In this document: positions 1 through 64,000 of the stretch, one piece after another
Layout of the letters: each line of letters begins with the position of its first letter
Numbering within the stretch: the stretch's first letter is position 1
Assembly (NCBI GenBank): GCA_943370145.1
Contig: CALRPY020000008.1
Coordinates: 24,328 to 88,327, forward strand
Length of the DNA: 64,000 nucleotides
Reading direction: 5' to 3'
From: Hydrogenophaga intermedia
Lineage (GTDB): Bacteria; Pseudomonadota; Gammaproteobacteria; Ga0077536
The notes under the pieces: generated by a model
The model's input: the letters and a program-made list of their open reading frames with translations, nothing else
What the model was told of the DNA's origin: nothing
Databases searched by the model: none
Program-made: the position numbers and the translations under genes

Positions 1-3000
1 CGGCGCCATCATCGCAAACAACCCGCTGCCGCTCACCACCACCGACGGTCGGCCCATCGTCACCGGCAGCCTGCAGGCCCACGCCAGCGGCAGGCCCACG
101 CTGTTCGAACAGCGTTACATCGTCGAGGACCGCACCGCGCTGGACACGCGCGCGGAATATCGCGTCACGGATGCCAACGATTTCTTCAGCGCCCAGGCCG
201 TCGCGAAAGCGGTGCCGACGCCGCTGCTGCCGCGCGATGCCGGCGCGCTGTCGCTGAACGCGAACCGCGCACTGTCGCTGGGCGCGAGCATCGTGCGCGA
301 CAGCGGCGCCGGTCGCGGCGCGCGCGTCGATATCGGCGCGGAGGACATCACGATCGTCGCGGCCGCGGCCGGCACCCCGGGGACGGTCGAACTCGTCGCC
401 GGGGACCTCGCGGCGCTCGGCGCCGACAGCCTGCTGATCGGCGGTGCGCGCAGCGTCGCCGGCAGTCTCACGACGATAGAGCGCGTCGACGCCCGCAGTC
501 TGCGCGTCGCGCCGGGCACGGCGCTGTCCGTCCCTGAACTGATCCTGGTCGCGGCGGACAGCCTGGACGTCGGCGCGAATGTCGGCCTGCGCGGGGAGGG
601 CGGTCCGCGCGGCACCACGCGCGGCACGCTCGCGATCGAGGGTGACAATGCGCTGCTCGTCGCGGGCAGCGATCGCCTGCCGCAGGTCCAGCGCTCGAAC
701 ATCGGCGCCAACCCGAACGCCAGCCTCAGCGTGGACGCGAGCGCAAGCCTCTTCGGGGCCGGCAGCCTCGTACTCGACAGCACCGGCACGGGACTCATCG
801 ACGGCACGCTCGAGGTGGGCAGTGGCGGTGGTTTGCGCCTCGGCGCCGACAGCATCGGGCTCGGCAGCGTGCCGGGCGCTTTTGCCGGTCTCGCGCTCGA
901 TGCGGGGCGCCTGCAGCAGCTCGGCGTTGCCGAGCTGGAACTCGCCTCGGGCACCACGCTCGCGCTGTTCGGCAGCTTCGCGCTCGAGGTCGACTCGCTG
1001 CTGTTCGACGCGCCTGGGCTCGCCGGACAGACCAATGGCGCGACGGTCGAACTGCGCGCCAACACCCTCACGGTGCAGAACACGCGCGGCCTCGTCGCGG
1101 CCGACCCGGGCGCGGCGGGCACGTTGCTGCGTTTCGCCGGCCGCAGTGCCGGTGTCGACGGTCTCGTGCTGAATTTCGGCGCGGCGGCGGGCGCGGATGA
1201 CGGGCTGGTAGACGGTGGTGACTTCGACGTGACGGGTTTCGGCCGCGTGGAAATCGACGCCGGCTCGGTGCTCGGGCTCGCCGAGCACGGCTTCGACGTG
1301 GATGCCGGCATGTTCCAGATCACGAGCGGCGTGATCGGCAGCCGGTCGGGCGCCTCGCTGGGCCTGTCATCGACCGGACAGCTGACGACCCTGACGCGCC
1401 CCGGCACGGATGTCGCGGCACTGGCGCCCGGGCTGCTCGGCGGCCAGGTCACCCTCACCGGCGCAACGCTGACGCATGGTGCGCTGGTGCTCGCGCCGGG
1501 CGGCAGCATCACGTTGCGGACTACCGCAGGCGACCTGCAGGTGGCCGGCGAAGTGAACGCGGCGGGGCTCTCGAACCTTGATTTCGGCCTCACCAGCCTC
1601 GGCACGCCGGGCGGTCGAGTCCGGCTGTCCGCCGTGGGCGGGGATCTCGAACTGCTGGCGGGTGCACGGCTTGACGTCTCCGGCGGCCAGGGCGAGCGCG
1701 CCGGCAGCGGCGGCGACCTCACGCTCGAAGCGCCGGATGGCAGCCTCGCGCTCGCGCCCGGCGCGAGCCTGCTCGGCGGCGCGGACGTGTCGCAGACCGG
1801 CGCGCGGCTGTTCGTGGACGCGGGCAGCCTCGGCGGTGGCCTCGCGGGACTTGCCGGCACGCTGGCGAACGCCGGCTTCAGTGAGACGAAGGCCGTTCGC
1901 GTGCGGGGCGCGGGTGAGGCGTTGACGCTCACGGCCGGCAGCACACTCGCGGCGCGCAATCTCATGCTCGCGGCGGACCAGGGCGATGTGGCGCTGCTCG
2001 GCACGCTCGATGCGAGCGGCGAGTGGGCCGGCCGCATCGACGTCGCGGCCGGCGGCGCGCTGACGGTCGGCGCCGGTGCCCGGCTCGATGCTTTCGCGAC
2101 CGGCGGTTTCCTCGCGCCCAACGGCACGCCGGGCAATCCCGTCTACGACGACGGACGCGCGGGCGGCACCGTGGCGCTGTTCGCTGCGGACGGTCGGCTC
2201 GAACTCGACGGCGGCACAATCGACGTGCACGGCACGATGGTCGACGTGAACGGCAATCTCGTCAGCGAGGCGAGCGGCCGCGTGCAGCTGATGGCGCGCC
2301 GCACCTCGTCCTCGGCCATCGACGCCGACCTCATCGCGACCGGCTTCAACGGCGCGCGCCAGATCGAAATCTTCGGCAACCAGCGTTACACGACCGGGCA
2401 GTTCGGAAGCATCCTTGCGGACGCCACGGCCTTCAGCGGCAACGCGGCGGCCATCCAGAACGATCTCGGTCTCGGCGGCAACACGGCGGCGCGCGTCGCA
2501 CCGGGCGTCGAGGTGCGCACGAACGGGGACTTGAGCTTCACCGCGCTAGGGCTCAATCTCACCAACCTCTTCAACGCGACGAACGTGCGACCAGGTCTTC
2601 TCACCGTGCGCACGACCGGCACGCTGACGCTCAACACCGACATCATCGACGGCACCGTCAACGACCGCTTCGGCCGGCGTGTCGCGGATCAGAACTTCAG
2701 CTGGGGCTATGTCTTTGCCGGCGGCGCCGACCTCGCCGCGGCCGATCTGGCAGCCGTGACAGCGGGCGCCGGCGGTGTCGTGTTCAACAGCGGCATCGAC
2801 CTCATCACGGGCTCCGGTGACATCACGCTCGCGAGCGGCGGCGACCTCACCTTCGGCAGCAATGCGACGGTGCAGGCCATCGGCCGCCACCTGTCGGCGA
2901 ATTTCCGCGGCACGATCTCGGACGCCTTCACCGGTCCGAACGACAACATCCAGCAGACGGCCGTGCGCCGCTTCCTGCCGGGCGTGTCCTTCCCCGAGGC

Positions 3001-5461
3001 TGCCGGCGACATCCGGCTCCGCTCGTCCGGCAACGTGACGGCGACGCGCCCGACGCAGCAGCTCTCGCAGTGGGCCACGCGCATCGGCGGTTCGGACATC
3101 GGCGGTGACGTCGGCAACGCGCCGGACGCCTGGGGCGTGCAGCTCGGCCAGTACGCCGGCAACATTGCGACCTTTGGCGGCGGCAATGTGAGCCTCGACG
3201 CCGGCGGCAGCGTCGCGGGCGTGCAACTCAGCAACTTCAGCACCGGCCGGCAGGAGGGTGTGAACGAGTACAACCGTGCAACGCGCGTGTGGACCGTCAC
3301 CTCGAACGTCGTCAACGAACTCGGTGGCGGGCGGGTGGACCTGCGCGCAGGCGGCGACGTGGCCGGGCTCGACCTTCACGTGACCCGCGGCGAAGGTTTC
3401 GTGAAGTCGGGGCAGGGCATCGTCGGCAATGACACCGGGCTCGCGAACCAGCTCGCACGGCTCTTCGTCGGCGACGCGCGGCTCACGCTGGAGGCGGCCC
3501 GCGACATCGATCTCGGGACCGTGATAGACCCCAACACGCTGTTGCTCGCGGTCGCGCCGGTCGCGAACCCGCAGCCGGTCAACACGCGCTTCGAGACCTT
3601 CTATTTCACGTACACGCAGAATTCCGCGTTGAACCTCATGAGCAGCGCCGGCGACGTGCTGCTTGCTAACGACGCGGCCGGCACCAGCGGGATCAACATC
3701 GCGGGCGACCCGCTGGTGAACCTCTACCCGGGCGAAGTCGGCGTGTATGCCGCGAGCGGCCGGATCGGGATCGCGCAGCGCATGAACCTGTTCCCGACGC
3801 AGAACGGCACCCTGCGCCTCGTCGCGGCCGATGACATCGGCCTGTCCGAGGCGGGCGCTGCGGTCGGGCAGATCGTGCAGATGGACAGCGATCCGGCGCT
3901 TATGCCGGCGCTTGGCAACGGCTTCGCGCACCCGGTCAACGCCGGCGCGCAGAACGCGTTCACGCTGGCGCTCTACGAGCGCTTCGAACTCGAGCGGGAC
4001 GAGAACGATCGCCGTCTCACCGACCACGCGGCGACGCCCGTTCACACGGGGGACCGCGTGCCCAATCTCGTGCTGAGCCGCGACGGCGACATCGCCGACA
4101 CCGAGTTCGTGCTCGCCAAGCAGTCCTGGTTCACCGCCGGCCGCGACATCACGCAGATCATCGCGGCCGTGCAGAACGTCGAAGCGACGGACATGAGCCT
4201 CTTCCTGGCCGGTCGCGACTTCATGATGAACGCGCCGCGCGTGCCGGGCGTCGGTCGCATCACGACGACCAGCGGCATCGGCGTCGACATCGCCGGGCCG
4301 GGCACGGCGCAGTTCGTCGCCGGCCGCGACATCGGGCTCGGCACGTCGGTCGGCTTGCGCTCGATTGGCGATTTCGCGAATCCCGCGCTGGCCGACCAGG
4401 GGGCCGACCTGACCCTGCTTGCGGGTGTTGGAAACGCGCCGGACTGGGCCGCTTTCGCGGACGAATACCTGTTCGAACCGGCTTACGCCGCGACACTCGC
4501 CGCGTTCCTCGACGCCCGCGGCGTGCCGGCGGGGGTGCCCGAGGCGCGCTTCGCGCAGTTGACCGCCGCCGATCAACGCGAACTGCTGCTGCAGGTCCTG
4601 TTCGCCGAACTGAAGCAAGCGGGGCTTGCGGCCTCCGACCCCGCCGGCAGCGGCTTCAACGATTACTCGGCCGGTTTCGACGCGCTGGGCACCTTGTTCC
4701 CCGGCGACTTCGCCGGCGACATCACGACTGCGCTCAGCACGGTGCAGACGCAGGATGGCGGTGACATCAACCTCGCGGTGCCGGGCGGTCTGATTGACGC
4801 GGGCCTCACCTCCACCGCGGGGCTCGCCGGCAGCGGGGAATTCAAGGAAGCGATTGAACTCGGCTACATCGCCTTCCGCAGCGGCAGCATCAACGCGTTC
4901 GTGCGCGACAGCTTCAACGTCAACAGCACGCGCGTCTTCGCGCAATCCGGTGGCGACATCCTGATCTGGTCGTCGGAAGGGGACATCGACGCGGGCCGCG
5001 GCGCGAAGAGCGCGGCCTCCATTCCGCTCGTGGACCCGGTGTTCGACGAATTCGGCAACTTCGTCGCCGAGCCGCCACTCGCGGTGTCCGGCAGCGGTAT
5101 CCGCAACTTCGCGCCGCCGGGCGTGGAAGCCGGCACGCTCTACCTGTTCGCGCCGCAGGGCGTGATCAACGCCGGCGACGCGGGTATCGGCTCGGCCGGC
5201 AACGTGGTGCTCGGCGCGACGCAGGTCATCGGCGCGGACAACATCGACATCGGTGGGGTCGCGGTGGGCGTGCCGACCACCGACACGGGCGGTATCGCGG
5301 CGGGCCTCGCCGGCATCGGCGACGTTGCCGCCAGCGCCACCCAATCCACCGCCAAGGCGGCCGAGGCCGCGGCAGCGGCGGAGGCGGCTGCGGCGGCCTC
5401 CGCGGGTGATCAGACGCAGATGTCGGTGATTTCGGTCGAGGTGCTCGGCTTCGGCAGTTGA
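1..5461 (+). CDS. Giant filamentous-haemagglutinin-like (FhaB/TpsA-type) beta-helical exoprotein, 5'-truncated by the window edge
   Basis: The frame of ORF 212..5461 stays open back to nt 2 (GAIIANNPLPLTTTDGRP...), so the true start is upstream of the window. Degenerate Gly/Ala/Leu/Asp-rich beta-helix-type repeats run throughout. The C-terminal block 'SSEGDIDAGRGAKSA...GVINAGDAGIGSAGNVVLGA' resembles the FhaB-family C-terminal (DUF3739-like) region. Ends in an Ala-rich tail. Confidence 0.75.
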   Translation, partial: GAIIANNPLPLTTTDGRPIVTGSLQAHASGRPTLFEQRYIVEDRTALDTRAEYRVTDANDFFSAQAVAKAVPTPLLPRDAGALSLNANRALSLGASIVRDSGAGRGARVDIGAEDITIVAAAAGTPGTVELVAGDLAALGADSLLIGGARSVAGSLTTIERVDARSLRVAPGTALSVPELILVAADSLDVGANVGLRGEGGPRGTTRGTLAIEGDNALLVAGSDRLPQVQRSNIGANPNASLSVDASASLFGAGSLVLDSTGTGLIDGTLEVGSGGGLRLGADSIGLGSVPGAFAGLALDAGRLQQLGVAELELASGTTLALFGSFALEVDSLLFDAPGLAGQTNGATVELRANTLTVQNTRGLVAADPGAAGTLLRFAGRSAGVDGLVLNFGAAAGADDGLVDGGDFDVTGFGRVEIDAGSVLGLAEHGFDVDAGMFQITSGVIGSRSGASLGLSSTGQLTTLTRPGTDVAALAPGLLGGQVTLTGATLTHGALVLAPGGSITLRTTAGDLQVAGEVNAAGLSNLDFGLTSLGTPGGRVRLSAVGGDLELLAGARLDVSGGQGERAGSGGDLTLEAPDGSLALAPGASLLGGADVSQTGARLFVDAGSLGGGLAGLAGTLANAGFSETKAVRVRGAGEALTLTAGSTLAARNLMLAADQGDVALLGTLDASGEWAGRIDVAAGGALTVGAGARLDAFATGGFLAPNGTPGNPVYDDGRAGGTVALFAADGRLELDGGTIDVHGTMVDVNGNLVSEASGRVQLMARRTSSSAIDADLIATGFNGARQIEIFGNQRYTTGQFGSILADATAFSGNAAAIQNDLGLGGNTAARVAPGVEVRTNGDLSFTALGLNLTNLFNATNVRPGLLTVRTTGTLTLNTDIIDGTVNDRFGRRVADQNFSWGYVFAGGADLAAADLAAVTAGAGGVVFNSGIDLITGSGDITLASGGDLTFGSNATVQAIGRHLSANFRGTISDAFTGPNDNIQQTAVRRFLPGVSFPEAAGDIRLRSSGNVTATRPTQQLSQWATRIGGSDIGGDVGNAPDAWGVQLGQYAGNIATFGGGNVSLDAGGSVAGVQLSNFSTGRQEGVNEYNRATRVWTVTSNVVNELGGGRVDLRAGGDVAGLDLHVTRGEGFVKSGQGIVGNDTGLANQLARLFVGDARLTLEAARDIDLGTVIDPNTLLLAVAPVANPQPVNTRFETFYFTYTQNSALNLMSSAGDVLLANDAAGTSGINIAGDPLVNLYPGEVGVYAASGRIGIAQRMNLFPTQNGTLRLVAADDIGLSEAGAAVGQIVQMDSDPALMPALGNGFAHPVNAGAQNAFTLALYERFELERDENDRRLTDHAATPVHTGDRVPNLVLSRDGDIADTEFVLAKQSWFTAGRDITQIIAAVQNVEATDMSLFLAGRDFMMNAPRVPGVGRITTTSGIGVDIAGPGTAQFVAGRDIGLGTSVGLRSIGDFANPALADQGADLTLLAGVGNAPDWAAFADEYLFEPAYAATLAAFLDARGVPAGVPEARFAQLTAADQRELLLQVLFAELKQAGLAASDPAGSGFNDYSAGFDALGTLFPGDFAGDITTALSTVQTQDGGDINLAVPGGLIDAGLTSTAGLAGSGEFKEAIELGYIAFRSGSINAFVRDSFNVNSTRVFAQSGGDILIWSSEGDIDAGRGAKSAASIPLVDPVFDEFGNFVAEPPLAVSGSGIRNFAPPGVEAGTLYLFAPQGVINAGDAGIGSAGNVVLGATQVIGADNIDIGGVAVGVPTTDTGGIAAGLAGIGDVAASATQSTAKAAEAAAAAEAAAAASAGDQTQMSVISVEVLGFGS

Positions 5462-5573
5462 TGACAAGTAGGCGAACGCATTCGCGTTCACAGGATTGAA
5501 ATAATTGGTGGATAACGTGACGGGGCTCACATGGCAGGGCCCGCGCGCCACCGTTCAAAGATACAAGGGAAAC

Positions 5574-7373
5574 ATGAAACTGAAGTCGCGCATCGTGTGC
5601 ACGGCCAGCCTGCTTTTGGCCACGCTCACCGCTCATGCCTGGTGGTCGCCGGACTGGACGGCCCGCAAGGAACTGAAGCTGAACACCACGGCGGCGGGGG
5701 TTGACCTCAAATCTGCGCTGACCGAGCCCACCGTGCTCGTGCGCCTGCACCAGGGAAATTTTCCGCAGTTCCTGAACGTGCGCGACGGCGGCGCGGACTT
5801 CCGGGTGATGTTGGGGGACGACAAGACCCCGCTGAAGTACCACGTCGACCGCTTCGATCCGATCAGCCAGATGGCGTTCCTGTGGGTCAAGCTCCCGGTG
5901 CTCAACCCCCAGTCCACCGAGGAAAAGCTCTATCTCTATTTCGGTAACGGCGCGGCGGTCAAAGCCGACGAGCCGGGACAGACCTATGACGTCGCGACCG
6001 CCGCGAGCTTTCATTTCAACGAAGCGCAGGGGCTGCCGGTCGACAGCACGGCCTACGCGACGAGCGTCACGGCCGGTGAAGTCTTTCCGAATCCTGCGTC
6101 GATCATCGGCGCCGGCGTCACGCTGCCCGGCACGCAGGCGCTGGCGATTGCCGACAACGGCGCGCTTGCAGCCACGGCCGCCAACGGCTGGACCTTCTCG
6201 ACGTGGGTGCGGCTTGCCGCGCCGACCGAGGCCGCGGCCTACCTCATGGACAGGCAGACGCCGGGTGGCAGGGCGTCGCTGCTCGTCAACGGCGCCAACC
6301 TGGTTGCGCGCTATGGCGACGTCGAAATCGCCGGCGGCGTGCCCCTCACGGCGGGCACCTGGGCGCACGTCGCCGTCACGTTCGGTGCCAGCGAAGCGAA
6401 GCTTTTCGTCAACGGTGTCCAGGCCGGCGCGGCCGCGATCACCGGCGTGGACATGGCCGGTGCGATCAGCGTCGGCGGTGGCGCCGACGGCAGCGGCCTG
6501 CTCGCGGCCGATCTCGACGAACTGAAGGTTTCCACCGTCGCGCGCAGCCCGGAGTGGGTGTTGTTCGAGGCGGCGATCCAGGGCGAACGCAATGATGCGA
6601 TCGTGACCTATGGCGCGGACCAGGCCGCTGATGCCGCCGGTGAAGGAGAGGGTGAGGAAAAGGGCGGTTACTTCGGCACCATTTTCCAGTTCGTGTTCGG
6701 CTCCGAGGACGCGATCGTCGAGCAGGTGGTGATCGGGGTCTGCGCGTTCATGGCGCTGGTGGCGATGCTGGTGATGTTCAGCAAGGCGCTGTTCCTGTCG
6801 CGGGCCCGCGCGGCCTCGACGCGCTTCCTGCGCGCCTACGGCCAGCTCGCGATAGGCGGGCAGGGCAACGAGGGCATCATGGCGCTGCTCGACAAGGAGA
6901 AGCGCTACGGCATCTCGCCGCTGTTCCAGGTCTATCGCCAGGCCCTCGCCGAGGTGCGCAAGCGCATGTCGACGGCCACCGGCAACGCGCCCGCCGGGCT
7001 GGACGAGAAGGCCATGGGCTCCATTCGGGCCGCGATGGACGCCGTGATGGTGCGCCAGCAGCAGAAGATGAATGCGCTGATGGTGTTGCTGACCATCGCC
7101 ATTTCAGGCGGGCCGTTCATCGGGCTCTTCGGCACGGTGGTGGGCGTGATGGTCACCTTCGCCTCGATCGCCGCGAGCGGCGACGTGAACATCAACGCCA
7201 TCGCGCCCGGCATGGCCGCCGCGCTGCTCGCGACGGTGGCCGGTCTCGGCGTCGCGATCCCGGCGCTGTTCGGCTACAACTACCTCGGTTCGAAGGTCAA
7301 GGAACTCTCCGCGGACATGCACGTGTACGCGGACGAACTGACCGCGCGAGTCGTCGAGGAATTCGGCCACTAG
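5574..7373 (+). CDS. exbB: MotA/TolQ/ExbB proton-channel protein with a long N-terminal extracytoplasmic DUF2341 + LamG (concanavalin-A-like) module
   Basis: ATG at 5574 preceded by AAGGGA. Signal peptide MKLKSRIVCTASLLLATLTAHA. DUF2341-like 'WWSPDWTARKELKLN...ADFRVMLGDDKTPLKYHVDRFD...FLWVKLP...LYLYFGNG', then a LamG-like block (WTFSTWVRL...GTWAHVAVTF...LFVNGV...DELKVS). C-terminal ExbB core with 3 TM segments (FIGLFGTVVGVMVTF...APGMAAALLATVAGLGVAIPAL). Confidence 0.85.
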   Translation: MKLKSRIVCTASLLLATLTAHAWWSPDWTARKELKLNTTAAGVDLKSALTEPTVLVRLHQGNFPQFLNVRDGGADFRVMLGDDKTPLKYHVDRFDPISQMAFLWVKLPVLNPQSTEEKLYLYFGNGAAVKADEPGQTYDVATAASFHFNEAQGLPVDSTAYATSVTAGEVFPNPASIIGAGVTLPGTQALAIADNGALAATAANGWTFSTWVRLAAPTEAAAYLMDRQTPGGRASLLVNGANLVARYGDVEIAGGVPLTAGTWAHVAVTFGASEAKLFVNGVQAGAAAITGVDMAGAISVGGGADGSGLLAADLDELKVSTVARSPEWVLFEAAIQGERNDAIVTYGADQAADAAGEGEGEEKGGYFGTIFQFVFGSEDAIVEQVVIGVCAFMALVAMLVMFSKALFLSRARAASTRFLRAYGQLAIGGQGNEGIMALLDKEKRYGISPLFQVYRQALAEVRKRMSTATGNAPAGLDEKAMGSIRAAMDAVMVRQQQKMNALMVLLTIAISGGPFIGLFGTVVGVMVTFASIAASGDVNINAIAPGMAAALLATVAGLGVAIPALFGYNYLGSKVKELSADMHVYADELTARVVEEFGH

Positions 7374-7389
7374 GCCGGGGGAAGCAGCG

Positions 7390-7800
7390 ATGGCCGGCGC
7401 GTCGAAAGAAGACAACGAACCATACGACGACATCAACATCACGCCTATGCTCGATCTGGCGTACGTGCTGTTGATCATCTTCATCATCATGACCACCGCC
7501 TCCGTGCAGGGCGTGAAGGTCAACCTGCCGAAGGCGAGCAACGCGCCGAGCCTGGCGGAGCCGAAGACCAAGGCCGTGACCATCACGGCGCAGGGCCAGG
7601 TGTTCCTGGATACCTACCCGGTGACGATGCAGGAACTCGAGTCCCGCCTGGCGGGTTTCCGCGCGGCGGATCCGGAGTTGCCGGTGGTGGTGAAGGGCGA
7701 CTCGACGGTGCAGTACCAGATGGTGATGGACGTGCTCGATCTGCTCGGCCGTCTCAACATCACCCAGGTCGGCCTCGTCACCCAGAAGCTCGTGAAGTAA
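7390..7800 (+). CDS. exbD: ExbD/TolR biopolymer transport protein
   Basis: 136 aa. Shows 'DINITPMLDLAYVLLIIFIIM' (conserved Asp in the single TM) and an ExbD periplasmic domain. Starts 17 nt after exbB. Confidence 0.9.
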   Translation: MAGASKEDNEPYDDINITPMLDLAYVLLIIFIIMTTASVQGVKVNLPKASNAPSLAEPKTKAVTITAQGQVFLDTYPVTMQELESRLAGFRAADPELPVVVKGDSTVQYQMVMDVLDLLGRLNITQVGLVTQKLVK

Positions 7801-7804
7801 GGCC

Positions 7805-8479
7805 GTGCGCAACGAAGACGACGATATCGACAGCGGCGGCCGCCGCTGGGTGCCCTGGGTGGGCGCCGGCGTCATCCTGGCAGGCTTTGCGGCCGTGATC
7901 TGGTTCGCCGTGTCGTCGCTGTCCGGCACCAAGGCGCCCGAGCCGCCGAAGGTCCAGCAGATCTCCATCGTGCAGCCGCCGCCGCCCCCGCCGCCGCCGC
8001 CCGAGATGGAAGAGACGCCGCCGGAGCCCGAGGAGGAAGTCGACGTGCCCGAACCGGAGCCGGAGCCCGTCGCGGATACACCGGAAAGCGACGAACCGCC
8101 GCCCGGAGAGGATCTCGGTCTCGATGCGGAAGGCGTGGCCGGCGCGGACGGCTTCGGGCTGCGTGCAAAGAAAGGCGGGCGTGGCCTCATTGGCGGTTCT
8201 GGCGACCCGCAGGCCTGGTATGCCGGGGTGCTGTCACGCGAACTGCAGCGCCTGCTGTCGGGCGTCAAGGAAGTCCGCAGCGGGCGCTACGCGGTGGTCG
8301 TGCGCATCTGGGTGGCCGAGGACGGCAGCATCAAGGACAGCGAGATCGTGCGCGGCAGTGGCAATGCGGGAGTCGATGCCGCCATCGAGCGCGCACTCGC
8401 CGCCGGCGTGCGGATGTCTGAAGCGCCGCCGGCCGATTTGCCGCAGCCGATCAGGCTTCAGATCACGTCGCGCTCCTGA
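7805..8479 (+). CDS. tonB: TonB-family energy transducer
   Basis: GTG start. N-terminal TM (WVPWVGAGVILAGFAAVIWF), Pro/Glu-rich spacer (QPPPPPPPPPEMEETPPEPEEE...) and a TonB_C-like C-terminus (VVVRIWVAEDGSIKDSEIVRGSGNAGVDAAIERAL). Confidence 0.8.
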   Translation: MRNEDDDIDSGGRRWVPWVGAGVILAGFAAVIWFAVSSLSGTKAPEPPKVQQISIVQPPPPPPPPPEMEETPPEPEEEVDVPEPEPEPVADTPESDEPPPGEDLGLDAEGVAGADGFGLRAKKGGRGLIGGSGDPQAWYAGVLSRELQRLLSGVKEVRSGRYAVVVRIWVAEDGSIKDSEIVRGSGNAGVDAAIERALAAGVRMSEAPPADLPQPIRLQITSRS

Positions 8480-8514
8480 GCGATCAAAAACAACATTCTC
8501 CCCACGGACAGCCA

Positions 8515-10227
8515 GTGAAGACACAGATGAACCCTCGTTTGCCGCAGCCCCGACCCCTTGCGCTTGCGCTCAGCCTTGCGCTCGCGAGCGGCAGCGCGCT
8601 GGCGAACACCGCGCCCGACCAGCGCACGGAATTGCTGGAACTGAAGAACACGATCGTCAATCTCGTCGATGCGCTGGTGGAGCAGAAGGTGCTGAGCCCG
8701 GAGCAGGCCGACAAGCTCAAGAAGGAAGCCGCCGCGAAGGCGCGCGTGCAGGCCGCGACCGAGCCTGCGCAGGTGCTCACGGAGCCTGCGCCGGGCGCCG
8801 CCGCCGGCAAGACGGTGGTGCGCGTTCCCTACGTGCCGGAGTTCGTGAAGGACGAAATCCGCAAGGAGGTGAAGGCCGAACTGCGCCACGAAGTCATGCA
8901 GGACGTGGTCGCGACGGCGAAGGAGGAGAAGTGGGGCACCAAGGACGCGCTGCCTGACTGGGTCAACCGCTTCACGCTGAACGGCGACTTCCGCGTGCGT
9001 TACCAGCACGACATGTACGCAGACGAGAACCAGCCGTTTTCCTACCCGGATTTCCGCTCGATCAACGACGCGGGCAGCATCACGGGGCCGAACACCTTCC
9101 TCAATACCACCGAAGACCGCGACCGCGTGCGCTTCCGTTTCCGCTACGGCTTCACGGCGCAGGTGAACGAGGACATCCAGGCCATCGCCCGCATCTCGAC
9201 CGGCAATCTCGAGAACCCGCTGACGATGCAGCAGAACGCGGGCAACGATTTCAACCGCTACACGATCGGTCTCGACCGCGGATATATCCGCTGGCGGGAC
9301 ATGACGGACAGCAACTACGAGTGGCTGTCGGCGCAGATCGGCCGCTTCCCGGTGCCGTTCATGACGCTGACCGAAATGGTCTGGGACAACGACCTGCAGG
9401 TCGAAGGCCTGAGCACGACCGGCACCTACCGTTTCAACCTCGACGGCAGCGAGTCCGGCGGGATCACGCGCGACACCGGTGTCTGGATGACGCTGGCCGC
9501 GCTGCCCATGCTGGACGACGAACTGGCCTTCGATGATGGCTCCTCGAACGACAAGTGGCTGCTGGGTGGGCAGCTCGGCCTCGAGCACCGTTTCAAGAGC
9601 CCGTGGTCGGCCAAGGCCGGCCTCGCGCTCTTCGACTACACGAACGTGGTCGGCAAGTTCAACCCGAACGGCCCCGCCGGCAGCACGCTTTTCGATTGGA
9701 CCGCGCCCGGCCAGCTCGTGAAGGGCAACACGATGTACCCGATCAAGTTCAACGTCGCGGGCGACCCCACGCTGTTCGGCCTGGCGTCGGACTTCACGAT
9801 CGTCAACCTGAACGCCGAATTCCGTTACTCGCACTTCAGCCCCGTGGACATCTGGCTGACGGTCGATCTTGCGAAGAACATCGGATATGACGGAGGCGAC
9901 ATCCTCGACCGCACCGGCGTCGCCGTCGACGAGAAGACGAATGCCTGGACCCTGCAGTTCGACGTTGGGTATCCGGAGATCAGGAAACTGGGCGACTGGC
10001 ACCTCGGCGCCTTCTACCGCCACCTGCAGCGCGATGCCGTGCTCGACGGCTACACGGACTCCAACTTCCATCTGGGCGGCACCGACGCCAAGGGCTTCGC
10101 GCTCATCGGTGAGTACGGCATCGCCAGCAACACCTGGCTGCGCATGCGCTACTACAGCGTGGACGAGATCGACCTCGCGCCGCTCGGCATCGACAACATC
10201 CATCTCGAACTGAGCACGAGGTTCTGA
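8515..10227 (+). CDS. Porin-like outer-membrane beta-barrel protein with an N-terminal helical/charged extension
   Basis: Signal peptide ending ASGSALA-NT. Lys/Ala/Glu-rich helical segment, then alternating-hydrophobic beta-strand sequence rich in aromatic residues. C-terminal Phe (LELSTRF) is typical of OMPs. No TBDT plug is recognisable. Start could be GTG 8515 or ATG 8527. Confidence 0.7.
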   Translation: MKTQMNPRLPQPRPLALALSLALASGSALANTAPDQRTELLELKNTIVNLVDALVEQKVLSPEQADKLKKEAAAKARVQAATEPAQVLTEPAPGAAAGKTVVRVPYVPEFVKDEIRKEVKAELRHEVMQDVVATAKEEKWGTKDALPDWVNRFTLNGDFRVRYQHDMYADENQPFSYPDFRSINDAGSITGPNTFLNTTEDRDRVRFRFRYGFTAQVNEDIQAIARISTGNLENPLTMQQNAGNDFNRYTIGLDRGYIRWRDMTDSNYEWLSAQIGRFPVPFMTLTEMVWDNDLQVEGLSTTGTYRFNLDGSESGGITRDTGVWMTLAALPMLDDELAFDDGSSNDKWLLGGQLGLEHRFKSPWSAKAGLALFDYTNVVGKFNPNGPAGSTLFDWTAPGQLVKGNTMYPIKFNVAGDPTLFGLASDFTIVNLNAEFRYSHFSPVDIWLTVDLAKNIGYDGGDILDRTGVAVDEKTNAWTLQFDVGYPEIRKLGDWHLGAFYRHLQRDAVLDGYTDSNFHLGGTDAKGFALIGEYGIASNTWLRMRYYSVDEIDLAPLGIDNIHLELSTRF

Positions 10228-10883
10228 TGACGACGCGCCTCGGATTGCTGGTGGCCTGCGGCCTGTTGCTCGTGGCGGGCGGCGCGCCGGCACAGCAGGG
10301 GAACGAGCAAACGGCGCAGGCCCTTGCTCGCGCGCAGGGGTTGCTGCGACAACTGGCGCAGGAAAAGGCGGCAGTGGACACCGAACTCGCCCAGCTTCGC
10401 GCCGAGAATGCGAAGCTGAAGAAGAGCGTTGGCCGAACCGAGGCGCAACTTGCCGAGTCGCAAGCGAGCCTGGAATCCAGCACCCGCGAAGCCACTAGCG
10501 TGCGCACGAAGCTCGGCGGGACGGAAAAGCGCCTGGAACGCACCACCGGCCAACTGCGCGAGGTCGTGGCGAAGTACAAGGAACAGGCGCTGAAGCTGCG
10601 CGAGACCGAGGCGCAGCGCAACGAACTGCAGGCGAACCTGGAGGCGACGAGCAGGCAGCTGGAAGACGCCGAGCGCAAGAATCTCGCGCTGTACCAGATC
10701 AACCGGGACGTCCTCGCCGAGTTCGAGCAGGAAGGTCCATGGGACGGCCTGCTGCGTAAAGAACCGGTGACCGGCTTCAAACAGGTTGAAATCGAGAACC
10801 TGGTGCAGGAGTACGAAGACAGGATGCGCGATCAGCTCCGCGGTGACAGCCTCGAAAAGCTGTCGGAACCCGGCGCGAATTGA
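10227..10883 (+). CDS. Secreted/periplasmic coiled-coil protein (hypothetical)
   Basis: Its ATG overlaps the stop of the OMP gene (TGATG). Has a signal peptide (LLVACGLLLVAGGAPAQQ). Long heptad-like Glu/Lys/Leu/Gln-rich sequence (LAQLRAENAKLKKS...LRETEAQRNELQANLEA). Confidence 0.7.
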   Translation: MTTRLGLLVACGLLLVAGGAPAQQGNEQTAQALARAQGLLRQLAQEKAAVDTELAQLRAENAKLKKSVGRTEAQLAESQASLESSTREATSVRTKLGGTEKRLERTTGQLREVVAKYKEQALKLRETEAQRNELQANLEATSRQLEDAERKNLALYQINRDVLAEFEQEGPWDGLLRKEPVTGFKQVEIENLVQEYEDRMRDQLRGDSLEKLSEPGAN

Positions 10884-10987
10884 CAAAAGAAGGCATTACC
10901 GACAACCGCGCCGATGGCTTCCCGGCCCGGGCGACGGGCGCCGCGCTTGCGGCGCAGTCGGCCCGCAATGCCCATTGAGAACAGGAG

Positions 10988-11521
10988 TTGAACATGGGAT
11001 CTCGGCTGAACGGCTCTGGCGAAGCGGGCGAACCGCGTTCCGCGCCCGCCGGCGACGGTGCGGGCATACACGACAACGCGCGGCGCAGCGTTTCCATCCG
11101 CATCAACACGTCCGACTATGGGCGAATCAAGGTGGCGGCGCGGCGACTGCACGCCAAGGAGGCGGATATCTTCCGCTACCTGCTGCAGGTGGGGCTCAAC
11201 AAACTCGGGCCGCTGCTGGGCGCCGAACTCGACGACCAGGCCTTCCTGCGCACGCTGGTGGACCTGGGACCGGATCTCGCCGCCAATTTCGACGTGTCCG
11301 CGCGCGAGTTCGTGAGTCTGCTGAGCGCGTTCACCGGCAAGGATGCGCCGGCCTTTGACGAGACCGACCTCGAACTGGTGGACCTTGCGGGTACGCATCC
11401 CCGCATGGTCCAGAGCCGCCTCGCGGAGTTCCGCGGCCGGCCGGTCAACGAGCATGAGCTGCGCGGCGTGCTGCACGATTACCTGCTGATGAAATACCAG
11501 GCCCCGGGCGCGGCCATCTGA
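10988..11521 (+). CDS. Hypothetical protein, possibly ribbon-helix-helix-like near the N-terminus
   Basis: 177-aa ORF with plausible coding composition. 'RRSVSIRINTSDYGRIKVAARRLHAKEADIFRYLL' resembles a CopG/RHH strand-helix-helix. No further recognisable domain. Confidence 0.5.
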   Translation: MNMGSRLNGSGEAGEPRSAPAGDGAGIHDNARRSVSIRINTSDYGRIKVAARRLHAKEADIFRYLLQVGLNKLGPLLGAELDDQAFLRTLVDLGPDLAANFDVSAREFVSLLSAFTGKDAPAFDETDLELVDLAGTHPRMVQSRLAEFRGRPVNEHELRGVLHDYLLMKYQAPGAAI

Positions 11522-11531
11522 ACGGCCGGCC

Positions 11532-11945
11532 TCATTCGGGCGGCAGCACGTCGACCGCGATTTCCCCCTCGAGGCAGGCGCGGTAGCGGGCGCCATCCAT
11601 CTCGCCGCCGATGCGGGCCGCTCCGGCCGCTCCGGCCGCACCGTCCCTGGCCGTCAGCCGCAGGCGCCGCGCAGATGCCCGGCACGCCGCGGCGCGCTCC
11701 ACCTCTGCCGCAAGTTCGGCCGGTGGATCGAAACCTTCCAATCGCAGGCACTCCATCATCGCCCCGGCATCCACGCCCGCCGGAATCCTGATCTTCAACG
11801 GCACGTTGACCACGGCCCGCTCGGTGTAAAGCCCTGAGCTCAGGTTGATTTCCTGCCACAGGGCCATCTGCTTCGCGCAGTCGTCGGCGGCAAGCGCCGG
11901 ATTCGATATCGCAAGGGTCGTGAGCAGGGCGGGCAGGATACGCAT
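11532..11945 (-). CDS. Small secreted hypothetical protein
   Basis: Signal peptide MRILPALLTTLAISNPALA-ADD when started at the second Met. Convergent with the preceding gene. No recognised family. Confidence 0.45.
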   Translation of the reverse strand: MRILPALLTTLAISNPALAADDCAKQMALWQEINLSSGLYTERAVVNVPLKIRIPAGVDAGAMMECLRLEGFDPPAELAAEVERAAACRASARRLRLTARDGAAGAAGAARIGGEMDGARYRACLEGEIAVDVLPPE

Positions 11946-12377
11946 GCGCTTGTGGCCGGAAAGCAATCAGGTGGACACAGTGTCTTCCCCCCGCCTTACA
12001 TCGGCATGACGAGGGGATGTTTCGGGGTGTGACGAATTTCTCCTGACTGACAGGTGCTGGAAGCTGGCGTGTCTTGCATTGAGGAGTATCGTCACAGACA
12101 TGTCATGTGTCCGGGTTCCAATGGTGCCCGAAGGTGACGGGACAATCCGGCGGGAAGGCGGTGCGCGCTTCCGGCCGCGCTTCGCTATAAGCGCTCGAAA
12201 TTCGCGGGCGCTGTGCAGAAGTCACGTTTTATTAGATAGTTGCAGTGTATTTCTTCATTCGGCCCTATGATTGGTAATGCGCATCGGCCATCCCCCGGGA
12301 CATACATATACATGTATCGCAACCCCGGGCTCGCCCGGTGACTTTCCTCAACAGGATCAGTGAAACACTCAGCAACC

Positions 12378-13820
12378 ATGCAAATCATCCCTCTCATCCT
12401 GGCCGGCGGTGGTGGCACCCGCTTGTGGCCGCTGTCCCGTGGGCATTATCCGAAACAGTTCCTGGCGGTGACGCCCGGCGCCACGCTGCTGCAGGGTACC
12501 CTGCAGCGCGTGGGCAAGGACGCGCTGGCCGGGCTGCAGCCCCCGGTGGTCGTCTGCAACGAGGAACACCGCTTCCTGGTCGGTGAGCAGGCGCGCCAGA
12601 TCGGGCGGCCTTTCGAGCGCATCATCCTCGAGCCCATCGGCCGCAACACGGCGCCCGCGCTGACCTGCGCCGCGCTGTGCTATTCGCAGGACGGCGCGGA
12701 CCCGCTGCTGCTGATGATGCCGGCGGACCACCTCGTGCAGGACGCGGCCGCCTTCCAGCGCGCGGTGCTTGCGGGCAGCAACCATGCCCAGGCCGGCAAG
12801 CTCGTGACCTTCGGCGTGGTCCCCACGAATCCCGAGACCGGCTACGGCTACATCCAGCTCGGCGACGCGCTGGGCAAGGATGACCCGGCGGTGAACGCAA
12901 TCGCGGCGTTCAAGGAAAAGCCGAACCAGGCCGTCGCCGAGCAGTATCTCGCCAGCGGCCAGTACCGCTGGAACGCCGGCATCTTCCTGATGAAGGCGAG
13001 CGTGTGGCTCGCCGCCATCGAACGTTTCCAGCCCGAAATCCTCGCCGCCTGCCGCAAGGCGGTGGCGGCCGGCAGCCTCGACGGCGAGTTCTACCGCCTG
13101 GACAAGGAAGCCTTCGCCGCCTGCCCCAGCGATTCCATCGACTACGCCGTCATGGAGCGCATCGCCGCGGCGGACCCGGCCAGTTGCGCCGTGGTCTCGC
13201 TGGATGCCGGCTGGAGCGACGTCGGCTCGTGGTCGAGCATCTGGGAGGTTTCGGAGAAATCCGACAGCCGCAACGTCACCCGCGGTGACGTCTGCGCCAT
13301 CGACAGCCACGACAACCTCATCTTCGCCGAATCGCGCCTCGTGGCGGCGGTGGGCTGCGAGGACATGGTGATCGTGGAAACGCCGGACGCCGTGATGGTC
13401 GCGCCGAAGAATCGCGCGCAGGACGTGAAGGCCATCGTCGACTGGCTGGCGCAGCAGGGCCGCGAGGAGCGCCTGATGCACCGGCGCGTGTACCGTCCGT
13501 GGGGTACCTACGAGGGCGTGGACGCCGGCGAACGCTTCCAGGTGAAGCGCATCGCGGTGAAGCCGGGCGCTTCCCTGTCGCTGCAGATGCATCACCACCG
13601 GGCGGAGCACTGGATCGTCGTGAAGGGCACGGCGAAGGTGACGAGCGGCGAGAAGACCTTCCTGCTCAGCGAGAACCAGAGTTGCTATATCCCGCTGGGC
13701 GAAACGCACCGGCTGGAGAACCCGGGCTCCATCCCGCTCGAGATCATTGAAGTCCAGTCCGGCGCCTACCTGGGCGAAGACGACATCGTGCGTTTCGAAG
13801 ACAAGTACAAGCGGGCCTGA
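12378..13820 (+). CDS. manC: Bifunctional mannose-1-phosphate guanylyltransferase / mannose-6-phosphate isomerase (type II PMI-GMP)
   Basis: 'IIPLILAGGGGTRLWPLSR...YPKQF' nucleotidyltransferase N-terminus and a cupin C-terminus 'RPWGTYE...VKRIAVKPGASLSLQMHHHRAEHWIVVKGTA'. Matches ManC/CpsB/XanB/AlgA architecture. Start placed at ATG 12378 (MQIIPL). Confidence 0.9.
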   Translation: MQIIPLILAGGGGTRLWPLSRGHYPKQFLAVTPGATLLQGTLQRVGKDALAGLQPPVVVCNEEHRFLVGEQARQIGRPFERIILEPIGRNTAPALTCAALCYSQDGADPLLLMMPADHLVQDAAAFQRAVLAGSNHAQAGKLVTFGVVPTNPETGYGYIQLGDALGKDDPAVNAIAAFKEKPNQAVAEQYLASGQYRWNAGIFLMKASVWLAAIERFQPEILAACRKAVAAGSLDGEFYRLDKEAFAACPSDSIDYAVMERIAAADPASCAVVSLDAGWSDVGSWSSIWEVSEKSDSRNVTRGDVCAIDSHDNLIFAESRLVAAVGCEDMVIVETPDAVMVAPKNRAQDVKAIVDWLAQQGREERLMHRRVYRPWGTYEGVDAGERFQVKRIAVKPGASLSLQMHHHRAEHWIVVKGTAKVTSGEKTFLLSENQSCYIPLGETHRLENPGSIPLEIIEVQSGAYLGEDDIVRFEDKYKRA

Positions 13821-13847
13821 GGCCGATGACTTCCCAGCAGACCGGAC

Positions 13848-14313
13848 GTCTTTTCACCTCTCCCGCAGGCGGGAGCGGCGACGGTTTCCACCTTTCCCGC
13901 CTGCGGGAGAGGTCGACGGCGAGGCCGGCGGGTGAGGGGCGCCCCAGTTGGTGCGGCGCCACTCTGGAACAACCCTCACCCGTCCGCTGCGCGGCCGGCC
14001 TCTCCCGGGGCGGGAGAGGCGACGGTTCTCACCTCTCCCGCCTGTGGGAGAGGTCGACGGCTAAGCCTGTGGGTGAGGGACGCCTCCTTCAGCGCGGCGC
14101 CATTCTCGTAGGTTGGGCTGACGCAGGAAGCCCAACATCCTTCACCACGCCCGCGTGCGGGAGCGGCGAACATCCTCACCTCTCCCGCCTGCGGGAGAGG
14201 TCGACGGCGAAGCCGGCGGGTGAGGGGAGCTTCAGTTGGCGCGGCGCCAGTCCGATGCGACCCTCACCCGTCCGCTGCGCGGCCGGCCTCTCCCGGAGCG
14301 GGAGAGGCGAAGC
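13848..14313. repeat. REP/BIME-like array of about 50-nt GC-rich palindromic units in alternating orientation
   Basis: Near-identical units 'CCCTCACCCGTCCGCTGCGCGGCCGGCCTCTCCCGG(G/A)GCGGGAGAGGCGA' at about 13972 and 14262. The inverse form 'CACCTCTCCCGCCTG(C/T)GGGAGAGGTCGACGGC...GGGTGAGGG' occurs at about 13889, 14030 and 14177. Each unit contains the hairpin CTCTCCCGC-N3-GCGGGAGAG. Confidence 0.85.
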
Positions 14314-14343
14314 TCATTCACGATAGCGCCGAACCAAAAGCCA

Positions 14344-14649
14344 GTGCGCCTCACGCCAACCCAGGTCGACACCATCCGCGACACCGCCCGACGCTGTTTC
14401 GGGCAGGACGCCGACGTGTGGCTGTTCGGCTCGCGGGTGGACGATACGCGGCGCGGTGGTGACATCGATCTCTACATCGAGACCGACCTCGACACGCCGG
14501 AAGCCAGCTGGGACGCGGAGCGCCGCTTTCTCGGTGCGCTCTACCTGGCGCTGGGCGAACAGAAGATAGACGTGGTGGTGATGCGGCGGGGCGACCAGCG
14601 GCAGCTGCCGATTTTCGAGGTCGCGCGCGCACAGGGAGTCCACCTGTGA
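14344..14649 (+). CDS. Minimal nucleotidyltransferase (MNT-type) antitoxin-like protein
   Basis: 'LFGSRVDDTRRGGDIDLYIETD' is the GS-x(n)-DxD polymerase-beta-type NTase motif. About 100 aa. Start set at in-frame GTG 14344 because the upstream part of ORF 14236.. lies in the repeat array. The start is uncertain. Confidence 0.7.
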   Translation: MRLTPTQVDTIRDTARRCFGQDADVWLFGSRVDDTRRGGDIDLYIETDLDTPEASWDAERRFLGALYLALGEQKIDVVVMRRGDQRQLPIFEVARAQGVHL

Positions 14650-14741
14650 CCCTGTCGCCCATGGAACTGCGGCTGCAGGCGCAATTCGAGCAGTGCGCGC
14701 GTTTGGTCTTACACGCGGCCGCAACGCGATTGGGCGGCTGA
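14646..14741 (+). pseudogene. 31-codon ORF; possible 5' remnant of the MNT partner (HEPN-type) gene
   Basis: Its GTG overlaps the MNT stop (GTGA), the usual coupling of MNT/HEPN pairs. It terminates after 31 codons (VTLSPMELRLQAQFEQCARLVLHAAATRLGG*), exactly where the lower-GC hicA begins (TGATG). No HEPN Rx4-6H motif is present. Confidence 0.3.
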
Positions 14742-14989
14742 TGGGTCGAAAAGAACGGATTCTCACGGCGCTTTTGGGAGCGAGAGCCGACGCCAGCACC
14801 GACTTTGCCGACTTGGTGTACCTTCTTGCGCAATTCGGATTTGTGATGCGAATCAAGGGTTCGCACCATATATTCTGGAAGGCCGGCGTGGACGAGATTC
14901 TGAACCTGCAGCCGGCAGGCTCAAAAGCCAAGCCGTACCAAGTGAAGCAGGTTCGCAATGTCATCATCAAGTACAGGTTGCATATGTAG
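14741..14989 (+). CDS. hicA: HicA-family mRNA interferase toxin
   Basis: 82 aa. 'FGFVMRIKGSHHIFWK' carries the GSHH motif of HicA/YcfA proteins. Visibly lower GC than its neighbours. Confidence 0.8.
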   Translation: MGRKERILTALLGARADASTDFADLVYLLAQFGFVMRIKGSHHIFWKAGVDEILNLQPAGSKAKPYQVKQVRNVIIKYRLHM

Positions 14990-14990
14990 C

Positions 14991-15203
14991 ATGGGCGCCA
15001 AATACGAAATCATCATCTACTGGAGCGGCGAGGATCAGGCCTTTGTCGCCGAAGCGCCCGAACTGCCGGGTTGCATGGCCGACGGCGCGAGCTACCAGGA
15101 GGCCGTGGCGGCAATCGAAGTCGCGATCGACGAATGGGTCGAAACGGCCCGGCAGATTGGCCGCGCCGTCCCTGAACCCCGCGGTCGCCTGATGTTCGCC
15201 TGA
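14991..15203 (+). CDS. hicB: HicB-family antitoxin (short form, no obvious DNA-binding domain)
   Basis: 'YEIIIYWSGEDQAFVAEAPELPGCMADGASYQEAVAAIEVAIDEWVE' is typical of the HicB/UPF0150 fold. Starts 2 nt after the hicA stop. Confidence 0.8.
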   Translation: MGAKYEIIIYWSGEDQAFVAEAPELPGCMADGASYQEAVAAIEVAIDEWVETARQIGRAVPEPRGRLMFA

Positions 15204-15254
15204 ACTCGCGAACACACCCTAGAACGAATCGCAGCGCATTCATCCGGAGAACCC

Positions 15255-15830
15255 TTGATGACCTTCCCCAACACGTTTGCCATCCGTCTACTCGCCGCCC
15301 TCGCGCTTCTAGCCTGCGCCAGCGTCGCCGGCGCCCAGGAAGCCGGCGCGGACTACCAGGTCAAGCCCGGCGACCTGCTGATCGTCTCCGTGTGGAAAGA
15401 GCCTGACCTCACCATGGAAGTGCTGGTGCGCCCGGACGGCAAGTTCAGCTTCCCGCTGGCCGGCGACGTGCAGGCCACGGGCCGCTCCGTCGAAGACGTG
15501 CGGCAGGACCTCATCAAGAAAATCGAGGGCTACATCCCGGATGTCGTCGCCACGGTGATGGTCAAGGAAATCGCCGGCAACAAGGCTTACGTGGTGGGCA
15601 AGGTCAACCGCCCCGGCCCCATCCTGATGACGGACGAAACCAACGTGATGCAGGCCCTGTCCTTCGCCGGCGGCACTGCGCAGTTTGCGGGGCTGAAGAA
15701 AATCCTCATCCTGCGCGGGCAGGGCGGCAGCCAAAGCGCCATCCCCTTCAACTACAACGAAGTGGAGAGCGGCGAGAACCTGGCGCAGAACATCGTGTTG
15801 CAGCCGGGCGACGTGGTGGTGGTGCCGTAG
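15255..15830 (+). CDS. Polysaccharide export protein (short Wza/EpsE-like, PEP-CTERM-locus type)
   Basis: Signal peptide, then 'YQVKPGDLLIVSVWKEPDL...VRPDGKFSFPLAGDVQATGRSVEDV' (Poly_export motif) plus a SLBB-like C-terminus (GDVVVVP). Confidence 0.85.
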   Translation: MMTFPNTFAIRLLAALALLACASVAGAQEAGADYQVKPGDLLIVSVWKEPDLTMEVLVRPDGKFSFPLAGDVQATGRSVEDVRQDLIKKIEGYIPDVVATVMVKEIAGNKAYVVGKVNRPGPILMTDETNVMQALSFAGGTAQFAGLKKILILRGQGGSQSAIPFNYNEVESGENLAQNIVLQPGDVVVVP

Positions 15831-15857
15831 GCGACAGGACAGAGAACGTTGTTCTTC

Positions 15858-17132
15858 ATGCGACGGTCGAACAGGGCACGGAACGGTGCGCGTGCCTGCG
15901 CCGCGCTTGCACCGCTGATGGCCGTTGCCGGGCAGGCGGCTTTGGCGCTGGACCTCTCGTTCCAGCCGCAGGTGCGCCTGGGCACCAGGGCTACTGATAA
16001 CGTGCGGTGGAGTTCCGCAAACGAGGAAGCCGCGCTCGGCTTCGACAACGGCGGCGGAGCCGTCGTGAAAGTGGAGTCCATGGACTGGAAGTCGACCATC
16101 ACCCCGAACTTCAATTTCCGCCGCTTCGCGATCGGGGAAGATCTGGATGCGGACGAATATGGCGCCAGGTCACAGCACCAGTGGCTGGCGACGGACCGCC
16201 TGCAGGCCGGCTTGAACCTCGACTACGTGCGCGACTCCACGCTCACGACGGAACTGGCGGACGCCGGCGCCAGGAACATCGTGTCGAACCGCGACACGCT
16301 GACGGCGCAGCCCAGCCTCACCTTCCTGGTGGATGACCGCACCTCCGTGAATGGCAGCTATCTCTACCAGGATGTCAGCTTCGACAACAGCGGCAACGGC
16401 CAGCTGGTGGACTTCACCTTCCAGCAGTTCACGCTGGGCGGCACGCACCTGCTTACAGACGACATCCGCCTGTTCGCCACCGCCTTCGCCAGCGAGTTCG
16501 AAACGCCGGACACCAATGGCAAGACGCGCACCTACGGAGGCCAGGGCGGCGCGGCCTACCAGTTCACGGAAGACTTCAGCGTGGAAGGCGCAGTGGGCTA
16601 TGTCAGCAGCGACATCGAATTCCAGACCAGCTTCCTCGCGCTGGACCTGGGGCCGCCGCCACGCATCGTGCTGGTGACGGAGCAGGACGAGACCTCCACC
16701 AGCGGGCCCATCGCCAGCGCCAGTGTCCAGAAGAGTTTCGAGAATCTGCGCACCCGCCTCGACTACGTGCGGCGCGTGACGCCCAGCATCCGTGGCAGCC
16801 AGCAGTTGGAAGACGACATCATGGTGACGTTGGACCGTGACCTCAGCCGCGAGTGGCGGCTGGGGTTCCGGGGCGGCTACAACATGCGCAGCGCGGAGGG
16901 TGAAGACGTGGCGGTAGGCCTCAACCGGTTTCGCGTGGACGACCTCAACCGCGACCAGGCGATGGTGTCCGGTAACGTGTCTTACCGGTTCACGAACGAA
17001 ATCTCGATGCGCGGCGAATACCGGTTTTCCTACAACACTTTCTCGAACGAGCTGCAGGACTCCGTATATAACCACAGCTTCTTCGTGACGCTGAACTACG
17101 ACGGCGAACCGCGCTTCCTGCGCGGCTACTGA
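15858..17132 (+). CDS. PEP-CTERM-system-associated outer-membrane beta-barrel protein (TIGR03016-like)
   Basis: Signal peptide (ALAPLMAVAGQAALA). Alternating beta-strand pattern and an aromatic C-terminus (PRFLRGY). Its position between the export protein and the chain-length determinant matches XrtA loci. Confidence 0.65.
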   Translation: MRRSNRARNGARACAALAPLMAVAGQAALALDLSFQPQVRLGTRATDNVRWSSANEEAALGFDNGGGAVVKVESMDWKSTITPNFNFRRFAIGEDLDADEYGARSQHQWLATDRLQAGLNLDYVRDSTLTTELADAGARNIVSNRDTLTAQPSLTFLVDDRTSVNGSYLYQDVSFDNSGNGQLVDFTFQQFTLGGTHLLTDDIRLFATAFASEFETPDTNGKTRTYGGQGGAAYQFTEDFSVEGAVGYVSSDIEFQTSFLALDLGPPPRIVLVTEQDETSTSGPIASASVQKSFENLRTRLDYVRRVTPSIRGSQQLEDDIMVTLDRDLSREWRLGFRGGYNMRSAEGEDVAVGLNRFRVDDLNRDQAMVSGNVSYRFTNEISMRGEYRFSYNTFSNELQDSVYNHSFFVTLNYDGEPRFLRGY

Positions 17133-17167
17133 TTACACAAGGCAACGAGCAGAACCAGGACCAAGCC

Positions 17168-18916
17168 ATGGAAGAAGCCCTTACATTCCGCCCGAACTAC
17201 GGCGAAGTCATCAAGCGGCGCCTGCCGCTGTCACTGGCGATAGGCCTGACCCTGCTGCTGCTGACCCTGGGGCTGGCCTTCGGCCTGCCGTCGGTCTACA
17301 AGTCGCGCGCGGTCATTCTGATTGAAGCGCAGGAGATCCCGCAGGACCTCGTGCGCTCCCTGGTGACGAGCTTCGCCGACCAGCGCATGCAGACCATCGC
17401 GCAGCGCGTGCTGACCAACGCGAACCTGGGCGAGATCATCCAGAAGTACGACCTCTACGCGGACATACGCGAGCGCGAAGCGCTGGAAACCGTGCTGGAG
17501 CGGATGCGCGGCGATATCAGCATGCTGCCAATCAGCGCCGACGTGGTGGACCCGAAGCAGGGGCGCGCCGTGCAGGCGACCATCGCCTTCGAGCTGGCCT
17601 ACGAAAGCGAGTCTCCGCAAATGGCGCAGCGGGTGGCGAACGAGATTGCCAGCCTCTTCCTCAACGAGAACCTTAAACAGCGCACCGAGGCTTCGGCAGA
17701 CACGCTGTCCTTCCTGAGCAGCGAATCCGAGAAGCTGCGCGACACCGTGGGTGAACTGGAAAGCAAGCTCGCGGAGTTCAAGAAGGGCAACGTGGAACGG
17801 CTGCCTGAACTCACCAACCTCAACCTCGAGCTGATGAACCGCACCGAAGTTCAGCTGAACCAGCTGGAAACCCAGCTGCAGTCCCTGCAGCAGCAGCGCG
17901 TGTACCTGGAGTCCGAACTGGCGCAGCAGAAGCCCAGCACGCAGATGATTTCGGAAACCGGCGAACGCATCCTGGGCCCGGCGGACCGGCTGAAGGTGAT
18001 GGAAAGCGAGTTCACGCCGCTGGCCGCCCGCTACGGCGCGAACCATCCGGACGTGGTGAGCATGCGCCGCGAGATTGAAGCCCTGCGCGCGCAGGTGGGT
18101 GGCGGCAATGCCGGCAGCGAACTGTCCCTGAAATTGCAGCAGGCCCAGGCGGACTACGCCCAAGCCAGCAAGAAGTATGCGCCGGAGCACCCGGACGTGA
18201 AGCGCCTGGCGCGCGAAGTGGAATCCCTGAGGACCCAGCTGGCCGGCATGGGCAACGCGGCGCCAATGCCGGCGCCGGCAGCCACACCGGACAACCCGGC
18301 CTACATCCAGCTGCAGGCGCGACTGTCCGCGACGGATTCCGACATTGCCTCTGTGCGCTCACAGCAGGCGACCCTGCGCGCAAAACTTGCCGAACTGGAA
18401 GACCGCATCACCAACTCGCCCGAAGTCGAGCGCCAGTACCGCATGTTGATGCGTGACTACGAGATTGCCCAGGCCAAATACCAGGAGGTGCTGGCGAAGC
18501 GGCAGGAAGCGGAACTCGCCAGCAGCCTGGAAACCAAGCAGCGCGGCGAACGCTTCACGCTGATTGAACCGCCGATGATTCCGGAAGCACCTTCCAGCCC
18601 GAACCGCATGGCCATCGCGCTGCTGGGCGTTCTGCTGTCCATGGCCTGCAGCGTGGGCGGCGGCGCGCTGGCTGAGAACCTGGACTCCAGGATTTACGGC
18701 CGCACCGGGGTGTCGCGGCTGCTGGGCGTGCCGCCCCTGGCCGTCATCCCGAACCTGGACGCAACGGTGAACAGGGCCTGGTACCAGGGCGCGTGGCTCA
18801 AGCTGGCGGCGGCGGCGCTGGTGCTGGCCCTGCTGGGCGTGCTGGTCATACACCTGACGATGGGCCCGCTGGACGTCTTCTTCTTCCGCGCGCTGCGCTT
18901 CGTGGGCCTTTCGTAG
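17168..18916 (+). CDS. Polysaccharide chain-length determinant (Wzz/PCP family, PEP-CTERM-locus subfamily)
   Basis: N-terminal TM followed by 'YKSRAVILIE', a long periplasmic coiled-coil region, and a C-terminal TM pair after 'FTLIEPPMIPEAPSSPNR'. Confidence 0.85.
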   Translation: MEEALTFRPNYGEVIKRRLPLSLAIGLTLLLLTLGLAFGLPSVYKSRAVILIEAQEIPQDLVRSLVTSFADQRMQTIAQRVLTNANLGEIIQKYDLYADIREREALETVLERMRGDISMLPISADVVDPKQGRAVQATIAFELAYESESPQMAQRVANEIASLFLNENLKQRTEASADTLSFLSSESEKLRDTVGELESKLAEFKKGNVERLPELTNLNLELMNRTEVQLNQLETQLQSLQQQRVYLESELAQQKPSTQMISETGERILGPADRLKVMESEFTPLAARYGANHPDVVSMRREIEALRAQVGGGNAGSELSLKLQQAQADYAQASKKYAPEHPDVKRLAREVESLRTQLAGMGNAAPMPAPAATPDNPAYIQLQARLSATDSDIASVRSQQATLRAKLAELEDRITNSPEVERQYRMLMRDYEIAQAKYQEVLAKRQEAELASSLETKQRGERFTLIEPPMIPEAPSSPNRMAIALLGVLLSMACSVGGGALAENLDSRIYGRTGVSRLLGVPPLAVIPNLDATVNRAWYQGAWLKLAAAALVLALLGVLVIHLTMGPLDVFFFRALRFVGLS

Positions 18917-18988
18917 GCAGCCAGCGCGCAAAAATCCCTGGTGCTCCCGTGAGGGGGCGGTAAACGGCCCAAAGCAGGCGGTGGATCA

Positions 18989-19813
18989 ATGGAACGAATA
19001 AAGCAGGCACTGGAAAAAGCGAAGGCGGAGCGTGGCACACAGGAAGGCCCCGCCGGATACGCGGCACCCGCACACGCCGCGCCGCGTGGTGACGGGCCGC
19101 CCCTGGCCGAGACCACCATCCAGTATTCGCAGACCAAGATAGCGCAGCTGGACCCGCGCCACCTGCAGGCCATGCACGTGATCTACGGCGACGCGGACCG
19201 TGTGGGCCTCACGGCCTACAAGATGCTGCGCACCCAGGTGCTGCAGCGGATGACAGCCCGCGGGTGGAACGCCCTGGCCGTGACCAGCCCCGCGCCGGAG
19301 GACGGCAAGACGCTGACGGCCATCAACCTCGCCATCAGCCTCGCGCGTGAACTGCACCAGACCGTGCTGCTGGTGGACATGGATCTCCGCAATCCCAGCA
19401 TCCATCGGTACTTCGGCTTCAAGCCGGCGCAGGGCATCGGTGACTACCTGCAGGGCAGGGCGCCGATGAGCGATGTGCTGGTGAACCCCGGCATCGAGCG
19501 CCTGGTGGTGATGCCGGGGCGCAACGCGATAGAGAACTCCTCCGAAATCCTGGCCTCCCCGGCGATGGGCAGCCTGGTGCAGGAACTGAAGACGCGGTAC
19601 CCGTCGCGCATGGTCGTGTTCGACATGCCGCCGGTGCTGTCCGCGGATGATGCGCTGTCTTTCGCGCCCTTCGTGGACGCCTTCCTGCTGGTGCTGCGTG
19701 ACGGCAAGAACACCAGCAAGGAACTGGAACACACGATGGAGATCATGAAAGAGGCGACCATCATCGGCACGGTGCTGAACGCTTCAGACGAAAAGATCTC
19801 CCCGTACTACTAG
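18989..19813 (+). CDS. Exopolysaccharide tyrosine-autokinase-like P-loop ATPase (BY-kinase catalytic domain)
   Basis: 'AVTSPAPEDGKTLTAINLAISLA' (Walker A), 'VLLVDMDLRNPS' (Walker A'), 'MVVFDMPP' (Walker B). C-terminus ends in YY. Confidence 0.8.
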   Translation: MERIKQALEKAKAERGTQEGPAGYAAPAHAAPRGDGPPLAETTIQYSQTKIAQLDPRHLQAMHVIYGDADRVGLTAYKMLRTQVLQRMTARGWNALAVTSPAPEDGKTLTAINLAISLARELHQTVLLVDMDLRNPSIHRYFGFKPAQGIGDYLQGRAPMSDVLVNPGIERLVVMPGRNAIENSSEILASPAMGSLVQELKTRYPSRMVVFDMPPVLSADDALSFAPFVDAFLLVLRDGKNTSKELEHTMEIMKEATIIGTVLNASDEKISPYY

Positions 19814-19818
19814 CCGCC

Positions 19819-20685
19819 ATGTACGAGAAACACTTCGGTTTCCGCGAGCGGCCCTTCGCACTGAGCCCGGACCCGGCGTTTCTCTACCGCAGCCGCAAGC
19901 ACGGCATGGCCCTGACCATGCTGGAATACGGGCTCGTCAACGACGCGCCCATCATCGTCATCACCGGTGAAATCGGCGCCGGCAAAACCACGCTGATCCG
20001 CCAGCTGCTGAACCAGATGGACGACCGGACCTCTGTCGGCCTCATTTCGAATACCCACAAGGCTTTCGGCGAACTTATCCAGTGGGTGGCCATGGCCTAC
20101 GGGCTGCCCCATGAGGGCCGGGACAAGGTGTCGCTCTACCGGGCTTTCGTCGATTTCCTGATAGCGGAGTACGCGAAGGGTAAGCGCACGGTGCTGATAG
20201 TGGACGAAGCCCAGAACATGGACGCGGAGACGCTGGAGGAGCTGCGCGTGATCTCCAACATCAACGCGGACAAGAACCTGGTGCTTCAGCTGGTGCTGGT
20301 GGGCCAGCCCGAGCTGCGCGATACCCTGCGTCTGAAGCGGCTTGAGCAGTTCGCGCAGCGCATCGCGGTGGACTACCACCTGGATGCCCTGGACTTCAAG
20401 GAAGCGCGCGAGTACATCCAGCACCGGCTGGAATTTGCCGGCGGCAGCAAGAACATCTTCCAGCCGGACGCCATCCTCGAAATATTCAAGCATTCGGAAG
20501 GCGTGCCGCGCCTCATCAACTCCCTGTGCGATACAGCGCTGGTGTATGCCTTCGCCGAAGGCCGGCAACGCGTAACGGGCAAGCTGGTGATGGAGATGAT
20601 CGAGGAAAAGAAAGCAAAGAACCTCTTCGGCGCGGGGAAGCTGCGTTACGCCGAGGAAACGGAACAAGGATCGCCAGAGTCATGA
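19819..20685 (+). CDS. PEP-CTERM/XrtA-locus-associated AAA ATPase (ExeA/GspA-like 'secretion ATPase')
   Basis: 'FGFRERPFALSPDPAFLY' N-terminus, Walker A 'ITGEIGAGKTTL', Walker B 'VLIVDEAQN'. Confidence 0.8.
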   Translation: MYEKHFGFRERPFALSPDPAFLYRSRKHGMALTMLEYGLVNDAPIIVITGEIGAGKTTLIRQLLNQMDDRTSVGLISNTHKAFGELIQWVAMAYGLPHEGRDKVSLYRAFVDFLIAEYAKGKRTVLIVDEAQNMDAETLEELRVISNINADKNLVLQLVLVGQPELRDTLRLKRLEQFAQRIAVDYHLDALDFKEAREYIQHRLEFAGGSKNIFQPDAILEIFKHSEGVPRLINSLCDTALVYAFAEGRQRVTGKLVMEMIEEKKAKNLFGAGKLRYAEETEQGSPES

Positions 20686-21803
20686 CCCAGGAAAGAATGA
20701 AAATCGTGCTGGTGGCGGGCGCCCGCCCCAACTTCATGAAGGTGGCCCCGATCATTCGCGAGTTCAGGAAGCACGAAGACGTCTTCGACTGGCGGCTGGT
20801 TCACACCGGCCAGCACTACGACCATGGCATGAGCGACGTGTTCTTTGAAGAACTGGGCATCCCGCAGCCGCACTTTCACATGGGCGCGGGTGGCGGCAGC
20901 CACGCTGAGCAGACGGCGCGGATCATGATCGAATTCGAGAGGTACTGCGCCGAAGAAAAGCCCGCGCTCGTCATGGTCGTTGGGGACGTTAATTCGACCT
21001 TGGCGTGCTCAATTGTTGCCAAGAAACAAGGATGCCGAGTGGCTCATGTGGAAGCAGGCCTTAGAAGCGGCGATATGAGCATGCCAGAAGAAATAAACCG
21101 AATCGTTACCGACTCAATCTCAGATCTCTTTTTCGTTACCGAACCTAGTGGTCAAAGCAACTTGCTCAAGGAGGGGCACTCGGAGCGAGATATTTTCTTC
21201 ATCGGTCACGTAATGATCGACAACCTTTTTTTTCAATTAAGGCGTCTGAATGAAGAAGGCGCGAAAAGCCTGGAAACAGATTCTCTAAAAAAACGGTACG
21301 AACGTTACGGCGTAGTGACGATGCATAGACCTGCTAACGTGGATCACTATCCTACGCTCAAGGGAATTGTCGATGCTTTGAACGAGATCTCTCAGACCCT
21401 TCCGCTCATATTTCCCATCCATCCAAGGACAGCGGCAAACCTGGAGAAGTTCAGTCTTAAGACGAGCGACCGAATCGAACGCCTCAGCCCGCTACCATAC
21501 ATGGAGTTCTTGAATCTCTGGAAGGATGCACTAATTGTTTTAACGGACAGTGGAGGGCTCCAAGAAGAGACCACCGCGCTTGGCATTCCATGCATTACGA
21601 TGAGGAGCAATACTGAGCGCCCGGTAACAGTGTTAGAAGGCTCTAACATCATCGCAGGAACGAACCCCCAAGAAATCCTCAGGCTGACATTGGAGACGAT
21701 TCATTCACCCCCAACTCAAAAGCGACGAATTCCTGAGTTCTGGGATGGGAATGCGGCGTCAAGAATGATGACTGTGCTTATCCCTGCCGGTGGTCAGAAT
21801 TGA
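20682..21803 (+). CDS. wecB: UDP-N-acetylglucosamine 2-epimerase (non-hydrolysing)
   Basis: 'MKIVLVAGARPNFMKVAPI...VHTGQHYD..MSDVFFEELGIP', 'GDVNSTLA', 'HVEAGLRS' and 'PEEINR' are WecB/MnaA hallmarks. ATGA overlap with the upstream gene. A GC-content step occurs inside the gene at about 20.96-21.0 kb. Confidence 0.85.
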   Translation: MTQERMKIVLVAGARPNFMKVAPIIREFRKHEDVFDWRLVHTGQHYDHGMSDVFFEELGIPQPHFHMGAGGGSHAEQTARIMIEFERYCAEEKPALVMVVGDVNSTLACSIVAKKQGCRVAHVEAGLRSGDMSMPEEINRIVTDSISDLFFVTEPSGQSNLLKEGHSERDIFFIGHVMIDNLFFQLRRLNEEGAKSLETDSLKKRYERYGVVTMHRPANVDHYPTLKGIVDALNEISQTLPLIFPIHPRTAANLEKFSLKTSDRIERLSPLPYMEFLNLWKDALIVLTDSGGLQEETTALGIPCITMRSNTERPVTVLEGSNIIAGTNPQEILRLTLETIHSPPTQKRRIPEFWDGNAASRMMTVLIPAGGQN

Positions 21804-21906
21804 AGCAGCTTGGTCCCGCCCTGTTCCGACATGAACGACTAATCCACTGTTTAATAAATGTCGAAGCGGTTGAATACCTGATTCGAAACCAATAGGAACC
21901 CTTCGC

Positions 21907-23076
21907 GTGGTCGGCAGAAAAGTTCGTGTTGCCGTTTTGACAAACATAATTCCGGAATATCGCCGGGATTACTATCTAAGGCTTTTCAACGATGGTCGCC
22001 TTGACATAACGGTTTACTGTCAATCGGCAATACCTGGAATGAATCTTCCGTCCGTCCACCGTGAACTAGGCAATCAGGTCGTAGAGGTCCCGTTTCACGG
22101 TGCAAAACGCGAAGCTTTCGGTTGGCAAAATTTGCCTTGGCTAGAGCTATTGCGCGGATACGATGTCTATTTTGTGCTTGGTAATCCTCGAGTGTTTTCG
22201 AACGTCCTCATTTCTCTCTTATTGCTTCTGATAGGCAGAAAGGTAGTCATCCAAGGCCAACTTCACACCAGTGGAAGCGTTAAGTTCCTGGAGAATCTTC
22301 GTCTGCTTTGGTGGCGCGCGTTTCAATACATTTACTTGTATAACGATCATGAGGTATTGGCCCTAGCCGAGAGAAAGGGGTTCCAGAAAAAAATAATCGT
22401 AGGAATGAACAATGGCCTGAACCAGGAATTAATTGAGGCAGCCATAAAGATATGGCCGGCGGATAAACTCGGTGCTTGGCAGAAAGCTAAGAATCTTGAC
22501 GGAAAAATCGTGGTGCTTTCATGCGCACGCCTCGAACCGAAGAATCGGTTCAATCTTATGGTTGAATGTCTACCGAAACTGACCAAGCTTCAGCCTAATT
22601 TGTTGTGGTGCGTGATTGGTGACGGCCAAGAGCGGGATGCGCTTCATGCCGCGGCTGAAGAGTTGGGCATGAGAAATTCGGTCTGTTGGTTAGGTGCGGT
22701 TTATGATGAAAAAGACCTCGCACCTTGGTTTCTCAGTGCAAAGGCGTTTGTCCATCCTGGATCTATTGGGCTCAGTCTTCTACATGCCTTCGGATATGGG
22801 TTGCCCGTAGTTACGCATGATAAGTCGGAGCAGCATATGCCCGAATATGCAGCACTCGAAGTAGGAAAAAACGGATATGTCTATGAATTCGGTGACGCGC
22901 AAGACTTGATACGGTCACTTCTCCGGACAATCTCGGAGTCTGCGAAGTTAAGTGATTGTGCCAAGCAGACTGCAGTTGAACGATTCAACACGCGCATCAT
23001 GGCCAAGCGATTCGGCGAGATGTGCATGACGGCAGCAGAGCGCGATACCGGGGGAAAAGCGGAATCATGTGTTTAG
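21907..23076 (+). CDS. Glycosyltransferase, GT-B fold (family 4/1-like)
   Basis: The C-terminal half has 'FVHPGSIGLSLLHAFGYGLPVVTHD' (EX7E-type region) and 'RLEPKNRF'. Low GC. Confidence 0.7.
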   Translation: MVGRKVRVAVLTNIIPEYRRDYYLRLFNDGRLDITVYCQSAIPGMNLPSVHRELGNQVVEVPFHGAKREAFGWQNLPWLELLRGYDVYFVLGNPRVFSNVLISLLLLLIGRKVVIQGQLHTSGSVKFLENLRLLWWRAFQYIYLYNDHEVLALAERKGFQKKIIVGMNNGLNQELIEAAIKIWPADKLGAWQKAKNLDGKIVVLSCARLEPKNRFNLMVECLPKLTKLQPNLLWCVIGDGQERDALHAAAEELGMRNSVCWLGAVYDEKDLAPWFLSAKAFVHPGSIGLSLLHAFGYGLPVVTHDKSEQHMPEYAALEVGKNGYVYEFGDAQDLIRSLLRTISESAKLSDCAKQTAVERFNTRIMAKRFGEMCMTAAERDTGGKAESCV

Positions 23077-23188
23077 CGCGGCTGAACATCGATATTTGGA
23101 TGAGAGAGTGTGCGCGGCACGATAAGAGTGCCAGCGTGCGGCACTTGCGCAGCAGTATCGAAGGCATCAAACGTGGCCTGTCCTTCAA

Positions 23189-23434
23189 ATGAAAAGGGTT
23201 GGAATCAATAGGCTTTCGGCGCGCCCGGGATGCGTCGGTGGAAGCGAGTATTATTTCGTCCGCCAGTTGCTTGGGTTAGGCAAATTGACCCACGATTTTG
23301 ACGTGGCTGCGTATGTGCTGCCTGGTTTCGCAAAGTCTAACCCCGAACTCGCTGGCCGGCCGCATGAGCCGCAGCGAGTACTCGCGCGATCGCCAATGGA
23401 ACGCCTTTCAGGCGCTGTGCGTCTGAAGTCATGA
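23189..23434 (+). pseudogene. N-terminal fragment of a GT-B (family 1/4) glycosyltransferase
   Basis: 'MKRVGINRLSARPGCVGGSEYYFVRQLLGL...FDVAAYVLPGF' matches the usual GT4 N-terminus (M+IGIN.L...PG..GG.E.Y...LL..L). The ORF ends after 81 codons at an ATGA junction with the next gene. Confidence 0.6.
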
Positions 23435-24594
23435 AGACGCGATCCTCAGTTTCGGACACGGCTGCTTTCGGGCTGTGGAGCCATGATTTCAGCATGGTGA
23501 CGGGACAGGCCTTCGTTACCGCACGTGCCGCGGCGCTGATGCGACAGCGGCAGGTTTGCGAGTTCATCTACCGCGGGCCCGGCCTGGCGATGCTTCAGAC
23601 TTGGCTGCGCTGCGCGGTCGGCTTGTGGTCGGCGGTATTGCGCAACCGTGTGAAAACGCTCTATCTAGTGTGCTCGCGCTCCAACGCGGGATTCCTTCGC
23701 GACCTGCCGGCCTACTTGGTGACCTTCTTCGGGGTTCGAGTACTGGTCCACGCCCACGGCTCGGACATCGTCGACCTGATGCACCGTCCGCTGTGGGGCG
23801 CATTCGCTCGCAGCCTGTTGAAGCGCTGCGAACTTATCGTGCCGTCCGCGCACCTGTTGCAGCCGTTGACAGCATGCGGCATCGCGAGGCTTCATCTGTG
23901 CGAAAACTTCGCGTTCGGTGTGCAGCCCAGTGCCGCGGACGGCGGCTGGGCCTCTCCACCGGGATCGCACAACGCCGGCCTGAGCGTGCTGTGGAACTCG
24001 AACATCCTCGCCAGCAAGGGCTTCTTCGCCGTGGCCGGAGCCGTGGAAATGCTGCATCGCGACGGGCGCGCGATCAAGCTGGTTGCCATCGGTTCGCCCA
24101 TGCCAGACTGTGAAATGTCGATCGAGCAGGTTCGACAGGTATTGAACAGTCTCAGCGGCCGGCCCTGGATCGAACTGCGCGGGCCGGTCGGTCGCGAAAG
24201 TTTGACCCGACTGCTGAACCAGGCCGATGTCGTCTGTCTGCCGTCTCGCTACGTGTCCGAATGCCAGCCCCTCGCGGTGATCGAAGCGATGTGTGCTGGC
24301 CGGCAGCTCGTCGTATCGAACTCCCCGGCGCTGTCGGCCACCGTTGGCGACTACCCGTGCGAGATCGTCGAGTCGATCGATGCCGCCTCGGTGGCGGCAG
24401 CGCTGTCGCGGCTGTCACCTTCACACCCAGGGAGGCGGGCGCTGGAGCACGGCGCGGCCGCGGCCCGCGCCCGCTTCTCGGCGGAACGCTTCGACCGCGT
24501 ACTCGCCAGCATTCTGGACGGCGCCGGGTCCGGCACCCCGGTAGATGCGGACCGGCCCGGCAAGGCATCGTCCATTGCGCGGAAAACAGCATGA
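23431..24594 (+). CDS. Glycosyltransferase, GT-B fold (family 1/4-like), high-GC gene nested in the low-GC cassette
   Basis: 'VLVHAHGSDIV' and 'ADVVCLPSRYVSECQPLAVIEAMCAGRQLVVSN' (EX7E-like). GC clearly higher than the flanks. The true start within the first ~25 codons is uncertain. Confidence 0.65.
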   Translation: MKTRSSVSDTAAFGLWSHDFSMVTGQAFVTARAAALMRQRQVCEFIYRGPGLAMLQTWLRCAVGLWSAVLRNRVKTLYLVCSRSNAGFLRDLPAYLVTFFGVRVLVHAHGSDIVDLMHRPLWGAFARSLLKRCELIVPSAHLLQPLTACGIARLHLCENFAFGVQPSAADGGWASPPGSHNAGLSVLWNSNILASKGFFAVAGAVEMLHRDGRAIKLVAIGSPMPDCEMSIEQVRQVLNSLSGRPWIELRGPVGRESLTRLLNQADVVCLPSRYVSECQPLAVIEAMCAGRQLVVSNSPALSATVGDYPCEIVESIDAASVAAALSRLSPSHPGRRALEHGAAAARARFSAERFDRVLASILDGAGSGTPVDADRPGKASSIARKTA

Positions 24595-24983
24595 ACAGAA
24601 TCTCCCATACCCTCTGGCTGGTTAGTGGGCGATGCAAGATTGTGCGTCCAGGCCGAGTTCCGGCAGCCGACCGTGATGGACTCATCAAAATGGCGCTTGG
24701 CGTTGCATTCCCAAGTGAATATGAGGGATCGGGTGCCCCTGCGCTTGAGGCAATGGCCCTCCGAACGCCACTAATTTCAAGTGCCTGCGGAAGCCTTCCG
24801 GAGGTGGTTGGTAACGCTGGACTTGTGCTGCCACTGGAAGGTGATGCATGGGCACATGCCCTGGAGAATGTAGGAGCGCGGCGTAGCGAGCAAATTGCCT
24901 CTGGACGCCAGCGTGTCCTCGAATACTCTACGCAAAAAAGCGCAGAAGAACTTTTAGCGGGCTATCGCTTGGCACTCGCATGA
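24591..24983 (+). pseudogene. C-terminal fragment of a GT-B (family 1/4) glycosyltransferase; probably the other half of 23189..23434
   Basis: 'VAFPSEYEGSGAPALEAMALRTPLISSACGSLPEVVGNAGLVLP' is the canonical GT1/GT4 C-terminal motif block. Only about 125 residues remain and there is no N-terminal Rossmann domain. The ATG overlaps the stop of the nested gene (ATGA). Confidence 0.6.
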
Positions 24984-25029
24984 GGGCGGCGTTTTGACGT
25001 CGGAAGGCGAAAACGTTCGCCCGCGGCCA

Positions 25030-26265
25030 ATGAAAGGTGCAAGGGTGCGAAGAGTATTGTTTGTCAATCGGTTCTTCTGGCCAGACCAGTCCGCCACCTC
25101 TCGTGTGCTCACTGACCTGGCGTTTCACATTGCCGCACTTGATGAGTTTGAGGTTCATGTCGTCTGTTCGCGCCATCTGTATGAGGATCCGGCGGCGAAT
25201 TTGCCCGCAGAAAGCAATGAAGCCGGAGTAGAGGTCCATCGTCTATGGACAACACAATTCGGCCGCGGGAACCTCTTCGGTCGAAGTACAGATTATTTGA
25301 CGTTTTATTTCTCGACGTTGATATGGCTGCTAGCTAACTGTAGCTACGGCGACGTTGTTGTGGCCAAAACCGACCCTCCCCTCATATCAGTCGTTGCGTG
25401 GTTTGCTGCACGGATAAAACGCGCGACGCTTGTCAATTGGCTTCAGGACTTGTTCCCAGAGGTTGCGCGTGCGCTGGGCGTGAAGCTTGTGCAAGGCGCC
25501 ATTTTTTCCTTGCTCTTCGAGCTTAGAAACAAAAGCTTGCGCGCCGCAACTGTGAATGTAGTCATAGGCAAAGCAATGGAAGCGCGTGTCAACTGTTTGC
25601 TTGCTGGGCGCTCATCAGTTGAAACAATTGAAAACTGGGTGCAAGGAGACGCCGTCACTTCAGTGCCGCATGAATACAACGAGCTGCGCAAAACGTGGGG
25701 GTTGAATCCATATTTTGTTATTGGATATTCAGGAAACTTAGGTCGAGCACATAACTACCAAACAATAGTGGACGCTGCCGAGCAATTGCGCGACTTATCG
25801 GATTTACGCTTTTTGATCATCGGTGGGGGGGCGTCAGTCGATAAGCTAAAAAGCGAGCTACGCACTCGCAATCTAGGTGGGTTCATTTTCAAGCCATACC
25901 AGTCCGAAAAGCGTCTTAGTCAGAGTCTTTCTGCTGCGGATGTTCATTTAGTGACTCTACTATCCGAAGCTGAAGGGTTGATAGTGCCAAGCAAGATTTA
26001 TGGAATTTTAGCGGCGGGAAGACCAGTGATATTCGTGGGGCGAATTGATCAGCAACTCTCAAATTTGATATCCACGCATAAATGCGGCGCTCAGGTAGCC
26101 GACTGGGACCAAGGACGAAGCCTTGCGCAATTTCTTCGTGACTTATATGAACGCCGTGACATGGCACGCGCGATGGGGATCTCGAGTCGAAAACTATTCG
26201 AGGAAAACTTCGCTTCTCAGTACTCTCTTAAAAAATGGGAAGACTTGTTTCGTGCTCTCTCCTAA
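25030..26265 (+). CDS. Glycosyltransferase (WcaI/WbuB-like, GT4)
   Basis: 'RVLFVNRFFWPDQSATSRVLTDLAFHIA' N-terminus typical of WcaI-type GT4 enzymes. 'GYSGNLGRAHN' and 'IVPSKIYGILAAGRPVIFVG' in the C-terminal half. Confidence 0.75.
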   Translation: MKGARVRRVLFVNRFFWPDQSATSRVLTDLAFHIAALDEFEVHVVCSRHLYEDPAANLPAESNEAGVEVHRLWTTQFGRGNLFGRSTDYLTFYFSTLIWLLANCSYGDVVVAKTDPPLISVVAWFAARIKRATLVNWLQDLFPEVARALGVKLVQGAIFSLLFELRNKSLRAATVNVVIGKAMEARVNCLLAGRSSVETIENWVQGDAVTSVPHEYNELRKTWGLNPYFVIGYSGNLGRAHNYQTIVDAAEQLRDLSDLRFLIIGGGASVDKLKSELRTRNLGGFIFKPYQSEKRLSQSLSAADVHLVTLLSEAEGLIVPSKIYGILAAGRPVIFVGRIDQQLSNLISTHKCGAQVADWDQGRSLAQFLRDLYERRDMARAMGISSRKLFEENFASQYSLKKWEDLFRALS

Positions 26266-26320
26266 CGAGCATTTAATTCGCCATCTCGTGTACAGCAGAG
26301 ATGAGTAACATCTTTGGGTT

Positions 26321-27697
26321 TTGACAATTTCTCAACCGACAATGACCAGCCAACTTTCGAATGTGGCGATGACTGCAAAGCGACCAGTGAGAATGCCATC
26401 CTTGAGATCGTTAATGCCGATTGAAAACAGTATGGCATTGCGCTTACTTGTCGTTCGAATTCTAGGGGCGGGCGCGTCCTTTCTCGTTGGGCTGTACATA
26501 GCTAGGCAATATGGTGCCGAGACTTCGGGAGCTTATTATCTGTTTCTGGCGATCACTACAGCTGGCGCAATGCTGTCGAGGCTAGGTCTCGATGGCGCCT
26601 TGACGAAGTCCTTCTCAAAGGCTCTATCTAATCAGAAGCGCGCTCAGGCCAATAGCATTTGGCTCTATTGCAGCGGAATTACAATTCTCTTGGCTTTGAC
26701 TATCTCTGCTGGCATCGGAATATGGGGAGAACCCATTCTAGCTCGGACTCTGGGGGCAGAGGCAAGCTCCTTCAAAATTTGTCTCATGCTGTGCGTGCCG
26801 TTCATGGCGCTGCAAAACATCAACTTTGGTGCCCTAAGGTGTTTGCACTGTCAGACAACCGCTGTTGTTCTGGAAACTGTGCTGACGCCAGCTACTACTA
26901 TCACGCTTTTGGTGTTCGAACTGCTCAAGCCATTGGGCAGTGCTGGTCTCCATGTCGTTTCAGCTTTTGTGATTGCTTGCGCAATCACAAGTTCTACGGC
27001 GGCTATTGCGGTTGCGCGTAAGCTTTCCTGGAGTGATGGCATCGGCGGCGTTCCGCAACGAGCCATGTGGCGGGTCGCGCAGAATCTTCTGTTGATTTCC
27101 CTGATTGGGCATCTTACTGAGTCAGTCTCTACGTACGTGCTCACTGCGTACGCGACCCTCGAGCAAGTGGGTATTTTTAATTTGTGCCTGCGGCTCGTGA
27201 TCCTTACTGGGCTTGCTGTTTCTGTAACTGATGGAATTAACGCTCCAAAGTTCGCCGTTCTTTTTGAGCAAGGAAAGCTTCGAGAAATTGAGTTGCTTGC
27301 GAGCAAAGCGATGGCCTTTAACCTACTGTTTGGCGCAGGTCCCCTACTTTTTATGTTTGCGTTTCCGTCCTGGACCTTGAGTCTCTTCGGGCAGGGCTTT
27401 GTTCCTGGCGCAACCGCATTACGAATTCTCGCGCTGGGTCAGTTAGGAATGCTTGCCTGTGGGTCGGTGGGGTACTTGCTGCTTATGGCCGGCAAGGAGC
27501 GCGCTGTTCTGCGCTCGTGGATATGTAGTCTTGCTCTTCAGGTGTTTGTTATTGGCTTAACTCTTCAAGAATACGGGGCAGAGGCGGCTGCATTAGCATG
27601 GACTGCCGCGCTGCTTCTGAGAAACGCGTTCGCCGTGAAAGTAAGCGCACGCGAAGTAGGGGTCAGGCTTAGGCTGTTTGCCTGGCTTCGCGATTAA
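26321..27697 (+). CDS. Polysaccharide flippase (Wzx/MOP superfamily)
   Basis: About 12 predicted hydrophobic segments over roughly 440 aa and typical Wzx size. Low GC. The start (TTG 26321 or a downstream Met) is uncertain. Confidence 0.65.
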   Translation: MTISQPTMTSQLSNVAMTAKRPVRMPSLRSLMPIENSMALRLLVVRILGAGASFLVGLYIARQYGAETSGAYYLFLAITTAGAMLSRLGLDGALTKSFSKALSNQKRAQANSIWLYCSGITILLALTISAGIGIWGEPILARTLGAEASSFKICLMLCVPFMALQNINFGALRCLHCQTTAVVLETVLTPATTITLLVFELLKPLGSAGLHVVSAFVIACAITSSTAAIAVARKLSWSDGIGGVPQRAMWRVAQNLLLISLIGHLTESVSTYVLTAYATLEQVGIFNLCLRLVILTGLAVSVTDGINAPKFAVLFEQGKLREIELLASKAMAFNLLFGAGPLLFMFAFPSWTLSLFGQGFVPGATALRILALGQLGMLACGSVGYLLLMAGKERAVLRSWICSLALQVFVIGLTLQEYGAEAAALAWTAALLLRNAFAVKVSAREVGVRLRLFAWLRD

Positions 27698-27740
27698 TCT
27701 GGCGAAGTCTCGGCCAAAGCCGTGCTGAAAAGGTTCTGAT

Positions 27741-29015
27741 ATGGATGTGAATAACAATTTGCGGGTCAATAGCATCCCAGTGATGCTGGTATTGCCGTTT
27801 ATTAGTATTTTTTTCGATTCCCTTATTAATTACTTCCTAGTTAGAAGCGGTCCGCCCTTGCCGGTTAATTTCTTTTCGCTCCTTCTAATTCTGGGGGCGC
27901 TATTTAAGTACGGCCTAAAAGTTCTCCCGATCAAGTCCGTATTTACCTGGTGGATGACTTCAATCTCGCTATCGTTCGTGATCGGTATTTTGACAGCACC
28001 TGATATTGGTCTTATTAGAATAAATCAGGCACTGGGCATGCTCGCCGCTTATTTCGGCGGCTATTTGGCCTTCAGGTGGCTTTCGAGCGAGGACTGGATT
28101 GCGAAGCTTTTTATATCGATAGTTGGTGTGTACGTCGTCGTATGTTTGCTCGCGTTGTGGAAGGCGGCACCAAACTACTTCCCATTAGATGTTGAATACT
28201 GGTCCCTAGAAGGAGTCCCACAGCCTCGGCCGGCGGTGACAACCAATCAGAATTTCCAAATTTTCTACTTATTTCCTTGCGCCGTATTAATCGCGCTGCC
28301 ATTCAAAGCAATCCGGTTTTTATTCGTAAGTATTTTAATTATTTCGACCTATTACATTCTTGCGCAAGTTCAAACGCGGAGCGGAGTGGCGGCATTTGCT
28401 GGGGGCGTCCTGTTGGCAGCTGTCTCTCCTTTGTGGACGCCTGAATTGGGACGCAAGAAAATATTGTTTTTTATTGCGGTGGGAGTCAGTGGGCTGTTTT
28501 TTGTTGCGCCAATAATTCTGAGCTGGGCTGAGCTACTCCTGTACCGCTTTTCGAATGATGACTATGGGACGGGGCGCGGTCGCTTGATTAGCTTTCTTTA
28601 CCTGTTTGAGCACCTATGGGACCCCATGTGGTGGTTGCCGCGGGGAAGTCAGGAGTTTATCGATCGAACGGGGGATTTCGCCCACTCGAATATTACGTCC
28701 ATGTTTCTGAATGGTGGACTTCTTGGTCTTGCCGGATGGTTAGCTGTGGTGTGCTATCCGCTAATTGTTCTGACCAAAATGTTTCTTAAGCGGCAATTAG
28801 ACTCAGCGGCCACGTTAGTTTGGTGTGCCTTGGTAATTGTTTGGGTTACGCAGATGTCGCTAGACGTGGCGGTTCAGAAATACATATGGATTTGGGCTGG
28901 GGCCGGTGTGGCCACAATGGAGAGGATTCAAAGAAAGCGAAAATTGGGTGAGCAAGCAACCTACAAAAGTAATTTGCGAGCAGGGAACAGAAACTTCGCC
29001 AATTTGATGCCATGA
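27741..29015 (+). CDS. O-antigen ligase/polymerase-like (Wzy-type) integral membrane protein
   Basis: Polytopic membrane protein. It has a larger loop 'RFSNDDYGTGRGRLISFLYLFEHL...FAHSNITSMFLNGGLLGL' reminiscent of the Wzy_C/O-antigen ligase region. XrtA loci commonly carry such a gene. Confidence 0.6.
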   Translation: MDVNNNLRVNSIPVMLVLPFISIFFDSLINYFLVRSGPPLPVNFFSLLLILGALFKYGLKVLPIKSVFTWWMTSISLSFVIGILTAPDIGLIRINQALGMLAAYFGGYLAFRWLSSEDWIAKLFISIVGVYVVVCLLALWKAAPNYFPLDVEYWSLEGVPQPRPAVTTNQNFQIFYLFPCAVLIALPFKAIRFLFVSILIISTYYILAQVQTRSGVAAFAGGVLLAAVSPLWTPELGRKKILFFIAVGVSGLFFVAPIILSWAELLLYRFSNDDYGTGRGRLISFLYLFEHLWDPMWWLPRGSQEFIDRTGDFAHSNITSMFLNGGLLGLAGWLAVVCYPLIVLTKMFLKRQLDSAATLVWCALVIVWVTQMSLDVAVQKYIWIWAGAGVATMERIQRKRKLGEQATYKSNLRAGNRNFANLMP

Positions 29016-30214
29016 GTTTAAAAAAAATATTAATCGCTTGCTCCTCGCCTCCTGACCGAGATGGGGGAATTTGCTCGTATTCGAAAGAACTCACTGAGGC
29101 CTTGGTTCGCCAGGGGAAGGCGGTTTTTTACGCGTCGCCCAAGCCAAACGATTTTTCTTGGGTTAATGCGCACGCTTCCGGTTTCCTGGGTACGTCGCCG
29201 CGCGACGATCAGGCGGAGAGATGTCGGTCATTATTGAAGTTCATCTCAGATAACAAAATCGAGGCCGCTATCAATAATGACAATTCAGTTCTTCAGAGCG
29301 TGGCTCCGTGGCTAAATATTCCATTAATCGTGATCGGCCATATGGACCAGTTCTCTATTGCAACAGTTGCTTGTCATGAAAGTGATTGGGCGGACTATGT
29401 AGTTGCAATTTCCTACGACATGCGCAAAACGTTTATTGCGCGAGGCGTAGCCGCATATAAATGTCCTGTTATATACAACGGCGTGCGTGATCCGGGACTC
29501 AACGTGCGTGACCAGGCAACGCGACGTGCGTTACGCGTAGTATTCGTTGGAGACACCAAGCGAAAAGGCATGGATTTGGTTGCCTCAAGCCTTCGCATGA
29601 ATGCTACGGCTTGGGATGGTATCGAGCTTAGTTGGTTTGGAAATATCCCGGAGAAGCTTGGGTCTAGCTTAAAGCAGGCGACACCCAGCCTACGACTTGA
29701 GGGGAAAGTGCCGCGTTCTGAGTTTGAAGAAGCACTTAAAAGCGCGGACATTCTGCTTCTTCCTTCGAGGGCGGAAGGCTGCCCCATGGCTATGCTAGAA
29801 GCAATTAGCAGGGGCGTGGTGCCGGTTGTCTCCGACGGTGTCGGCGCGATGCGATGGATGGTTGACAGTGGTGTAGATGGTTTCGTCTGCTCTCTCAACA
29901 ATTGGCCTGCAGAGTCGCTTAATTGCCTTAAGTTCCTCAAGAGCAACCCAGACGTTTTGGCGGAAATGTCGTTAAAGGCTCGCGAGAGGTTCATTCGCCA
30001 ATTCGATATCAGTTTTACGGCGGAGAAGTTGGTCACTCTTCTCAGCCGCCCGACTGTCCAAAGAATGATTAAGCCGGAGGTGATTCAGGTCCTGCGGTGG
30101 CACAGAACGCCAGCCGGCTCAGGAAAGGCGTCTCTATGGGAGAGATTCTGTTTTCGATTTGGGGTTAAGCGCATTGCGGGATCGTTATCACAGTGTGATT
30201 CGAATGTTCAGTAA
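29012..30214 (+). CDS. Glycosyltransferase, GT-B fold (family 4/1)
   Basis: 'ILIACSSPPDRDGGICSYSKEL' N-terminus and 'ADILLLPSRAEGCPMAMLEAISRGVVPVVSDGVGAM' EX7E block. Confidence 0.75.
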   Translation: MSLKKILIACSSPPDRDGGICSYSKELTEALVRQGKAVFYASPKPNDFSWVNAHASGFLGTSPRDDQAERCRSLLKFISDNKIEAAINNDNSVLQSVAPWLNIPLIVIGHMDQFSIATVACHESDWADYVVAISYDMRKTFIARGVAAYKCPVIYNGVRDPGLNVRDQATRRALRVVFVGDTKRKGMDLVASSLRMNATAWDGIELSWFGNIPEKLGSSLKQATPSLRLEGKVPRSEFEEALKSADILLLPSRAEGCPMAMLEAISRGVVPVVSDGVGAMRWMVDSGVDGFVCSLNNWPAESLNCLKFLKSNPDVLAEMSLKARERFIRQFDISFTAEKLVTLLSRPTVQRMIKPEVIQVLRWHRTPAGSGKASLWERFCFRFGVKRIAGSLSQCDSNVQ

Positions 30215-31076
30215 TAAAGCGCTCGTGGCGTGTGTTTTCTTATTGGGTAGTGCTTTTGCGCAAGCCAAAGAATTTATCGTTTATGACGCAACTCAATACG
30301 AACACAAACCAGATCTTAGGCGGTATGGCATCATGCCGATGCCCGTTCTATACGATCAGTGGGCATACAATGACCGATCGGCTAAGTACAAAAAGGAAAA
30401 CCTGCCCGACCGTGCCATGCTAGCTGCTCGCGTAAAAAAAGAAGCGAGAAGTAGCGGCGTGATCGTGCTTGATTTTGAGTCATGGCCTGTTATGGGCTAC
30501 TCAAATATGCCGTGGGTCATGTCTCGTAGCGCAGAAAAGTACGTAAATGTGTTGCGCTGGGTGAAAAGCGATGTGCCAAAAATTAAGGTCGGATTCTTCG
30601 GAATAGTTCCGCCCAGCGACTATCTTGCGACCATTGCAGAGCCTTCCAGTAGGCGGTACCAGCAGTGGATTAGAGATAATAATTTAGTTAAAGCAATTGC
30701 CAATGAAATAGACATAGCTTTTCCTTCGGTTTACACGTATTCCGCTGACAGGTCGTTATGGAAGAGGTCTTTGCGCGCCCAGGTTTCAGAAGCTCGGCGT
30801 TTGTTTGGGGGGGCGGTTTACGTATTCATTTGGCCTCAGTATTTCGACCATGCGCCGGCAGATCCTGAGCTTTGGCTAAAATATATGGACGGTGAATTTT
30901 GGCGCTTTCAACTAGACGAAGTGCGCGCTGTGGCCGATGGCGTGGTTGTCTGGGGCGGTTGGGATTTTGAGCGCAATAGGCCAGCAAAGTGGGATCCGAA
31001 CGCCGCGTGGTGGCAAGAAACCAAGCGTTTCTCCGAGTCGAACAAGTTAAAACATCGTGAAAGCGTTCCAAAATAG
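30204..31076 (+). CDS. Secreted protein with GH56 (hyaluronidase)-like motif series; putative EPS glycoside hydrolase
   Basis: Signal peptide MFSNKALVACVFLLGSAFAQA. Ordered motifs 'GVIVLDFESWP' (D90-F-E92), 'VGFFGIVP', 'IAFPSVYTY' and 'ADGVVVWGGW' parallel bee-venom/human hyaluronidase 'GVIDFESWRP', 'WGYYAYP', 'LLPSVY' and 'ADGFIIWG' (comparison sequences recalled from memory). Confidence 0.5.
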   Translation: MFSNKALVACVFLLGSAFAQAKEFIVYDATQYEHKPDLRRYGIMPMPVLYDQWAYNDRSAKYKKENLPDRAMLAARVKKEARSSGVIVLDFESWPVMGYSNMPWVMSRSAEKYVNVLRWVKSDVPKIKVGFFGIVPPSDYLATIAEPSSRRYQQWIRDNNLVKAIANEIDIAFPSVYTYSADRSLWKRSLRAQVSEARRLFGGAVYVFIWPQYFDHAPADPELWLKYMDGEFWRFQLDEVRAVADGVVVWGGWDFERNRPAKWDPNAAWWQETKRFSESNKLKHRESVPK

Positions 31077-31425
31077 GGTCGACCTAAAGTTCGAAGACTG
31101 GGAGAGCTTGAGGTACGTAGCCTGTAATTTAATCGGGCGAGGATGCGGCTGTTGTTGGTCGGGCGCGAGGTGTCAAAGTGGCAATAGCAACACGGTGTTG
31201 GCGGTGCTTCGTGCTCAAGTCTTATCAAGCCCCAGTGGCCGAATTCGCTTTAGCTCATGCTTGATTGGCCACAGAGGCAGGATTTAATGCTGCTCGACAG
31301 CGAGTTGGGAGAACCGCTTTGGTTTCTGCGGATGTGAAGACGACATTGATACGAAAGAATCATTCAGATAGGCGAGTAAGAAATTTTCATGGCCGGGGAA
31401 TGCCTGCCATGCATGAGCGTTTCCT

Positions 31426-33015
31426 ATGAAACCCGATGTTCCGCGTATTGCCAATGGCGAGTGGCGAATGGCGCCGGCGCTCTGGGGTGTGTTGCTGATA
31501 GGGATCATGCTTGCGATTGCGCTGTCGTTTGACGGCATCAGCTACATGATCGACTACTGGCTCGACCGCGAAGAATACAGCCACGGCATCCTCATTCCTT
31601 TCATCGCCCTCTACCTCATCTGGCAGAAGCAACCCGAACTTGCGCGTCTCCCGTTCCCCGGCGCCTGGTCCGGCCTTGCGCTCACGCTGATCGGGCTTGC
31701 CGTGTACTACGCCGGTGAACTCAGCTCCCTGTATACCATTGTCCAGTACGGCTTCCTTATTCTGCTCTACGGCCTGGTGCTGAGCCTCACCGGCTGGCGC
31801 GCCTTCGTCATCGTGGCGATCCCGCTGCTGGTGCTGAGCTTCATGATCCCGCTGCCGAATTTCCTCTACAACAACCTCTCGGCGAAGCTGCAACTGCTGT
31901 CTTCCGAAATCGGGGTGGCGGTCATCCGCGGCTTCGGCATCAGCGTGTTCCTGGAAGGCAACGTCATCGACCTCGGCACCTACAAGCTGCAGGTGGTCGA
32001 GGCCTGCAACGGGCTGCGCTATCTCTTCCCGTTGATGACCCTCGGCTTCATCGTGGCCTACCTCTACCGGGCGGCGTTCTGGAAGCGGGCGATCATTTTC
32101 CTCTCCACCATGCCCATCACGGTGCTCATGAACAGCTTCCGCATCGGGGTCATTGGGGTGATGGTCGACCGCTGGGGCCAGTCCATGGCGGAAGGGTTCC
32201 TGCACGACTTCGAAGGCTGGGTCATTTTCATGGCCTGCTTCGCGGTTCTGTTCCTTGAAATGTGGTTTCTTATGCGCATCACCGGGGACCGCCGCCCGCT
32301 GGTGGCGGTTTTCGGGCTGGAGGCGCCCACGGCGCCGTCCGCGGAAGAGGGCGTCCCACTGCAACGCAAGATTCCGCTGCCGTTCATTGCCTCGCTGGCG
32401 GTGCTGGGACTTGCCGTCGCGGCGGGTGCCGCGCTGCCGGAGCGCGTGGAGGTGGCCCAGCCGCGCAAGGAGTTCAGCGAATTCCCGCTCGCGCTGGGCA
32501 ACTGGCAGGGCAAGGCGGAGCCGATGGAGCAGGTCTACATCGATGCCCTCAAGTTCACGGACTATGCCCTTGCAAACTACCAGGACGACGCCGGCCACGT
32601 GGTGAACTTCTACTCCGCCTACTATGCATCGCAGCGCAAGGGTGAATCCGTTCACTCGCCGCGCTCCTGCCTGCCGGGCGGGGGCTGGGAGATCCAGTCC
32701 CTGACCCAGCGGGACATTCCCGGGGTGGAGGTTGGGGGCGTGCCGCTGCGGGTGAATCGGGTGCTCATCAGCTATGGCGAGCAGAAGCAGGTGGTCTACT
32801 ACTGGTTCCAGCAGCGTGGCCGGGTGATGACCAACGAATACCTGGTCAAATGGAACATGCTCGTGGATGCCATCGCGCGCAATCGAACGGACGGCGCGCT
32901 CGTGCGGCTGACCATTCCGCTCAGGGAGGGGCAGAATGTGGATGAACTGGATAACGCGCTGTCGCGCTTCGCCAATGACATAAGCGGGTTGCTCCCCGCT
33001 TACATCCCGAACTAG
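31426..33015 (+). CDS. xrtA: Exosortase A (XrtA/EpsH) fused to a C-terminal EpsI-family domain
   Basis: Polytopic N-terminal half with 'VVEACNGLRYLFPL' (catalytic Cys, codon 32005-32007), 'NSFRIGVIGV' (Arg) and 'FLHDFEGWVIF' (His). The C-terminal soluble half 'LGNWQG...VNFYSAYYASQRKGESVHSPRSCLPGGGW...VVYYWF' is EpsI-like. Confidence 0.85.
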   Translation: MKPDVPRIANGEWRMAPALWGVLLIGIMLAIALSFDGISYMIDYWLDREEYSHGILIPFIALYLIWQKQPELARLPFPGAWSGLALTLIGLAVYYAGELSSLYTIVQYGFLILLYGLVLSLTGWRAFVIVAIPLLVLSFMIPLPNFLYNNLSAKLQLLSSEIGVAVIRGFGISVFLEGNVIDLGTYKLQVVEACNGLRYLFPLMTLGFIVAYLYRAAFWKRAIIFLSTMPITVLMNSFRIGVIGVMVDRWGQSMAEGFLHDFEGWVIFMACFAVLFLEMWFLMRITGDRRPLVAVFGLEAPTAPSAEEGVPLQRKIPLPFIASLAVLGLAVAAGAALPERVEVAQPRKEFSEFPLALGNWQGKAEPMEQVYIDALKFTDYALANYQDDAGHVVNFYSAYYASQRKGESVHSPRSCLPGGGWEIQSLTQRDIPGVEVGGVPLRVNRVLISYGEQKQVVYYWFQQRGRVMTNEYLVKWNMLVDAIARNRTDGALVRLTIPLREGQNVDELDNALSRFANDISGLLPAYIPN

Positions 33016-33033
33016 CCGTCCAGGGCGACCGGG

Positions 33034-34677
33034 GTGCTGGCCAGCCTGTCATTCATCGTGGCGATGTTCAGCACCATGTTGCTGATCCCGCCGCTCATGC
33101 GCATGGCCGTGCGCTTCAAAATCGTGGACCTGCCCGACCCCCGCAAGGTCCACGCCTTCCCGGTGCCGCGTATCGGCGGCATTGCGATGATTGTCGCCGC
33201 GGTGGCGCTGATCCTGCTGTGGGCGCCGCGTACCGATACCGTGCTGTGGTATCTGGCGGGCGTGGGGGTGATTGCAGTGTTTGGCGTCTGGGACGACCGC
33301 AGCCCGCTGAATTACCGCCTTAAGTTCCTGGGCCAGTTGCTGGCCACCCTGTGCGTGGTCCTGGGGGGAGACATTTCCATCCACTTCCTGCCTTTCCTTG
33401 GGGTGGAAGCCGTGCCCAACTGGGTGTCGATCCCCCTCACGGTGTTCGCCCTCCTGGGCATTACAAACGCGATCAACCTCGCCGACGGCCTGGACGGGCT
33501 GGCCGGCGGCACCACCTTCATCAGCATCGCCGTGATTGCGCTGCTGGCCTTTATGGCCGACGACGCCACGCTGCTGATGTTGTGCACCGCAATTTTGGGC
33601 AGCATCGTCGGTTTCCTGCGCTTCAATACCCACCCGGCCCAGGTCTTCATGGGAGACGCCGGCAGCCAGTTTCTGGGATTCTCCGCCGGGGTGCTGGTAA
33701 TCATCCTGACCCAGCAGAGCAATCCGGCCATCAGCCCCGTGATTCCATTGCTTATCCTGGGCTTGCCGATTCTCGACACCCTGCTGGTGATGGGGCAGCG
33801 CATTTACGAGGGGCGCTCGCCCTTCAAGCCGGACAAGAACCACATTCACCATCGGCTGCTCGCGCTGGGCTTCGACCAGTACGAAGCGGTTGTGGTGATC
33901 TATGCGATCCAGGCGGTGATGGTCACCAGCGCGGTGCTCATGCGCTATGAATCGGATGTCCTGAACGCGATCTGGTTCGTGGCGCTGTGCGCGGCCGTGC
34001 TGCTGCTCTTTCGTATCGCGAACCGTGCCGGCTGGAAGGCCCACGGGCGCCACCACCAGGCTACCCAGTCCGCGCTGGCGCGCATGGCGGAACGCATCAA
34101 GCGCACAGGGTTGCTGGTGCGTGGGCCACTGCTCTATCTAGGGGCGGCGATTCCCGGTTACCTGCTCTACGTCATCTGGCAGTGCAAAGGCGTCCCCCAG
34201 GACGCCGCGATAACACTGTCGGTCCTGCTGGCGATCGCCATCGCGCTGTTGTTCGCCTATCGCTATCGACCTTGGATAACGGTGGTAGACCGCACCGTGA
34301 TTTGTACCACCATCACGGCGGGGGTGTATTACGGCGTTGAAGCATCGCCGGGGGAACAGGCCCGGACAATTGAAAACGCCGTGTTCGTGGGCCTGGTCAT
34401 CGCGATCATCCTCTTGTATCGCTATTCGAAGAGCCGCAGCTTCAAGGTTTCCTCGATGGACTTCCTTGTCATCTTCGCGGTGATGGTCCTGCCCAACCTG
34501 CTTGGCCAGGACATCGCGCAGACCCGGCTCAGCGAGGTCGCCACCAAGGCGGTATTGCTGTACTACGGTGTGGAATTGGCCATCTCTCAGTTACCAGGGC
34601 GTACCCGCTGGGTGAGGGTGGCGATGGCGAGTGTGCTGGCCGTGTTCGTGGCGCGGGTGCTCCTGGTCCAGGTGTAA
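33034..34677 (+). CDS. Polyprenyl-phosphate N-acetylhexosamine-1-phosphate transferase (WecA/MraY family, GT4) with an extended C-terminal membrane domain
   Basis: '[20 protein letters not shown]', '[15 protein letters not shown]', '[12 protein letters not shown]' and '[10 protein letters not shown]' are MraY/WecA-family motifs. About 200 extra hydrophobic residues at the C-terminus. Confidence 0.8.
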
Positions 34678-34760
34678 GCAGACAGGCAGCGCGGCGCTCG
34701 CCCCGCGCGGGCTTGCATGAAAAAATGGCGGCATCACGCCAAGGATCCGGAGCCTTTCGA

Positions 34761-35852
34761 GTGAAGAAGAAAACAGCCCTCATCACCGGCGTCACCGGCC
34801 AGGACGGCGCTTATCTCTCCGAGTTCCTGCTGAAGAAGGGCTACGAAGTCCACGGCATCAAGCGTCGCTCGTCCAGTTTCAACACGGGCCGCATCGACCA
34901 CATCTACCAGGACCCGCACGAGAAGGGGCGTCATTTCGTACTGCACTACGGGGACCTCACGGACGCCACCAACCTCATCCGTATCGTGCAGCAGGTGCAG
35001 CCGGACGAAATCTACAACCTCGCGGCCCAGAGCCACGTGGCGGTGTCCTTCGAAACGCCGGAATACACCGCGAACTCCGATGCCCTTGGCACGCTCCGGC
35101 TGCTGGAGGCCATCCGCATCCTGGGCCTCGAGAAGAAAACGCGTTTCTACCAGGCGTCCACCAGCGAGATGTTCGGCAAGGTGCAGGAGATTCCGCAGAA
35201 GGAAACCACGCCCTTCTACCCGCGCAGCCCGTACGGGGCGGCGAAGGTCTACGCGTACTGGATAGTGGTGAACTACCGCGAGGCCTACGGCATGTTCGGC
35301 TGCAACGGCATCCTGTTCAATCACGAGTCGCCCATCCGGGGCGAGACCTTCGTTACCCGCAAGATCACGCGCGCGGTGGCGCGCATCAGCCTGGGGCTGC
35401 AGGACTGTCTCTATCTCGGCAACCTCGATTCCCTGCGCGACTGGGGGCACGCCCGCGATTACGTGAAAGCCATGTGGCTCATGCTCCAGCAGGACGAACC
35501 GGACGACTACGTGGTGGCCACCGGCAGGCAGATCTCCGTGCGCGATTTCGTGAACGCCGCGTTTCGGGAGGTCGGCATCGAAATCGACTGGCGCGGCAGC
35601 GGCGTGCACGAACAGGGCGTGGACCGGGCGAACGGCCGCGTGCTGGTGCAGGTGGACCAGCGCTATTTCCGTCCGACGGAAGTGGACACCCTGCTGGGGG
35701 ACCCCGGTAAGGCCAAGGCGAAGCTGGGGTGGGAAGCGGAAACCCCGCTCGAAGATATGGTGCGTGAGATGGTCGAGGAGGACCGGCGCGATGCGGAGAA
35801 GGACGAACTCTGCAAGCGGGAAGGCTTCCGGGTTTTCGACTATTACGAATGA
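34761..35852 (+). CDS. gmd: GDP-mannose 4,6-dehydratase
   Basis: '[50 protein letters not shown]', 'YNLAAQSHV', '[12 protein letters not shown]'. Start set at GTG 34761 by analogy with the Gmd N-terminus (alternatives ATG 34725, TTG 34713). Confidence 0.9.
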
Positions 35853-35919
35853 GGCAGCCGCGCGACGAGGCCGGTGACAACCGCGCCCGGGTCTATGCCG
35901 GGCCCTTCGCAAGGCGGGA

Positions 35920-36864
35920 ATGAACAACATGGACCTGGATTCCAAAATCTTCATCGCAGGCGCGCGCGGCATGGTCGGCTCGGCCATCGTGCGGGCCCTG
36001 CAGGCGCAGGGTCATCGCCGCCTGCTGACGCCGGGTCGCGACAGCCTGGACCTTAAACAGCCCGCTGCCGTAAGCGATTTCTTCGCGCGCGAAAAGCCGG
36101 ACCACGTCTTCGTGGCGGCGGCGAAGGTGGGCGGCATCCTCGCGAACAACAGCTACCCCGCCGACTTCCTGTACGACAACCTGATGATCGAGGCCAACGT
36201 GATCCACGCCGCGCACGAAGCGGGCGTGCGCAAGCTGCTGTTCCTGGGCAGCACCTGCATCTACCCCAAGCTTGCGCCGCAGCCACTCAAGGAGGAATAC
36301 CTGCTGTCCGGGCCGCTCGAACCCACCAACGAGTGGTACGCGGTGGCGAAGATCGCGGGCATCAAGCTGTGCCAGGCCTTCCGTCGCCAGCACGGCTGCC
36401 ACTTCATCTCCGGCATGCCCACCAACCTCTACGGTCCGAACGACAATTACGACCTGCAAAGCTCACACGTGATGCCGGCGCTGATCCGCAAGTTTCACGA
36501 GGCGAAGGTGCGCGGGGAGCCGACGGTCACGATCTGGGGGTCCGGCAAGCCGCTGCGCGAGTTCCTGCACGTGGACGATTGCGCGGAGGCCTGCGTCTTT
36601 CTGATGCGCCACTACGACGGAGACGAGCACGTGAACATCGGGGTGGGGCAGGACCTGAGCATCCTGGCTCTCGCGCAACTCATCGCGGGCGTGGTCGGCT
36701 ACTCCGGGGAACTGGTGTTCGACGCCTCGAAGCCGGACGGCACGCCGCGCAAGCTCGTGGACACGACGAAGATCAACGCCCTTGGCTGGCGCCCGCGAAT
36801 CGGCCTGGAGGAGGGCGTGCGCATGGCGTACGCGTGGTTCAGGGAGAATGTGGCGACGGTTTGA
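35920..36864 (+). CDS. fcl: GDP-L-fucose synthase (GDP-4-keto-6-deoxymannose 3,5-epimerase/4-reductase)
   Basis: 'KIFIAGARGMVGSAIVR', 'LFLGSTCIYPK', 'NEWYAVAKIAGIKLCQAF' and 'MPTNLYGPNDN' are typical Fcl/WcaG. Confidence 0.9.
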   Translation: MNNMDLDSKIFIAGARGMVGSAIVRALQAQGHRRLLTPGRDSLDLKQPAAVSDFFAREKPDHVFVAAAKVGGILANNSYPADFLYDNLMIEANVIHAAHEAGVRKLLFLGSTCIYPKLAPQPLKEEYLLSGPLEPTNEWYAVAKIAGIKLCQAFRRQHGCHFISGMPTNLYGPNDNYDLQSSHVMPALIRKFHEAKVRGEPTVTIWGSGKPLREFLHVDDCAEACVFLMRHYDGDEHVNIGVGQDLSILALAQLIAGVVGYSGELVFDASKPDGTPRKLVDTTKINALGWRPRIGLEEGVRMAYAWFRENVATV

Positions 36865-36892
36865 AATAATGCTCCGCGCAAGCGAGCTAAGA

Positions 36893-37245
36893 CCTTCGCC
36901 TCTCCCGCACCGGGCGAGGCCGCGCGCAGCGCGGGTGAGGGGGCTTTAGGATTGGCGCAGCGCCGGCTGACGCGACCCTCACCCCCCCCCTCTCTCTCGC
37001 GCGGGACAGGGGGCAAGATTGAGCCCGCACTCGGGCGAAGGGCATGATCTAATCTGTCCGGTACGCGGGCGCAGCGCGCACGATCTTCGCCTCTCCCGCT
37101 GCGGGAGAGGCCGCGCGCAGCGCGGGTGAGGGCGGTTTCAGATTGGCGCAGCGCCGGCTGACGCGCCCCTCACCCCCGCCCTTCCCCGCGCGCGGCAGAG
37201 GGGGCAAGAATGCTCTCTGTCCCGCACTTGGGCGAGGGGCAAGAA
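36893..37245. repeat. Two direct copies (about 190-nt period) of a roughly 150-nt composite REP-like element
   Basis: 'CTTCGCCTCTCCCGC...GCCGCGCGCAGCGCGGGTGAGGG...GATTGGCGCAGCGCCGGCTGACGCG.CCCTCACCCC...GGGGGCAAGA' occurs at about 36893-37030 and again at about 37084-37240. It shares the CCTCTCCCGC / GGGTGAGGG cores with the 13.9-kb array. Confidence 0.8.
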
Positions 37246-37301
37246 CGAGCCTGTCCCGCACCTGCGACGGGAGCTCGTCAAAACGCACAGGAGTCCAGCG
37301 C

Positions 37302-38675
37302 ATGGGCGCAAAAACAGGCCGTAACGATCCTTGCCCCTGCGGCAGTGGCAAGAAAGCCAAGCACTGTCACGGCGCGGACCGGCCGGCGGTCGTCCAGGAT
37401 AATTTTGTCGACGGGCAGGGCGCCGTGGCGACGGCCTTCCGCTGGCTGGAGCAGCGCCACGGCGACGCGATGCGCGAGTCTTTCATGGGCTTCCTGCTCG
37501 ACGACCTGTGGCCGGAGCAGGCGCCGGCGCCGGAGACCTTCGACAACGCATTCCTCACCGAAGTGTCGGAATACCTGCAGGCGATATGGCTGGCCAGCTG
37601 CGATCTCGAAGCAGGGCACCGCCGGTATCGCCGCGTGATTGACCTCGTCTGCGCGCCGCACGGCGCGCCATTGACGCAAGGCCAGCGCAACTATCTGCGG
37701 CAACTGGGCACGCAACCACTGCGGCTGTATCGCGTCATCGAGGCGGCCGGGGAGGAGACCTGGCGGGTGATGGATGCGATCGATCTCACGCTGGACCCGT
37801 TCGTGGCGCGAATCCCTGGCGCGGAAGGCATCAAGCCGGGAATGATGATGGCCGGGCGCGCCCTCGATGTGAACGGCTCGCTGGCGCTGACGGAGGACAT
37901 GCTCCACTTCCCCGCCCCCCATGACCTCCGAATCCTGAACCTGGTGAGCGACCTGGCCGCCCAGGACTACAAGCACGAGAGTGAACGCGACTTCGACATC
38001 GAAATCGAAATCGCCGCGTTGTGGCTGGAGATGGTTCTTGCGCATGCGGTCGCCCACATCGCCGACCAGCACGCCAGCCGCGACGGCAACCCGGACCTGC
38101 TCTTCATCACGGACCATTACCAGGTCCTAGACGACGCGCGGCTCGTCAGCACGCTGAACGACTGCCCCGCGCTCGATCACCAGACCGGCCCGGGTTGGTT
38201 GCTGCTTGCCGGGGACGCGGACGCTCCCGAGGACATCGAACTCGAAATCCTGCGCGGCGCGCGACCAGACAGGCTCGAGGTGCAGTACGCCTCACAGGCC
38301 GCGGCCGACGCGGGGCGCCCCTGGTTCGAAAACCTGGTTGGCGATGCCGTGCGCTATCTCACGCGCGAGATCTCGGAGCCCGGCGCAATGCTCGACGATG
38401 AGGTCATGCGGGAGATCGAGTCGCTGCCCAGCGGTGCGCTGGAACAGCTGCTCGATGGCGGGCTGCTCGAGCTTTTCAGGCAATGGCCCGACGAGCCCCA
38501 CCCGGCGCTCGGCGGGAAGACCCCACGCGAGGTGGTCCGGACCAGCGCTGATGTGCCGCAGGTGAAGGGCTTGCTGCTCGCCATCGAGGAAGAGGCCGCG
38601 ACGCTCGCGCGCGAGCAGGGGCTTGCGCCGCTGTCGTGGCAATTCCTGTGGGACGACCTGGGGCTGAAGCGTTAG
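37302..38675 (+). CDS. SEC-C metal-binding motif protein (N-terminal CPCGSG...C.H), function unknown
   Basis: ATG 37302 preceded by AGGAG. 'GRNDPCPCGSGKKAKHCHG' is a SEC-C zinc motif placed at the N-terminus. The upstream part of ORF 37143.. lies in repeats. The remaining ~430 aa have no family I can name. Confidence 0.65.
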   Translation: MGAKTGRNDPCPCGSGKKAKHCHGADRPAVVQDNFVDGQGAVATAFRWLEQRHGDAMRESFMGFLLDDLWPEQAPAPETFDNAFLTEVSEYLQAIWLASCDLEAGHRRYRRVIDLVCAPHGAPLTQGQRNYLRQLGTQPLRLYRVIEAAGEETWRVMDAIDLTLDPFVARIPGAEGIKPGMMMAGRALDVNGSLALTEDMLHFPAPHDLRILNLVSDLAAQDYKHESERDFDIEIEIAALWLEMVLAHAVAHIADQHASRDGNPDLLFITDHYQVLDDARLVSTLNDCPALDHQTGPGWLLLAGDADAPEDIELEILRGARPDRLEVQYASQAAADAGRPWFENLVGDAVRYLTREISEPGAMLDDEVMREIESLPSGALEQLLDGGLLELFRQWPDEPHPALGGKTPREVVRTSADVPQVKGLLLAIEEEAATLAREQGLAPLSWQFLWDDLGLKR

Positions 38676-38815
38676 CGGCGTCGGCCAGGCCGTGCCGGCC
38701 GTCGCGGCGGCTTCCCCTGAATCTTGCCGACAGCCCCTTTTGCGCGAGCCTGTTACAGTCTTTTAACAATATGACCGGTAAAATCCGGTTTCCAGCCCGC
38801 ACTGCAGGATTCGAC

Positions 38816-41206
38816 ATGCGTTTCAAAAAAATTGCGTTCATGCTCCTGGTCGCTTCGCTCGCCGCATGCGGGGGCGCGGAAGACCGCAAGGCCGCCTACA
38901 TGGAAAAGGGGCAGGCCCTGTACGACGCCGGCGACTATGACAAGGCGCGGCTGGAGTTCAAGAACGTCCTGCAAATCGATCCCAAGGACATCCCGTCGCG
39001 CTACATGCTGGCGCAAACGCTGGAAAAGCTGCAGGACTGGCGCGGCGCGGCGGGCCATTACCTCGGCATCATCGAGGCGGACCCGACGCACCGCGAAGCC
39101 CTGTCCCGCATGGGCCAGATTTACCTCCTGGGCCGCAACGCCGAGGAAGCCGGCAAGCTTGCGGACAAGCTGCTGGCGCTCAACGCGCAGGATCCGGACG
39201 GCCTCACGCTCCGGGCCGGCATCAAGGCGCTCAACAAGGACGTCGACGGCGCGCTCGCGGACGTCAAGGCGGCGCTGGAGGCGCAGCCCGGCCATGTGAA
39301 TGCGTCGGCGCTCCTCGCGTCCCTTTACCTGCAGACCGGCAAGCCGGACGAGAGCATCGAGGTATTGAAGACGGCGCTGGAAAAGGATCCGAAGAACACC
39401 ACGGTGCAGGCCCTGCTGGCGCGGGTCTACACCCAGCTCGGCAAGAAGGACGAGGCCGAGCAGCTCTTCCGGGACATCATCGCCGCCGAGCCCGACACCC
39501 TGGGGCATCGCCTGCGTCTCGCGCAGTTCCTCGTCGACGGTGAGAAGCTCGACGACGCCGAGGCCGTACTCACCAAGGCCGTCGACGACATCACCAAGGT
39601 GCCGAAGGACGCGGTTACCGCGAAACTCAGCCTCGTCGAGTTCCAGGCCAAGGCACGCAGCGCGGACAAGGCCATTGCCACGCTGAAGGGCATGGTCGAC
39701 AAGGAGCCGAAGAATTCCGAGCTGCGCGCCGCCCTGGCGAAACTGTATGAAGCCGCGCAGAAGCCGGATGACGCGATTGCCACCTACGACAGCATCATCG
39801 AGGCGGCGGAAGAGCCGAACGCGCCGCAGGCGCTGAGCGCCAGGACGCGCAAAGCGATGGTGCTGGCCCGCAAGGGCGACGCCGCCGGCGCGAAGTCGCT
39901 GGTGGAAGAAGTGCTGAAGGAAAACCCCCGCGACCAGGACGCGCTGGTGCTGCGAGGCTCGCTGGCGCTGGACGCCGGTGATGCCGGTGCGGCCATCGCG
40001 GACTATCGCGCCGCGCTGAAGGACAACCCGAATTCGCCGGACGTCTCGCGCCTGCTGGCGCGCGCCCACCAGGCGAACAAGGAACCGCAGCTCGCCATCG
40101 ACACCCTGCTGAAGGCGGCGGAGGCCAACCCGGCCGCGCTGCAGCTGCGCGGTGACCTGGCGAACCTGTACTCGCAGCAGCAGAACCTCGATGCGGTGAT
40201 CGGGCAGCTGGACGAAGTGCTGAAGCAGGATCCGGACAACCGTCCGGCCCTCGAGGGCAAGTTCAAGACCTACGTCTACCAGAAGAACTGGACCAAGGCG
40301 ATGGAGCTTGCGGACCAGCTGAAGACGCTCCTGCCGAACGACCCGGTTGGCTTCTACTTCGCGGGCCTCGTGCACCAGGCGGAGCAGAAGCTGCCGGAAA
40401 GCATCGAGCAGTTCGAGTCCGCGCTGGCCGTGGCGCCGGACGCCGTGCAGCCGCTGTCCCAGCTCGTGAAGAGCCACCTTGCGATGGACAAGCGTGACGT
40501 CGCCGAGAAACGCCTGGCCGAGGTGTTGGAGCGCAATCCGAAGAACTTCGTCGCGAACAACCTGCTGGGCGAGCTGCAGCTGACCAGCAAGCGCTTCGAG
40601 GAGGCGAAGAAGTCATTCGAGACCGCGCTGGTGTCGAACGACAAGTGGGCCATCCTCTACCGCAACCTCGCCACCACCAAGCTCGCCCTGAAGGACGAGG
40701 CGGGTGCGGTGAAGACCATGGAGGAGGGTATTGAGAAGACCGGCGGCTCCTCGCTGCTGGTGACAGGCCTTGCAACCTACCTGGAAAAGGCCGGCAAGCT
40801 GGACCAGGCGGTGGCGCAGTACGAGAAGGTCCTGAAGGAGAACCCGAAATCGCAGCTGGCCGCCAACAATCTCGCGATGCTGCTGATCGAGTACAAGACG
40901 GACGACGCTTCCCGCCAGCGCGCGCGGGAGCTTTCGAAGATGCTGCTCGAGAGCAAGGAAGCGGCCTACCTGGATACGGTGGGCTGGGTGGAATACAAGT
41001 TCGGCGACTTCCAGAAGGCCTCCGAGTATCTCGAGAAGGCTGTCCAGGCCGCGCCAGACGCCGCGCTCATCCGCTACCACCTCGGCATGGCCTACGTGGG
41101 GCTCGGCAACAAGGTGCTCGCCAAGGACAACCTGAAACAGGCCGTGGACGCGAACATCGAGTTCAAGGGGCTGGAACAGGCGAAGGCGGAGCTGGCGAAG
41201 CTGTAA
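38816..41206 (+). CDS. prsT: PEP-CTERM-system TPR-repeat lipoprotein (PrsT-like)
   Basis: Lipobox 'LLVASLAAC-GG' after ATG 38816. About 20 consecutive TPR-like repeats (GDYDKARLEFKNVLQIDPKD...). Size and location beside an XrtA locus fit the TIGR02917 description. Confidence 0.75.
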   Translation: MRFKKIAFMLLVASLAACGGAEDRKAAYMEKGQALYDAGDYDKARLEFKNVLQIDPKDIPSRYMLAQTLEKLQDWRGAAGHYLGIIEADPTHREALSRMGQIYLLGRNAEEAGKLADKLLALNAQDPDGLTLRAGIKALNKDVDGALADVKAALEAQPGHVNASALLASLYLQTGKPDESIEVLKTALEKDPKNTTVQALLARVYTQLGKKDEAEQLFRDIIAAEPDTLGHRLRLAQFLVDGEKLDDAEAVLTKAVDDITKVPKDAVTAKLSLVEFQAKARSADKAIATLKGMVDKEPKNSELRAALAKLYEAAQKPDDAIATYDSIIEAAEEPNAPQALSARTRKAMVLARKGDAAGAKSLVEEVLKENPRDQDALVLRGSLALDAGDAGAAIADYRAALKDNPNSPDVSRLLARAHQANKEPQLAIDTLLKAAEANPAALQLRGDLANLYSQQQNLDAVIGQLDEVLKQDPDNRPALEGKFKTYVYQKNWTKAMELADQLKTLLPNDPVGFYFAGLVHQAEQKLPESIEQFESALAVAPDAVQPLSQLVKSHLAMDKRDVAEKRLAEVLERNPKNFVANNLLGELQLTSKRFEEAKKSFETALVSNDKWAILYRNLATTKLALKDEAGAVKTMEEGIEKTGGSSLLVTGLATYLEKAGKLDQAVAQYEKVLKENPKSQLAANNLAMLLIEYKTDDASRQRARELSKMLLESKEAAYLDTVGWVEYKFGDFQKASEYLEKAVQAAPDAALIRYHLGMAYVGLGNKVLAKDNLKQAVDANIEFKGLEQAKAELAKL

Positions 41207-41250
41207 GCAGCGCCGCGGTGCCTACACCCAACCAGCGCAGAAAAGGTGTC

Positions 41251-41289
41251 CAGAAAAGGTGTCAGATTTAAAATCTGACACCTTTTCTG
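41251..41289. repeat. 39-nt perfect AT-rich palindrome (19-nt arms), 45 nt after the prsT stop; possible terminator or REP-type element
   Basis: CAGAAAAGGTGTCAGATTT-A-AAATCTGACACCTTTTCTG. Preceded by a partial direct duplication GCAGAAAAGGTGTC/CAGAAAAGGTGTC (41238-41263). Confidence 0.8.
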
Positions 41290-41391
41290 TGCGGCGCCAG
41301 CCGCCGGATTTTCATCAGGGACAGCCCGGAGGGCGTGGAGAAGAACGGTGAGTTCGGGGATGCGCCGCTGCCGCAGCGCCTCCGGCCGGGG

Positions 41392-41430
41392 GCAGAAAAG
41401 GTGTCAGATTTTAAATCTGACACCTTTTCT
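41392..41430. repeat. Second copy of the same palindrome (central base T instead of A, i.e. the inverted copy)
   Basis: CAGAAAAGGTGTCAGATTT-T-AAATCTGACACCTTTTCT(C). It lies 141 nt downstream of copy 1. Confidence 0.8.
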
Positions 41431-41613
41431 CCGCGACACCCTTGCGCGCGGCCTCTTCCCGGGCGGGGGAGGCGAAGGTCCCTGGGGCCTGTCGTTTGGC
41501 TTAGCTGGGCTGGGAGCCTCTACGTGACCTGCATCAATTGGTGGCGACTTGCCTGACCCTAGGCTTCACCACGGCATCGATGCAAACGGCACACGATGAT
41601 GAGGTAAGAGTCC

Positions 41614-42249
41614 ATGAACACTTCGATCTTGCTTGGGAAGGCCCTTCTTGCACTGCAACTCGCTGCCGCGACCCCGCTGGCGTCAGCCGCCATCCTCCAG
41701 AACGGCAGCTTCGAGTTGCCGGTGGTCGCCAACGGGGCCGTGGTCCAGACCACGCCCGTCGGCTGGACGTGGGATGGCCCCATTGGTTTCCTGTTCAGTT
41801 CGGATGCGCCGGGCTTTGCGGCCGACGGCGAGCAATTCGTCGACATCGGAAACACCTCGGTCTTTGCGCTCCGGCAGGATTTCTCGATCGCGGCGGCCGG
41901 CCTGTACCGGCTGTCCTGGGCGGACAACGCCGCCGCCTTCCTCCAGGTGGCTCCGTACCGGTTCGCCGTGAACGGCGTCGTCAATCATGGTGCCCAGTTC
42001 GACGCCAACGAGGGTGTCGACGGCCTCTGGACTGCCCGCGAGGCGCTGCTGCAGCTTGCGCAGGGCGACTATCAACTGGTGTTTGCGCCGGTGGACGTCG
42101 CCATGCCGCTGCCGGCGCAGGATCGCTACATCGACAACGTATCCCTGGCGCCCGTCCCGGTGCCTGCGGCGCTATGGCTGCTCGTGCCTGCTGTGGCGGG
42201 CTTGCTTGGAATGTCGCGCCGGGCAGGGCGCGCCCAGCTCCTGGCTTGA
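41614..42249 (+). CDS. PEP-CTERM-type sorting-signal protein (variant 'PVPVP' motif) with a DUF642-like N-terminal domain
   Basis: Signal peptide (ALLALQLAAATPLASA), then 'ILQNGSFELP...TPVGWTW' (DUF642-like opening). C-terminus 'APVPVPAALWLLVPAVAGLLGMSRRAGR' gives Pro-rich motif + TM + Arg cluster (42148-42246). Confidence 0.75.
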   Translation: MNTSILLGKALLALQLAAATPLASAAILQNGSFELPVVANGAVVQTTPVGWTWDGPIGFLFSSDAPGFAADGEQFVDIGNTSVFALRQDFSIAAAGLYRLSWADNAAAFLQVAPYRFAVNGVVNHGAQFDANEGVDGLWTAREALLQLAQGDYQLVFAPVDVAMPLPAQDRYIDNVSLAPVPVPAALWLLVPAVAGLLGMSRRAGRAQLLA

Positions 42250-42510
42250 GTCTGACAGCGGGGGCCCGGTAAAAGCGGGCTTGGCCGAACCGTAAAACCC
42301 CTTTCCGCGCCTCGCCCGCCTGCCATGGCAGGCTGAGGGGTGCACCACCCCGCACTGCGCAGACCTGTCGGCGCAACCGCCCGCTGCGTGGCCGGCCTGT
42401 CCCGGGACGGCGCGGTGAAGTTCTTGGGCGGCGTATCAGAATCAGGTTACATCCCACTGATAAATAAAATAAACTGGAAGCTGAACCTCGTTCAGGTACC
42501 GTCGGCCCCG

Positions 42511-43716
42511 ATGTCCTTTCCTCGCCCAAAATCGCTGGGTGTCCTCCTGTTCGGCGCGTTGGCATGCGTCAGGAGCGAAGCAGCCGAGTTCGAGTTGCAG
42601 GGCGCCGTCACCGCCGAGTCGCGCGTGTTCTTCGAGCCTGCACAGTACCCGGGGCAGCACGGGCTCAATGGCTCGGTGGCCTTGCAGCCCGACTTCTACT
42701 GGTCGTGGGAAGAGGGCGCGCAGAGCTTGCTGTTCACCCCGTTCGTGCGCTTGGACCAGGGGGACTCCCGTCGCTCGCATGCGGACATCCGCGAGCTGAC
42801 CTGGCTGATCGCGCGCGACGCATGGGAATTCCGGGCCGGGGTACGGCGCGTGTTCTGGGGCGTCGCCGAGTCGAATCACTTGGTGGATATCATCAACCAG
42901 ACCGATCTGGTCGAAAACCCGGATACGGAAGACAAGCTCGGCCAGCCCATGCTGAACCTGGCGCTGGTCCGCGCCTGGGGGACTGTCGACCTGTTCGTTC
43001 TGCCGGGTTTCAGGGAGAGAACTTTCCCCGGTAAATCAGGCAGGTTACGTTCACAACCTCGAGTGGATACGAGTTCTGTGCGCTACGACTCCGCGGCCGG
43101 CGACAAGCATGTCGATGTGGCGGCCCGGTACTCGCACAGCGTCGGCAACCTGGATCTCGGGCTCTATCACTTCCGGGGCACCAGCCGCGAACCGCGCCTG
43201 CTGCCCGCGTTGACGCCCAGCCGCGAGCCGGTGCTCACGCCCCTCTACGACCAGATAAACCAGACCGGGCTCGATGTGCTCTACACTTGGCAGAGCTGGC
43301 TGTTCAAGCTCGAGGCGCTGCATCGCACGGGGCAGGGCGAGGGTTTCGCGGCGGCGGTGGCCGGTTTCGAGTACACGCTGGTCGGGATCTTCGACAGCGC
43401 CCTGGACCTTGGCCTGCTTACCGAGTACCACTACGACGAGCGCGACGAGCGCGCGCTGACCCCCTACAACCGCGACCTCTTCGTCGGGGCGCGGCTGGCG
43501 CTGAACGATACCGAAAGCACCAGCATCCTTGCCGGCGTGGTGACGGATCTCCATGGCAACGGGAATCTCTTCAACGTGGAGGCCAGCCGCCGGTTCGGCG
43601 AGCGCTGGCGGCTGGAAGCGGAACTTCGCATCTTCCGCGACACGGAGCGGGGCGACTTGCTGCATTTCGTCGACCAGGACGACTATCTCGGGCTGGAGCT
43701 GGCGCGGCATTTCTAG
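42511..43716 (+). CDS. Outer-membrane beta-barrel-like hypothetical protein
   Basis: ATG 42511 with signal peptide (LGVLLFGALACVRSEAA). Alternating strand-like pattern and C-terminal 'LELARHF' (terminal Phe). The upstream part of ORF 42340.. runs through repeat DNA. Confidence 0.55.
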   Translation: MSFPRPKSLGVLLFGALACVRSEAAEFELQGAVTAESRVFFEPAQYPGQHGLNGSVALQPDFYWSWEEGAQSLLFTPFVRLDQGDSRRSHADIRELTWLIARDAWEFRAGVRRVFWGVAESNHLVDIINQTDLVENPDTEDKLGQPMLNLALVRAWGTVDLFVLPGFRERTFPGKSGRLRSQPRVDTSSVRYDSAAGDKHVDVAARYSHSVGNLDLGLYHFRGTSREPRLLPALTPSREPVLTPLYDQINQTGLDVLYTWQSWLFKLEALHRTGQGEGFAAAVAGFEYTLVGIFDSALDLGLLTEYHYDERDERALTPYNRDLFVGARLALNDTESTSILAGVVTDLHGNGNLFNVEASRRFGERWRLEAELRIFRDTERGDLLHFVDQDDYLGLELARHF

Positions 43717-43901
43717 CGCGGGCGCCAGCCGCGCAAAAGCTCGGTAGTGCTTTAAAATAGTCGTTCAAAAAATTGTTTTAAAGGAATATTGATGTCACGA
43801 AAACGCCAATTCGGCACCGACCCTCACCCGCACTGCGTGCGGCCTCTCCCAGGGCGGGAGAGGCGAAGAGATCGCGGCCGGCGACCAGGCAGGAACAATC
43901 C

Positions 43902-44525
43902 ATGACCGACGAAGTGCAGCCCGGCAGCAGGGCAGACAAGCTGGCACCGCTGTTCGAGAACAACCGCCGCTGGGCGGCCGACAAGCTGCGGCACGATGCG
44001 CGCTTCTTCAGTCGCCTGGCATCGCAGCAGGCGCCCATGTACCTGTGGATTGGGTGCTCCGACAGTCGCGTGCCGGCCAATGAAATCATTGGACTCGAGC
44101 CGGGCGAGGTGTTCGTGCATCGCAACGTCGCGAACCTGGTGCTGCATTCGGACATGAACTGCCTGTCGGTTCTGCAGTATGCGGTCGAGGTGCTGCAGGT
44201 CCGCCACATCATCGTCTGCGGGCATTATGGTTGCGGCGGTGTAAACACGGCGGTGGAGCCACGCTCGCGCGGCCTGATCTCCAACTGGCTGCGGCCAATT
44301 CGCGAACTGGCCGATCAGCGCGCGGCGGAACTTGGTTCACTCGACGGCGTGGCGCGTTCCGATCGCCTGTGCGAACTCAACGTGGTGAGGCAGGTCGAGA
44401 ACGTCGCGAACACCACTATCGTCCAGGATGCCTGGCATCACGGGCAGGCCTTGTCGGTCCACGGCCTGTGTTACGGCCTGGGAGATGGGCTTCTGCGGGA
44501 CCTTGGCGTCACGGTCTCGGGCTGA
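43902..44525 (+). CDS. can: Beta-class carbonic anhydrase
   Basis: 'LWIGCSDSRVPANEI', 'GEVFVHRNVANLV', 'HIIVCGHYGCGGV' give the Cys/Asp/Arg...His/Cys zinc-ligand pattern of beta-CAs. Confidence 0.9.
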   Translation: MTDEVQPGSRADKLAPLFENNRRWAADKLRHDARFFSRLASQQAPMYLWIGCSDSRVPANEIIGLEPGEVFVHRNVANLVLHSDMNCLSVLQYAVEVLQVRHIIVCGHYGCGGVNTAVEPRSRGLISNWLRPIRELADQRAAELGSLDGVARSDRLCELNVVRQVENVANTTIVQDAWHHGQALSVHGLCYGLGDGLLRDLGVTVSG

Positions 44526-44718
44526 GCCGCTTTTGCGCACACATGTAGTGCCACGACGTGGCGCGAGTAGCGCGGTTGTAGCCTGGCGAAATCCGGGATC
44601 TGCCCAGTCCCGCTGGAAGGCGAGGCGCGGGCGTCAGATTGGCAGTAGCCGGGGCAATTCCATAATCGATTCAGATTTGTTATTTGACATAATAAACATT
44701 ATGAACACAAAAGGGCGC

Positions 44719-45204
44719 TCACGTCGCCGAGGCCTGTGCCAGTGGCAATTCGGTCCTCGCGACCACGGGCTTCAGCGCGAAGCTCGTCTGGATGTTGTCG
44801 ATGCCCGGAATCCTCGTCAGCTTCTCGACCAGGAAACGCTCGTAGCTTTCGAGGTCCGGCATCACCACGCGCAGCAGATAATCCGAATTGCCCGTCATCA
44901 GGTAGCACTCCATGACTTCGGGGAACGAGCTCACGTGCTGCTGGAAGATTTCCAGCGCGCCGACTTCCTGGCTGCGCAGCGACACGTTGATGAAGGCGCT
45001 GATTGGCAGACCGACGGCTTTCGCGTCCACGATGCCCACATAGCGCTTGAGGATGCCGGCTTCCTCGAGCGCCCGGACGCGCCGCAGGCATGGCGACGGC
45101 GACAGCCCGACGCGCTCGGCGAGCTCGAGATTGGTCAGACGGCCGTCGTTCTGCAGGTGGTGGAGAATACGGTAATCGGTGCGGTCAAGACTGGTGTTGG
45201 GCAT
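44719..45204 (-). CDS. lrp: Lrp/AsnC-family transcriptional regulator
   Basis: 'LDRTDYRILHHLQNDGRLTNLELAERVGLSPSPCLRRVRALEEAGIL' HTH plus a RAM domain. Divergent from aceE. Confidence 0.85.
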   Translation of the reverse strand: MPNTSLDRTDYRILHHLQNDGRLTNLELAERVGLSPSPCLRRVRALEEAGILKRYVGIVDAKAVGLPISAFINVSLRSQEVGALEIFQQHVSSFPEVMECYLMTGNSDYLLRVVMPDLESYERFLVEKLTRIPGIDNIQTSFALKPVVARTELPLAQASAT

Positions 45205-45334
45205 AAATGGCTAGACCATGTTTCCTAAATCATTCATGTATGCCGCGTAGGCGTTCTTGAGCGAAATAATAGACCATTAATTGCCGAGGTCACTTCATAT
45301 ACTGCGTATCGACTCCAGAGACGGATACGCGCCC

Positions 45335-48016
45335 ATGAACGCCTCGCAGAACCTGGCCGAGCAGCTCGCGCTGCTGCTGAAAGAGAAACCCGACTGGGTC
45401 GATGCGCTGGACGACATCCACGCCGAGTTCGGTGCCTATGGCGTGCGCGAGGTCATTCGTTTCGTGCAGGAACGCGCCCTCGAGTTGGGCGTCCCGCTGA
45501 ACGATGCCGTGCTGAACACGCCCTACGTGAACACCATCCCGCCCCTCGAACAGCCTCCGTATCCGGGCGATCTCGAACTCGAGCGCAGGATTGAGAACAT
45601 CATCCGCTGGAATGCGATGGCGATGGTGCTGCAGGCCGCGGACAGCGGTGAGGGGGTTGGGGGCCATATCGCGACCTATGCCTCGGCGGCAACGATGCTG
45701 GAGGTGGGCTTCAACCATTTCCTGCGCGGGCGCGGCCCGGACTACGGCGGCGACCTCGTGATTCCGCAGCCGCACGCGGCGCCCGGCATCTATGCGCGGG
45801 CCTTCGTCGAGGGCCGCCTCGAGGAGACGCGGCTCCGCAATTTCCGCCGCCAGTTGCAACCGGGAGGCGGCCTGAGTTCCTACCCCCACCCGCGCCTGAT
45901 GCCCGACTTCTGGCAGATCCCCTGTGCGTCGATGGGACTGTCGACGCCCTCCGCGATCTACCAGGCGCGCTTTGCCAAGTACCTCGAGAACCGCGGGCTG
46001 AAGCCCCGCAACGGGGGGCGCGTGTGGTGTTTCATCGGCGACGGTGAAGCGGACGAGCCGGAAGTGCTCGGCACCGTCAGCATCGCCGCGCGCGAGCGCC
46101 TCGACAACCTGGTGCTCGTCGTCAACTGCAACCTCCAGCGTCTGGACGGGCCCGTGCGTGGCAACGGGAAGATCATGCAGGAACTCGAGCGGCGTTTCCG
46201 TGGCGCCGACTGGAACGTGATCAAGGTGATCTGGGGCAGCGGTTGGGACACCCTCCTCGCGCTCGACCATCACGGCGTGCTCCGCCGACGCATGGAGGAG
46301 GCGGTCGACGGCGATTACCAGTACTACTCGGTCCTGCCGGGCGACCGCCAACGCGAGCACTGGGTGGAGGACAACCCGGAACTCGCGCAGATGATGAATG
46401 CGCTCACCGATGACGAAATCCGCTCGATCAAGCGCGGCGGCCAGGATCCGAAGAAGGTCTACGCGGCCTTCGCGCGGGCGCTGCAATCGCAGGACAAGCC
46501 CACGGTGATTCTCGTCAAGACCGTCAAGGGCGACGGCATGGGCGGCGCGGTGCAGGGCCTGAATACCGTCCACCAGAAGAAGAACCTGAAGGCCGAGGAG
46601 CGGATCCGCTGCGGCCGCGATTATGGGATCCCGCTGTCCGACGAGCAGCTTGCGGCGGCGGCCTTCTACCGGCCGCCCGCGGACAGCGAGGAGGCGCGAT
46701 ATGTGGCCGCCCGCCGCGCTGCGCTGAACGGGCCGCTGCCGGTGCGCAAGGCCGACTGCCGGCCGCTGGCCGCGCCCACCGTCGAGCGCATCGCCGAATT
46801 CATGAAGGGCTCCGACGGGCGCGCCGTATCGACGACGACCGCGGCCGTGCGCCTGCTGGCGCGCCTGCTGCAGGACCCCGCGCTCGGGCCTTACATCGTG
46901 CCGATCGTGCCGGACGAAGCGCGCACCTTCGGCATGGACGCGTTGTTCAAGGTGGCCGGGATCTATGCGCCCGAAGGCCAGCATTACACGCCGGTGGATG
47001 CCGGCACCCTGCTCCCTTACAAGGAGTCCGCCGATGGCCAGATCCTGCAGGAGGGCATCTGCGAAACGGGCGCGATGGCGTCCTTCCTGGCCGCGGGCAC
47101 CGCGTATGCGATGCACGGCGTGCCGACGATCCCGTTCTATTTCTTCTACTCGATCTTCGGCTTCCAGCGCGTCGGCGACATGATCTGGGCCTGCGGCGAC
47201 AGCCTCTGCCGCGGCTTCCTGATGGGCGGCACCGCTGGACGCACCACGCTCAACGGCGAGGGTCTGCAGCATCAGGACGGCCATTCTCAACTCATCGCCC
47301 AGACCGTACCCAACCTCGTCAGCTATGACCCTGCCTTTGCCTATGAGCTCGCCCTGATCGTGCGCGACGGGATCCGGCGCATGTACGAGGTGCAGGAGGA
47401 CGTCTTCTATTACCTGACCGTCTACAACGAGAACTACCCGATGCCGCCGATACCGCCAGGTGTCGAGGAAGGCGTTCTGAAGGGGCTTTACTGTTTCCGC
47501 CGCGGCGCGCTACACGCGCCCTCCTCGCCGGTGGTCAACCTGCTGGCGAGCGGCAGCATCATGCAGCAGGCGCTTGCGGCGGCCACGTTGCTCGAATCAC
47601 GCGGTTACACGGTCAACGTGTGGAGCGTCACGAGTTTCAGCGAGCTCTATCGCGACGCGCTCGACTGCGAGCGCTGGAATCGGCTGCATCCGCTGGCGAC
47701 GCCGCGCCTGCCCTACGTGCAAAGCCTGCTCGGGCCTGAGCACGGTGTGTTCGTCGCGGTCTCGGATTACATGAAGGCGCTTGGCGATCTGCTGACGCGA
47801 TGGGTGCCCGGACCGTTCGTCGCGCTGGGGACTGACGGTTACGGTCTCAGCGAAGGGCGCGTCACGCTGCGCCGGCACTTCGAGATAGGACCGCCGGACA
47901 TCGCGTTGGCCGCGCTGGATCTGCTCCGACGGCAAGACCTCGTCACGGCCGAGGAAGTCGCATCGTTCATTGTCGACCACGATATCAATCCCGAGGCGCC
48001 TTCCCCTGCGCGCTGA
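45335..48016 (+). CDS. aceE: Pyruvate dehydrogenase E1 component, homodimeric AceE type
   Basis: About 890 aa. 'GGHIATYASAATMLEVGFNHF', 'GDGEADEPE', 'NCNLQRLDGPVRGNGKI' and 'VPDEARTFGM' are AceE-type ThDP-enzyme signatures. No E2/E3 genes follow. Start set at ATG 45335. Confidence 0.85.
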   Translation: MNASQNLAEQLALLLKEKPDWVDALDDIHAEFGAYGVREVIRFVQERALELGVPLNDAVLNTPYVNTIPPLEQPPYPGDLELERRIENIIRWNAMAMVLQAADSGEGVGGHIATYASAATMLEVGFNHFLRGRGPDYGGDLVIPQPHAAPGIYARAFVEGRLEETRLRNFRRQLQPGGGLSSYPHPRLMPDFWQIPCASMGLSTPSAIYQARFAKYLENRGLKPRNGGRVWCFIGDGEADEPEVLGTVSIAARERLDNLVLVVNCNLQRLDGPVRGNGKIMQELERRFRGADWNVIKVIWGSGWDTLLALDHHGVLRRRMEEAVDGDYQYYSVLPGDRQREHWVEDNPELAQMMNALTDDEIRSIKRGGQDPKKVYAAFARALQSQDKPTVILVKTVKGDGMGGAVQGLNTVHQKKNLKAEERIRCGRDYGIPLSDEQLAAAAFYRPPADSEEARYVAARRAALNGPLPVRKADCRPLAAPTVERIAEFMKGSDGRAVSTTTAAVRLLARLLQDPALGPYIVPIVPDEARTFGMDALFKVAGIYAPEGQHYTPVDAGTLLPYKESADGQILQEGICETGAMASFLAAGTAYAMHGVPTIPFYFFYSIFGFQRVGDMIWACGDSLCRGFLMGGTAGRTTLNGEGLQHQDGHSQLIAQTVPNLVSYDPAFAYELALIVRDGIRRMYEVQEDVFYYLTVYNENYPMPPIPPGVEEGVLKGLYCFRRGALHAPSSPVVNLLASGSIMQQALAAATLLESRGYTVNVWSVTSFSELYRDALDCERWNRLHPLATPRLPYVQSLLGPEHGVFVAVSDYMKALGDLLTRWVPGPFVALGTDGYGLSEGRVTLRRHFEIGPPDIALAALDLLRRQDLVTAEEVASFIVDHDINPEAPSPAR

Positions 48017-48056
48017 GTCCGGCCCGCCAAGCGCCACCCAGCGCGGCAGCACGCCT

Positions 48057-48086
48057 GCGCACGTTCAGTTGCGACTGAACGTGTGC
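48057..48086. terminator. Stable hairpin downstream of aceE (about 13-bp stem, 4-nt loop); no T-tract
   Basis: GCGCACGTTCAGT-TGCG-ACTGAACGTGTGC, 41 nt after the aceE stop. The missing U-run lowers confidence that it is an intrinsic terminator. Confidence 0.35.
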
Positions 48087-48392
48087 GAGAGGAATTCCCG
48101 CAGCATCCATCCCTGAATCACAGGCCGGAAGTCCCGGACGCTGCGCCTGGACCGGGACTGAAGGCCCGGAATCGAGTGCGCCTGTCGCCGCTCGACGACA
48201 GCCTTTCGCAGCGCTTGCCGCATTCGCTGGCCGTTGAGCCCGCCGTTTGCCGACAGGACGCGAAGCGCGAGGCCGGGCACGCTGTTTGCTCTCTCCTGAT
48301 GGCCTTAAAGTGCATTCTTCTCGGTAATTTAGGATTAATTCCTGAAACAGAGAGCGCTACCCAATCAACACGAGAACAGGAAACTCAACGCC

Positions 48393-49094
48393 ATGCTCAC
48401 CCGAATCCTGCAACGACTGACGCTTGCGTCATTGCTGACACTCAGTGCCGCGGCGGTACACGCCACACCCTGGGCATTCCCCGGGGAAATCAGCGTCGCC
48501 GGGGCCTACAACAGGCTCTACGACACGAACTACAGCGCCGACACGCGCGAAGGCCTGAGCGATCTCGTGGCGGACCGCCAGCTTGAGATGCGCAGCCTCT
48601 GGAGCACCGCCGACTTCCGCTTCCTCGAAATGCTCGTGTTCGACACGGCGTCGACGCGCGCTTTCGGGCTTGGGGTCAACGGCAGCTTCCTGGCGCTTTT
48701 CGACCCGGGCGCGTGGACCGCACCGAGCCGCGGCTGGTTGCCGGACGTGAAGCCCCTGTTCGTCGACCTGGTTGCGTTCCTCGCGGACGCGGGCTTCGAC
48801 CCGTTGACCCAATTCAGCTTCATGCAGGGGCCGGTGACCCTGAACGCGCACAATACCTACCGCCTGGCGACCCCGGTCGCGGGCGAATGGCTCTTCGCGT
48901 TCAACGACAACAATGGGCTGCTCGGTGGCGACCAGGATGCCAACGAGCCGCTGTTCTGCGTGTCCTCGCGCGGTGCGTGCACGGTGCCCGAACCCGGCAC
49001 GGTGCTGCTGATGCTGGCGGGCATGGCAGCGCTCGCGGGTTCGCGGGGGCGCCAGGCGTGGAAAACACGCCTGCTTCGTGCCCGCGCGGCCTGA
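48393..49094 (+). CDS. PEP-CTERM sorting-domain protein (canonical VPEP motif)
   Basis: Signal peptide (LASLLTLSAAAVHA). C-terminus 'CTVPEPGTVLLMLAGMAALAGSRGRQ' gives PEP motif (from 48984) + TM + basic cluster. The N-terminal domain is unassigned. Confidence 0.8.
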   Translation: MLTRILQRLTLASLLTLSAAAVHATPWAFPGEISVAGAYNRLYDTNYSADTREGLSDLVADRQLEMRSLWSTADFRFLEMLVFDTASTRAFGLGVNGSFLALFDPGAWTAPSRGWLPDVKPLFVDLVAFLADAGFDPLTQFSFMQGPVTLNAHNTYRLATPVAGEWLFAFNDNNGLLGGDQDANEPLFCVSSRGACTVPEPGTVLLMLAGMAALAGSRGRQAWKTRLLRARAA

Positions 49095-49203
49095 GCGGAC
49101 GGCCACCGCAGGGGGCGGCAGGTGTCGCCTTCGCGGTGAAGGCTACGCCTGACGGGAAGGTCGCAAGGAATCAGGCGCTTCGCGCCAGCCGGTCGACGTT
49201 CAA

Positions 49204-49644
49204 TCAGCCACGGCCCCAGCCGCGCACCCAGCGCGGCCGGATGCGAATGGCGTACTCGGTCGGGATCTGCGCGCGAAGTTTCTGCGCGACTTCGCCCGCC
49301 GGGTCCCGGATGTAGCGCGCGATCATTCGCTCGGTGACGCGTGCGCCGTCCGCCAGGTCCAGGGTCGCGTCGCCCTGCCCTCGCAACAGCTTGTAGCGGG
49401 CCCCGGTCAGCGCAATCTCGAACGCGCAGCGCGGGTTGGCCGCGAGATTCCGCCGCATCAGCGTGGACGCCTGCGTGATGCACCAGAAACTCTGGTCCTC
49501 GTACAGGAACCACAAGGTCGAGATCAGCGGATAGCCATTGGGCGACTGGGAGGCGAGGCGCACCGGGTGGTGGTGTTCGCGCAGCAGGGTCTCGATGTCA
49601 GTGGCCTGCAACGAGCGCAGGCGTTTTCCGTTTTGCGTACTCAT
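49204..49644 (-). CDS. Pyridoxamine 5'-phosphate oxidase-family (FMN-binding split-barrel) protein
   Basis: 'HHHPVRLASQSPNGYPLISTLWFLYEDQSFWCIT...RRNLAANPRCAFEI' resembles PNPOx-like/general-stress-protein-26-type proteins. Start taken at the second Met. Confidence 0.6.
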   Translation of the reverse strand: MSTQNGKRLRSLQATDIETLLREHHHPVRLASQSPNGYPLISTLWFLYEDQSFWCITQASTLMRRNLAANPRCAFEIALTGARYKLLRGQGDATLDLADGARVTERMIARYIRDPAGEVAQKLRAQIPTEYAIRIRPRWVRGWGRG

Positions 49645-49771
49645 TCCCCAGTGTAACCGCGACGCGCCCACAGGCTTCTACTTGGTGACCTGGCCCGGGA
49701 TAATCCAGCCAGCAGACGCTGCGCAAGGCATCCGGCCGGATGCCTCGTGACAGGGCCGCGGAGAGCTGGCG

Positions 49772-51100
49772 ATGACGGATGGCGTGCATCGGGACGAGAG
49801 CGGCGAGGCAACGGCCGTCGCGGGCAATGGCCTGCTCGATCGGCGCCTGTTCCTGTCGGGTGTGCTGAAGTTCAGCGCCATCTCGACCATTGCCCCGGCT
49901 GCGGCCGGGGCAATGCCTGAAGAGCCGTGGATGCACGAACCGGGTGCGGGCTTTTCGAATTACGGCGAACCGTCCGTGCATGAAAAGTCCGTCGTGCGCT
50001 GGATCTCGGCCACGGAGATGGCGCCGGGCAACGGCGTGTCCTGGTCCCCGCTGCACGAACTCGACGGCATCATCACGCCCAGCGGCCTGCACTTCGAGCG
50101 CCATCACAACGGGGTGCCGCAGATCGACCCCGCCCGGCACAGCCTGGTCGTCATGGGCCGCGTGGAGCGGCCGCTCGAATTCTCCGTCGATGCCCTGCTC
50201 CGCTATCCGCGTGTCACCCGGACCTGCGTGATCGAATGCGGCGGCAACAGCAATGCGGGCTGGCGGCAGAAGCCCATTCAGACCGCCGCGGGATATTTCC
50301 ACGGCCTCGTGTCCTGCAGCGAATGGACGGGTGTCCCGCTTGGCATGCTGCTCGACGAAGCGGGCATCGCGAAGGGCGCCCGCTGGCTGGTTGCCGAAGG
50401 CGCCGACGCCTTCGGCATGACGATAAGCCTGCCGCTGGAGAAGGCTCGGGACGACTGCCTGCTTGCGCTGTTCCAGAACGGCGAGCGCATACGGCCGGAA
50501 CAGGGCTACCCGGTGCGACTGCTCGTGCCCGGCTGGGAAGGCGTGGTCAACGTCAAATGGCTGCGCACGCTGACCGTCACCGACGAGCCCGTGATGGCAC
50601 GCAACGAGACCTCGCGCTACACCGAGCTGCAGCCGGACGGCAGCGCGCGCATGTTCACGTTCGTGATGGACGCGAAGTCGCTGATCACGCGTCCATCAGC
50701 CGGGATGCACCTCAACGGCCCCGGGTTCTACGAGCTGAGCGGACTTGCGTGGAGCGGTCGCGGCCGCATCGCACGGGTCGAGGTGTCGGCCGACGGCGGT
50801 GCGAGCTGGGCGGACGCGGCGTTGAACGAGCCCGTGCTGCCGCAGTGCTTCACGCGCTTTCGTCTGCCTTGGCGGTGGAACGGGGAGTCGTGCGTGCTGC
50901 AGAGCCGGGCCACCGACGAGACCGGTTACGTGCAGCCGACGCGCGCCGCCTTGCTCGCCGAGCGCGGTCGTCACGGGTATTTCCATTACAACGCGATCGT
51001 CAGCTGGCAGGTCGACACGGCGGGCGTGCTGACCCATGCCTATGTCGACGCCGCGGCTGCGAGTGCGCCCGAGGATCCCTTCGATGCGGACTGGAACTGA
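49772..51100 (+). CDS. Sulfite dehydrogenase/oxidase-family molybdopterin subunit (SorA/SoxC-like), Tat-exported
   Basis: Twin-arginine signal 'LLDRRLFLSGVL'. 'IECGGNSNAGW' (Mo-ligand Cys region), 'GYPVRLLVPGWEGVVNVKWL', and a Moco-dimerisation-type C-terminus. Confidence 0.8.
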   Translation: MTDGVHRDESGEATAVAGNGLLDRRLFLSGVLKFSAISTIAPAAAGAMPEEPWMHEPGAGFSNYGEPSVHEKSVVRWISATEMAPGNGVSWSPLHELDGIITPSGLHFERHHNGVPQIDPARHSLVVMGRVERPLEFSVDALLRYPRVTRTCVIECGGNSNAGWRQKPIQTAAGYFHGLVSCSEWTGVPLGMLLDEAGIAKGARWLVAEGADAFGMTISLPLEKARDDCLLALFQNGERIRPEQGYPVRLLVPGWEGVVNVKWLRTLTVTDEPVMARNETSRYTELQPDGSARMFTFVMDAKSLITRPSAGMHLNGPGFYELSGLAWSGRGRIARVEVSADGGASWADAALNEPVLPQCFTRFRLPWRWNGESCVLQSRATDETGYVQPTRAALLAERGRHGYFHYNAIVSWQVDTAGVLTHAYVDAAAASAPEDPFDADWN

Positions 51101-51611
51101 TGTCCGCGCACTCATTCTCGCGCTGTGCTGCGCTGGCGGTGTCGGCGCCACCGAGCTGCCACGCTTCGGCACGGCGGCTACCGAGCGCGCGCTTGCAGTC
51201 CGTGACGCGCTGATATTTCCCGACGGCCGGGGTCTCCCGCCCGGCAGCGGCACGGTCGCCGAGGGTCGCGCGCTGTTCGCGCGCCGGTGCGCCGCATGTC
51301 ACGGCGACGGTGGTCGCGGAGGGCCCGGAGGAGAGCTCGCCGGGGGGAATCCGGACCTCACCGCGCCGCAGCCGGATCGAACGATTGGCACGTACTGGCC
51401 CTATGCCACAAGCCTGTTCGATTTCATCCGCCGCGCGATGCCGCTCGATGCGCCGCGGTCGCTCACCGATAGCGAGGTGTATGCGCTGGTCGCCTACCTG
51501 CTCGAGCTCAACGGCATCGGGGGCGGCAAGCGACTCGACGCCGCCGCGCTGGCGGCGGTGAAGATGCCGAATCGCGATGGCTTCCGACGGATCGACGTGC
51601 CGACGGACTAG
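51084..51611 (+). CDS. Monohaem c-type cytochrome (SorB/SoxD-like partner)
   Basis: Overlaps the preceding gene by 17 nt. Signal peptide, 'CAACHG' haem-binding motif and distal 'MP' ligand region (RRAMPLDAP). Confidence 0.75.
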   Translation: MRTGTDVRALILALCCAGGVGATELPRFGTAATERALAVRDALIFPDGRGLPPGSGTVAEGRALFARRCAACHGDGGRGGPGGELAGGNPDLTAPQPDRTIGTYWPYATSLFDFIRRAMPLDAPRSLTDSEVYALVAYLLELNGIGGGKRLDAAALAAVKMPNRDGFRRIDVPTD

Positions 51612-51630
51612 GCCTCATGCGTGACGCGCC

Positions 51631-51996
51631 CTACTCCAGCGCGTCATTCCGCAACACGGGCCACAGGGCGCCACGGAGCAGGCCCTTCCAGATGTCCGAC
51701 CCCTGCGTGTGCAGGTCGACCTTCGATGCACCTTTGCGGAGGCAGCAGATGTTGTCGGTGACCTGCGGCGGGCGGGTGTCGTCCAGAGCGATATCGACGC
51801 GTGCGCGTCGCGCCAGCCGCGAAATTTCCTCGAAATCCGTTACCGCGCCGCAGCCAAGTTTCGAACGTCCGCCCGCCCCCAGCGCAACCCTGCGGGCCCC
51901 GTGCGGGGTGTATTCCGCACCGCTGGCTCGCGAGTTCGGAACGTCACGGGAGCGCGGCTTCGGGCCCGTGGCTGAAAATCTGTCACCAGCACTCAT
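51631..51996 (-). CDS. Possible small hypothetical protein (start uncertain)
   Basis: The C-terminal ~70 codons have strongly GC-biased third positions when read by eye (…KVDLHTQGSDIWKGLLRGALWPVLRNDALE*). The N-terminal part is less convincing. No family recognised. Confidence 0.3.
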   Translation of the reverse strand: MSAGDRFSATGPKPRSRDVPNSRASGAEYTPHGARRVALGAGGRSKLGCGAVTDFEEISRLARRARVDIALDDTRPPQVTDNICCLRKGASKVDLHTQGSDIWKGLLRGALWPVLRNDALE

Positions 51997-52064
51997 GCAA
52001 GACCCGGGTCAATTCAGCCCCCAACGACGGAGGGGACGCCGCCGGCCTTGTGTGTGTCCGTCAC

Positions 52065-53657
52065 TCAGCCCGGCCGAGGTTTGAACTGAAGCCAGTCGAC
52101 CCCGAGTTTGCGCATCCGCGCGCGCAGCGTATGTGGATTGATGGCCAACAGGCGTGCCGCGCCGTACGGCCCGTCGACGCGACCATTCGTGCGTGCCAAA
52201 GCGGCACAGATGTGCTGGCGCATTGCCTTGTCGAGCGTGGGAAGCGAATGCTCTTCCGGTTGGCGCTGCGCGTTCGCGGGAGCGCCGCCGCGTTCTTCGC
52301 CGCTGCCCGGGACAGGTCCGCTGCCCAGCGCCTTGGCGATTTCGAGGCACTTGCCTCCACCGAGGATGACGGCACGATCGATGACGGCCGCGAGTTCGCG
52401 CACGTTGCCGGGCCATGGATAGTGGCTGAGCAGGACAAGGTCTTGCGCGCCCGGCAGGCATAGCTTGAGACCGAAGCGCTTGGCGGCGCGCTCCGCAAAG
52501 TGGGAGGCAAGCTCGGCAATATCCTGCTGTCGCTCGCGGAGCGGCGGCAGCACTACCGGGAAAGTCGCAAGGCGGTACCACAAATCCTCCCGGAATCGAC
52601 CTGCCTGGATCATCGCCGGCAAATCCCGGTGGGTGGCAGCGATCACGCGCACATCCACCTGGAAATCCGCTTCGCCGCCCACGCGCTGCAGAATTCCGTC
52701 CTGCAGGATCCTGAGCAATCGCACTTGCGCGGCAAGCGGCAGTTCGCCCACCTCGTCCAGAAAGAGTGATCCTCCGTGCGCGCGCTCGAACCAGCCGCGG
52801 CGCTGGCCGGTTGCGCCGGTGAAGCTACCTTTCTCGTGACCGAACAATTCCGAGTCGATCAACTCCGGCGCGATGGCGCCGCAATTGACGCGGATGATCG
52901 GACCCTCGGCGCGAGAAGAACGCTGGTGTATTTCGCGCGCCAGCACTTCCTTGCCCGAGCCTGTCTCACCGAGGATGAGAATCGGCAGGTCTGAATCACA
53001 GACACGTTCGATGCGTTCGAACACCAGGCGCAAGCCGCCATCCGCGCCGATCACCGTGCCCCTGATGTCGCTGCGCCCCAGGCGCGCGAGCAGCCCCTCC
53101 TTCTCTGCTTCCGCGTTCTTGGCCTGCTCGCCGAGGGTCCGCAGGCGATGGTTGTTTTCCAGCGCCGTACCGAACGCGTCAAGTGCCTTTCCCAGTAATT
53201 GGCGTAATGGTTCATTCATGTCGGTGTCTCCGGCCATCTCGAATACCACCGCGCCGGTGATCCCGTGCGGGCTGCGCAGTCCGCCGACGAGCGAATTCGA
53301 CCGCAGTACTCCGAACGCCGAGGCAACGTCGGCTTCGCGGGAAGCGAGATCCTTGTCGCGCACCAGTGTGGCGGTCCCTGCCCAACGGATGAGTGCGGCC
53401 GCCCGCTCTGTCGTGCATCGGAATCGCTCGATCGCGAAAGTCAGTGAGCGGCCCGGCTGTGCCCTCGCGACCTTCGTCATGGTTCTGCCGTCCGCGTTCA
53501 GTTCGAAGATCGAGAGTTCCCTCAGCGGGAGCGATTTGGCCAGCAGCCCGGCGACGGTCTCGGCGAATGCCTGGATTTCGATGTGCCGGCACGCTTCCCG
53601 CCAGATTTGGTGCAGGAAGTCCCCTGCTTCGCCTGTTGTCATATCCAATGCTTCCAT
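52065..53657 (-). CDS. Sigma-54-dependent transcriptional activator (bEBP) with an N-terminal GAF-like sensor domain and a Fis-type HTH
   Basis: 'LGETGSGKEVLAREIH' Walker A, 'GSFTGA' (GAFTGA variant), 'GGSLFLDEVGEL', 'RVIAATHRDL', C-terminal 'AARLLAINPHTLRARMRKLGV'. No receiver-domain Asp pocket. Start set at Met 53657 (alternatives up to 53786). Confidence 0.85.
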   Translation of the reverse strand: MEALDMTTGEAGDFLHQIWREACRHIEIQAFAETVAGLLAKSLPLRELSIFELNADGRTMTKVARAQPGRSLTFAIERFRCTTERAAALIRWAGTATLVRDKDLASREADVASAFGVLRSNSLVGGLRSPHGITGAVVFEMAGDTDMNEPLRQLLGKALDAFGTALENNHRLRTLGEQAKNAEAEKEGLLARLGRSDIRGTVIGADGGLRLVFERIERVCDSDLPILILGETGSGKEVLAREIHQRSSRAEGPIIRVNCGAIAPELIDSELFGHEKGSFTGATGQRRGWFERAHGGSLFLDEVGELPLAAQVRLLRILQDGILQRVGGEADFQVDVRVIAATHRDLPAMIQAGRFREDLWYRLATFPVVLPPLRERQQDIAELASHFAERAAKRFGLKLCLPGAQDLVLLSHYPWPGNVRELAAVIDRAVILGGGKCLEIAKALGSGPVPGSGEERGGAPANAQRQPEEHSLPTLDKAMRQHICAALARTNGRVDGPYGAARLLAINPHTLRARMRKLGVDWLQFKPRPG

Positions 53658-54261
53658 TGCCTGTAGGTCCAGGACCCGGGATCGGGCTGTCGACCTGAGC
53701 AAGTTCGGGGCCGATCCCGCTTTTGATCGTGCGTTTCCGCGCAGGGGTGGTATCAATGGCCCAACATCGTCTGGCCAGATAACCATATTTGCTATTTATT
53801 TAAGTAAATATGAGAAATATGGCAAATATGACGAAACTGCGGCTTGCAACTGCTGACATGCCTGGGTGAACCCCTGGCGCCGAATGAGCCGTTACCGCGA
53901 ATCGGGCAACAGACCGGGCGACGCGACCTGGCAGGGTTGGCAAAGGACCGGCAGACCCTGGCTCGGCTACCCGGACAAGTTGGGAATCCGCTAGTGGCAG
54001 TGGCGCGAGGCCGGAATGTTGAACGGGTGGCCGGGGCGCCTTGCTTCCCTCACCCGGGCCCTCCAACGGCTGGCGTAACGCCTGCGGCGATGGTTCACCG
54101 CTGACGTGGCTTCACGGCCAAAGTAAGACATGCATCGAGGGTTCAATCCGCCCCGGAGCCCTGGATTGAATGACTGGACCCGCGCCGGCTGCGGCTCTCG
54201 TAATTCCCTTGCTGGACGGCCCTGGCGGCCGGACGGTGCTGAAGCAATCGGCAGTGGGCTG

Positions 54262-55158
54262 TCACCGGCGCGGAACCGCGCCAGCATCCTCCATGCTGAC
54301 CAGCGCAAGCGCGGCCCAGTCGAGATTCTCGTAACCGCGCGTCAGTGCTTTCAGGTAGTGGTCGCGCACGAGGCTGGCAATCGGCAGCGCGACTTCCTTG
54401 CCGTCCGCCGCGGCCAGCGCCAGCCGGATGTCTTTCAAACCCAGGCGGAGGGGAAAGCCCGGCGGTTCGAAGTTCCCGTTCGCGATGATGCCGCCGTAAA
54501 TCCTGTACGCAGGTACCGGGAAAATTGAACCCGTCAGGATTTCCAACAGCTGCGCGGGCGCCACGCCGTAGCGTCCGGAGAGCGCGAACGCCTCGCCCAG
54601 TGACTCGATCATCGAAGCCAGCATGAAATTGCCCGAGATCTTGATGACGTTCGCCCGCACGGGCTCGTCGCCGACGGTGAAGGTGCGCTGCCCGAGCGCC
54701 TCGAAGACTGGGGTGCAGCGGTCGAGCGCGTCGCTCGCGCCCGCGGCCACGATGAACAGTTGCTTCGCCGCCGCGGCCGGTGGCCGCCCGAACACGGGCG
54801 CCGACACGTAGCCGCGCCCGGCTTCGGCATGGGCATCGGTGAGCCGCTGGCCGAGTTCGGCGCTGATGGTTGCCATGCCGATGTGGACACCGTGCACCGG
54901 CATGGCGGCGATGAAGCCGGTATCGAGGACCAGTGCCGTGGTCGCGCGATCGTCGGCGAGCATCGTGACGACGAAATCCCGCGCCGCGGCTTCCTCGACG
55001 CTGCTCGCGACACGGGCGCCGGCCGCTTCGAGTTCGCGCGCGGGCCCTGGCGAACGGTTGAATACCGTCACTTCGAAGCCGGCCGCGAGGAGGTTTCGCA
55101 CCATGGGCACTCCCATCGCGCCGAGCCCGACGAATCCGATCGTGATTCCGTTATCCAT
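54262..55158 (-). CDS. NAD(P)-dependent 3-hydroxyisobutyrate/6-phosphogluconate dehydrogenase-like oxidoreductase
   Basis: 'IGFVGLGAMGVPMVRNLLAAGFEVTVFNRS' Rossmann N-terminus and the HIBADH-type 'NVIKISGNFMLASMIESLGEAF' region. Confidence 0.8.
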   Translation of the reverse strand: MDNGITIGFVGLGAMGVPMVRNLLAAGFEVTVFNRSPGPARELEAAGARVASSVEEAAARDFVVTMLADDRATTALVLDTGFIAAMPVHGVHIGMATISAELGQRLTDAHAEAGRGYVSAPVFGRPPAAAAKQLFIVAAGASDALDRCTPVFEALGQRTFTVGDEPVRANVIKISGNFMLASMIESLGEAFALSGRYGVAPAQLLEILTGSIFPVPAYRIYGGIIANGNFEPPGFPLRLGLKDIRLALAAADGKEVALPIASLVRDHYLKALTRGYENLDWAALALVSMEDAGAVPRR

Positions 55159-55176
55159 GGTCTCGTTTCCTTGCTG

Positions 55177-56520
55177 TCAAATCGCACAGGCCCGACTCAG
55201 TGTCGAGACATCGGCCAGTGTGTCGAGCCCGTCGGTGAGCTCCAGCAGGTGCTCGACCTGCCCGGCATGGAGCAGGCGGGCCGTCAGGCGCACGAACTTT
55301 TCGCGCAAGCGCGCACCCTGTGCGTCGAGGTCGGTCGCCGGCAGCGCGGCGTTGTGACTCGTCTCGTACACCTCGCCCTGACGCGTGCGGATGCTCATCT
55401 CGGCGCACCCCTGGCCGATGTGGCGATTGAAGCCGACGCGCACGCGCTCGCGCAGCGCGACGAGCGCCGCGTCATTGGCCTGCGCGTCGTTGAACGATGC
55501 GGGATCGGCGGTCTCGATGCCGGCCAGCGCCATTGCCGCGGTAAGGCGCAGGCTGAACTTCGCTTCGAGCCCGGATTGGGGCTCGGCGATGTTGCAGATC
55601 CGGTCGCAGTACGGATTCACGTGGACTTCGACCGAGTCCACGTCATCGGGGGTGAGCCGCGCGCGGGCCTGCAGCCGCCTCGCGCATTCGATGGTCGCGT
55701 GGGTCTCGTAACACGAGGCGTGGTACTTGAACAGGTTGTGCAGCACGTGCCATCCACCGGCCGGCGGCGCCAGCGCCGCGGTGGCATCGAAATTTTCGCC
55801 GTGCGTCGCGGCAAAGCCCTGCTCACATTCAAGGGCGTCCGGGCGACTGTCGAAGCCGCGCTTCGCGAGTGTCGCGGCGAGCAGCCCGCTGCGTGCGGCC
55901 ATGCCCGCGTGCAGTGGCTTGCAGGCGGTACCGAACATCGATTTGAGACCCGCCGCCTGCGTCGCCGCGATGCCGATCGCATGGCGCATCTGGATTTCGT
56001 TGGCGCCGAGCAGGCGCGCGCAGGCGACCGCCGCGCCGAAGGTGCCGAGCGTCGCAGTGGCGTGAAATCCCGCGGCGTAATGGCCAGGTGCGACCAGCAG
56101 GCCGATGCGGCATTCGGCTTCATAGCCGGCGAGGAAGGCGCTCATCAGCGCCTCGCCATCGACCGCGAGGTGCTCGCCGAGGGCCAGCACCGCCGGCAAC
56201 ACCGGCACGCTGGGATGGCCCATCAACGAAAAATTGACGTCGTCGTAATCGAGCACATGCGAGGCCATGCCGTTCAGCAGTGCCGCGCCCTGTCGCGATA
56301 GACGCAGCGCCGTGCCCAGGATCTGCGCTTGTGGCGCTGCGCCCTCTTCCAGCAGTTCGTCGCGCAACAGGTGCACGGCGGGATCCTGCATGCCGGCGAT
56401 GGTCACGCCGAGGTAGTCGAGCACGCATTGCCGGATCAGTTGCCGCACGCTGTCGGGCGCGTCCGCAAGCGACGTGTGCAGCGCGCGATGGGCGAGTTCG
56501 TAGGTGATGGCTTCCCGCAT
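55177..56520 (-). CDS. MmgE/PrpD-family protein (2-methylcitrate-dehydratase-like)
   Basis: 447 aa. 'VLDYLGVTIAG', 'NGMASHVLDYDDV' and 'GHPSVPVLPAVLA' are characteristic of the MmgE/PrpD fold. Confidence 0.8.
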   Translation of the reverse strand: MREAITYELAHRALHTSLADAPDSVRQLIRQCVLDYLGVTIAGMQDPAVHLLRDELLEEGAAPQAQILGTALRLSRQGAALLNGMASHVLDYDDVNFSLMGHPSVPVLPAVLALGEHLAVDGEALMSAFLAGYEAECRIGLLVAPGHYAAGFHATATLGTFGAAVACARLLGANEIQMRHAIGIAATQAAGLKSMFGTACKPLHAGMAARSGLLAATLAKRGFDSRPDALECEQGFAATHGENFDATAALAPPAGGWHVLHNLFKYHASCYETHATIECARRLQARARLTPDDVDSVEVHVNPYCDRICNIAEPQSGLEAKFSLRLTAAMALAGIETADPASFNDAQANDAALVALRERVRVGFNRHIGQGCAEMSIRTRQGEVYETSHNAALPATDLDAQGARLREKFVRLTARLLHAGQVEHLLELTDGLDTLADVSTLSRACAI

Positions 56521-56583
56521 GTGTGGTCCGAAAATTTCAGGAGTGATTGTTGGTTGCCGGGTGCCGCCGATGCGCGGTCGCGG

Positions 56584-57075
56584 TCAGCGTTCGAGCCCGA
56601 GTCGCTGATGCCATTCGGCTATCGATTCGCGCGGATATTCCTCGTACTGCTGGTCGCCAGCGTCCACGGCGGGCTGCACCCACGCGGCTTTCGAACCCAG
56701 CATCAGGTGCACGCGCTCCGGCGGCACGGGCAGCGGTGTGTCTATGGCCGACGCGAACGGATGGACAAGGTCAGGCCAGCGCGGGTCCCAGACCCACAGC
56801 GCGCTCCCGCAATGGCGGCAGAAACGACGTTCGGCCGGGCTTTCGACCCGCGCGCCGCTGTCCCCATCCGTCACGAGCGCACGATACACCTGGAGGTGCT
56901 CGGCTCCGTCGACCTGGAGACTCGCCGCGACACCGCCCAGGTTGATGCCATAACCCCCACTACCGGCCGTCTTGCGGCAGATCGAGCAGTAGCAGAGGTT
57001 GAAGGGATAGGGATGTGCCGAGTCGAGCGCGAAGCGCACGCGCTGGCAGTGGCAGGAACCCTCGAGGCGCAGCAT
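56584..57075 (-). CDS. GFA/CENP-V-family (glutathione-dependent formaldehyde-activating-like) zinc protein
   Basis: 'GSCHCQRVRF', 'CYCSICRK' and 'FCRHCGSAL' form the Cys clusters of the GFA family. Start at Met 57075, coupled (TGATG) to the upstream VOC gene. The longer ORF to 57495 overlaps that gene. Confidence 0.75.
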   Translation of the reverse strand: MLRLEGSCHCQRVRFALDSAHPYPFNLCYCSICRKTAGSGGYGINLGGVAASLQVDGAEHLQVYRALVTDGDSGARVESPAERRFCRHCGSALWVWDPRWPDLVHPFASAIDTPLPVPPERVHLMLGSKAAWVQPAVDAGDQQYEEYPRESIAEWHQRLGLER

Positions 57076-57488
57076 CAGCCGTCCTCGCTTGGGAAGTTCA
57101 GTTCGAGGGTGACGCCGTCCGGGTCCTTGATGAACAACTGCTGCAGCTTGAACTGCGGCACTTCCCGGTGACGATAGGCGACGCCCAGTTCGTCGAGCCG
57201 CGAGCGGAACTCGCGGAAGCCGTTGGCCTGGAACGCGATGTGGTCCAGCGCGCCGGTGTGCTCGTGCGGGGTGTGTTCGCGAGCGCCGAGGTAGTAGTCC
57301 TGGCCGGGCGAGGACTCGGCTTCGCCCAGGTGCACCCGCGGCTTGCCATCCAGGTAGAGCCAGTATCCCTTGAACGGGAACGGGGGGCGAACGCCGACCT
57401 CGAGGCCCAGTACGGTTTCGTAGAAGGCGCGCGAGGCCTCGAGGTCGCGGGCATGGACGAAGTAATGGTCGATCGCGGCGAGTGGCAT
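57075..57488 (-). CDS. Glyoxalase/bleomycin-resistance/VOC-family protein
   Basis: 'IDHYFVHARDLEASRAFYETVLGLEV' and 'GALDHIAFQA...LFIKDPDGVTLELNF' form a paired beta-alpha-beta-beta-beta VOC module. Start at MPLAAIDH. Confidence 0.75.
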   Translation of the reverse strand: MPLAAIDHYFVHARDLEASRAFYETVLGLEVGVRPPFPFKGYWLYLDGKPRVHLGEAESSPGQDYYLGAREHTPHEHTGALDHIAFQANGFREFRSRLDELGVAYRHREVPQFKLQQLFIKDPDGVTLELNFPSEDG

Positions 57489-57710
57489 CCGGCATTCCTC
57501 GAAGGCTGGGGACTCATAGGGTGCGAGCTTCGACCCGGCACCGCAAGGCATCCGCCTGCGTGCCAGGGTGCGAACCGTATCCACGCATATTTCATAACTG
57601 AGTAAATATGCGATCAAGAGCGAGCATATTTGCGCTCAAGCTCTGCCCTGGCGGCCAGCGTCGCCGCGGTTCGCGCCGAATCCCGCCGAATTCTCGACTT
57701 CTCGCCGCAC

Positions 57711-57725
57711 TGGCACGGTCGCTGC
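57711..57725 (+). promoter_or_regulatory. Candidate sigma-54 (-24/-12) promoter upstream of sbp
   Basis: TGGCACG-GTCG-CTGCT against consensus TGGCACG-N4-TTGCW. GG-to-GC spacing is correct. About 120 nt upstream of the sbp ATG and about 100 nt downstream of an AT-rich inverted repeat. Confidence 0.45.
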
Positions 57726-57844
57726 TCTGAAATCGCTGCGCTGCGCCACGCCGGCGGTGGCGCCCAGGCTCATGCGAGCGCGACGAGGACACGCCTTCGC
57801 GTCGACGCAAGAGAAGCAGTTTTTCCGAACCAGGAGCCCGCAAC

Positions 57845-58852
57845 ATGCTTTCGAGATTTTTCGCCCGCACCGCCCTTGCCCTTGCGCTGGCCTGCGCAAC
57901 GCTGACCGCGCAGGCGGACGCGACCCTGCTGAACGTGTCCTATGATCCGACCCGTGAGTTCTACCAGGAATTCAACGCGGCCTTCTCGCGCCACTGGCAG
58001 CAGGGCGGCGGCGAAGCGGTGAAGGTCAACCAGTCGCACGGCGGCTCGGGCAAACAGGCGCGCGCCGTCATCGATGGCCTGGAAGCCGACGTCGTGACGC
58101 TCGCCCTCGCCTTCGACATCGACGCGATCGCGGGGAGCGGGAGGTTGCTGGACGCCGACTGGCAGTCCCGCTTGCCCGACAACAGCACGCCGTATACCTC
58201 GACGATTGTCCTGCTCGTGCGCAAGAGCAACCCGCTCGGAATCAAGGACTGGGACGACCTGGTCCGCCCGGACGTCAGCGTGATTTCGCCCAACCCGAAG
58301 ACTTCCGGTGGTGCCCGCTGGAACTACCTTGCGGCATGGGCCTACGCGCGTGAGAAATACGGATCCGAGGAGCGGGCGCGCGAATTCGTGGGCAAATTGT
58401 TCAAGAACGTCGCGGTCCTGGATACCGGCGCACGGGGGGCGACGACGACCTTCGTCGAGCGCGGCATCGGCGACGTGCTAGTGGCCTGGGAGAACGAAGC
58501 CCTGCTCGTGCTTGCTGGCGCCACGGGCGGCGACTTCGAAATCGTGACACCTTCGGTCAGCATACTTGCAGAGCCCCCGGTCGCCGTGATCAGCGCGGTG
58601 GCTGAGCGTCGCGGCACCGTGAAGCTCGCGACGGCCTACCTCGAGTACCTGTACTCCGACGTAGGCCAGGAGCTCGCCGCCAAGCACCATTTCCGGCCAC
58701 GCAAGCCGGAGATCCTGGCGAAGTATGCGGATCGCTTCACCACGACGAAGCTGGTGACCGTGGACGAGGGCTTCGGCGGCTGGAAGAAGGCGCAGGCGAC
58801 GCATTTCGCGGACGGCGCGCTGTTCGACCAGATTTTCGCGCCTGCTCCTTGA
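57845..58852 (+). CDS. sbp: Sulfate/thiosulfate ABC transporter periplasmic binding protein
   Basis: Signal peptide, then '[19 protein letters not shown]...W', '[25 protein letters not shown]' and '[19 protein letters not shown]' are Sbp/CysP hallmarks. Confidence 0.9.
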
Positions 58853-58867
58853 GCCGGCGCCGACCTC

Positions 58868-59767
58868 ATGGACTTCGGAGTTTCTCCCGCCCTGCCACCG
58901 CTCAGCCGCGCCTGGTTCCGCGGCATCGCATGGCGCGGGCACCTGCGACGCTACAGCGTGGTGCCGGGATTCGGCCTCACGCTGGGCGTCAGCCTGTTGT
59001 ACCTGGGGCTCATCGTGCTGGTGCCCCTGTCGGCCACGGTCCTGAAGTCGGCGACGCTGGGGGGCGATGCGTTCTGGAGCGCGGTATCGGCGCCCCGCGT
59101 CCTGGCGGCATTTCGCGTCAGCATCCTGTGTGCGCTGGCGGCGGCGCTCGCCAACATGGTGACCGGGTTGCTGCTCGCGTGGGTGCTGACGCGTTACCGC
59201 TTTCCGGGGCGCCGGCTGTGCGACGCGGTCATCGATCTTCCTTTCGCGCTGCCGACCGCGGTGGCCGGGATAGCGCTCACCGCGCTCTATGCGCCCAAGG
59301 GCTGGATCGGCCAGCATCTGGCGATACTCGACCTGAAGGTCGCGTTCACCCCGCTCGGCATCGTCGTCGCCCTGCTTTTCATCGGGATTCCTTTCGTCGT
59401 GCGCACCGTGCAACCGGTGCTGGAGAGCCTGGACCCGGGCTTTGAAGAAGCGGCGGCGACGCTCGGTGCGAGCCGCTGGCAGACTTTCACCCGGGTACTG
59501 TTGCCGGCCTTGCTGCCGGCGCTGCTGACGGGCTTCACGCTCGCGTTCGCGCGAGGTCTCGGCGAGTACGGCTCCGTGATATTCATCGCGGGCAACATGC
59601 CGATGAAATCCGAAATCGTGCCCCTGCTCATCGTCACCAAGCTCGAGCAGTACGACTATGCCGGCGCGACTGCGATCGCGGTAGCGATGCTCGCGCTGTC
59701 CTTCGTGCTGCTGCTCGCGATAAATGCGCTACAGGCCTGGACCCGGCGCGCGGAGCAGTGTCGATGA
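58868..59767 (+). CDS. cysT: Sulfate ABC transporter permease CysT(U)
   Basis: Six TM segments. EAA-type loop '[22 protein letters not shown]'. Position directly after sbp. Confidence 0.85.
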
Positions 59768-60620
59768 ATGCGCCGCAATCTTCCGTCGTCGCGGAACCGG
59801 TGTGGGTCCGGCGATTGCTGATCGGCGTGGCGATCGCCTTCATCGCCGTCGCGATCGTGTTGCCGCTGGTGCTGGTACTCAGCGAAGCGCTCGCACAGGG
59901 TTTCACGACCTACTGGGCAGCGCTTGCCGAGCCCGACGCGCAGGCCGCGTTGCGGCTCACGTTGACCGCCGCCGCCATCGCCGTGCCGGCGAACCTCGTG
60001 TTTGGCGTGTGCGCGGCCTGGGCAATCGCCAAGTTCGAGTTCAAGGGCAAGCAACTGCTGCTGACGCTCATAGATTTGCCGTTCGCGGTCTCGCCGGTCA
60101 TCGCCGGCCTCATCTATGTGTTGCTGTTCGGCCTGCACGGCTGGTTCGGCCCCTGGCTGGCCGCGCAGGACCTGAAGATCATCTTTGCGGTGCCGGGCAT
60201 CGTGCTCGCGACGATTTTCGTGACCTTTCCGTTCGTCGCGCGCGAGTTGATCCCGGTGATGCAGGAACAGGGTACCGACGAAGAAGAAGCGGCGGCGACC
60301 CTCGGCGCGAACGGATGGCAGACCTTCGTGCGCGTCACGCTTCCGAACATCAAGTGGCCGCTCCTGTACGGCGTGGTGCTCTGCAACGCGCGGGCGATGG
60401 GCGAGTTCGGTGCCGTCTCCGTGGTGAGCGGACACATCCGGGGTCTCACCAACACGTTGCCGCTGCACGTGGAGATTCTCTGCAACGAATACAACTCGGT
60501 TGCGGCATTCGCCGTCGCATCGCTGCTGATGCTGCTCGCGCTGATAAGCCTGTTCCTCAAGACAATCATTGAATCACGCGCGGCACGCGCTTCAGCCGTC
60601 CCCGTAATGGAGAGCAGACC

Positions 60621-60624
<4 letters not shown>
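59758..60624 (+). CDS. cysW: Sulfate ABC transporter permease CysW
   Basis: '[26 protein letters not shown]' EAA loop. Overlaps cysT by 10 nt and cysA by 4 nt. Confidence 0.85.
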
Positions 60625-61646
<1,022 letters not shown>

Positions 61647-61748
61647 CCGGGTGGGAACGGATCACCCGCCCGCGGAGTCGGTGAGTGTGGCCGCCGGCCG
61701 GTTGGCGGCGTGCGATCCGCGCCAGCGTGGCGGGAACATCGGCTGTCG

Positions 61749-62546
61749 TCAGGTGGCGGCGCGGAAGAGTTCGAAGAAATTGCGCGTGGTCGCCGCTGCC
61801 AGGGTGGCGTAATCCTCACCGCGCAGCGTAGCCAGGAATTCCGCCGTGTGCCGCACATAGGCCGGCTCGTTCGGTTTGCCGCGGCGAGGCACCGGCGCGA
61901 GCCAGGGCGCATCGGTTTCGACGAGCAGGCGCGCGAGAGGGACCTGCCTGGCGACTTCCTGCAGATCGGTGGCGTTGCGGAAAGTCACGATGCCCGAAAA
62001 GGAAATGTAGAAGCCGAGTTCCATCGCCGCGGCCGCGGTGGCCCAGTCTTCGACGAAACAGTGCATCACGCCGCCCACGCGCTCTGCGCCCTCTTCCCGC
62101 AGGAGTCGGATGGTGTCGGCCGCGGCGTCGCGCGTGTGGACGATGAGGGGTTTGCCCGCCGCGATGGCGGCCTGGATCTGCAGCCTGAACCGGGCGTGCT
62201 GCAGCGAGGTGTCGCCTTTCTGATGGTAGTAGTCGAGGCCGGTCTCGCCAATCGCGACGACGCGCGGGTCAGCCGCGAGTTCGCACATTTCCTCGAGGCT
62301 CGTGTCGCGGGCTTCGTGCTCGCCGTTCGGATGAATCCCGACGGAGGCGAACACGTTGGAGAATTGGCGCGCGAGCGCAATGACGCCGGGGTATGTTTCG
62401 AGATCGACGGCCACGCACAGCACGTGGCTGACGCCGACCTCGGCCGCCGCCGCGAGATATTCAGCGGTGCCGCGTTCGCCCCCGAGCAGGGGCAGATGGC
62501 AATGAGAGTCAATCAGCGCGGGTGCCGGGGCAGTGATGGACGTCAT
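61749..62546 (-). CDS. tatD: TatD-family metal-dependent hydrolase/DNase
   Basis: 'LIDSHCHL', 'VGIHP', 'AIGETGLDY', 'PLIVHTRDA', 'GVMHCF', 'LLVETDAPWL'. Confidence 0.9.
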   Translation of the reverse strand: MTSITAPAPALIDSHCHLPLLGGERGTAEYLAAAAEVGVSHVLCVAVDLETYPGVIALARQFSNVFASVGIHPNGEHEARDTSLEEMCELAADPRVVAIGETGLDYYHQKGDTSLQHARFRLQIQAAIAAGKPLIVHTRDAAADTIRLLREEGAERVGGVMHCFVEDWATAAAAMELGFYISFSGIVTFRNATDLQEVARQVPLARLLVETDAPWLAPVPRRGKPNEPAYVRHTAEFLATLRGEDYATLAAATTRNFFELFRAAT

Positions 62547-62587
62547 CGGGAATCCTCGAGCGCACCGCGCGGGCGGCGGCTGCGGCC

Positions 62588-62947
62588 TTACATCGTATGG
62601 GTCTGGCGGTCGGACTTCAGGGCGCCGGCAAGCTGGGTTTCGATCTTGTTGCGGGTGGCGCCGTTGTCCAGTTCGCTGAACTGCACGCCGATGCCGGCCG
62701 GCCGGTTACCCTGCGCCCCCACCGGCGTGATCCACACCACGCGCCCCGCCACCGGCAGCTTTTCCTTGCTGTCGGTCAGCGTCAGCAGCATGAAGACTTC
62801 GTCACCGATCTTGTAGGTGCGGGTGGTCGGGATGAACAGGCCACCATTCTTGATGAACGGCATATAGGCGGCATACAGGGAACTCTTGTCGCGAATGGTC
62901 AGCGACAGGATGCCTTGTCTGGGATTGCTTCCGCTTGCAGCCAACAC
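62588..62947 (-). CDS. pilZ: Type IV pilus assembly protein PilZ (single-domain PilZ)
   Basis: 'GILSLTIRDKSSLYAAYMPFIKNGGLFIPT...GDEVFMLLTL...VAGRVVWITP...GIGVQF' is very close to the Pseudomonas-type PilZ. Start set at GTG 62947 (or TTG 62944) after GGAGA. The track ORF start at 63055 would overlap holB. holB-pilZ-tatD synteny. Confidence 0.85.
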   Translation of the reverse strand: MLAASGSNPRQGILSLTIRDKSSLYAAYMPFIKNGGLFIPTTRTYKIGDEVFMLLTLTDSKEKLPVAGRVVWITPVGAQGNRPAGIGVQFSELDNGATRNKIETQLAGALKSDRQTHTM

Positions 62948-62972
62948 CGTTCTCCAGGGTTTGCGCCGTTCG

Positions 62973-63995
62973 TCAGCGCGCCGCGGTCCGGCGCTTGCCG
63001 ACCACGCAACAGGACTGCCAGTCGAACCAGAGGGATTCCGCGAGATCGAGTTCACGCAGTGTCACCGGCCCGAGCTTCAAGCGTTTGACCTCAAGGGCTT
63101 TTTGCATGAAGACGCTGACGCCGTGCGAGTGTAGAGCATCCGCCAGCCTAAGCAAACCGGCCTCCGGCTCGCGGCCCAGTGATGCTAGCGGCAGGGCTGC
63201 GCCGCTCTTCAGCAGGAGAAGTTCATGACAGATGCGGAGCATCTGGTCGACCAGCAGTGTCAGCGGCAGCGCGGCGAACTGGGCAGCGGCCGCGAGCGGT
63301 TGCAGCTTGCCGATTGCGACATTGCCCATCCCGGCGACCAGACCATCGATTGCCGTCGCGAGGCCCTGCCCGGCGAGGGCGCGAGCCGCGAGTGGGCTCC
63401 CGGCCGCGCGCGCGAGGTTCTCGATCTCGCTGCGCACATCGCCCGCACCGTCCTGGGCGCACAGCCACTCGAGGATGAGCGCCGGGTCTCCCTGGTCCAG
63501 CGCGAATTGCTGGCAGCGGCTCCGGATCGTCGGCAGCAGTTGGGATGGCCGGTCGGCCACGAGCATGATCAGGGCACCGAGGGGGGGCTCCTCCAGCAAC
63601 TTCAGCAATGCATTGGCCGCCGGCCGGTTCATGCTGTCCGCCGCTTCGAGAATCGCGATCTTCGCCGTGCCGTAATGGGGCCGCAGCGCAAAGTAGTCGC
63701 CGAGTTCCCGCACCTGGTCTATGCCGAGTGCCTTGCCCTCCTCCAGGGGCTTAACCAGCGCGAAATCCGGATGACTCCCGGCCGCGAGCAGCGCGCAGGC
63801 GCGGCATGTGCCACAGGCGACCGTGGGATCGCCCGTCGCTTCGCACAGCATGAGCCGGCCGAAAGCGGTCGCGAACTGTCGCTTGCCGAAACCGGCCCGG
63901 CCATGCAGCAACAGGGCGTGACCGAGGCGTCCGTGACGCCGCGCCGTGGACAGGCGCTCCCAGGTGGCGGAGAGCCAGGGAAACGGCGCGCTCAC
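62973..63995 (-). CDS. holB: DNA polymerase III delta' subunit
   Basis: 'PWLSATWERL...GRLGHALLLHGRAGFGKRQFA', a Cys cluster 'CGTCRAC', 'HPDF', and 'LLKLLEEPP' clamp-loader motifs. Confidence 0.9.
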   Translation of the reverse strand: MSAPFPWLSATWERLSTARRHGRLGHALLLHGRAGFGKRQFATAFGRLMLCEATGDPTVACGTCRACALLAAGSHPDFALVKPLEEGKALGIDQVRELGDYFALRPHYGTAKIAILEAADSMNRPAANALLKLLEEPPLGALIMLVADRPSQLLPTIRSRCQQFALDQGDPALILEWLCAQDGAGDVRSEIENLARAAGSPLAARALAGQGLATAIDGLVAGMGNVAIGKLQPLAAAAQFAALPLTLLVDQMLRICHELLLLKSGAALPLASLGREPEAGLLRLADALHSHGVSVFMQKALEVKRLKLGPVTLRELDLAESLWFDWQSCCVVGKRRTAAR

Positions 63996-64000
63996 CGCGC

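Follow-up and report, generated by a model that had tools for sequence, protein, structure and literature searches.

Why would a giant exoprotein gene be followed by a complete Ton-type motor in an operon that encodes no TonB-dependent transporter (TBDT)? The question is raised by the first genes of a 64,000-nucleotide stretch of DNA from Hydrogenophaga intermedia (hereafter, the window).

Six same-strand genes at the start of the window

ORF calls, combined with Pfam and NCBIfam searches, placed six same-strand genes at positions 2–10883 (Table 1). As an earlier note on this DNA had proposed, they encode a giant exoprotein, an ExbB with a DUF2341/LamG module, ExbD, TonB, a non-TBDT barrel and a coiled-coil protein. 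The genes are separated by 112, 16, 4 and 35 nt and then by a TGATG one-base overlap; the first gap had been given as 113 nt, and the other values stand. The spacer between the giant and stator genes contains a Shine-Dalgarno-like AAGGGA (5565–5570) and a 6-bp palindrome, GAACGC-ATTC-GCGTTC (5474–5489), and had no Rfam match. Neither a sigma-70-like promoter nor a plus-strand terminator was found after the giant gene.

A seventh ORF follows on the same strand. In tblastn it was matched in 18 related loci, immediately behind the coiled-coil gene, and a 174-aa counterpart adjoins a stator (P0001) that is 94% identical to that of the window. Its product had no Pfam match and no family assignment; by eye, its N-terminus is ribbon-helix-helix-like.

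Table 1. Features of the cluster, by position in the window
Feature	Position	Strand	Description or basis
Giant exoprotein gene, 3′ part	2..5461	+	1819 codons + stop; TpsA-type
Helical insertion in the C-terminal beta-helix of the giant	4445..4696	+	AF2 model
DUF3739 domain of the giant	4949..5278	+	Pfam; beta-helix continues through it (AF2)
Ala-rich low-complexity linker, DUF3739 to tail motif	5279..5425	+	Homologue comparison, AF2
Conserved C-terminal tail motif VISVEVLGFG	5426..5455	+	Comparison of giant C-termini
Intergenic spacer, giant/stator	5462..5573	+	Sequence inspection
Stator A subunit	5574..7373	+	599 aa; signal peptide, DUF2341 + LamG, ExbB/TolQ-type 3-TM channel domain
Stator B subunit, ExbD/TolR family	7390..7800	+	PF02472, E 1e-28
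Divergent TonB-like transducer	7805..8479	+	TonB_2, E 2e-11; tonB_Cterm, 30 bits
Porin_5 outer-membrane protein	8515..10227	+	PF16930, E 4e-145, full model covered
Secreted coiled-coil protein, PA0697-like position	10227..10883	+	Signal peptide; weak DUF3450 similarity
Possible seventh gene, small conserved protein	10994..11521	+	tblastn matches downstream of coiled-coil gene

Relation to the pdtA cluster of Pseudomonas aeruginosa

The arrangement has been described before. It matches the PUMA3-regulated pdtA/exbB2D2/tonB4/PA0696/PA0697 cluster, and Llamas et al. observed as early as 2009 that TPS, ExbBD and PA0696 genes associate in several genera (PMC2729926). The window cluster is very probably a new member of the P. 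aeruginosa pdtA-(phdA-pdtB)-exbB2-exbD2-tonB4-PA0696-PA0697 type, in which a PdtA-type TPS (type Vb) giant is accompanied by a private Tol/Ton-like trans-envelope module. PA0690–PA0699 comprise pdtA, phdA, pdtB, exbB2, exbD2, tonB4, PA0696, PA0697, PA0698 (YbjN) and PA0699 (PpiC), and share with the window the core order of giant TpsA, ExbB, ExbD, TonB, putative porin and signal-peptide helical protein. Annotated plasmid loci encode homologues of all six window proteins (26–57% identity), in the same order in one on a Klebsiella plasmid. The 13 genes of this locus (ECF sigma, anti-sigma, FHA, TpsB, ExbB, ExbD, TonB, putative porin, hypothetical, YbjN, PPIase, hypothetical, LysR) follow the published PAO1 layout (PMC2729926, PMC7035377), and the likeness to PAO1 is one of layout and of these plasmid homologues. 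Unlike the PAO1 locus, the window has no TpsB between giant and stator and lacks phdA, YbjN, PpiC, LysR and vreAIR. The neighbours also differ, being Hxc/LapA in PAO1 and an exosortase/EPS locus in the window.

In P. aeruginosa, the genes phdA-pdtB-exbB2D2-tonB4-PA0696-PA0701 belong to a single operon that is regulated together with pdtA (PMC4971064), giving no indication of separate transcription units; pdtA is driven by its own promoter (PMC4971064). The cluster is controlled by phosphate starvation through PUMA3/sigma-VreI and PhoB (PMC2729926, PMC4971064, PMC7035377). Upon Pi limitation, PdtA, PA0696 and PA0698 are among the most enriched proteins, and the cluster has as neighbours the type II system Hxc and the phosphatases LapA/LapB (literature including PMC4971064 and PMC7035377). 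Transposon mutants of PA0695 (tonB4) and PA0696 showed wild-type virulence in zebrafish embryos, with vreI overexpressed (PMC2729926). In 2020, exbB2D2/tonB4 was called a putative TonB system that had yet to be characterized (PMC7035377).

Conservation of the unit

The LamG-stator is encoded in 507 species genomes. We searched the window proteins by tblastn against 80 related genome loci and counted synteny in the best 80 stator loci, 61 of which were informative and 47 of which had enough upstream flank. Downstream of the stator, ExbD and Porin_5 were each present in 61/61 informative loci, TonB in 59 and the coiled-coil protein in 58. A giant or TpsB lay alongside in 44 of the 47, the giant being upstream of the stator in 43, and 48 loci were strictly collinear. 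Because the same genes recur in the same order in most of the 80 loci, the arrangement is far beyond chance. Steroidobacteraceae loci are reordered (giant-porin-coiled-coil-stator) with all parts retained. Across gamma-, beta- and alphaproteobacteria, the gene set thus stays together as a conserved unit, also where gene order is shuffled; this breadth, over hundreds of species, is new.

A reverse search with the C-terminus of the giant found the stator cluster after four of the five DUF3739 proteins looked up (L086–L089); around the L090 giant no motor was found. Conversely, L051, L067 and L073, three loci whose flanks are complete, have motor, porin and coiled-coil protein with no giant or TpsB within 10 kb, and in Methylomagnum the motor is present with neither giant nor porin nearby.

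The motor

In addition to a signal peptide, the stator bears DUF2341 (E 2e-11), Laminin_G_3 (E 2e-18) and MotA_ExbB (E 7e-27) domains, and this three-domain architecture was kept in 120/120 homologues listed. The TM2–TM3 block is almost invariant among homologues. In TM3, the canonical Glu is replaced by Ala, a loss read from sequence that is a new observation. Among PDB sequences, TolQ (E 2e-17) and ExbB (E 1e-13) came nearest, and NCBIfam scores were 120 bits for TolQ against 83 for ExbB, and 94 for TolR against 73 for ExbD. By these scores, the stator is no further from TolQ/TolR than from the ExbB/ExbD of the original label.

ExbD is 60–90% identical across loci, with the TM Asp conserved in PMLDLAYVLL. 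The TonB-like protein consists of an N-terminal TM helix, a poly-Pro spacer, a conserved Gly-rich block and a TonB_2 C-terminal domain that scored just above the NCBIfam tonB_Cterm cutoff (27.1 bits). Its family has no conserved TM His, and no significant match to solved TonB or TolA sequences was found. The LamG crown in all homologues, the Glu-to-Ala change, the absence of a TM His and the Gly-rich block argue against a general-purpose energiser of TBDTs.

Two known motors are close in some respects. Tol-Pal is likewise a PMF-driven link to a non-TBDT outer-membrane (OM) partner, with a stator near that of the window, but the window lacks TolB, Pal and CpoB and has a LamG crown and linkage to TPS genes. 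The Vibrio TonB2-type system (TtpB/TtpC/TtpD) is also a Ton stator with extra periplasmic or membrane accessory proteins; TonB2 function is reported to require TtpB2 and TtpD2 (PMC6957404). By contrast, TonB2 energises ordinary TBDTs, and the window cluster has no TtpC or TPR protein.

A plugless porin and a coiled-coil protein

The 570-aa Porin_5 protein carries a signal peptide and had no Plug or TonB_dep_Rec match in Pfam. Its AF2 model (pLDDT 81.8, pTM 0.71) is an 18-strand barrel with a helical periplasmic stalk and no plug, and the top Foldseek matches were OmpM1, OmpF/C-type porins, OprB and AlgE, with no TBDT. A plugless 18-strand barrel with a stalk is not a TBDT, and the description of the operon as receptor-less was thus correct. 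The stalk contains a conserved strand, VVRVPYVPEF (aa 101–110), whose VVRVPYVPE core is a new observation from sequence comparison. The best match, OmpM1 of Veillonella parvula (E 2e-16), similarly has a porin-type barrel after a long helical periplasmic stalk; it is only about 16% identical, however, and has an SLH domain for cell-wall attachment that the window porin, modelled with 18 strands, lacks.

The coiled-coil protein has a conserved C-terminal KNxxLY...EPFTG block and gave sub-threshold coiled-coil matches only, including DUF3450 at E 0.005, which limits its likeness to the Vibrio accessory proteins. A published list of appendages on non-flagellar stator A subunits includes both DUF3450 and DUF2341 (PMC12505986).

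The giant exoprotein and its tail

The reading frame of the giant is open from base 2 to a stop codon at 5459–5461, indicating that the gene extends beyond the 5′ end of the window. Going by its relatives, the whole protein has about 3400 aa, of which only the C-terminal half is visible; the giant beside P0001 has 3419 aa. DUF3739 (PF12545; aa 1650–1759, E 5e-35) is the sole Pfam domain detected in the visible part. Full-length homologues combine a PF05860 TPS domain with DUF3739 (L091, 3462 aa; also L064, L083, L084 and L085), and homologous giants are true TpsA proteins with TpsB adjacent. The TPS domain of the window giant is expected 5′ of the window, and a TpsB gene probably lies upstream of it, by analogy with L084 and L087.

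When the last 500 aa were modelled with AF2 (pLDDT 85.6), helices occupied model residues 163–246, between beta-helix segments 36–155 and 254–437; no PDB match was found for this C-terminal fold. The linker that follows DUF3739 differs in length and composition among homologues, has low pLDDT and is unpacked against the domain, and the tail after it is not packed either. The tail motif was nevertheless kept in 51 of 52 giant C-termini (VEVLGFG in 41, LDVFVxGFG in 8, close variants in 2), at most two residues from the end in 23, and distant DUF3739 proteins carry it as LDFLGFG or VEVLGYG. Judged from these comparisons, ISVEVLGFG is an almost invariant free C-terminal tail of the giants, recognized here for the first time. 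It may resemble a TonB box.

The giant shares with FhaB/FhaC and CdiA/CdiB a giant beta-helical TpsA protein exported N-terminus first. In FhaB and CdiA, a periplasmic C-terminal region governs retention or release until a later step. By contrast, the family of the window giant is set apart by its DUF3739 region and ISVEVLGFG tail, and we know of no motor in the FhaB and CdiA systems.

Proposed mechanism

The reading with the best support gives the motor a dedicated role connected with the exoprotein. Taken as a whole, our preferred explanation is a pdtA-type cluster whose dedicated motor acts on the exoprotein or on the porin, although we rate it slightly below an even chance. Its starting points were observed directly: which genes and domain architectures are present, that the unit is conserved, that a plug is lacking, and that the two conserved motifs exist.

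The working that we propose is more doubtful. The LamG-crowned ExbB/TolQ-type pentamer and ExbD would turn proton-motive force (PMF) into movement of the TonB-like protein, which would serve no plug-type TBDTs and would engage the VVRVPYVPE beta-strand in the porin stalk, the ISVEVLGFG tail of the giant, or both. The tail would be the last part to leave the periplasm in N-to-C TPS export. In this way, retention of the giant at the surface, its release or its final passage would come under the control of the motor, with the secreted coiled-coil protein as a periplasmic accessory of the stator. We infer all physical contacts and the direction of action in this scheme. Outward movement of a protein across the OM, powered by a Ton system, has a precedent in PopC secretion by Oar of Myxococcus xanthus (PMC6434023), but Oar is a plug-containing TBDT and its cargo is not a TPS protein.

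Neither this analysis nor the searched literature yielded a contact among motor, porin and giant, and that literature holds no experiment on whether PMF drives secretion of the giant, its anchoring or its release. Counting against a dedicated motor are the giant-less loci, the Methylomagnum motor, the motor-less L090 giant, the separate pdtA promoter, the zebrafish phenotype and TPS secretion itself, which is established as independent of an inner-membrane energy source.

Alternative explanations

Phosphate-starvation control and phosphatase neighbours suit an uptake role equally well. In the main rival, which we consider unlikely, the giant would be a scavenger at the surface or outside the cell, probably for a phosphorus-containing polymer or mineral, and the TonB-like motor would gate the Porin_5 barrel to let in whatever the giant captures or sets free, so that the motor would serve uptake and not the exoprotein as such. 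Haemophilus influenzae provides the precedent: HxuA (TpsA), HxuB (TpsB) and HxuC are encoded in one haem-capture operon, in which a TPS exoprotein is coupled genetically and functionally to a TonB-energised OM step (PMC5422565). The PhoB dependence, Hxc and LapA/LapB neighbours and Pi-limitation enrichment of the P. aeruginosa cluster fit this reading, as do PhoX or alkaline phosphatase genes flanking the cluster in L014, L082, L088 and L089, a PstS-like PBP in L025 and T2SS genes in L012. However, HxuC, a TBDT with a plug, relies on the housekeeping TonB, whereas the window cluster supplies its own stator and TonB, and TonB gating of a porin with neither plug nor TBDT fold would require a new mechanism. 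No phosphate gene adjoins the cluster in the window, and among the 80 closest loci such genes are not recurrent (about 5, against 14 with exosortase/EPS neighbours). Nor does uptake account for a tail so nearly invariant at the very C-terminal end of the giant. Nothing in the present evidence separates uptake from a motor acting on the giant.

It is improbable that the TonB-like system, porin and giant instead sense surface engagement of the giant for an ECF-sigma pathway of the VreA-VreR-VreI type, moving no cargo. ECF sigma and FecR-type anti-sigma genes lie beside the cluster in P. aeruginosa (from the literature), on the Klebsiella plasmid (L083), and in Methylosinus (L085) and Burkholderia arboris (L081), and a VreA-like gene does so in two cases; that of B. 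arboris encodes a fusion of an STN signalling domain with a C-terminal TonB_2 domain, which could attach to the same strand motifs as the TonB-like protein. Homologues of sigma, anti-sigma and VreA were absent from the window and from all 80 closest loci, where the full PMF stator is kept, so signalling cannot be the core function of the module.

Equally improbable is a Tol-Pal-like tether, in which motor, coiled-coil protein and stalked porin would form an energised link from inner to outer membrane and stabilise or remodel the OM at sites of giant-adhesin and exopolysaccharide display, leaving the giant untouched. The TolQ/TolR-leaning scores, the match to OmpM1 (an OM-tethering porin with a coiled-coil stalk), the recurrent exosortase/EPS adjacency and the persistence of motor, porin and coiled-coil protein in the giant-less loci agree with it. 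However, neither Pal nor TolB nor any peptidoglycan-binding domain was detected by Pfam in the cluster, and TPS linkage is much tighter than a general envelope function predicts.

Finally, many genomes have several TonB systems and all three canonical families are present here, but an ordinary system beside an adhesin gene by chance, energising TBDTs encoded elsewhere, is very improbable given the synteny with Porin_5, coiled-coil and TPS genes across three proteobacterial classes and through rearrangements, the atypical stator without its TM3 Glu and the divergent TonB.

Organization of the cluster

Reading frames and profile searches bore out the description of six tightly spaced genes in the earlier note: successive gaps of 112, 16, 4 and 35 nt are followed by a one-base TGATG overlap, the first having been claimed as 113 nt, so that the description was exact to one base. 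The genes, which occupy different reading frames, encode a giant exoprotein, a stator, ExbD, a TonB-like protein, a Porin_5 outer-membrane protein (OMP) and a coiled-coil protein. The giant ORF is open from base 2 to a stop codon at 5459-5461; only its last 1819 codons lie within the window, and its promoters lie beyond the window's 5' edge. A consensus scan found neither a sigma-70-like promoter inside the cluster nor a forward-strand terminator after the giant, coiled-coil or orf175 genes. Inspection by eye of the 112-nt spacer after the giant gene (5462-5573) revealed no convincing pho box, and no Rfam family was matched in window 1-16000.

Features of the cluster and its downstream region (window positions)
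Feature	Position	Strand	Evidence or remark
Six tightly spaced genes	1-10883	+	Reading frames, Pfam, NCBIfam
Small ORF, no family match	10994-11521	+	Immediately follows the coiled-coil gene in 18 related loci
ORF for secreted Cys-containing protein, no family match	11532-11966	-	Conserved in 6 loci
Large exosortase/PEP-CTERM-type exopolysaccharide (EPS) locus	12360-41206		
Palindrome-rich repeat, three copies	13853-14310		~145 nt apart; cores such as ACCTCTCCCGCCTGCGGGAGAGGT
Low-GC island inside EPS locus	20700-31100		50-57% GC vs ~66% elsewhere
Exosortase XrtD	31426-33015		578 bits vs cutoff 400

Relationship to the P. aeruginosa PAO1 cluster

In P. aeruginosa PAO1, pdtA (PA0690), which encodes the exoprotein (TpsA) of a two-partner secretion (TPS, type Vb) system, is followed by phdA, pdtB (the transporter, TpsB), exbB2, exbD2, tonB4 and PA0696 (a putative porin), and then by PA0697 (helical, with a signal peptide), PA0698 (YbjN), PA0699 (PpiC), PA0700 and PA0701 (LysR) (PMC4971064, PMC7035377). 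pdtA has its own promoter and the remaining genes are transcribed from PphdA (PMC4971064); the whole cluster requires sigma-VreI and PhoB in low phosphate (PMC4971064, PMC7035377). Llamas et al. reported in 2009 that PUMA3 genes accompany TPS, ExbBD and PA0696 homologues in Pseudomonas, Burkholderia, Rhodopseudomonas and Janthinobacterium (PMC2729926). The later literature that we found on the PAO1 cluster offers expression data only.

The window genes at 2-10883 share strand and order with the PAO1 cluster, and also with three related loci (L083, L084 and L085). L083, from Klebsiella quasipneumoniae, encodes an ECF sigma factor, an anti-sigma factor, an FHA protein (4121 aa), TpsB, ExbB, ExbD, TonB, a putative porin, a hypothetical protein, YbjN, a PPIase, a second hypothetical protein and LysR, which is the PAO1 layout, and all six window proteins matched it in order by tblastn (E 1e-7 to 4e-75). 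Because the 13-gene content and order of this plasmid locus are identical to those published for PAO1 (PMC2729926, PMC7035377), L083 ties the window to the PAO1 cluster. The same core was found in Aquabacterium and in Methylosinus, an alphaproteobacterium. When the L083 and L085 versions were used as tblastn queries, no YbjN, PpiC, LysR or vreAIR-type ECF gene was found in the window or in the 80 best loci with stator relatives (L001-L080), indicating that these genes are accessory to one branch. As judged from gene content, the core is the six genes, and the Pseudomonas-specific extras are not part of it. With high confidence, we assign the window cluster to the PdtA/ExbB2D2/TonB4/PA0696 family, in which a TPS giant comes with its own Tol/Ton-like module.

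The window stator matched 12 plasmid records (tblastn). The L083 plasmid, pKqq_SB98_1, is a conjugative IncFIB plasmid that carries a complete PUMA3-like cluster beside IS elements and an ars operon, indicating that the PUMA3-like system is mobile. A LamG-bearing stator is also encoded by H8, a K. pneumoniae plasmid (NZ_CP065459.1) from a human source. In Burkholderia arboris (L081:8115-8750) and Methylosinus (L085:11040-11768), a VreA-like gene encoding an STN signalling domain adjoins the ECF sigma/anti-sigma genes. The B. arboris protein has STN fused to a TonB_2 C-terminal domain, and tblastn with the Methylosinus version gave matches, in many loci, to the C-terminal portion of the cluster's TonB. 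VreA-type 'receptors' may share binding partners with the TonB-like protein.

Conservation as a unit

One genome per species was scanned with an alignment built from the stator and 15 homologues, which gave 507 loci encoding stator relatives; the best 80, which include no Pseudomonas, were retained and searched with the window proteins by tblastn. In the 61 loci whose downstream sequence extends for 5.5 kb or more, ExbD and Porin_5 were each present in 61/61, TonB in 59/61 and the coiled-coil protein in 58/61; strict collinearity was found in 48 loci. Of the 47 loci with 9 kb or more of upstream sequence, 43 have a giant and 44 a giant or TpsB. In Steroidobacteraceae-type loci the order is giant, porin, coiled-coil, stator; these reordered loci retain all parts, which argues for a functional rather than an accidental linkage.

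There was no giant within 10 kb in L051, L067 (Methylococcus capsulatus) or L073, and on a Methylomagnum plasmid the motor was present, with giant and porin absent nearby. In the reverse direction, the stator cluster followed four of the five DUF3739 proteins whose contexts were examined, these having been found via the giant's C-terminus. A search with the last 700 aa of the giant returned only fragments or short proteins (at most 1223 aa), full-length giants and their upstream genes being out of its reach. Taken together, the gene set is conserved as a unit in related genomes, as tested on the 80 best loci. The earlier interpretation holds in part: the conserved unit, with no TonB-dependent transporter (TBDT), stands, but the window cluster is one more member of an already published family and no new class of system.

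Variation within the family was also noted. One genome has the whole cluster twice, as the diverged copies L012 and L024 on the same MAG chromosome (OZ257136.1), and the L024 copy has its giant, porin and TonB genes inverted relative to the stator gene. Burkholderiales-type clusters L084, L086, L088 and L089 have two tandem ExbD genes, not one.

The giant exoprotein and its tail

Pfam placed DUF3739 near the end of the window giant. A full-length homologue (L091, 3462 aa) has both a TPS domain (PF05860) and DUF3739, and PF05860 was matched in the homologous giants of L064, L083, L084 and L085 (E 2e-21 to 5e-35). The giant adjoining P0001, a stator homologue 94% identical to the window stator, is 3419 aa long. 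Since full-length homologues of ~3400 aa carry the TPS domain and the 5' end lies off the window, the window giant is probably the C-terminal half of a TpsA. In several loci (L012-14 and others) the gene between giant and stator encodes TpsB with POTRA_2 and ShlB domains, and in L084 and L087 TpsB is encoded upstream of the giant. No TpsB homologue was found by tblastn across the window, which begins inside the giant.

The last 500 aa of the giant were modelled by AF2 as a beta-helix body with a helical insert (pLDDT 85.6), whereas the last ~57 residues were of low confidence and unpacked. A Foldseek search with the C-terminal region gave no PDB fold match better than E 0.86, its weak neighbours being only beta-helical adhesins and tailspikes. 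DUF3739 is followed by a variable Ala/Ser/Gln-rich linker and then by the motif [I/L]S[V/F]I[S/T]VEVLGFG. Among 52 giant C-termini, the tail was of the VEVLGFG type in 41, an LDVFVxGFG variant in 8 and a close variant in 2, and the motif lay at most two residues from the end in 23. Distant DUF3739 proteins retain it as LDFLGFG or VEVLGYG. Conserved, strand-like, tethered and last out of the periplasm, this tail has the features to be expected of a docking handle. Its resemblance to TonB boxes (D-T-I-T-V-T-A type) is only a lead.

The outer-membrane protein

The OMP matched Porin_5 (PF16930) above the gathering score and over all 535 model positions (1-535; E 3.8e-145, 484.9 bits). An AF2 model built from 58 sequences (pLDDT 81.8, pTM 0.71) predicts an 18-strand barrel with no plug, the strands being preceded by helices at 36-56, 62-82 and 109-137. 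The best Foldseek match of this model was OmpM1, a porin with a coiled-coil stalk, followed by OmpF/C-type porins, OprB and AlgE; the best 50 matches were all porins or AlgE-type barrels and included no TBDT. Pfam searches of the window OMP gave no match to Plug (PF07715) or TonB_dep_Rec (PF00593). A hidden TBDT, which would have a plug inside a 22-strand barrel, was ruled out, and Pfam, AF2 and Foldseek agree with the earlier note that the OMP is not a plug-containing transporter. In the stalk, as compared over 75 homologues, a helix (LLELKNTIxNLVDALV) is conserved, and a variable linker leads from it to the near-invariant segment VVRVPYVPEFVKDEIR. P0174, a Porin_5 homologue of 719 aa, was considered as a natural TonB-porin fusion and rejected, its N-terminal extension being merely low-complexity.

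An atypical motor

The window stator has DUF2341, Laminin_G_3 and MotA_ExbB domains (Pfam), and the periplasmic DUF2341 plus LamG module was present in 120/120 stator homologues among the matches listed. It scored 94 bits for PF01618 (cutoff 22.9) and fell under all NCBIfam equivalog cutoffs (TolQ, 120 vs 221; ExbB, 83 vs 206). By these profile scores, it is a MotA_ExbB family member, neither ExbB nor TolQ proper. The stator pair scored closer to TolQ/TolR than to ExbB/ExbD, both being below every NCBIfam equivalog cutoff. Its TM3 (window 7200-7260) reads APGMAAALLAT and aligns residue for residue with APGIAEALIAT of solved TolQ (9kpz/8odt). The conserved TM3 glutamate of TolQ/ExbB is thus replaced by Ala, and across 16 family members the Ala residues do not vary. 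ExbD scored 100 bits for PF02472 (cutoff 25.4) and keeps its TM Asp, which lies in PMLDLAYVLL and is shared by at least 90% of 83 sequences.

The TonB-like protein has an N-terminal TM anchor, a Pro-rich spacer with a conserved poly-Pro run, and a TonB C-terminal domain (TonB_2, 44.5 bits vs cutoff 22 in Pfam; tonB_Cterm, 30 vs 27.1 in NCBIfam). It also has a conserved Gly-rich block, LGLDAxGxAGxDGFGLxAKKGGRGLIGG. The TM helix of E. coli TonB carries a conserved His (SHLS motif); in 64 family members, the TM segment of the TonB-like protein had no His and almost no conservation. No sequence match was found to solved TonB or TolA. The motor is, as far as its sequences tell, atypical in its LamG module, the loss of the TM3 Glu and its divergent TonB-like protein. 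In the literature searched, DUF2341 figures only as a listed, unexplained stator appendage (PMC12505986), and no functional study of DUF2341, DUF3739 or Porin_5 was found.

Possible functions

Textbooks present type V secretion as a self-contained process that needs no energy input, and TonB systems as serving plug-type transporters. At the genomic level, the cluster breaks both expectations: hundreds of species have inherited a giant TpsA along with a private stator bearing a periplasmic LamG crown, a divergent TonB and a stalked porin that lacks a plug. Among the carriers is P. aeruginosa, an important pathogen, where low phosphate strongly induces the cluster, which is also expressed during infection.

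We favour, with much less confidence than we place in family membership, a reading in which the motor would act on the periplasmic tail of the giant, on the stalk of the porin or on both, and would control display, release or final export of the giant. An energy-coupled type Vb system, in which the Tol/Ton-like motor would grip the TonB-box-like tail, directly or via the porin, and the PMF would hold, retract or release the giant or finish its export, appears rather unlikely to us. If it existed, it would be the first inner-membrane energy input into TPS secretion or display, and the first TonB-type transducer with a natural client other than a plug-type barrel. The giant tail and the porin stalk strand, two short and very conserved segments, offer concrete targets for mutagenesis or binding tests in PAO1, a strain for which mutants are available.

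The main rival to motor action on tail or stalk is capture and import of the Hxu kind, for which HxuABC provides a precedent (PMC5422565) and which the phosphate links favour. General enrichment of phosphate genes was not found around the 80 best loci; the genes seen there most often encode TPR, Poly_export and other exosortase-EPS proteins. The cluster has PhoX or alkaline phosphatase genes as neighbours in L014, L082, L088 and L089, T2SS genes in L012 and a gene for a PstS-like PBP in L025. These neighbours occur in several unrelated lineages and echo the Hxc/LapA phosphate-starvation context of Pseudomonas, an echo that is not general. We rank cell-surface signalling and tethering of the Tol-Pal kind lower as rivals, and consider a generic TonB role very unlikely.

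The coiled-coil protein and downstream genes

The coiled-coil protein had only sub-threshold Pfam matches, including DUF3450, the family of the Vibrio TonB2-type accessory protein TtpB (PF11932; E 0.0054, 16.5 bits, cutoff 32.6); for the coiled-coil neighbour of P0001, the DUF3450 match was graded weak. The small ORF that follows is ribbon-helix-helix-like by eye and may encode a regulator. After it comes the exosortase/PEP-CTERM polysaccharide locus, with ManC, Poly_export, an XrtA-type chain-length determinant, a tyrosine autokinase, an XrtA-associated ATPase, glycosyltransferases, a flippase, WecA-like and Gmd proteins and a PrsT-like TPR protein. Homologous EPS genes lie beside the cluster in ~14 of the 80 best loci.

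The low-GC island contains glycosyltransferase and Polysacc_synt genes with a GC3 of ~0.5, and has the appearance of a serotype-type cassette exchanged by horizontal transfer. Flanked by manC and an MNT-type nucleotidyltransferase ORF (14236-14649), the palindrome-rich repeats resemble REP/MITE elements; the 166-aa ORF predicted in this stretch is probably not a real gene.

Follow-up and report, generated by a model that had tools for sequence, protein, structure and literature searches.

In textbooks, GH56 (Pfam PF01630) is the hyaluronidase family of animals and venoms, usually regarded as restricted to animals, with members such as Api m 2 (1FCQ), Ves v 2 (2ATM), HYAL1 (2PE4), and PH-20 (9JUB). 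These enzymes are secreted and share a seven-stranded (β/α) barrel in which strand β3 ends with a D-x-E motif and strands β4, β5, and β7 bear G-[YF]-Y, P-S-x-Y, and D-G-x-[VI]-[VI]-W-G, respectively, with N-D located around α4. The protein described here, encoded in a 64-kb window (the whole stretch of DNA that was analyzed), is predicted to adopt the same barrel, displays these motifs in identical order and at nearly identical spacing, and has a predicted signal peptide. Unlike the animal and venom enzymes, it is bacterial and is encoded inside an exopolysaccharide (EPS) biosynthesis locus. Its domain is also more compact (~265 residues vs ~330 in GH56) and lacks both the helical insert of ~30-40 residues that follows DFE in GH56 and the EGF-like C-terminal domain. 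The GH56 disulfides (C22-C313 and C189-C201 in the bee enzyme), formed by cysteines that never vary among the aligned insect GH56 sequences, are absent as well, the mature protein being devoid of Cys, and identity to GH56 is only ~15% in the structural alignment.

Several enzymes of other families process the product of the EPS operon that encodes them, namely, PslG (GH39), the PelA hydrolase domain (GH166), BcsZ (GH8), ExoK (GH16), and the PgaB C-terminal domain (GH153). The GH56-like protein can be considered their functional analog: they are periplasmic or secreted, as is predicted for it, are encoded in the cluster of the polymer that they are expected to cleave, and are presumed to act in trimming, release, or quality control. 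The differences are that the GH56-like gene is associated with Wzx/Wzy and XrtD systems, whereas this comparison set represents synthase-dependent pathways, and that its product belongs to another GH family, with a predicted substrate-assisted mechanism that depends on a 2-acetamido sugar in subsite -1.

Sequence and structural relationship to GH56

Translation of the window confirmed the open reading frame of 290 codons identified in the initial annotation, together with its four GH56-like motifs, including the DFE codons, at the positions given there (Table 1). When the protein was searched alone, nothing was found in Pfam, NCBIfam, or the PDB beyond a sub-threshold GDSL match (hmmscan, phmmer), and single-protein hmmscan against Pfam gave no PF01630 match even at E<=10; therefore, the GH56 assignment proposed in the initial annotation fails when tested literally on the single sequence. 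With filters off, the protein scored 18.5 bits against a custom insect GH56 HMM (the gathering score of PF01630 is 23.2 bits), and BLASTP against 1FCQ was marginal (E=0.002 in one comparison, 25% identity over 129 residues).

At the family level, the proposed kinship holds. A profile of homologs (A1) matched 1FCQ in the PDB with E=1.2e-7, and a second profile (A2) matched all four GH56 sequences with a crystal or cryo-EM structure, 1FCQ (5.8e-10), 2ATM (5.8e-7), 2PE4 (7.2e-6), and 9JUB (1.9e-3). Comparison of A2 with the insect GH56 alignment using hhalign yielded a probability of 98.7% (E=4.2e-16) over 227 columns spanning β1-β7, such that the alignment to GH56 takes in each of the seven strands and five active-site residues. 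Among the 124 family members, 70 match PF01630 at E<=0.01, and eight of the ten that were re-scanned exceed its gathering score, with 25-47 bits; a Nitrospira UBC2 ortholog scores 36.2 bits. The GH56-like protein is a remote but genuine homolog of the GH56 hyaluronidases.

Structure prediction, a check proposed in the initial annotation, agrees with this assignment. The AlphaFold (AF2) model (pLDDT 91.7) consists of seven β-strands alternating with helices in a barrel, and the six best Foldseek places are all filled by GH56 entries (E 1.7e-10 to 3.7e-7), which correspond to four proteins: bee-venom hyaluronidase (three entries), Ves v 2, PH-20, and HYAL1. The seventh match, a GH26 mannanase (E=1.6e-4), trails the lowest-ranking GH56 entry by about three orders of magnitude. 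The TM-scores against the GH56 entries are only 0.54-0.58, with rmsd of ~6-7 Å, and no GH114, GH135, or GH166 structure is among the 50 Foldseek matches listed. On the basis of this model, the protein is predicted to adopt the distorted (β/α)7 barrel of the GH56 type.

The resemblance to GH56 would be spurious if the protein belonged to another TIM-barrel family or were an SGNH/GDSL-type esterase. The latter possibility is raised by the sole Pfam match of the protein, to Lipase_GDSL_2 (E=0.003, 18.5 bits vs a cut-off of 32.9), and by weak profile matches to sialate O-acetylesterase and lysophospholipase L1 (E ~0.01, residues ~105-180). However, these matches are below the thresholds and cover a single helix-strand-helix segment of local similarity, whereas three independent approaches, profile-sequence, profile-profile, and structure comparison, rank GH56 first with large margins, and the aligned strands and active-site residues point the same way. 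We reject the GDSL-lipase identity on the fold and profile evidence and regard a spurious relationship as effectively refuted already, its residual probability being negligible.

Conservation of the predicted active site

The GH56 motifs given in the initial annotation are correct: 1FCQ contains GVGVIDFESWRP, NWGYYAYP, LLPSVY, and ADGFIIWG. In the family profile and hhalign alignments, D90-F-E92 is aligned with D111-F-E113 of 1FCQ (D129/E131 in HYAL1). The profiles, hhalign, and BLASTP all align Y177 with bee Y227 (Y247 in HYAL1) and W250 with bee W301. The reported similarity in the spacing of the last two motifs is accurate too, with 73 residues from Y177 to W250 compared with 74 from Y227 to W301 in 1FCQ.

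Residue conservation was counted over 124 homologs. The D-x-E pair is conserved, with E92 present in all 124 sequences and D90 in 117, the remainder having N (six) or E (one) at this site. Y177 and P136 are likewise invariant (124/124 each), and W250 (121/124), G130 (120/124), and N159 (115/124) are nearly so. A substitution in the GH56-like protein concerns F132, which hhalign aligns with bee Y184, a substrate-binding residue on β4 that is an invariant Tyr in the GH56 alignment; in the bacterial homologs, this position is occupied by Y in 100 and by F in 24 of the 124 sequences.

Signal peptide and export

The mature protein has a computed mass of ~31.6 kDa and a pI of ~9.3. Its N-terminus, MFSNKALVACVFLLGSAFAQA followed by KE, reads as signal-like: its short n-region is basic and is followed by a hydrophobic core and by AFA/AQA motifs for cleavage, in agreement with the signal peptide claimed in the initial annotation. 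A single hydrophobic 19-mer spans residues 8-26, the AF2 pLDDT drops to ~58 across residues 1-20, and a hydrophobic N-terminal segment precedes the domain in 111 of the 124 homologs. Judging from these sequence features, the protein is probably exported via Sec and located in the periplasm. We considered a lipoprotein with an L-V-A-C10 motif and rejected it, given the insufficient length of the segment before the Cys and the lack of conservation of the Cys itself.

The EPS locus and its relatives

Table 1. Features of the GH56-like gene and of the surrounding EPS locus (positions in the window)
Feature	Position	Strand	Evidence or remark
XrtA/PEP-CTERM-type core export/assembly genes (OPX export protein, unknown protein, chain-length determinant, tyrosine autokinase, system ATPase)	15255..20685	+	TIGR03027, TIGR03007, TIGR03018, TIGR03015 (NCBIfam)
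WecB, non-hydrolysing UDP-GlcNAc 2-epimerase	20526..21803	+	TIGR00236, 305.9 bits vs cut-off 210; true start probably near 20697
Wzx-type flippase (Polysacc_synt)	26321..27697	+	PF01943, E=9.7e-11; eight hydrophobic segments
Putative Wzy-like polymerase, unannotated membrane protein	27741..29015	+	10 hydrophobic segments
GT4 glycosyltransferase	29012..30214	+	NCBIfam GT4 matches
GH56-like glycoside hydrolase gene	30204..31076	+	ORF and translation, family profile, hhalign, AF2, Foldseek
Predicted Sec signal peptide	30204..30266	+	residues 1-19 or 1-21 (MFSNKALVACVFLLGSAFA/QA), read from sequence
D90-F91-E92	30471..30479	+	C-terminal end of strand β3; predicted catalytic pair, in GVIVLDFESWP
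VGFFGIVP, residues 129-136	30588..30611	+	strand β4; equivalent of GH56 WGYYAYP (hhalign)
FPSVYTY, residues 173-179	30720..30740	+	strand β5; within IAFPSVYTY
ADGVVVWGGW, residues 244-253	30933..30962	+	strand β7; contains W250
XrtD, VPLPA-CTERM-specific exosortase with fused EpsI domain	31426..33015	+	TIGR04152, 578 bits vs cut-off 400
WecA/MraY-family polyprenyl-phosphate HexNAc-1-P transferase, initiating enzyme	33034..34677	+	TIGR02380, E=5.9e-55, below cut-off
gmd and fcl, GDP-L-fucose supply	34713..36864	+	TIGR01472, 615 bits; NF047922, 514 bits
PrsT-like TPR lipoprotein of exosortase systems	38636..41206	+	TIGR02917, E=2.8e-91
VPLPA-CTERM-type protein (VPxPA, TM, and Arg-rich C-terminus)	41538..42272	+	C-terminus APVPVPAALWLLVPAVAGLLGMSRRAGRAQLLA followed by stop

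The initial annotation placed the GH56-like gene at the end of the EPS cassette, but it actually lies in the middle: the genes for XrtD, the WecA-like transferase, gmd, fcl, the TPR protein, and the VPLPA-CTERM protein all follow it (Table 1). The start of the gene overlaps the end of the GT4 gene by 11 nt, and the xrtD gene follows in the same orientation at a distance of 350 bp. The membrane protein encoded upstream of the GT4 gene has no Pfam or NCBIfam match and is a probable Wzy-like polymerase; an equivalent ORF of 414-435 aa occupies the same position in three related loci (L001, L002, and L004). The VPLPA-CTERM-type protein is a likely substrate of XrtD. HexNAc supply genes are represented in the cluster by wecB, the product of which supplies UDP-ManNAc, and by the gene for the WecA-like transferase. 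Together with the Wzx, Wzy, and glycosyltransferase genes, the GH56-like gene forms a common low-GC module (45-53%) within a background of 62-68% GC and, therefore, travels with the repeat-unit-specific genes. A scan for promoters and terminators around the gene produced nothing above the shuffled expectation, and there is no Rfam match within the window. A chromosomal location follows from the flanks of the region, which contain aceE, soxC, and cysPA.

Gene context was counted over 83 related loci found with A1. A GT4 homolog is present in 60 of these, an XrtD-type exosortase in 51 (usually directly downstream of the GH56-like gene, at 230-450 bp, as in the present locus), a WecA-like homolog within 8 kb in 45, and a PrsT-like TPR homolog in 41. 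Besides the locus in the window, we inspected nine loci with homologs, all of which are polysaccharide clusters; the loci studied in detail are without exception of the Wzx/Wzy type. The position of the gene inside a biosynthetic cluster is conserved across taxa.

Predicted activity and role

The fold, the homology, the conserved catalytic residues, and the gene context are the results of the comparisons above, and from them we infer how the GH56-like protein acts, on which substrate, where in the cell, and to what physiological end. By analogy with GH56, it is predicted to be a retaining endo-β-N-acetylhexosaminidase that employs substrate-assisted catalysis. Glu92 would act as the acid/base that protonates the glycosidic oxygen, and the nucleophile would be the 2-acetamido oxygen of the HexNAc bound in subsite -1. 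This acetamido group would be held in position by Asp90 and Tyr177, with Trp250 packing on its acetyl methyl group. The same mechanism, with an acid/base Glu and a neighboring carboxylate orienting the acetamido nucleophile, operates in GH18 (chitinases and endo-β-N-acetylglucosaminidases), GH20, GH84, and GH85, retaining HexNAc-ases with TIM-barrel-type folds (PMC12254123). However, the motifs differ; for example, GH18 has DxxDxDxE, whereas GH20 and GH84 have D-E or D-D pairs. None of these four families was detected by Foldseek at E <= 0.001, and the only one among the 50 matches listed is a GH18 domain (7PUK, rank 41, E=2.5e-3).

The substrate would be the cell's own HexNAc-containing heteropolysaccharide produced by the surrounding Wzx/Wzy pathway. 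Its synthesis would involve WecA-like initiation, WecB, several GT4 enzymes, and a supply of GDP-Fuc/GDP-Man, and export would proceed via the OPX/PCP machinery of the XrtD/PEP-CTERM type, with the GH56-like enzyme trimming, releasing, or limiting the length of the chains in the periplasm. We favor this reading, a Sec-exported, probably periplasmic, single-domain (β/α)7 hydrolase of the GH56 type that trims the cell's own HexNAc-containing EPS, with moderate confidence; such a role fits the family-wide gene context, including the linkage to wzy in L016, L070, and P0069 (see below).

Given that the window contains no Ugd-type (uronic-acid) dehydrogenase gene, the substrate, in contrast to that of GH56, is probably not hyaluronan or a hyaluronan-like polymer; such a gene is present in only six of the 83 loci. 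No sulfotransferase is encoded in the window either, and among the related loci just 3-4 have one (L001 and L005 being the same contig); a heparinase II/III-like gene was detected in a single locus, L010. A GAG-like substrate thus finds no support for this window. A true hyaluronidase or chondroitinase directed at foreign glycosaminoglycans of animals or protists, for nutrition or host interaction, would accord with the known substrates of the homologs, hyaluronan and chondroitin, and with the basic mature protein, as expected for polyanion binding. Nevertheless, the pI varies widely in the family (5.4 to 9.5, 10th to 90th percentile), most carriers are Nitrospira with a free-living habit or MAGs from the environment, and all examined loci are devoted to biosynthesis (GT, Wzx, Wzy, exosortase) and lack genes for uptake or catabolism, so that we deem this role very improbable.

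The same fold and active site could instead serve in synthesis or remodeling, with the protein acting together with Wzy as a transglycosylase or chain-release factor, for example, transferring or re-joining EPS blocks or attaching glycans to XrtD-processed VPLPA-CTERM proteins. Retaining GH56 enzymes can transglycosylate under specific conditions (PMC11669647), and the gene context offers some further support: a wzy gene directly adjoins the GH56-like gene in L016 and L070, one relative (P0069) combines Wzy_C and the GH56-like domain in a single ORF, in about 50 loci, the GH56-like gene and xrtD form a tight pair, and the cluster encodes a VPLPA-CTERM protein. The P0069 fusion is, however, ambiguous: a segment resembling a signal peptide comes after an internal Met, so that the ORF may represent two genes. 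Moreover, distant family members have no exosortase within 8 kb. We therefore consider a synthetic role unlikely compared with trimming of the EPS.

Less likely still is a lysozyme-like β-N-acetylhexosaminidase or muramidase that opens the sacculus locally for assembly of the trans-envelope EPS export and exosortase apparatus. Peptidoglycan is a β-1,4-linked HexNAc polymer and is, accordingly, compatible with substrate-assisted catalysis; the protein appears, from its N-terminal sequence, to be exported to the periplasm; in one relative (P0164), an N-terminal PG_binding_1 domain is fused to the GH56-like domain; and the TIM barrel of the Clostridioides difficile peptidoglycan hydrolase Cwp19 is among the weaker Foldseek matches (E=5.6e-4). 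Conversely, the Cwp19 match is some six orders of magnitude weaker than those to GH56 structures, the other fusion partners in the family (Big_7, a weak dockerin match, and the InlB B-repeat) are of the surface or carbohydrate type, and the gene belongs to the low-GC, polymer-specific module rather than to the conserved export core.

A bacterial branch of GH56

The GH56-like protein belongs to a large, uncharacterized bacterial branch of GH56. The family comprises about 2,570 clusters at 50% identity (2,572 by exhaustive HMMER search), whereas a word-indexed homolog search recovered only 22 clusters and badly under-represented it. The carriers are mostly Nitrospira, along with Proteobacteria, Acidobacteria, and Planctomycetes, and the family median is one Cys per domain. 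In the searchable literature, we found no characterized bacterial GH56 and no GH56 in an exosortase context. The initial annotation regarded a bacterial GH56 as unusual. However, some members already score above the Pfam GH56 threshold, and "GH56" had been tallied in bacterial MAGs by earlier dbCAN surveys, which did not remark on it; with such matches latent in Pfam and dbCAN annotation, bacterial GH56 is less unheard-of than it seemed, and the surprise is limited.

Nevertheless, this branch of compact, disulfide-free proteins encoded in Wzx/Wzy and exosortase EPS loci alters the view of the origin of GH56. Speculatively, and with a probability that we put low, the animal and holozoan hyaluronidases might be an offshoot of, or direct co-descendants with, a large, ancient bacterial family involved in matrix remodeling, holozoan GH56 having been acquired by transfer from bacteria. 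If so, the native job of the bacterial family would be to remodel its own exosortase-associated matrix polysaccharide, and Nitrospira and many Proteobacteria would combine a matrix polymer with an endogenous hyaluronidase-type enzyme, in analogy to the turnover of the animal ECM. Some of these polymers would then be sulfated and GAG-like, in view of the loci in which sulfotransferases, APS kinase, or a heparinase II/III-like protein are encoded.

The XrtD/PEP-CTERM EPS systems are important in floc and biofilm formation, and the GH56-like protein is a candidate polymer-processing glycosidase for them; Nitrospira, the most frequent carrier, is a key nitrifier in wastewater treatment. As a small, Cys-free prokaryotic GH56 scaffold, the protein should express easily and could be used in structure-function work on hyaluronidases or as an enzyme degrading biofilm matrix. 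The nearest relatives of both the GH56-like protein and XrtD of this locus come from gammaproteobacterial MAGs.

Detection of homology to GH56 hyaluronidases

Translation of the plus strand confirms the 290-aa open reading frame (ORF) of the EPS cluster, and all four motifs singled out in the initial annotation are present: GVIVLDFESWP (D90 and E92, with the predicted catalytic codons translating as DFE), VGFFGIVP (residues 129-136), IAFPSVYTY (Y177) and ADGVVVWGGW (W250). The GH56 motifs with which these were compared are correct: chain 1FCQ_A of bee-venom hyaluronidase, 100% identical to the Api m 2 sequence, contains GVGVIDFESWRP, NWGYYAYP, LLPSVY and ADGFIIWG. The N-terminus, MFSNKALVACVFLLGSAFAQA followed by KE, is shaped like the Sec signal peptide predicted earlier, and a hydrophobic N-terminal segment is found in 111 of 124 bacterial relatives. 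The ORF starts, with ATG, inside the preceding GT4 gene, whose end it overlaps by 11 nt; an alternative upstream TTG start would add 15 residues and leave the Sec-like shape unaltered.

The GH56 link of this protein is undetectable by standard annotation. Used as a single query, it does not match PF01630 (Glyco_hydro_56), Pfam giving only a sub-threshold GDSL match; it has no matches in NCBIfam, and a phmmer search of the PDB yields nothing significant. At the family level, the evidence for GH56 is strong and comes via three independent routes, namely, profile-sequence comparison, profile-profile comparison, and structure. A profile of 22 bacterial homologs retrieved bee-venom hyaluronidase 1FCQ (E=1.2e-7) and HYAL1 (2.7e-3) from the PDB, and a profile of 124 homologs matched all four GH56 sequences in the PDB: 1FCQ (5.8e-10), Ves v 2 (5.8e-7), HYAL1 (7.2e-6) and PH-20 (1.9e-3). 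When the 124-sequence alignment was compared with an alignment of 35 insect GH56 sequences using hhalign, 227 columns were aligned at a probability of 98.7% (E=4.2e-16), extending from the first strand (EFIVYD aligned with EFNVYWN) to the last one (GVVVWGG with GFIIWGS). PF01630 itself matches 70 of the 124 relatives at E<=0.01; its gathering score of 23.2 bits was exceeded in 8 of 10 re-scanned relatives, with a maximum of 47 bits, and the ortholog encoded by the chromosome of Nitrospira sp. UBC2 reaches 36.2 bits.

The AlphaFold2 model of the window protein (pLDDT 91.7, pTM 0.87) consists of seven β-strands alternating with helices. In a Foldseek search, the top six PDB entries were all GH56 (1FCQ, 2J88, 1FCU, 2ATM, 9JUB and 2PE4; E 1.7e-10 to 3.7e-7, TM 0.54-0.58), and the first match outside this family was a GH26 mannanase (E 1.6e-4). 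GH114, GH135 and GH166, the competing families named in the initial annotation, are absent among the 50 matches listed. With small corrections, the profile searches, hhalign and Foldseek on the predicted model support the proposal of a GH56-like protein, which very probably is a homolog of GH56 with the same fold. The reading of this similarity as spurious, or of the protein as an SGNH esterase, is effectively refuted, given that three independent routes favor GH56.

Active site and differences from canonical GH56

The equivalents of the bee-venom active-site residues were assigned from the profile alignment of the 124 sequences to the PDB entries and from hhalign, and the D-x-E pair proved to be conserved among the homologs. 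The conservation of the residues listed below indicates strong purifying selection on the putative machinery of substrate-assisted retaining hydrolysis and speaks against a pseudo-enzyme.

Candidate active-site residues and their conservation among 124 bacterial relatives
Window protein	Bee-venom hyaluronidase	Conservation
D90	D111	D in 117/124 (N in 6, E in 1)
E92	E113	124/124
F132	Y184	Y in 100/124, F in 24/124
N159	N209	115/124
Y177	Y227	124/124
W250	W301	121/124

In contrast to canonical GH56 domains of about 330 residues, the bacterial domain spans about 265. The window protein lacks the helical insert that follows the DFE motif and all four GH56-invariant disulfide cysteines, with no cysteine at all in the mature protein, and carries Phe at the Y184 position.

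Gene neighborhood in the window

The gene is embedded in a Wzx/Wzy EPS cassette, as initially described, but not at its end. The cluster reads ManC, OPX export protein, unknown protein, PCP chain-length determinant, tyrosine kinase, PEP-CTERM ATPase, WecB, two GT4 glycosyltransferases, WcaI-like GT, Wzx, 10-TM Wzy-like protein, GT4 and the GH56-like gene, the last preceded directly by Wzx, the Wzy-like protein and GT4. After a 350-bp gap follow XrtD (the VPLPA-CTERM-specific exosortase), a WecA-like transferase, Gmd, Fcl, a SEC-C/Xre protein, a PrsT-like TPR protein and a protein with a VPxPA-TM-Arg C-terminus. This last protein, given its VPLPA-CTERM-type sorting signal, is likely a substrate of XrtD.

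Two blocks of the cluster, the second extending from the WcaI-like GT through the GH56-like gene, have a low GC content against a background of 62-68%, and the conserved core genes of the XrtD system retain high GC. The two blocks resemble a repeat-unit cassette exchanged horizontally, comparable to those of O-antigen loci; because the GH56-like gene shares its low GC with the genes from the WcaI-like GT through GT4, the putative hydrolase appears to belong to a horizontally exchanged, repeat-unit-specific module.

Features of the window
Feature	Position (strand)	Properties
1,749-aa ORF	212-5461 (+)	High-GC flank; no NCBIfam match at E<=1e-10; overlapped by a long antisense ORF
Low-GC block 1	20800-23200	45-53% GC; wecB and GT4
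GT4 gene	23431-24594	
240-aa ORF	24261-24983 (+)	Other frame, overlapping the 3' end of the GT4 gene; own Glycos_transf_1 match (residues 127-203); exactly at the high-GC/low-GC junction
Low-GC block 2	24800-31400	45-53% GC; WcaI-like GT, Wzx, Wzy-like, GT4, GH56-like gene
Alternative TTG start	30159	
GH56-like gene	30204-31076 (+)	290 aa
DFE codons	30471-30479	
Non-coding gap	31077-31425	GH56-like stop to xrtD start
XrtD	31426-33015	TIGR04152, 578 bits
SEC-C/Xre protein	37143-38675 (+)	510 aa; SEC-C motif and Xre/MbcA/ParS C-terminal antitoxin domain; between fcl and the PrsT-like TPR gene
VPxPA protein	41538-42272 (+)	244 aa; no Pfam/NCBIfam match; C-terminus APVPVPAALWLLVPAVAGLLGMSRRAGRAQLLA (VPxPA, TM helix, Arg-rich tail)
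Right flank	45281-61646	Ordinary chromosome

The bacterial family and related loci

An exhaustive HMMER search detected 2,572 representatives (50% identity) at E<=1e-3, including 873 at E<=1e-30. The 79 loci retrieved among GTDB species representatives come mostly from Nitrospira MAGs; the other carriers belong to Gammaproteobacteria, Desulfobacterales, Acidobacteriaceae, Phycisphaerae, Bacteroidales and Geminicoccaceae, and two are cultured organisms, Steroidobacter agaridevorans SA29-B and Sphingopyxis italica DSM 25229. In the closest relatives (loci L001, L002 and L004 among them), the order Wzx, Wzy-like, GT4, GH56-like is repeated, and genes for an XrtD-type exosortase and a WecA-like protein lie in the vicinity; the more distant L003 has a similar Wzx/Wzy/GT cluster, also with an exosortase nearby. 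By tblastn, XrtD homologs were found in 51 of 83 loci, mostly in the same orientation and 230-450 bp downstream, along with WecA-like (45/83), PrsT-like (41/83) and WcaI-like GT (60/83) genes. Distant loci without a nearby exosortase (Sphingopyxis, Steroidobacter, an Acidobacteriaceae MAG) place the gene among Wzy_C, GT4, Wzx, Bac_transf and Gmd/Fcl-type genes. Both these biosynthetic surroundings and the way the carriers live speak against an attack on foreign GAGs.

Multidomain relatives contain Big_7, InlB B-repeat, PG_binding_1 and, as a weak match, dockerin modules. Among metagenomic relatives, P0069 (746 aa) joins a Wzy_C polymerase-like membrane domain to the GH56-like domain in one ORF, which may really be two genes given an internal Met and signal peptide; in P0030 (576 aa), two stretches match the family profile, possibly a tandem duplication; and in P0164 (558 aa), PG_binding_1 precedes the GH56-like domain. 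The PG_binding_1 fusion and a weak Cwp19 match would fit a peptidoglycan hydrolase, a reading disfavored by the location of the gene in a polymer-specific module.

Some related loci carry further polysaccharide genes. One or two sulfotransferase genes are present in L001/L005 (one contig, Gammaproteobacteria MAG N2D-Bin_4), L002 and L076, and L001 also encodes a fused ATP-sulfurylase/APS-kinase, which points to a sulfated EPS; no such genes were seen in the window. In the XrtD-type cluster of Nitrospira sp. UBC2 (L010, CP092081.1), the GH56-like gene is preceded, two genes upstream, by a Heparinase II/III-like gene (4641-6374) and, another two genes upstream, by an AsnB-type amidotransferase; the Heparinase II/III-like gene provides this locus with a second GAG-enzyme-like fold.

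In reviews, GH56 is presented as a family of mammalian and venom enzymes (PMC11669647; PMC12254123). For Acidobacteria, a MAG survey reports dbCAN "GH56 (hyaluronidase)" counts but does not analyze them (10.1101/2021.04.09.439258), and our literature search found no paper characterizing bacterial GH56 or tying it to exosortase or EPS loci. Thus, the GH56 link of some family members is already latent in databases, and the biology of the family is unexplored in the literature searched.

Proposed function

GH56 enzymes are retaining endo-β-N-acetylhexosaminidases that require a 2-acetamido sugar in subsite -1, and the window protein would share this chemistry. The polymer of the cluster would be initiated by the WecA-family HexNAc-1-P transferase, with UDP-ManNAc made via WecB, and should therefore contain HexNAc. 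No Ugd-type gene was found in the window, so that a hyaluronan-like GlcA-GlcNAc polymer is not supported there. In the Wzy pathway, the initiating sugar is the site where the inter-repeat bond forms; if this bond is β-HexNAc, cleavage would fall precisely on the junctions between repeat units, and the enzyme would act next to Wzy in the periplasm as a factor for chain length, release or trimming. We consider it fairly probable, by analogy, that the protein hydrolyzes β-HexNAc linkages by substrate-assisted catalysis and thereby trims the EPS of its own cell; the variant in which it is a transglycosylase or chain-release partner of Wzy/XrtD appears unlikely.

Additional features of the window

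The gap between the GH56-like gene and xrtD is unusually large and constant for same-strand genes, measuring 230-450 bp in most related loci; some 35 Nitrospira loci (L017, L026, L030 and L035, for example) have an equivalent. It has no Rfam match, and no promoter or terminator signal in it rises above shuffled expectation; xrtD may be preceded by a regulatory element. The 240-aa ORF may be what remains of a glycosyltransferase gene, or the result of a frameshift. Long antisense ORFs, such as that overlapping the 1,749-aa ORF, are common in high-GC DNA. For the SEC-C/Xre protein, a polysaccharide function is not obvious despite its position within the EPS cluster. The right flank includes aceE, a soxC-type sulfite dehydrogenase, sulfate ABC transporter genes and a sigma-54 activator resembling the PEP-CTERM-box response regulator (TIGR02915, below cut-off).
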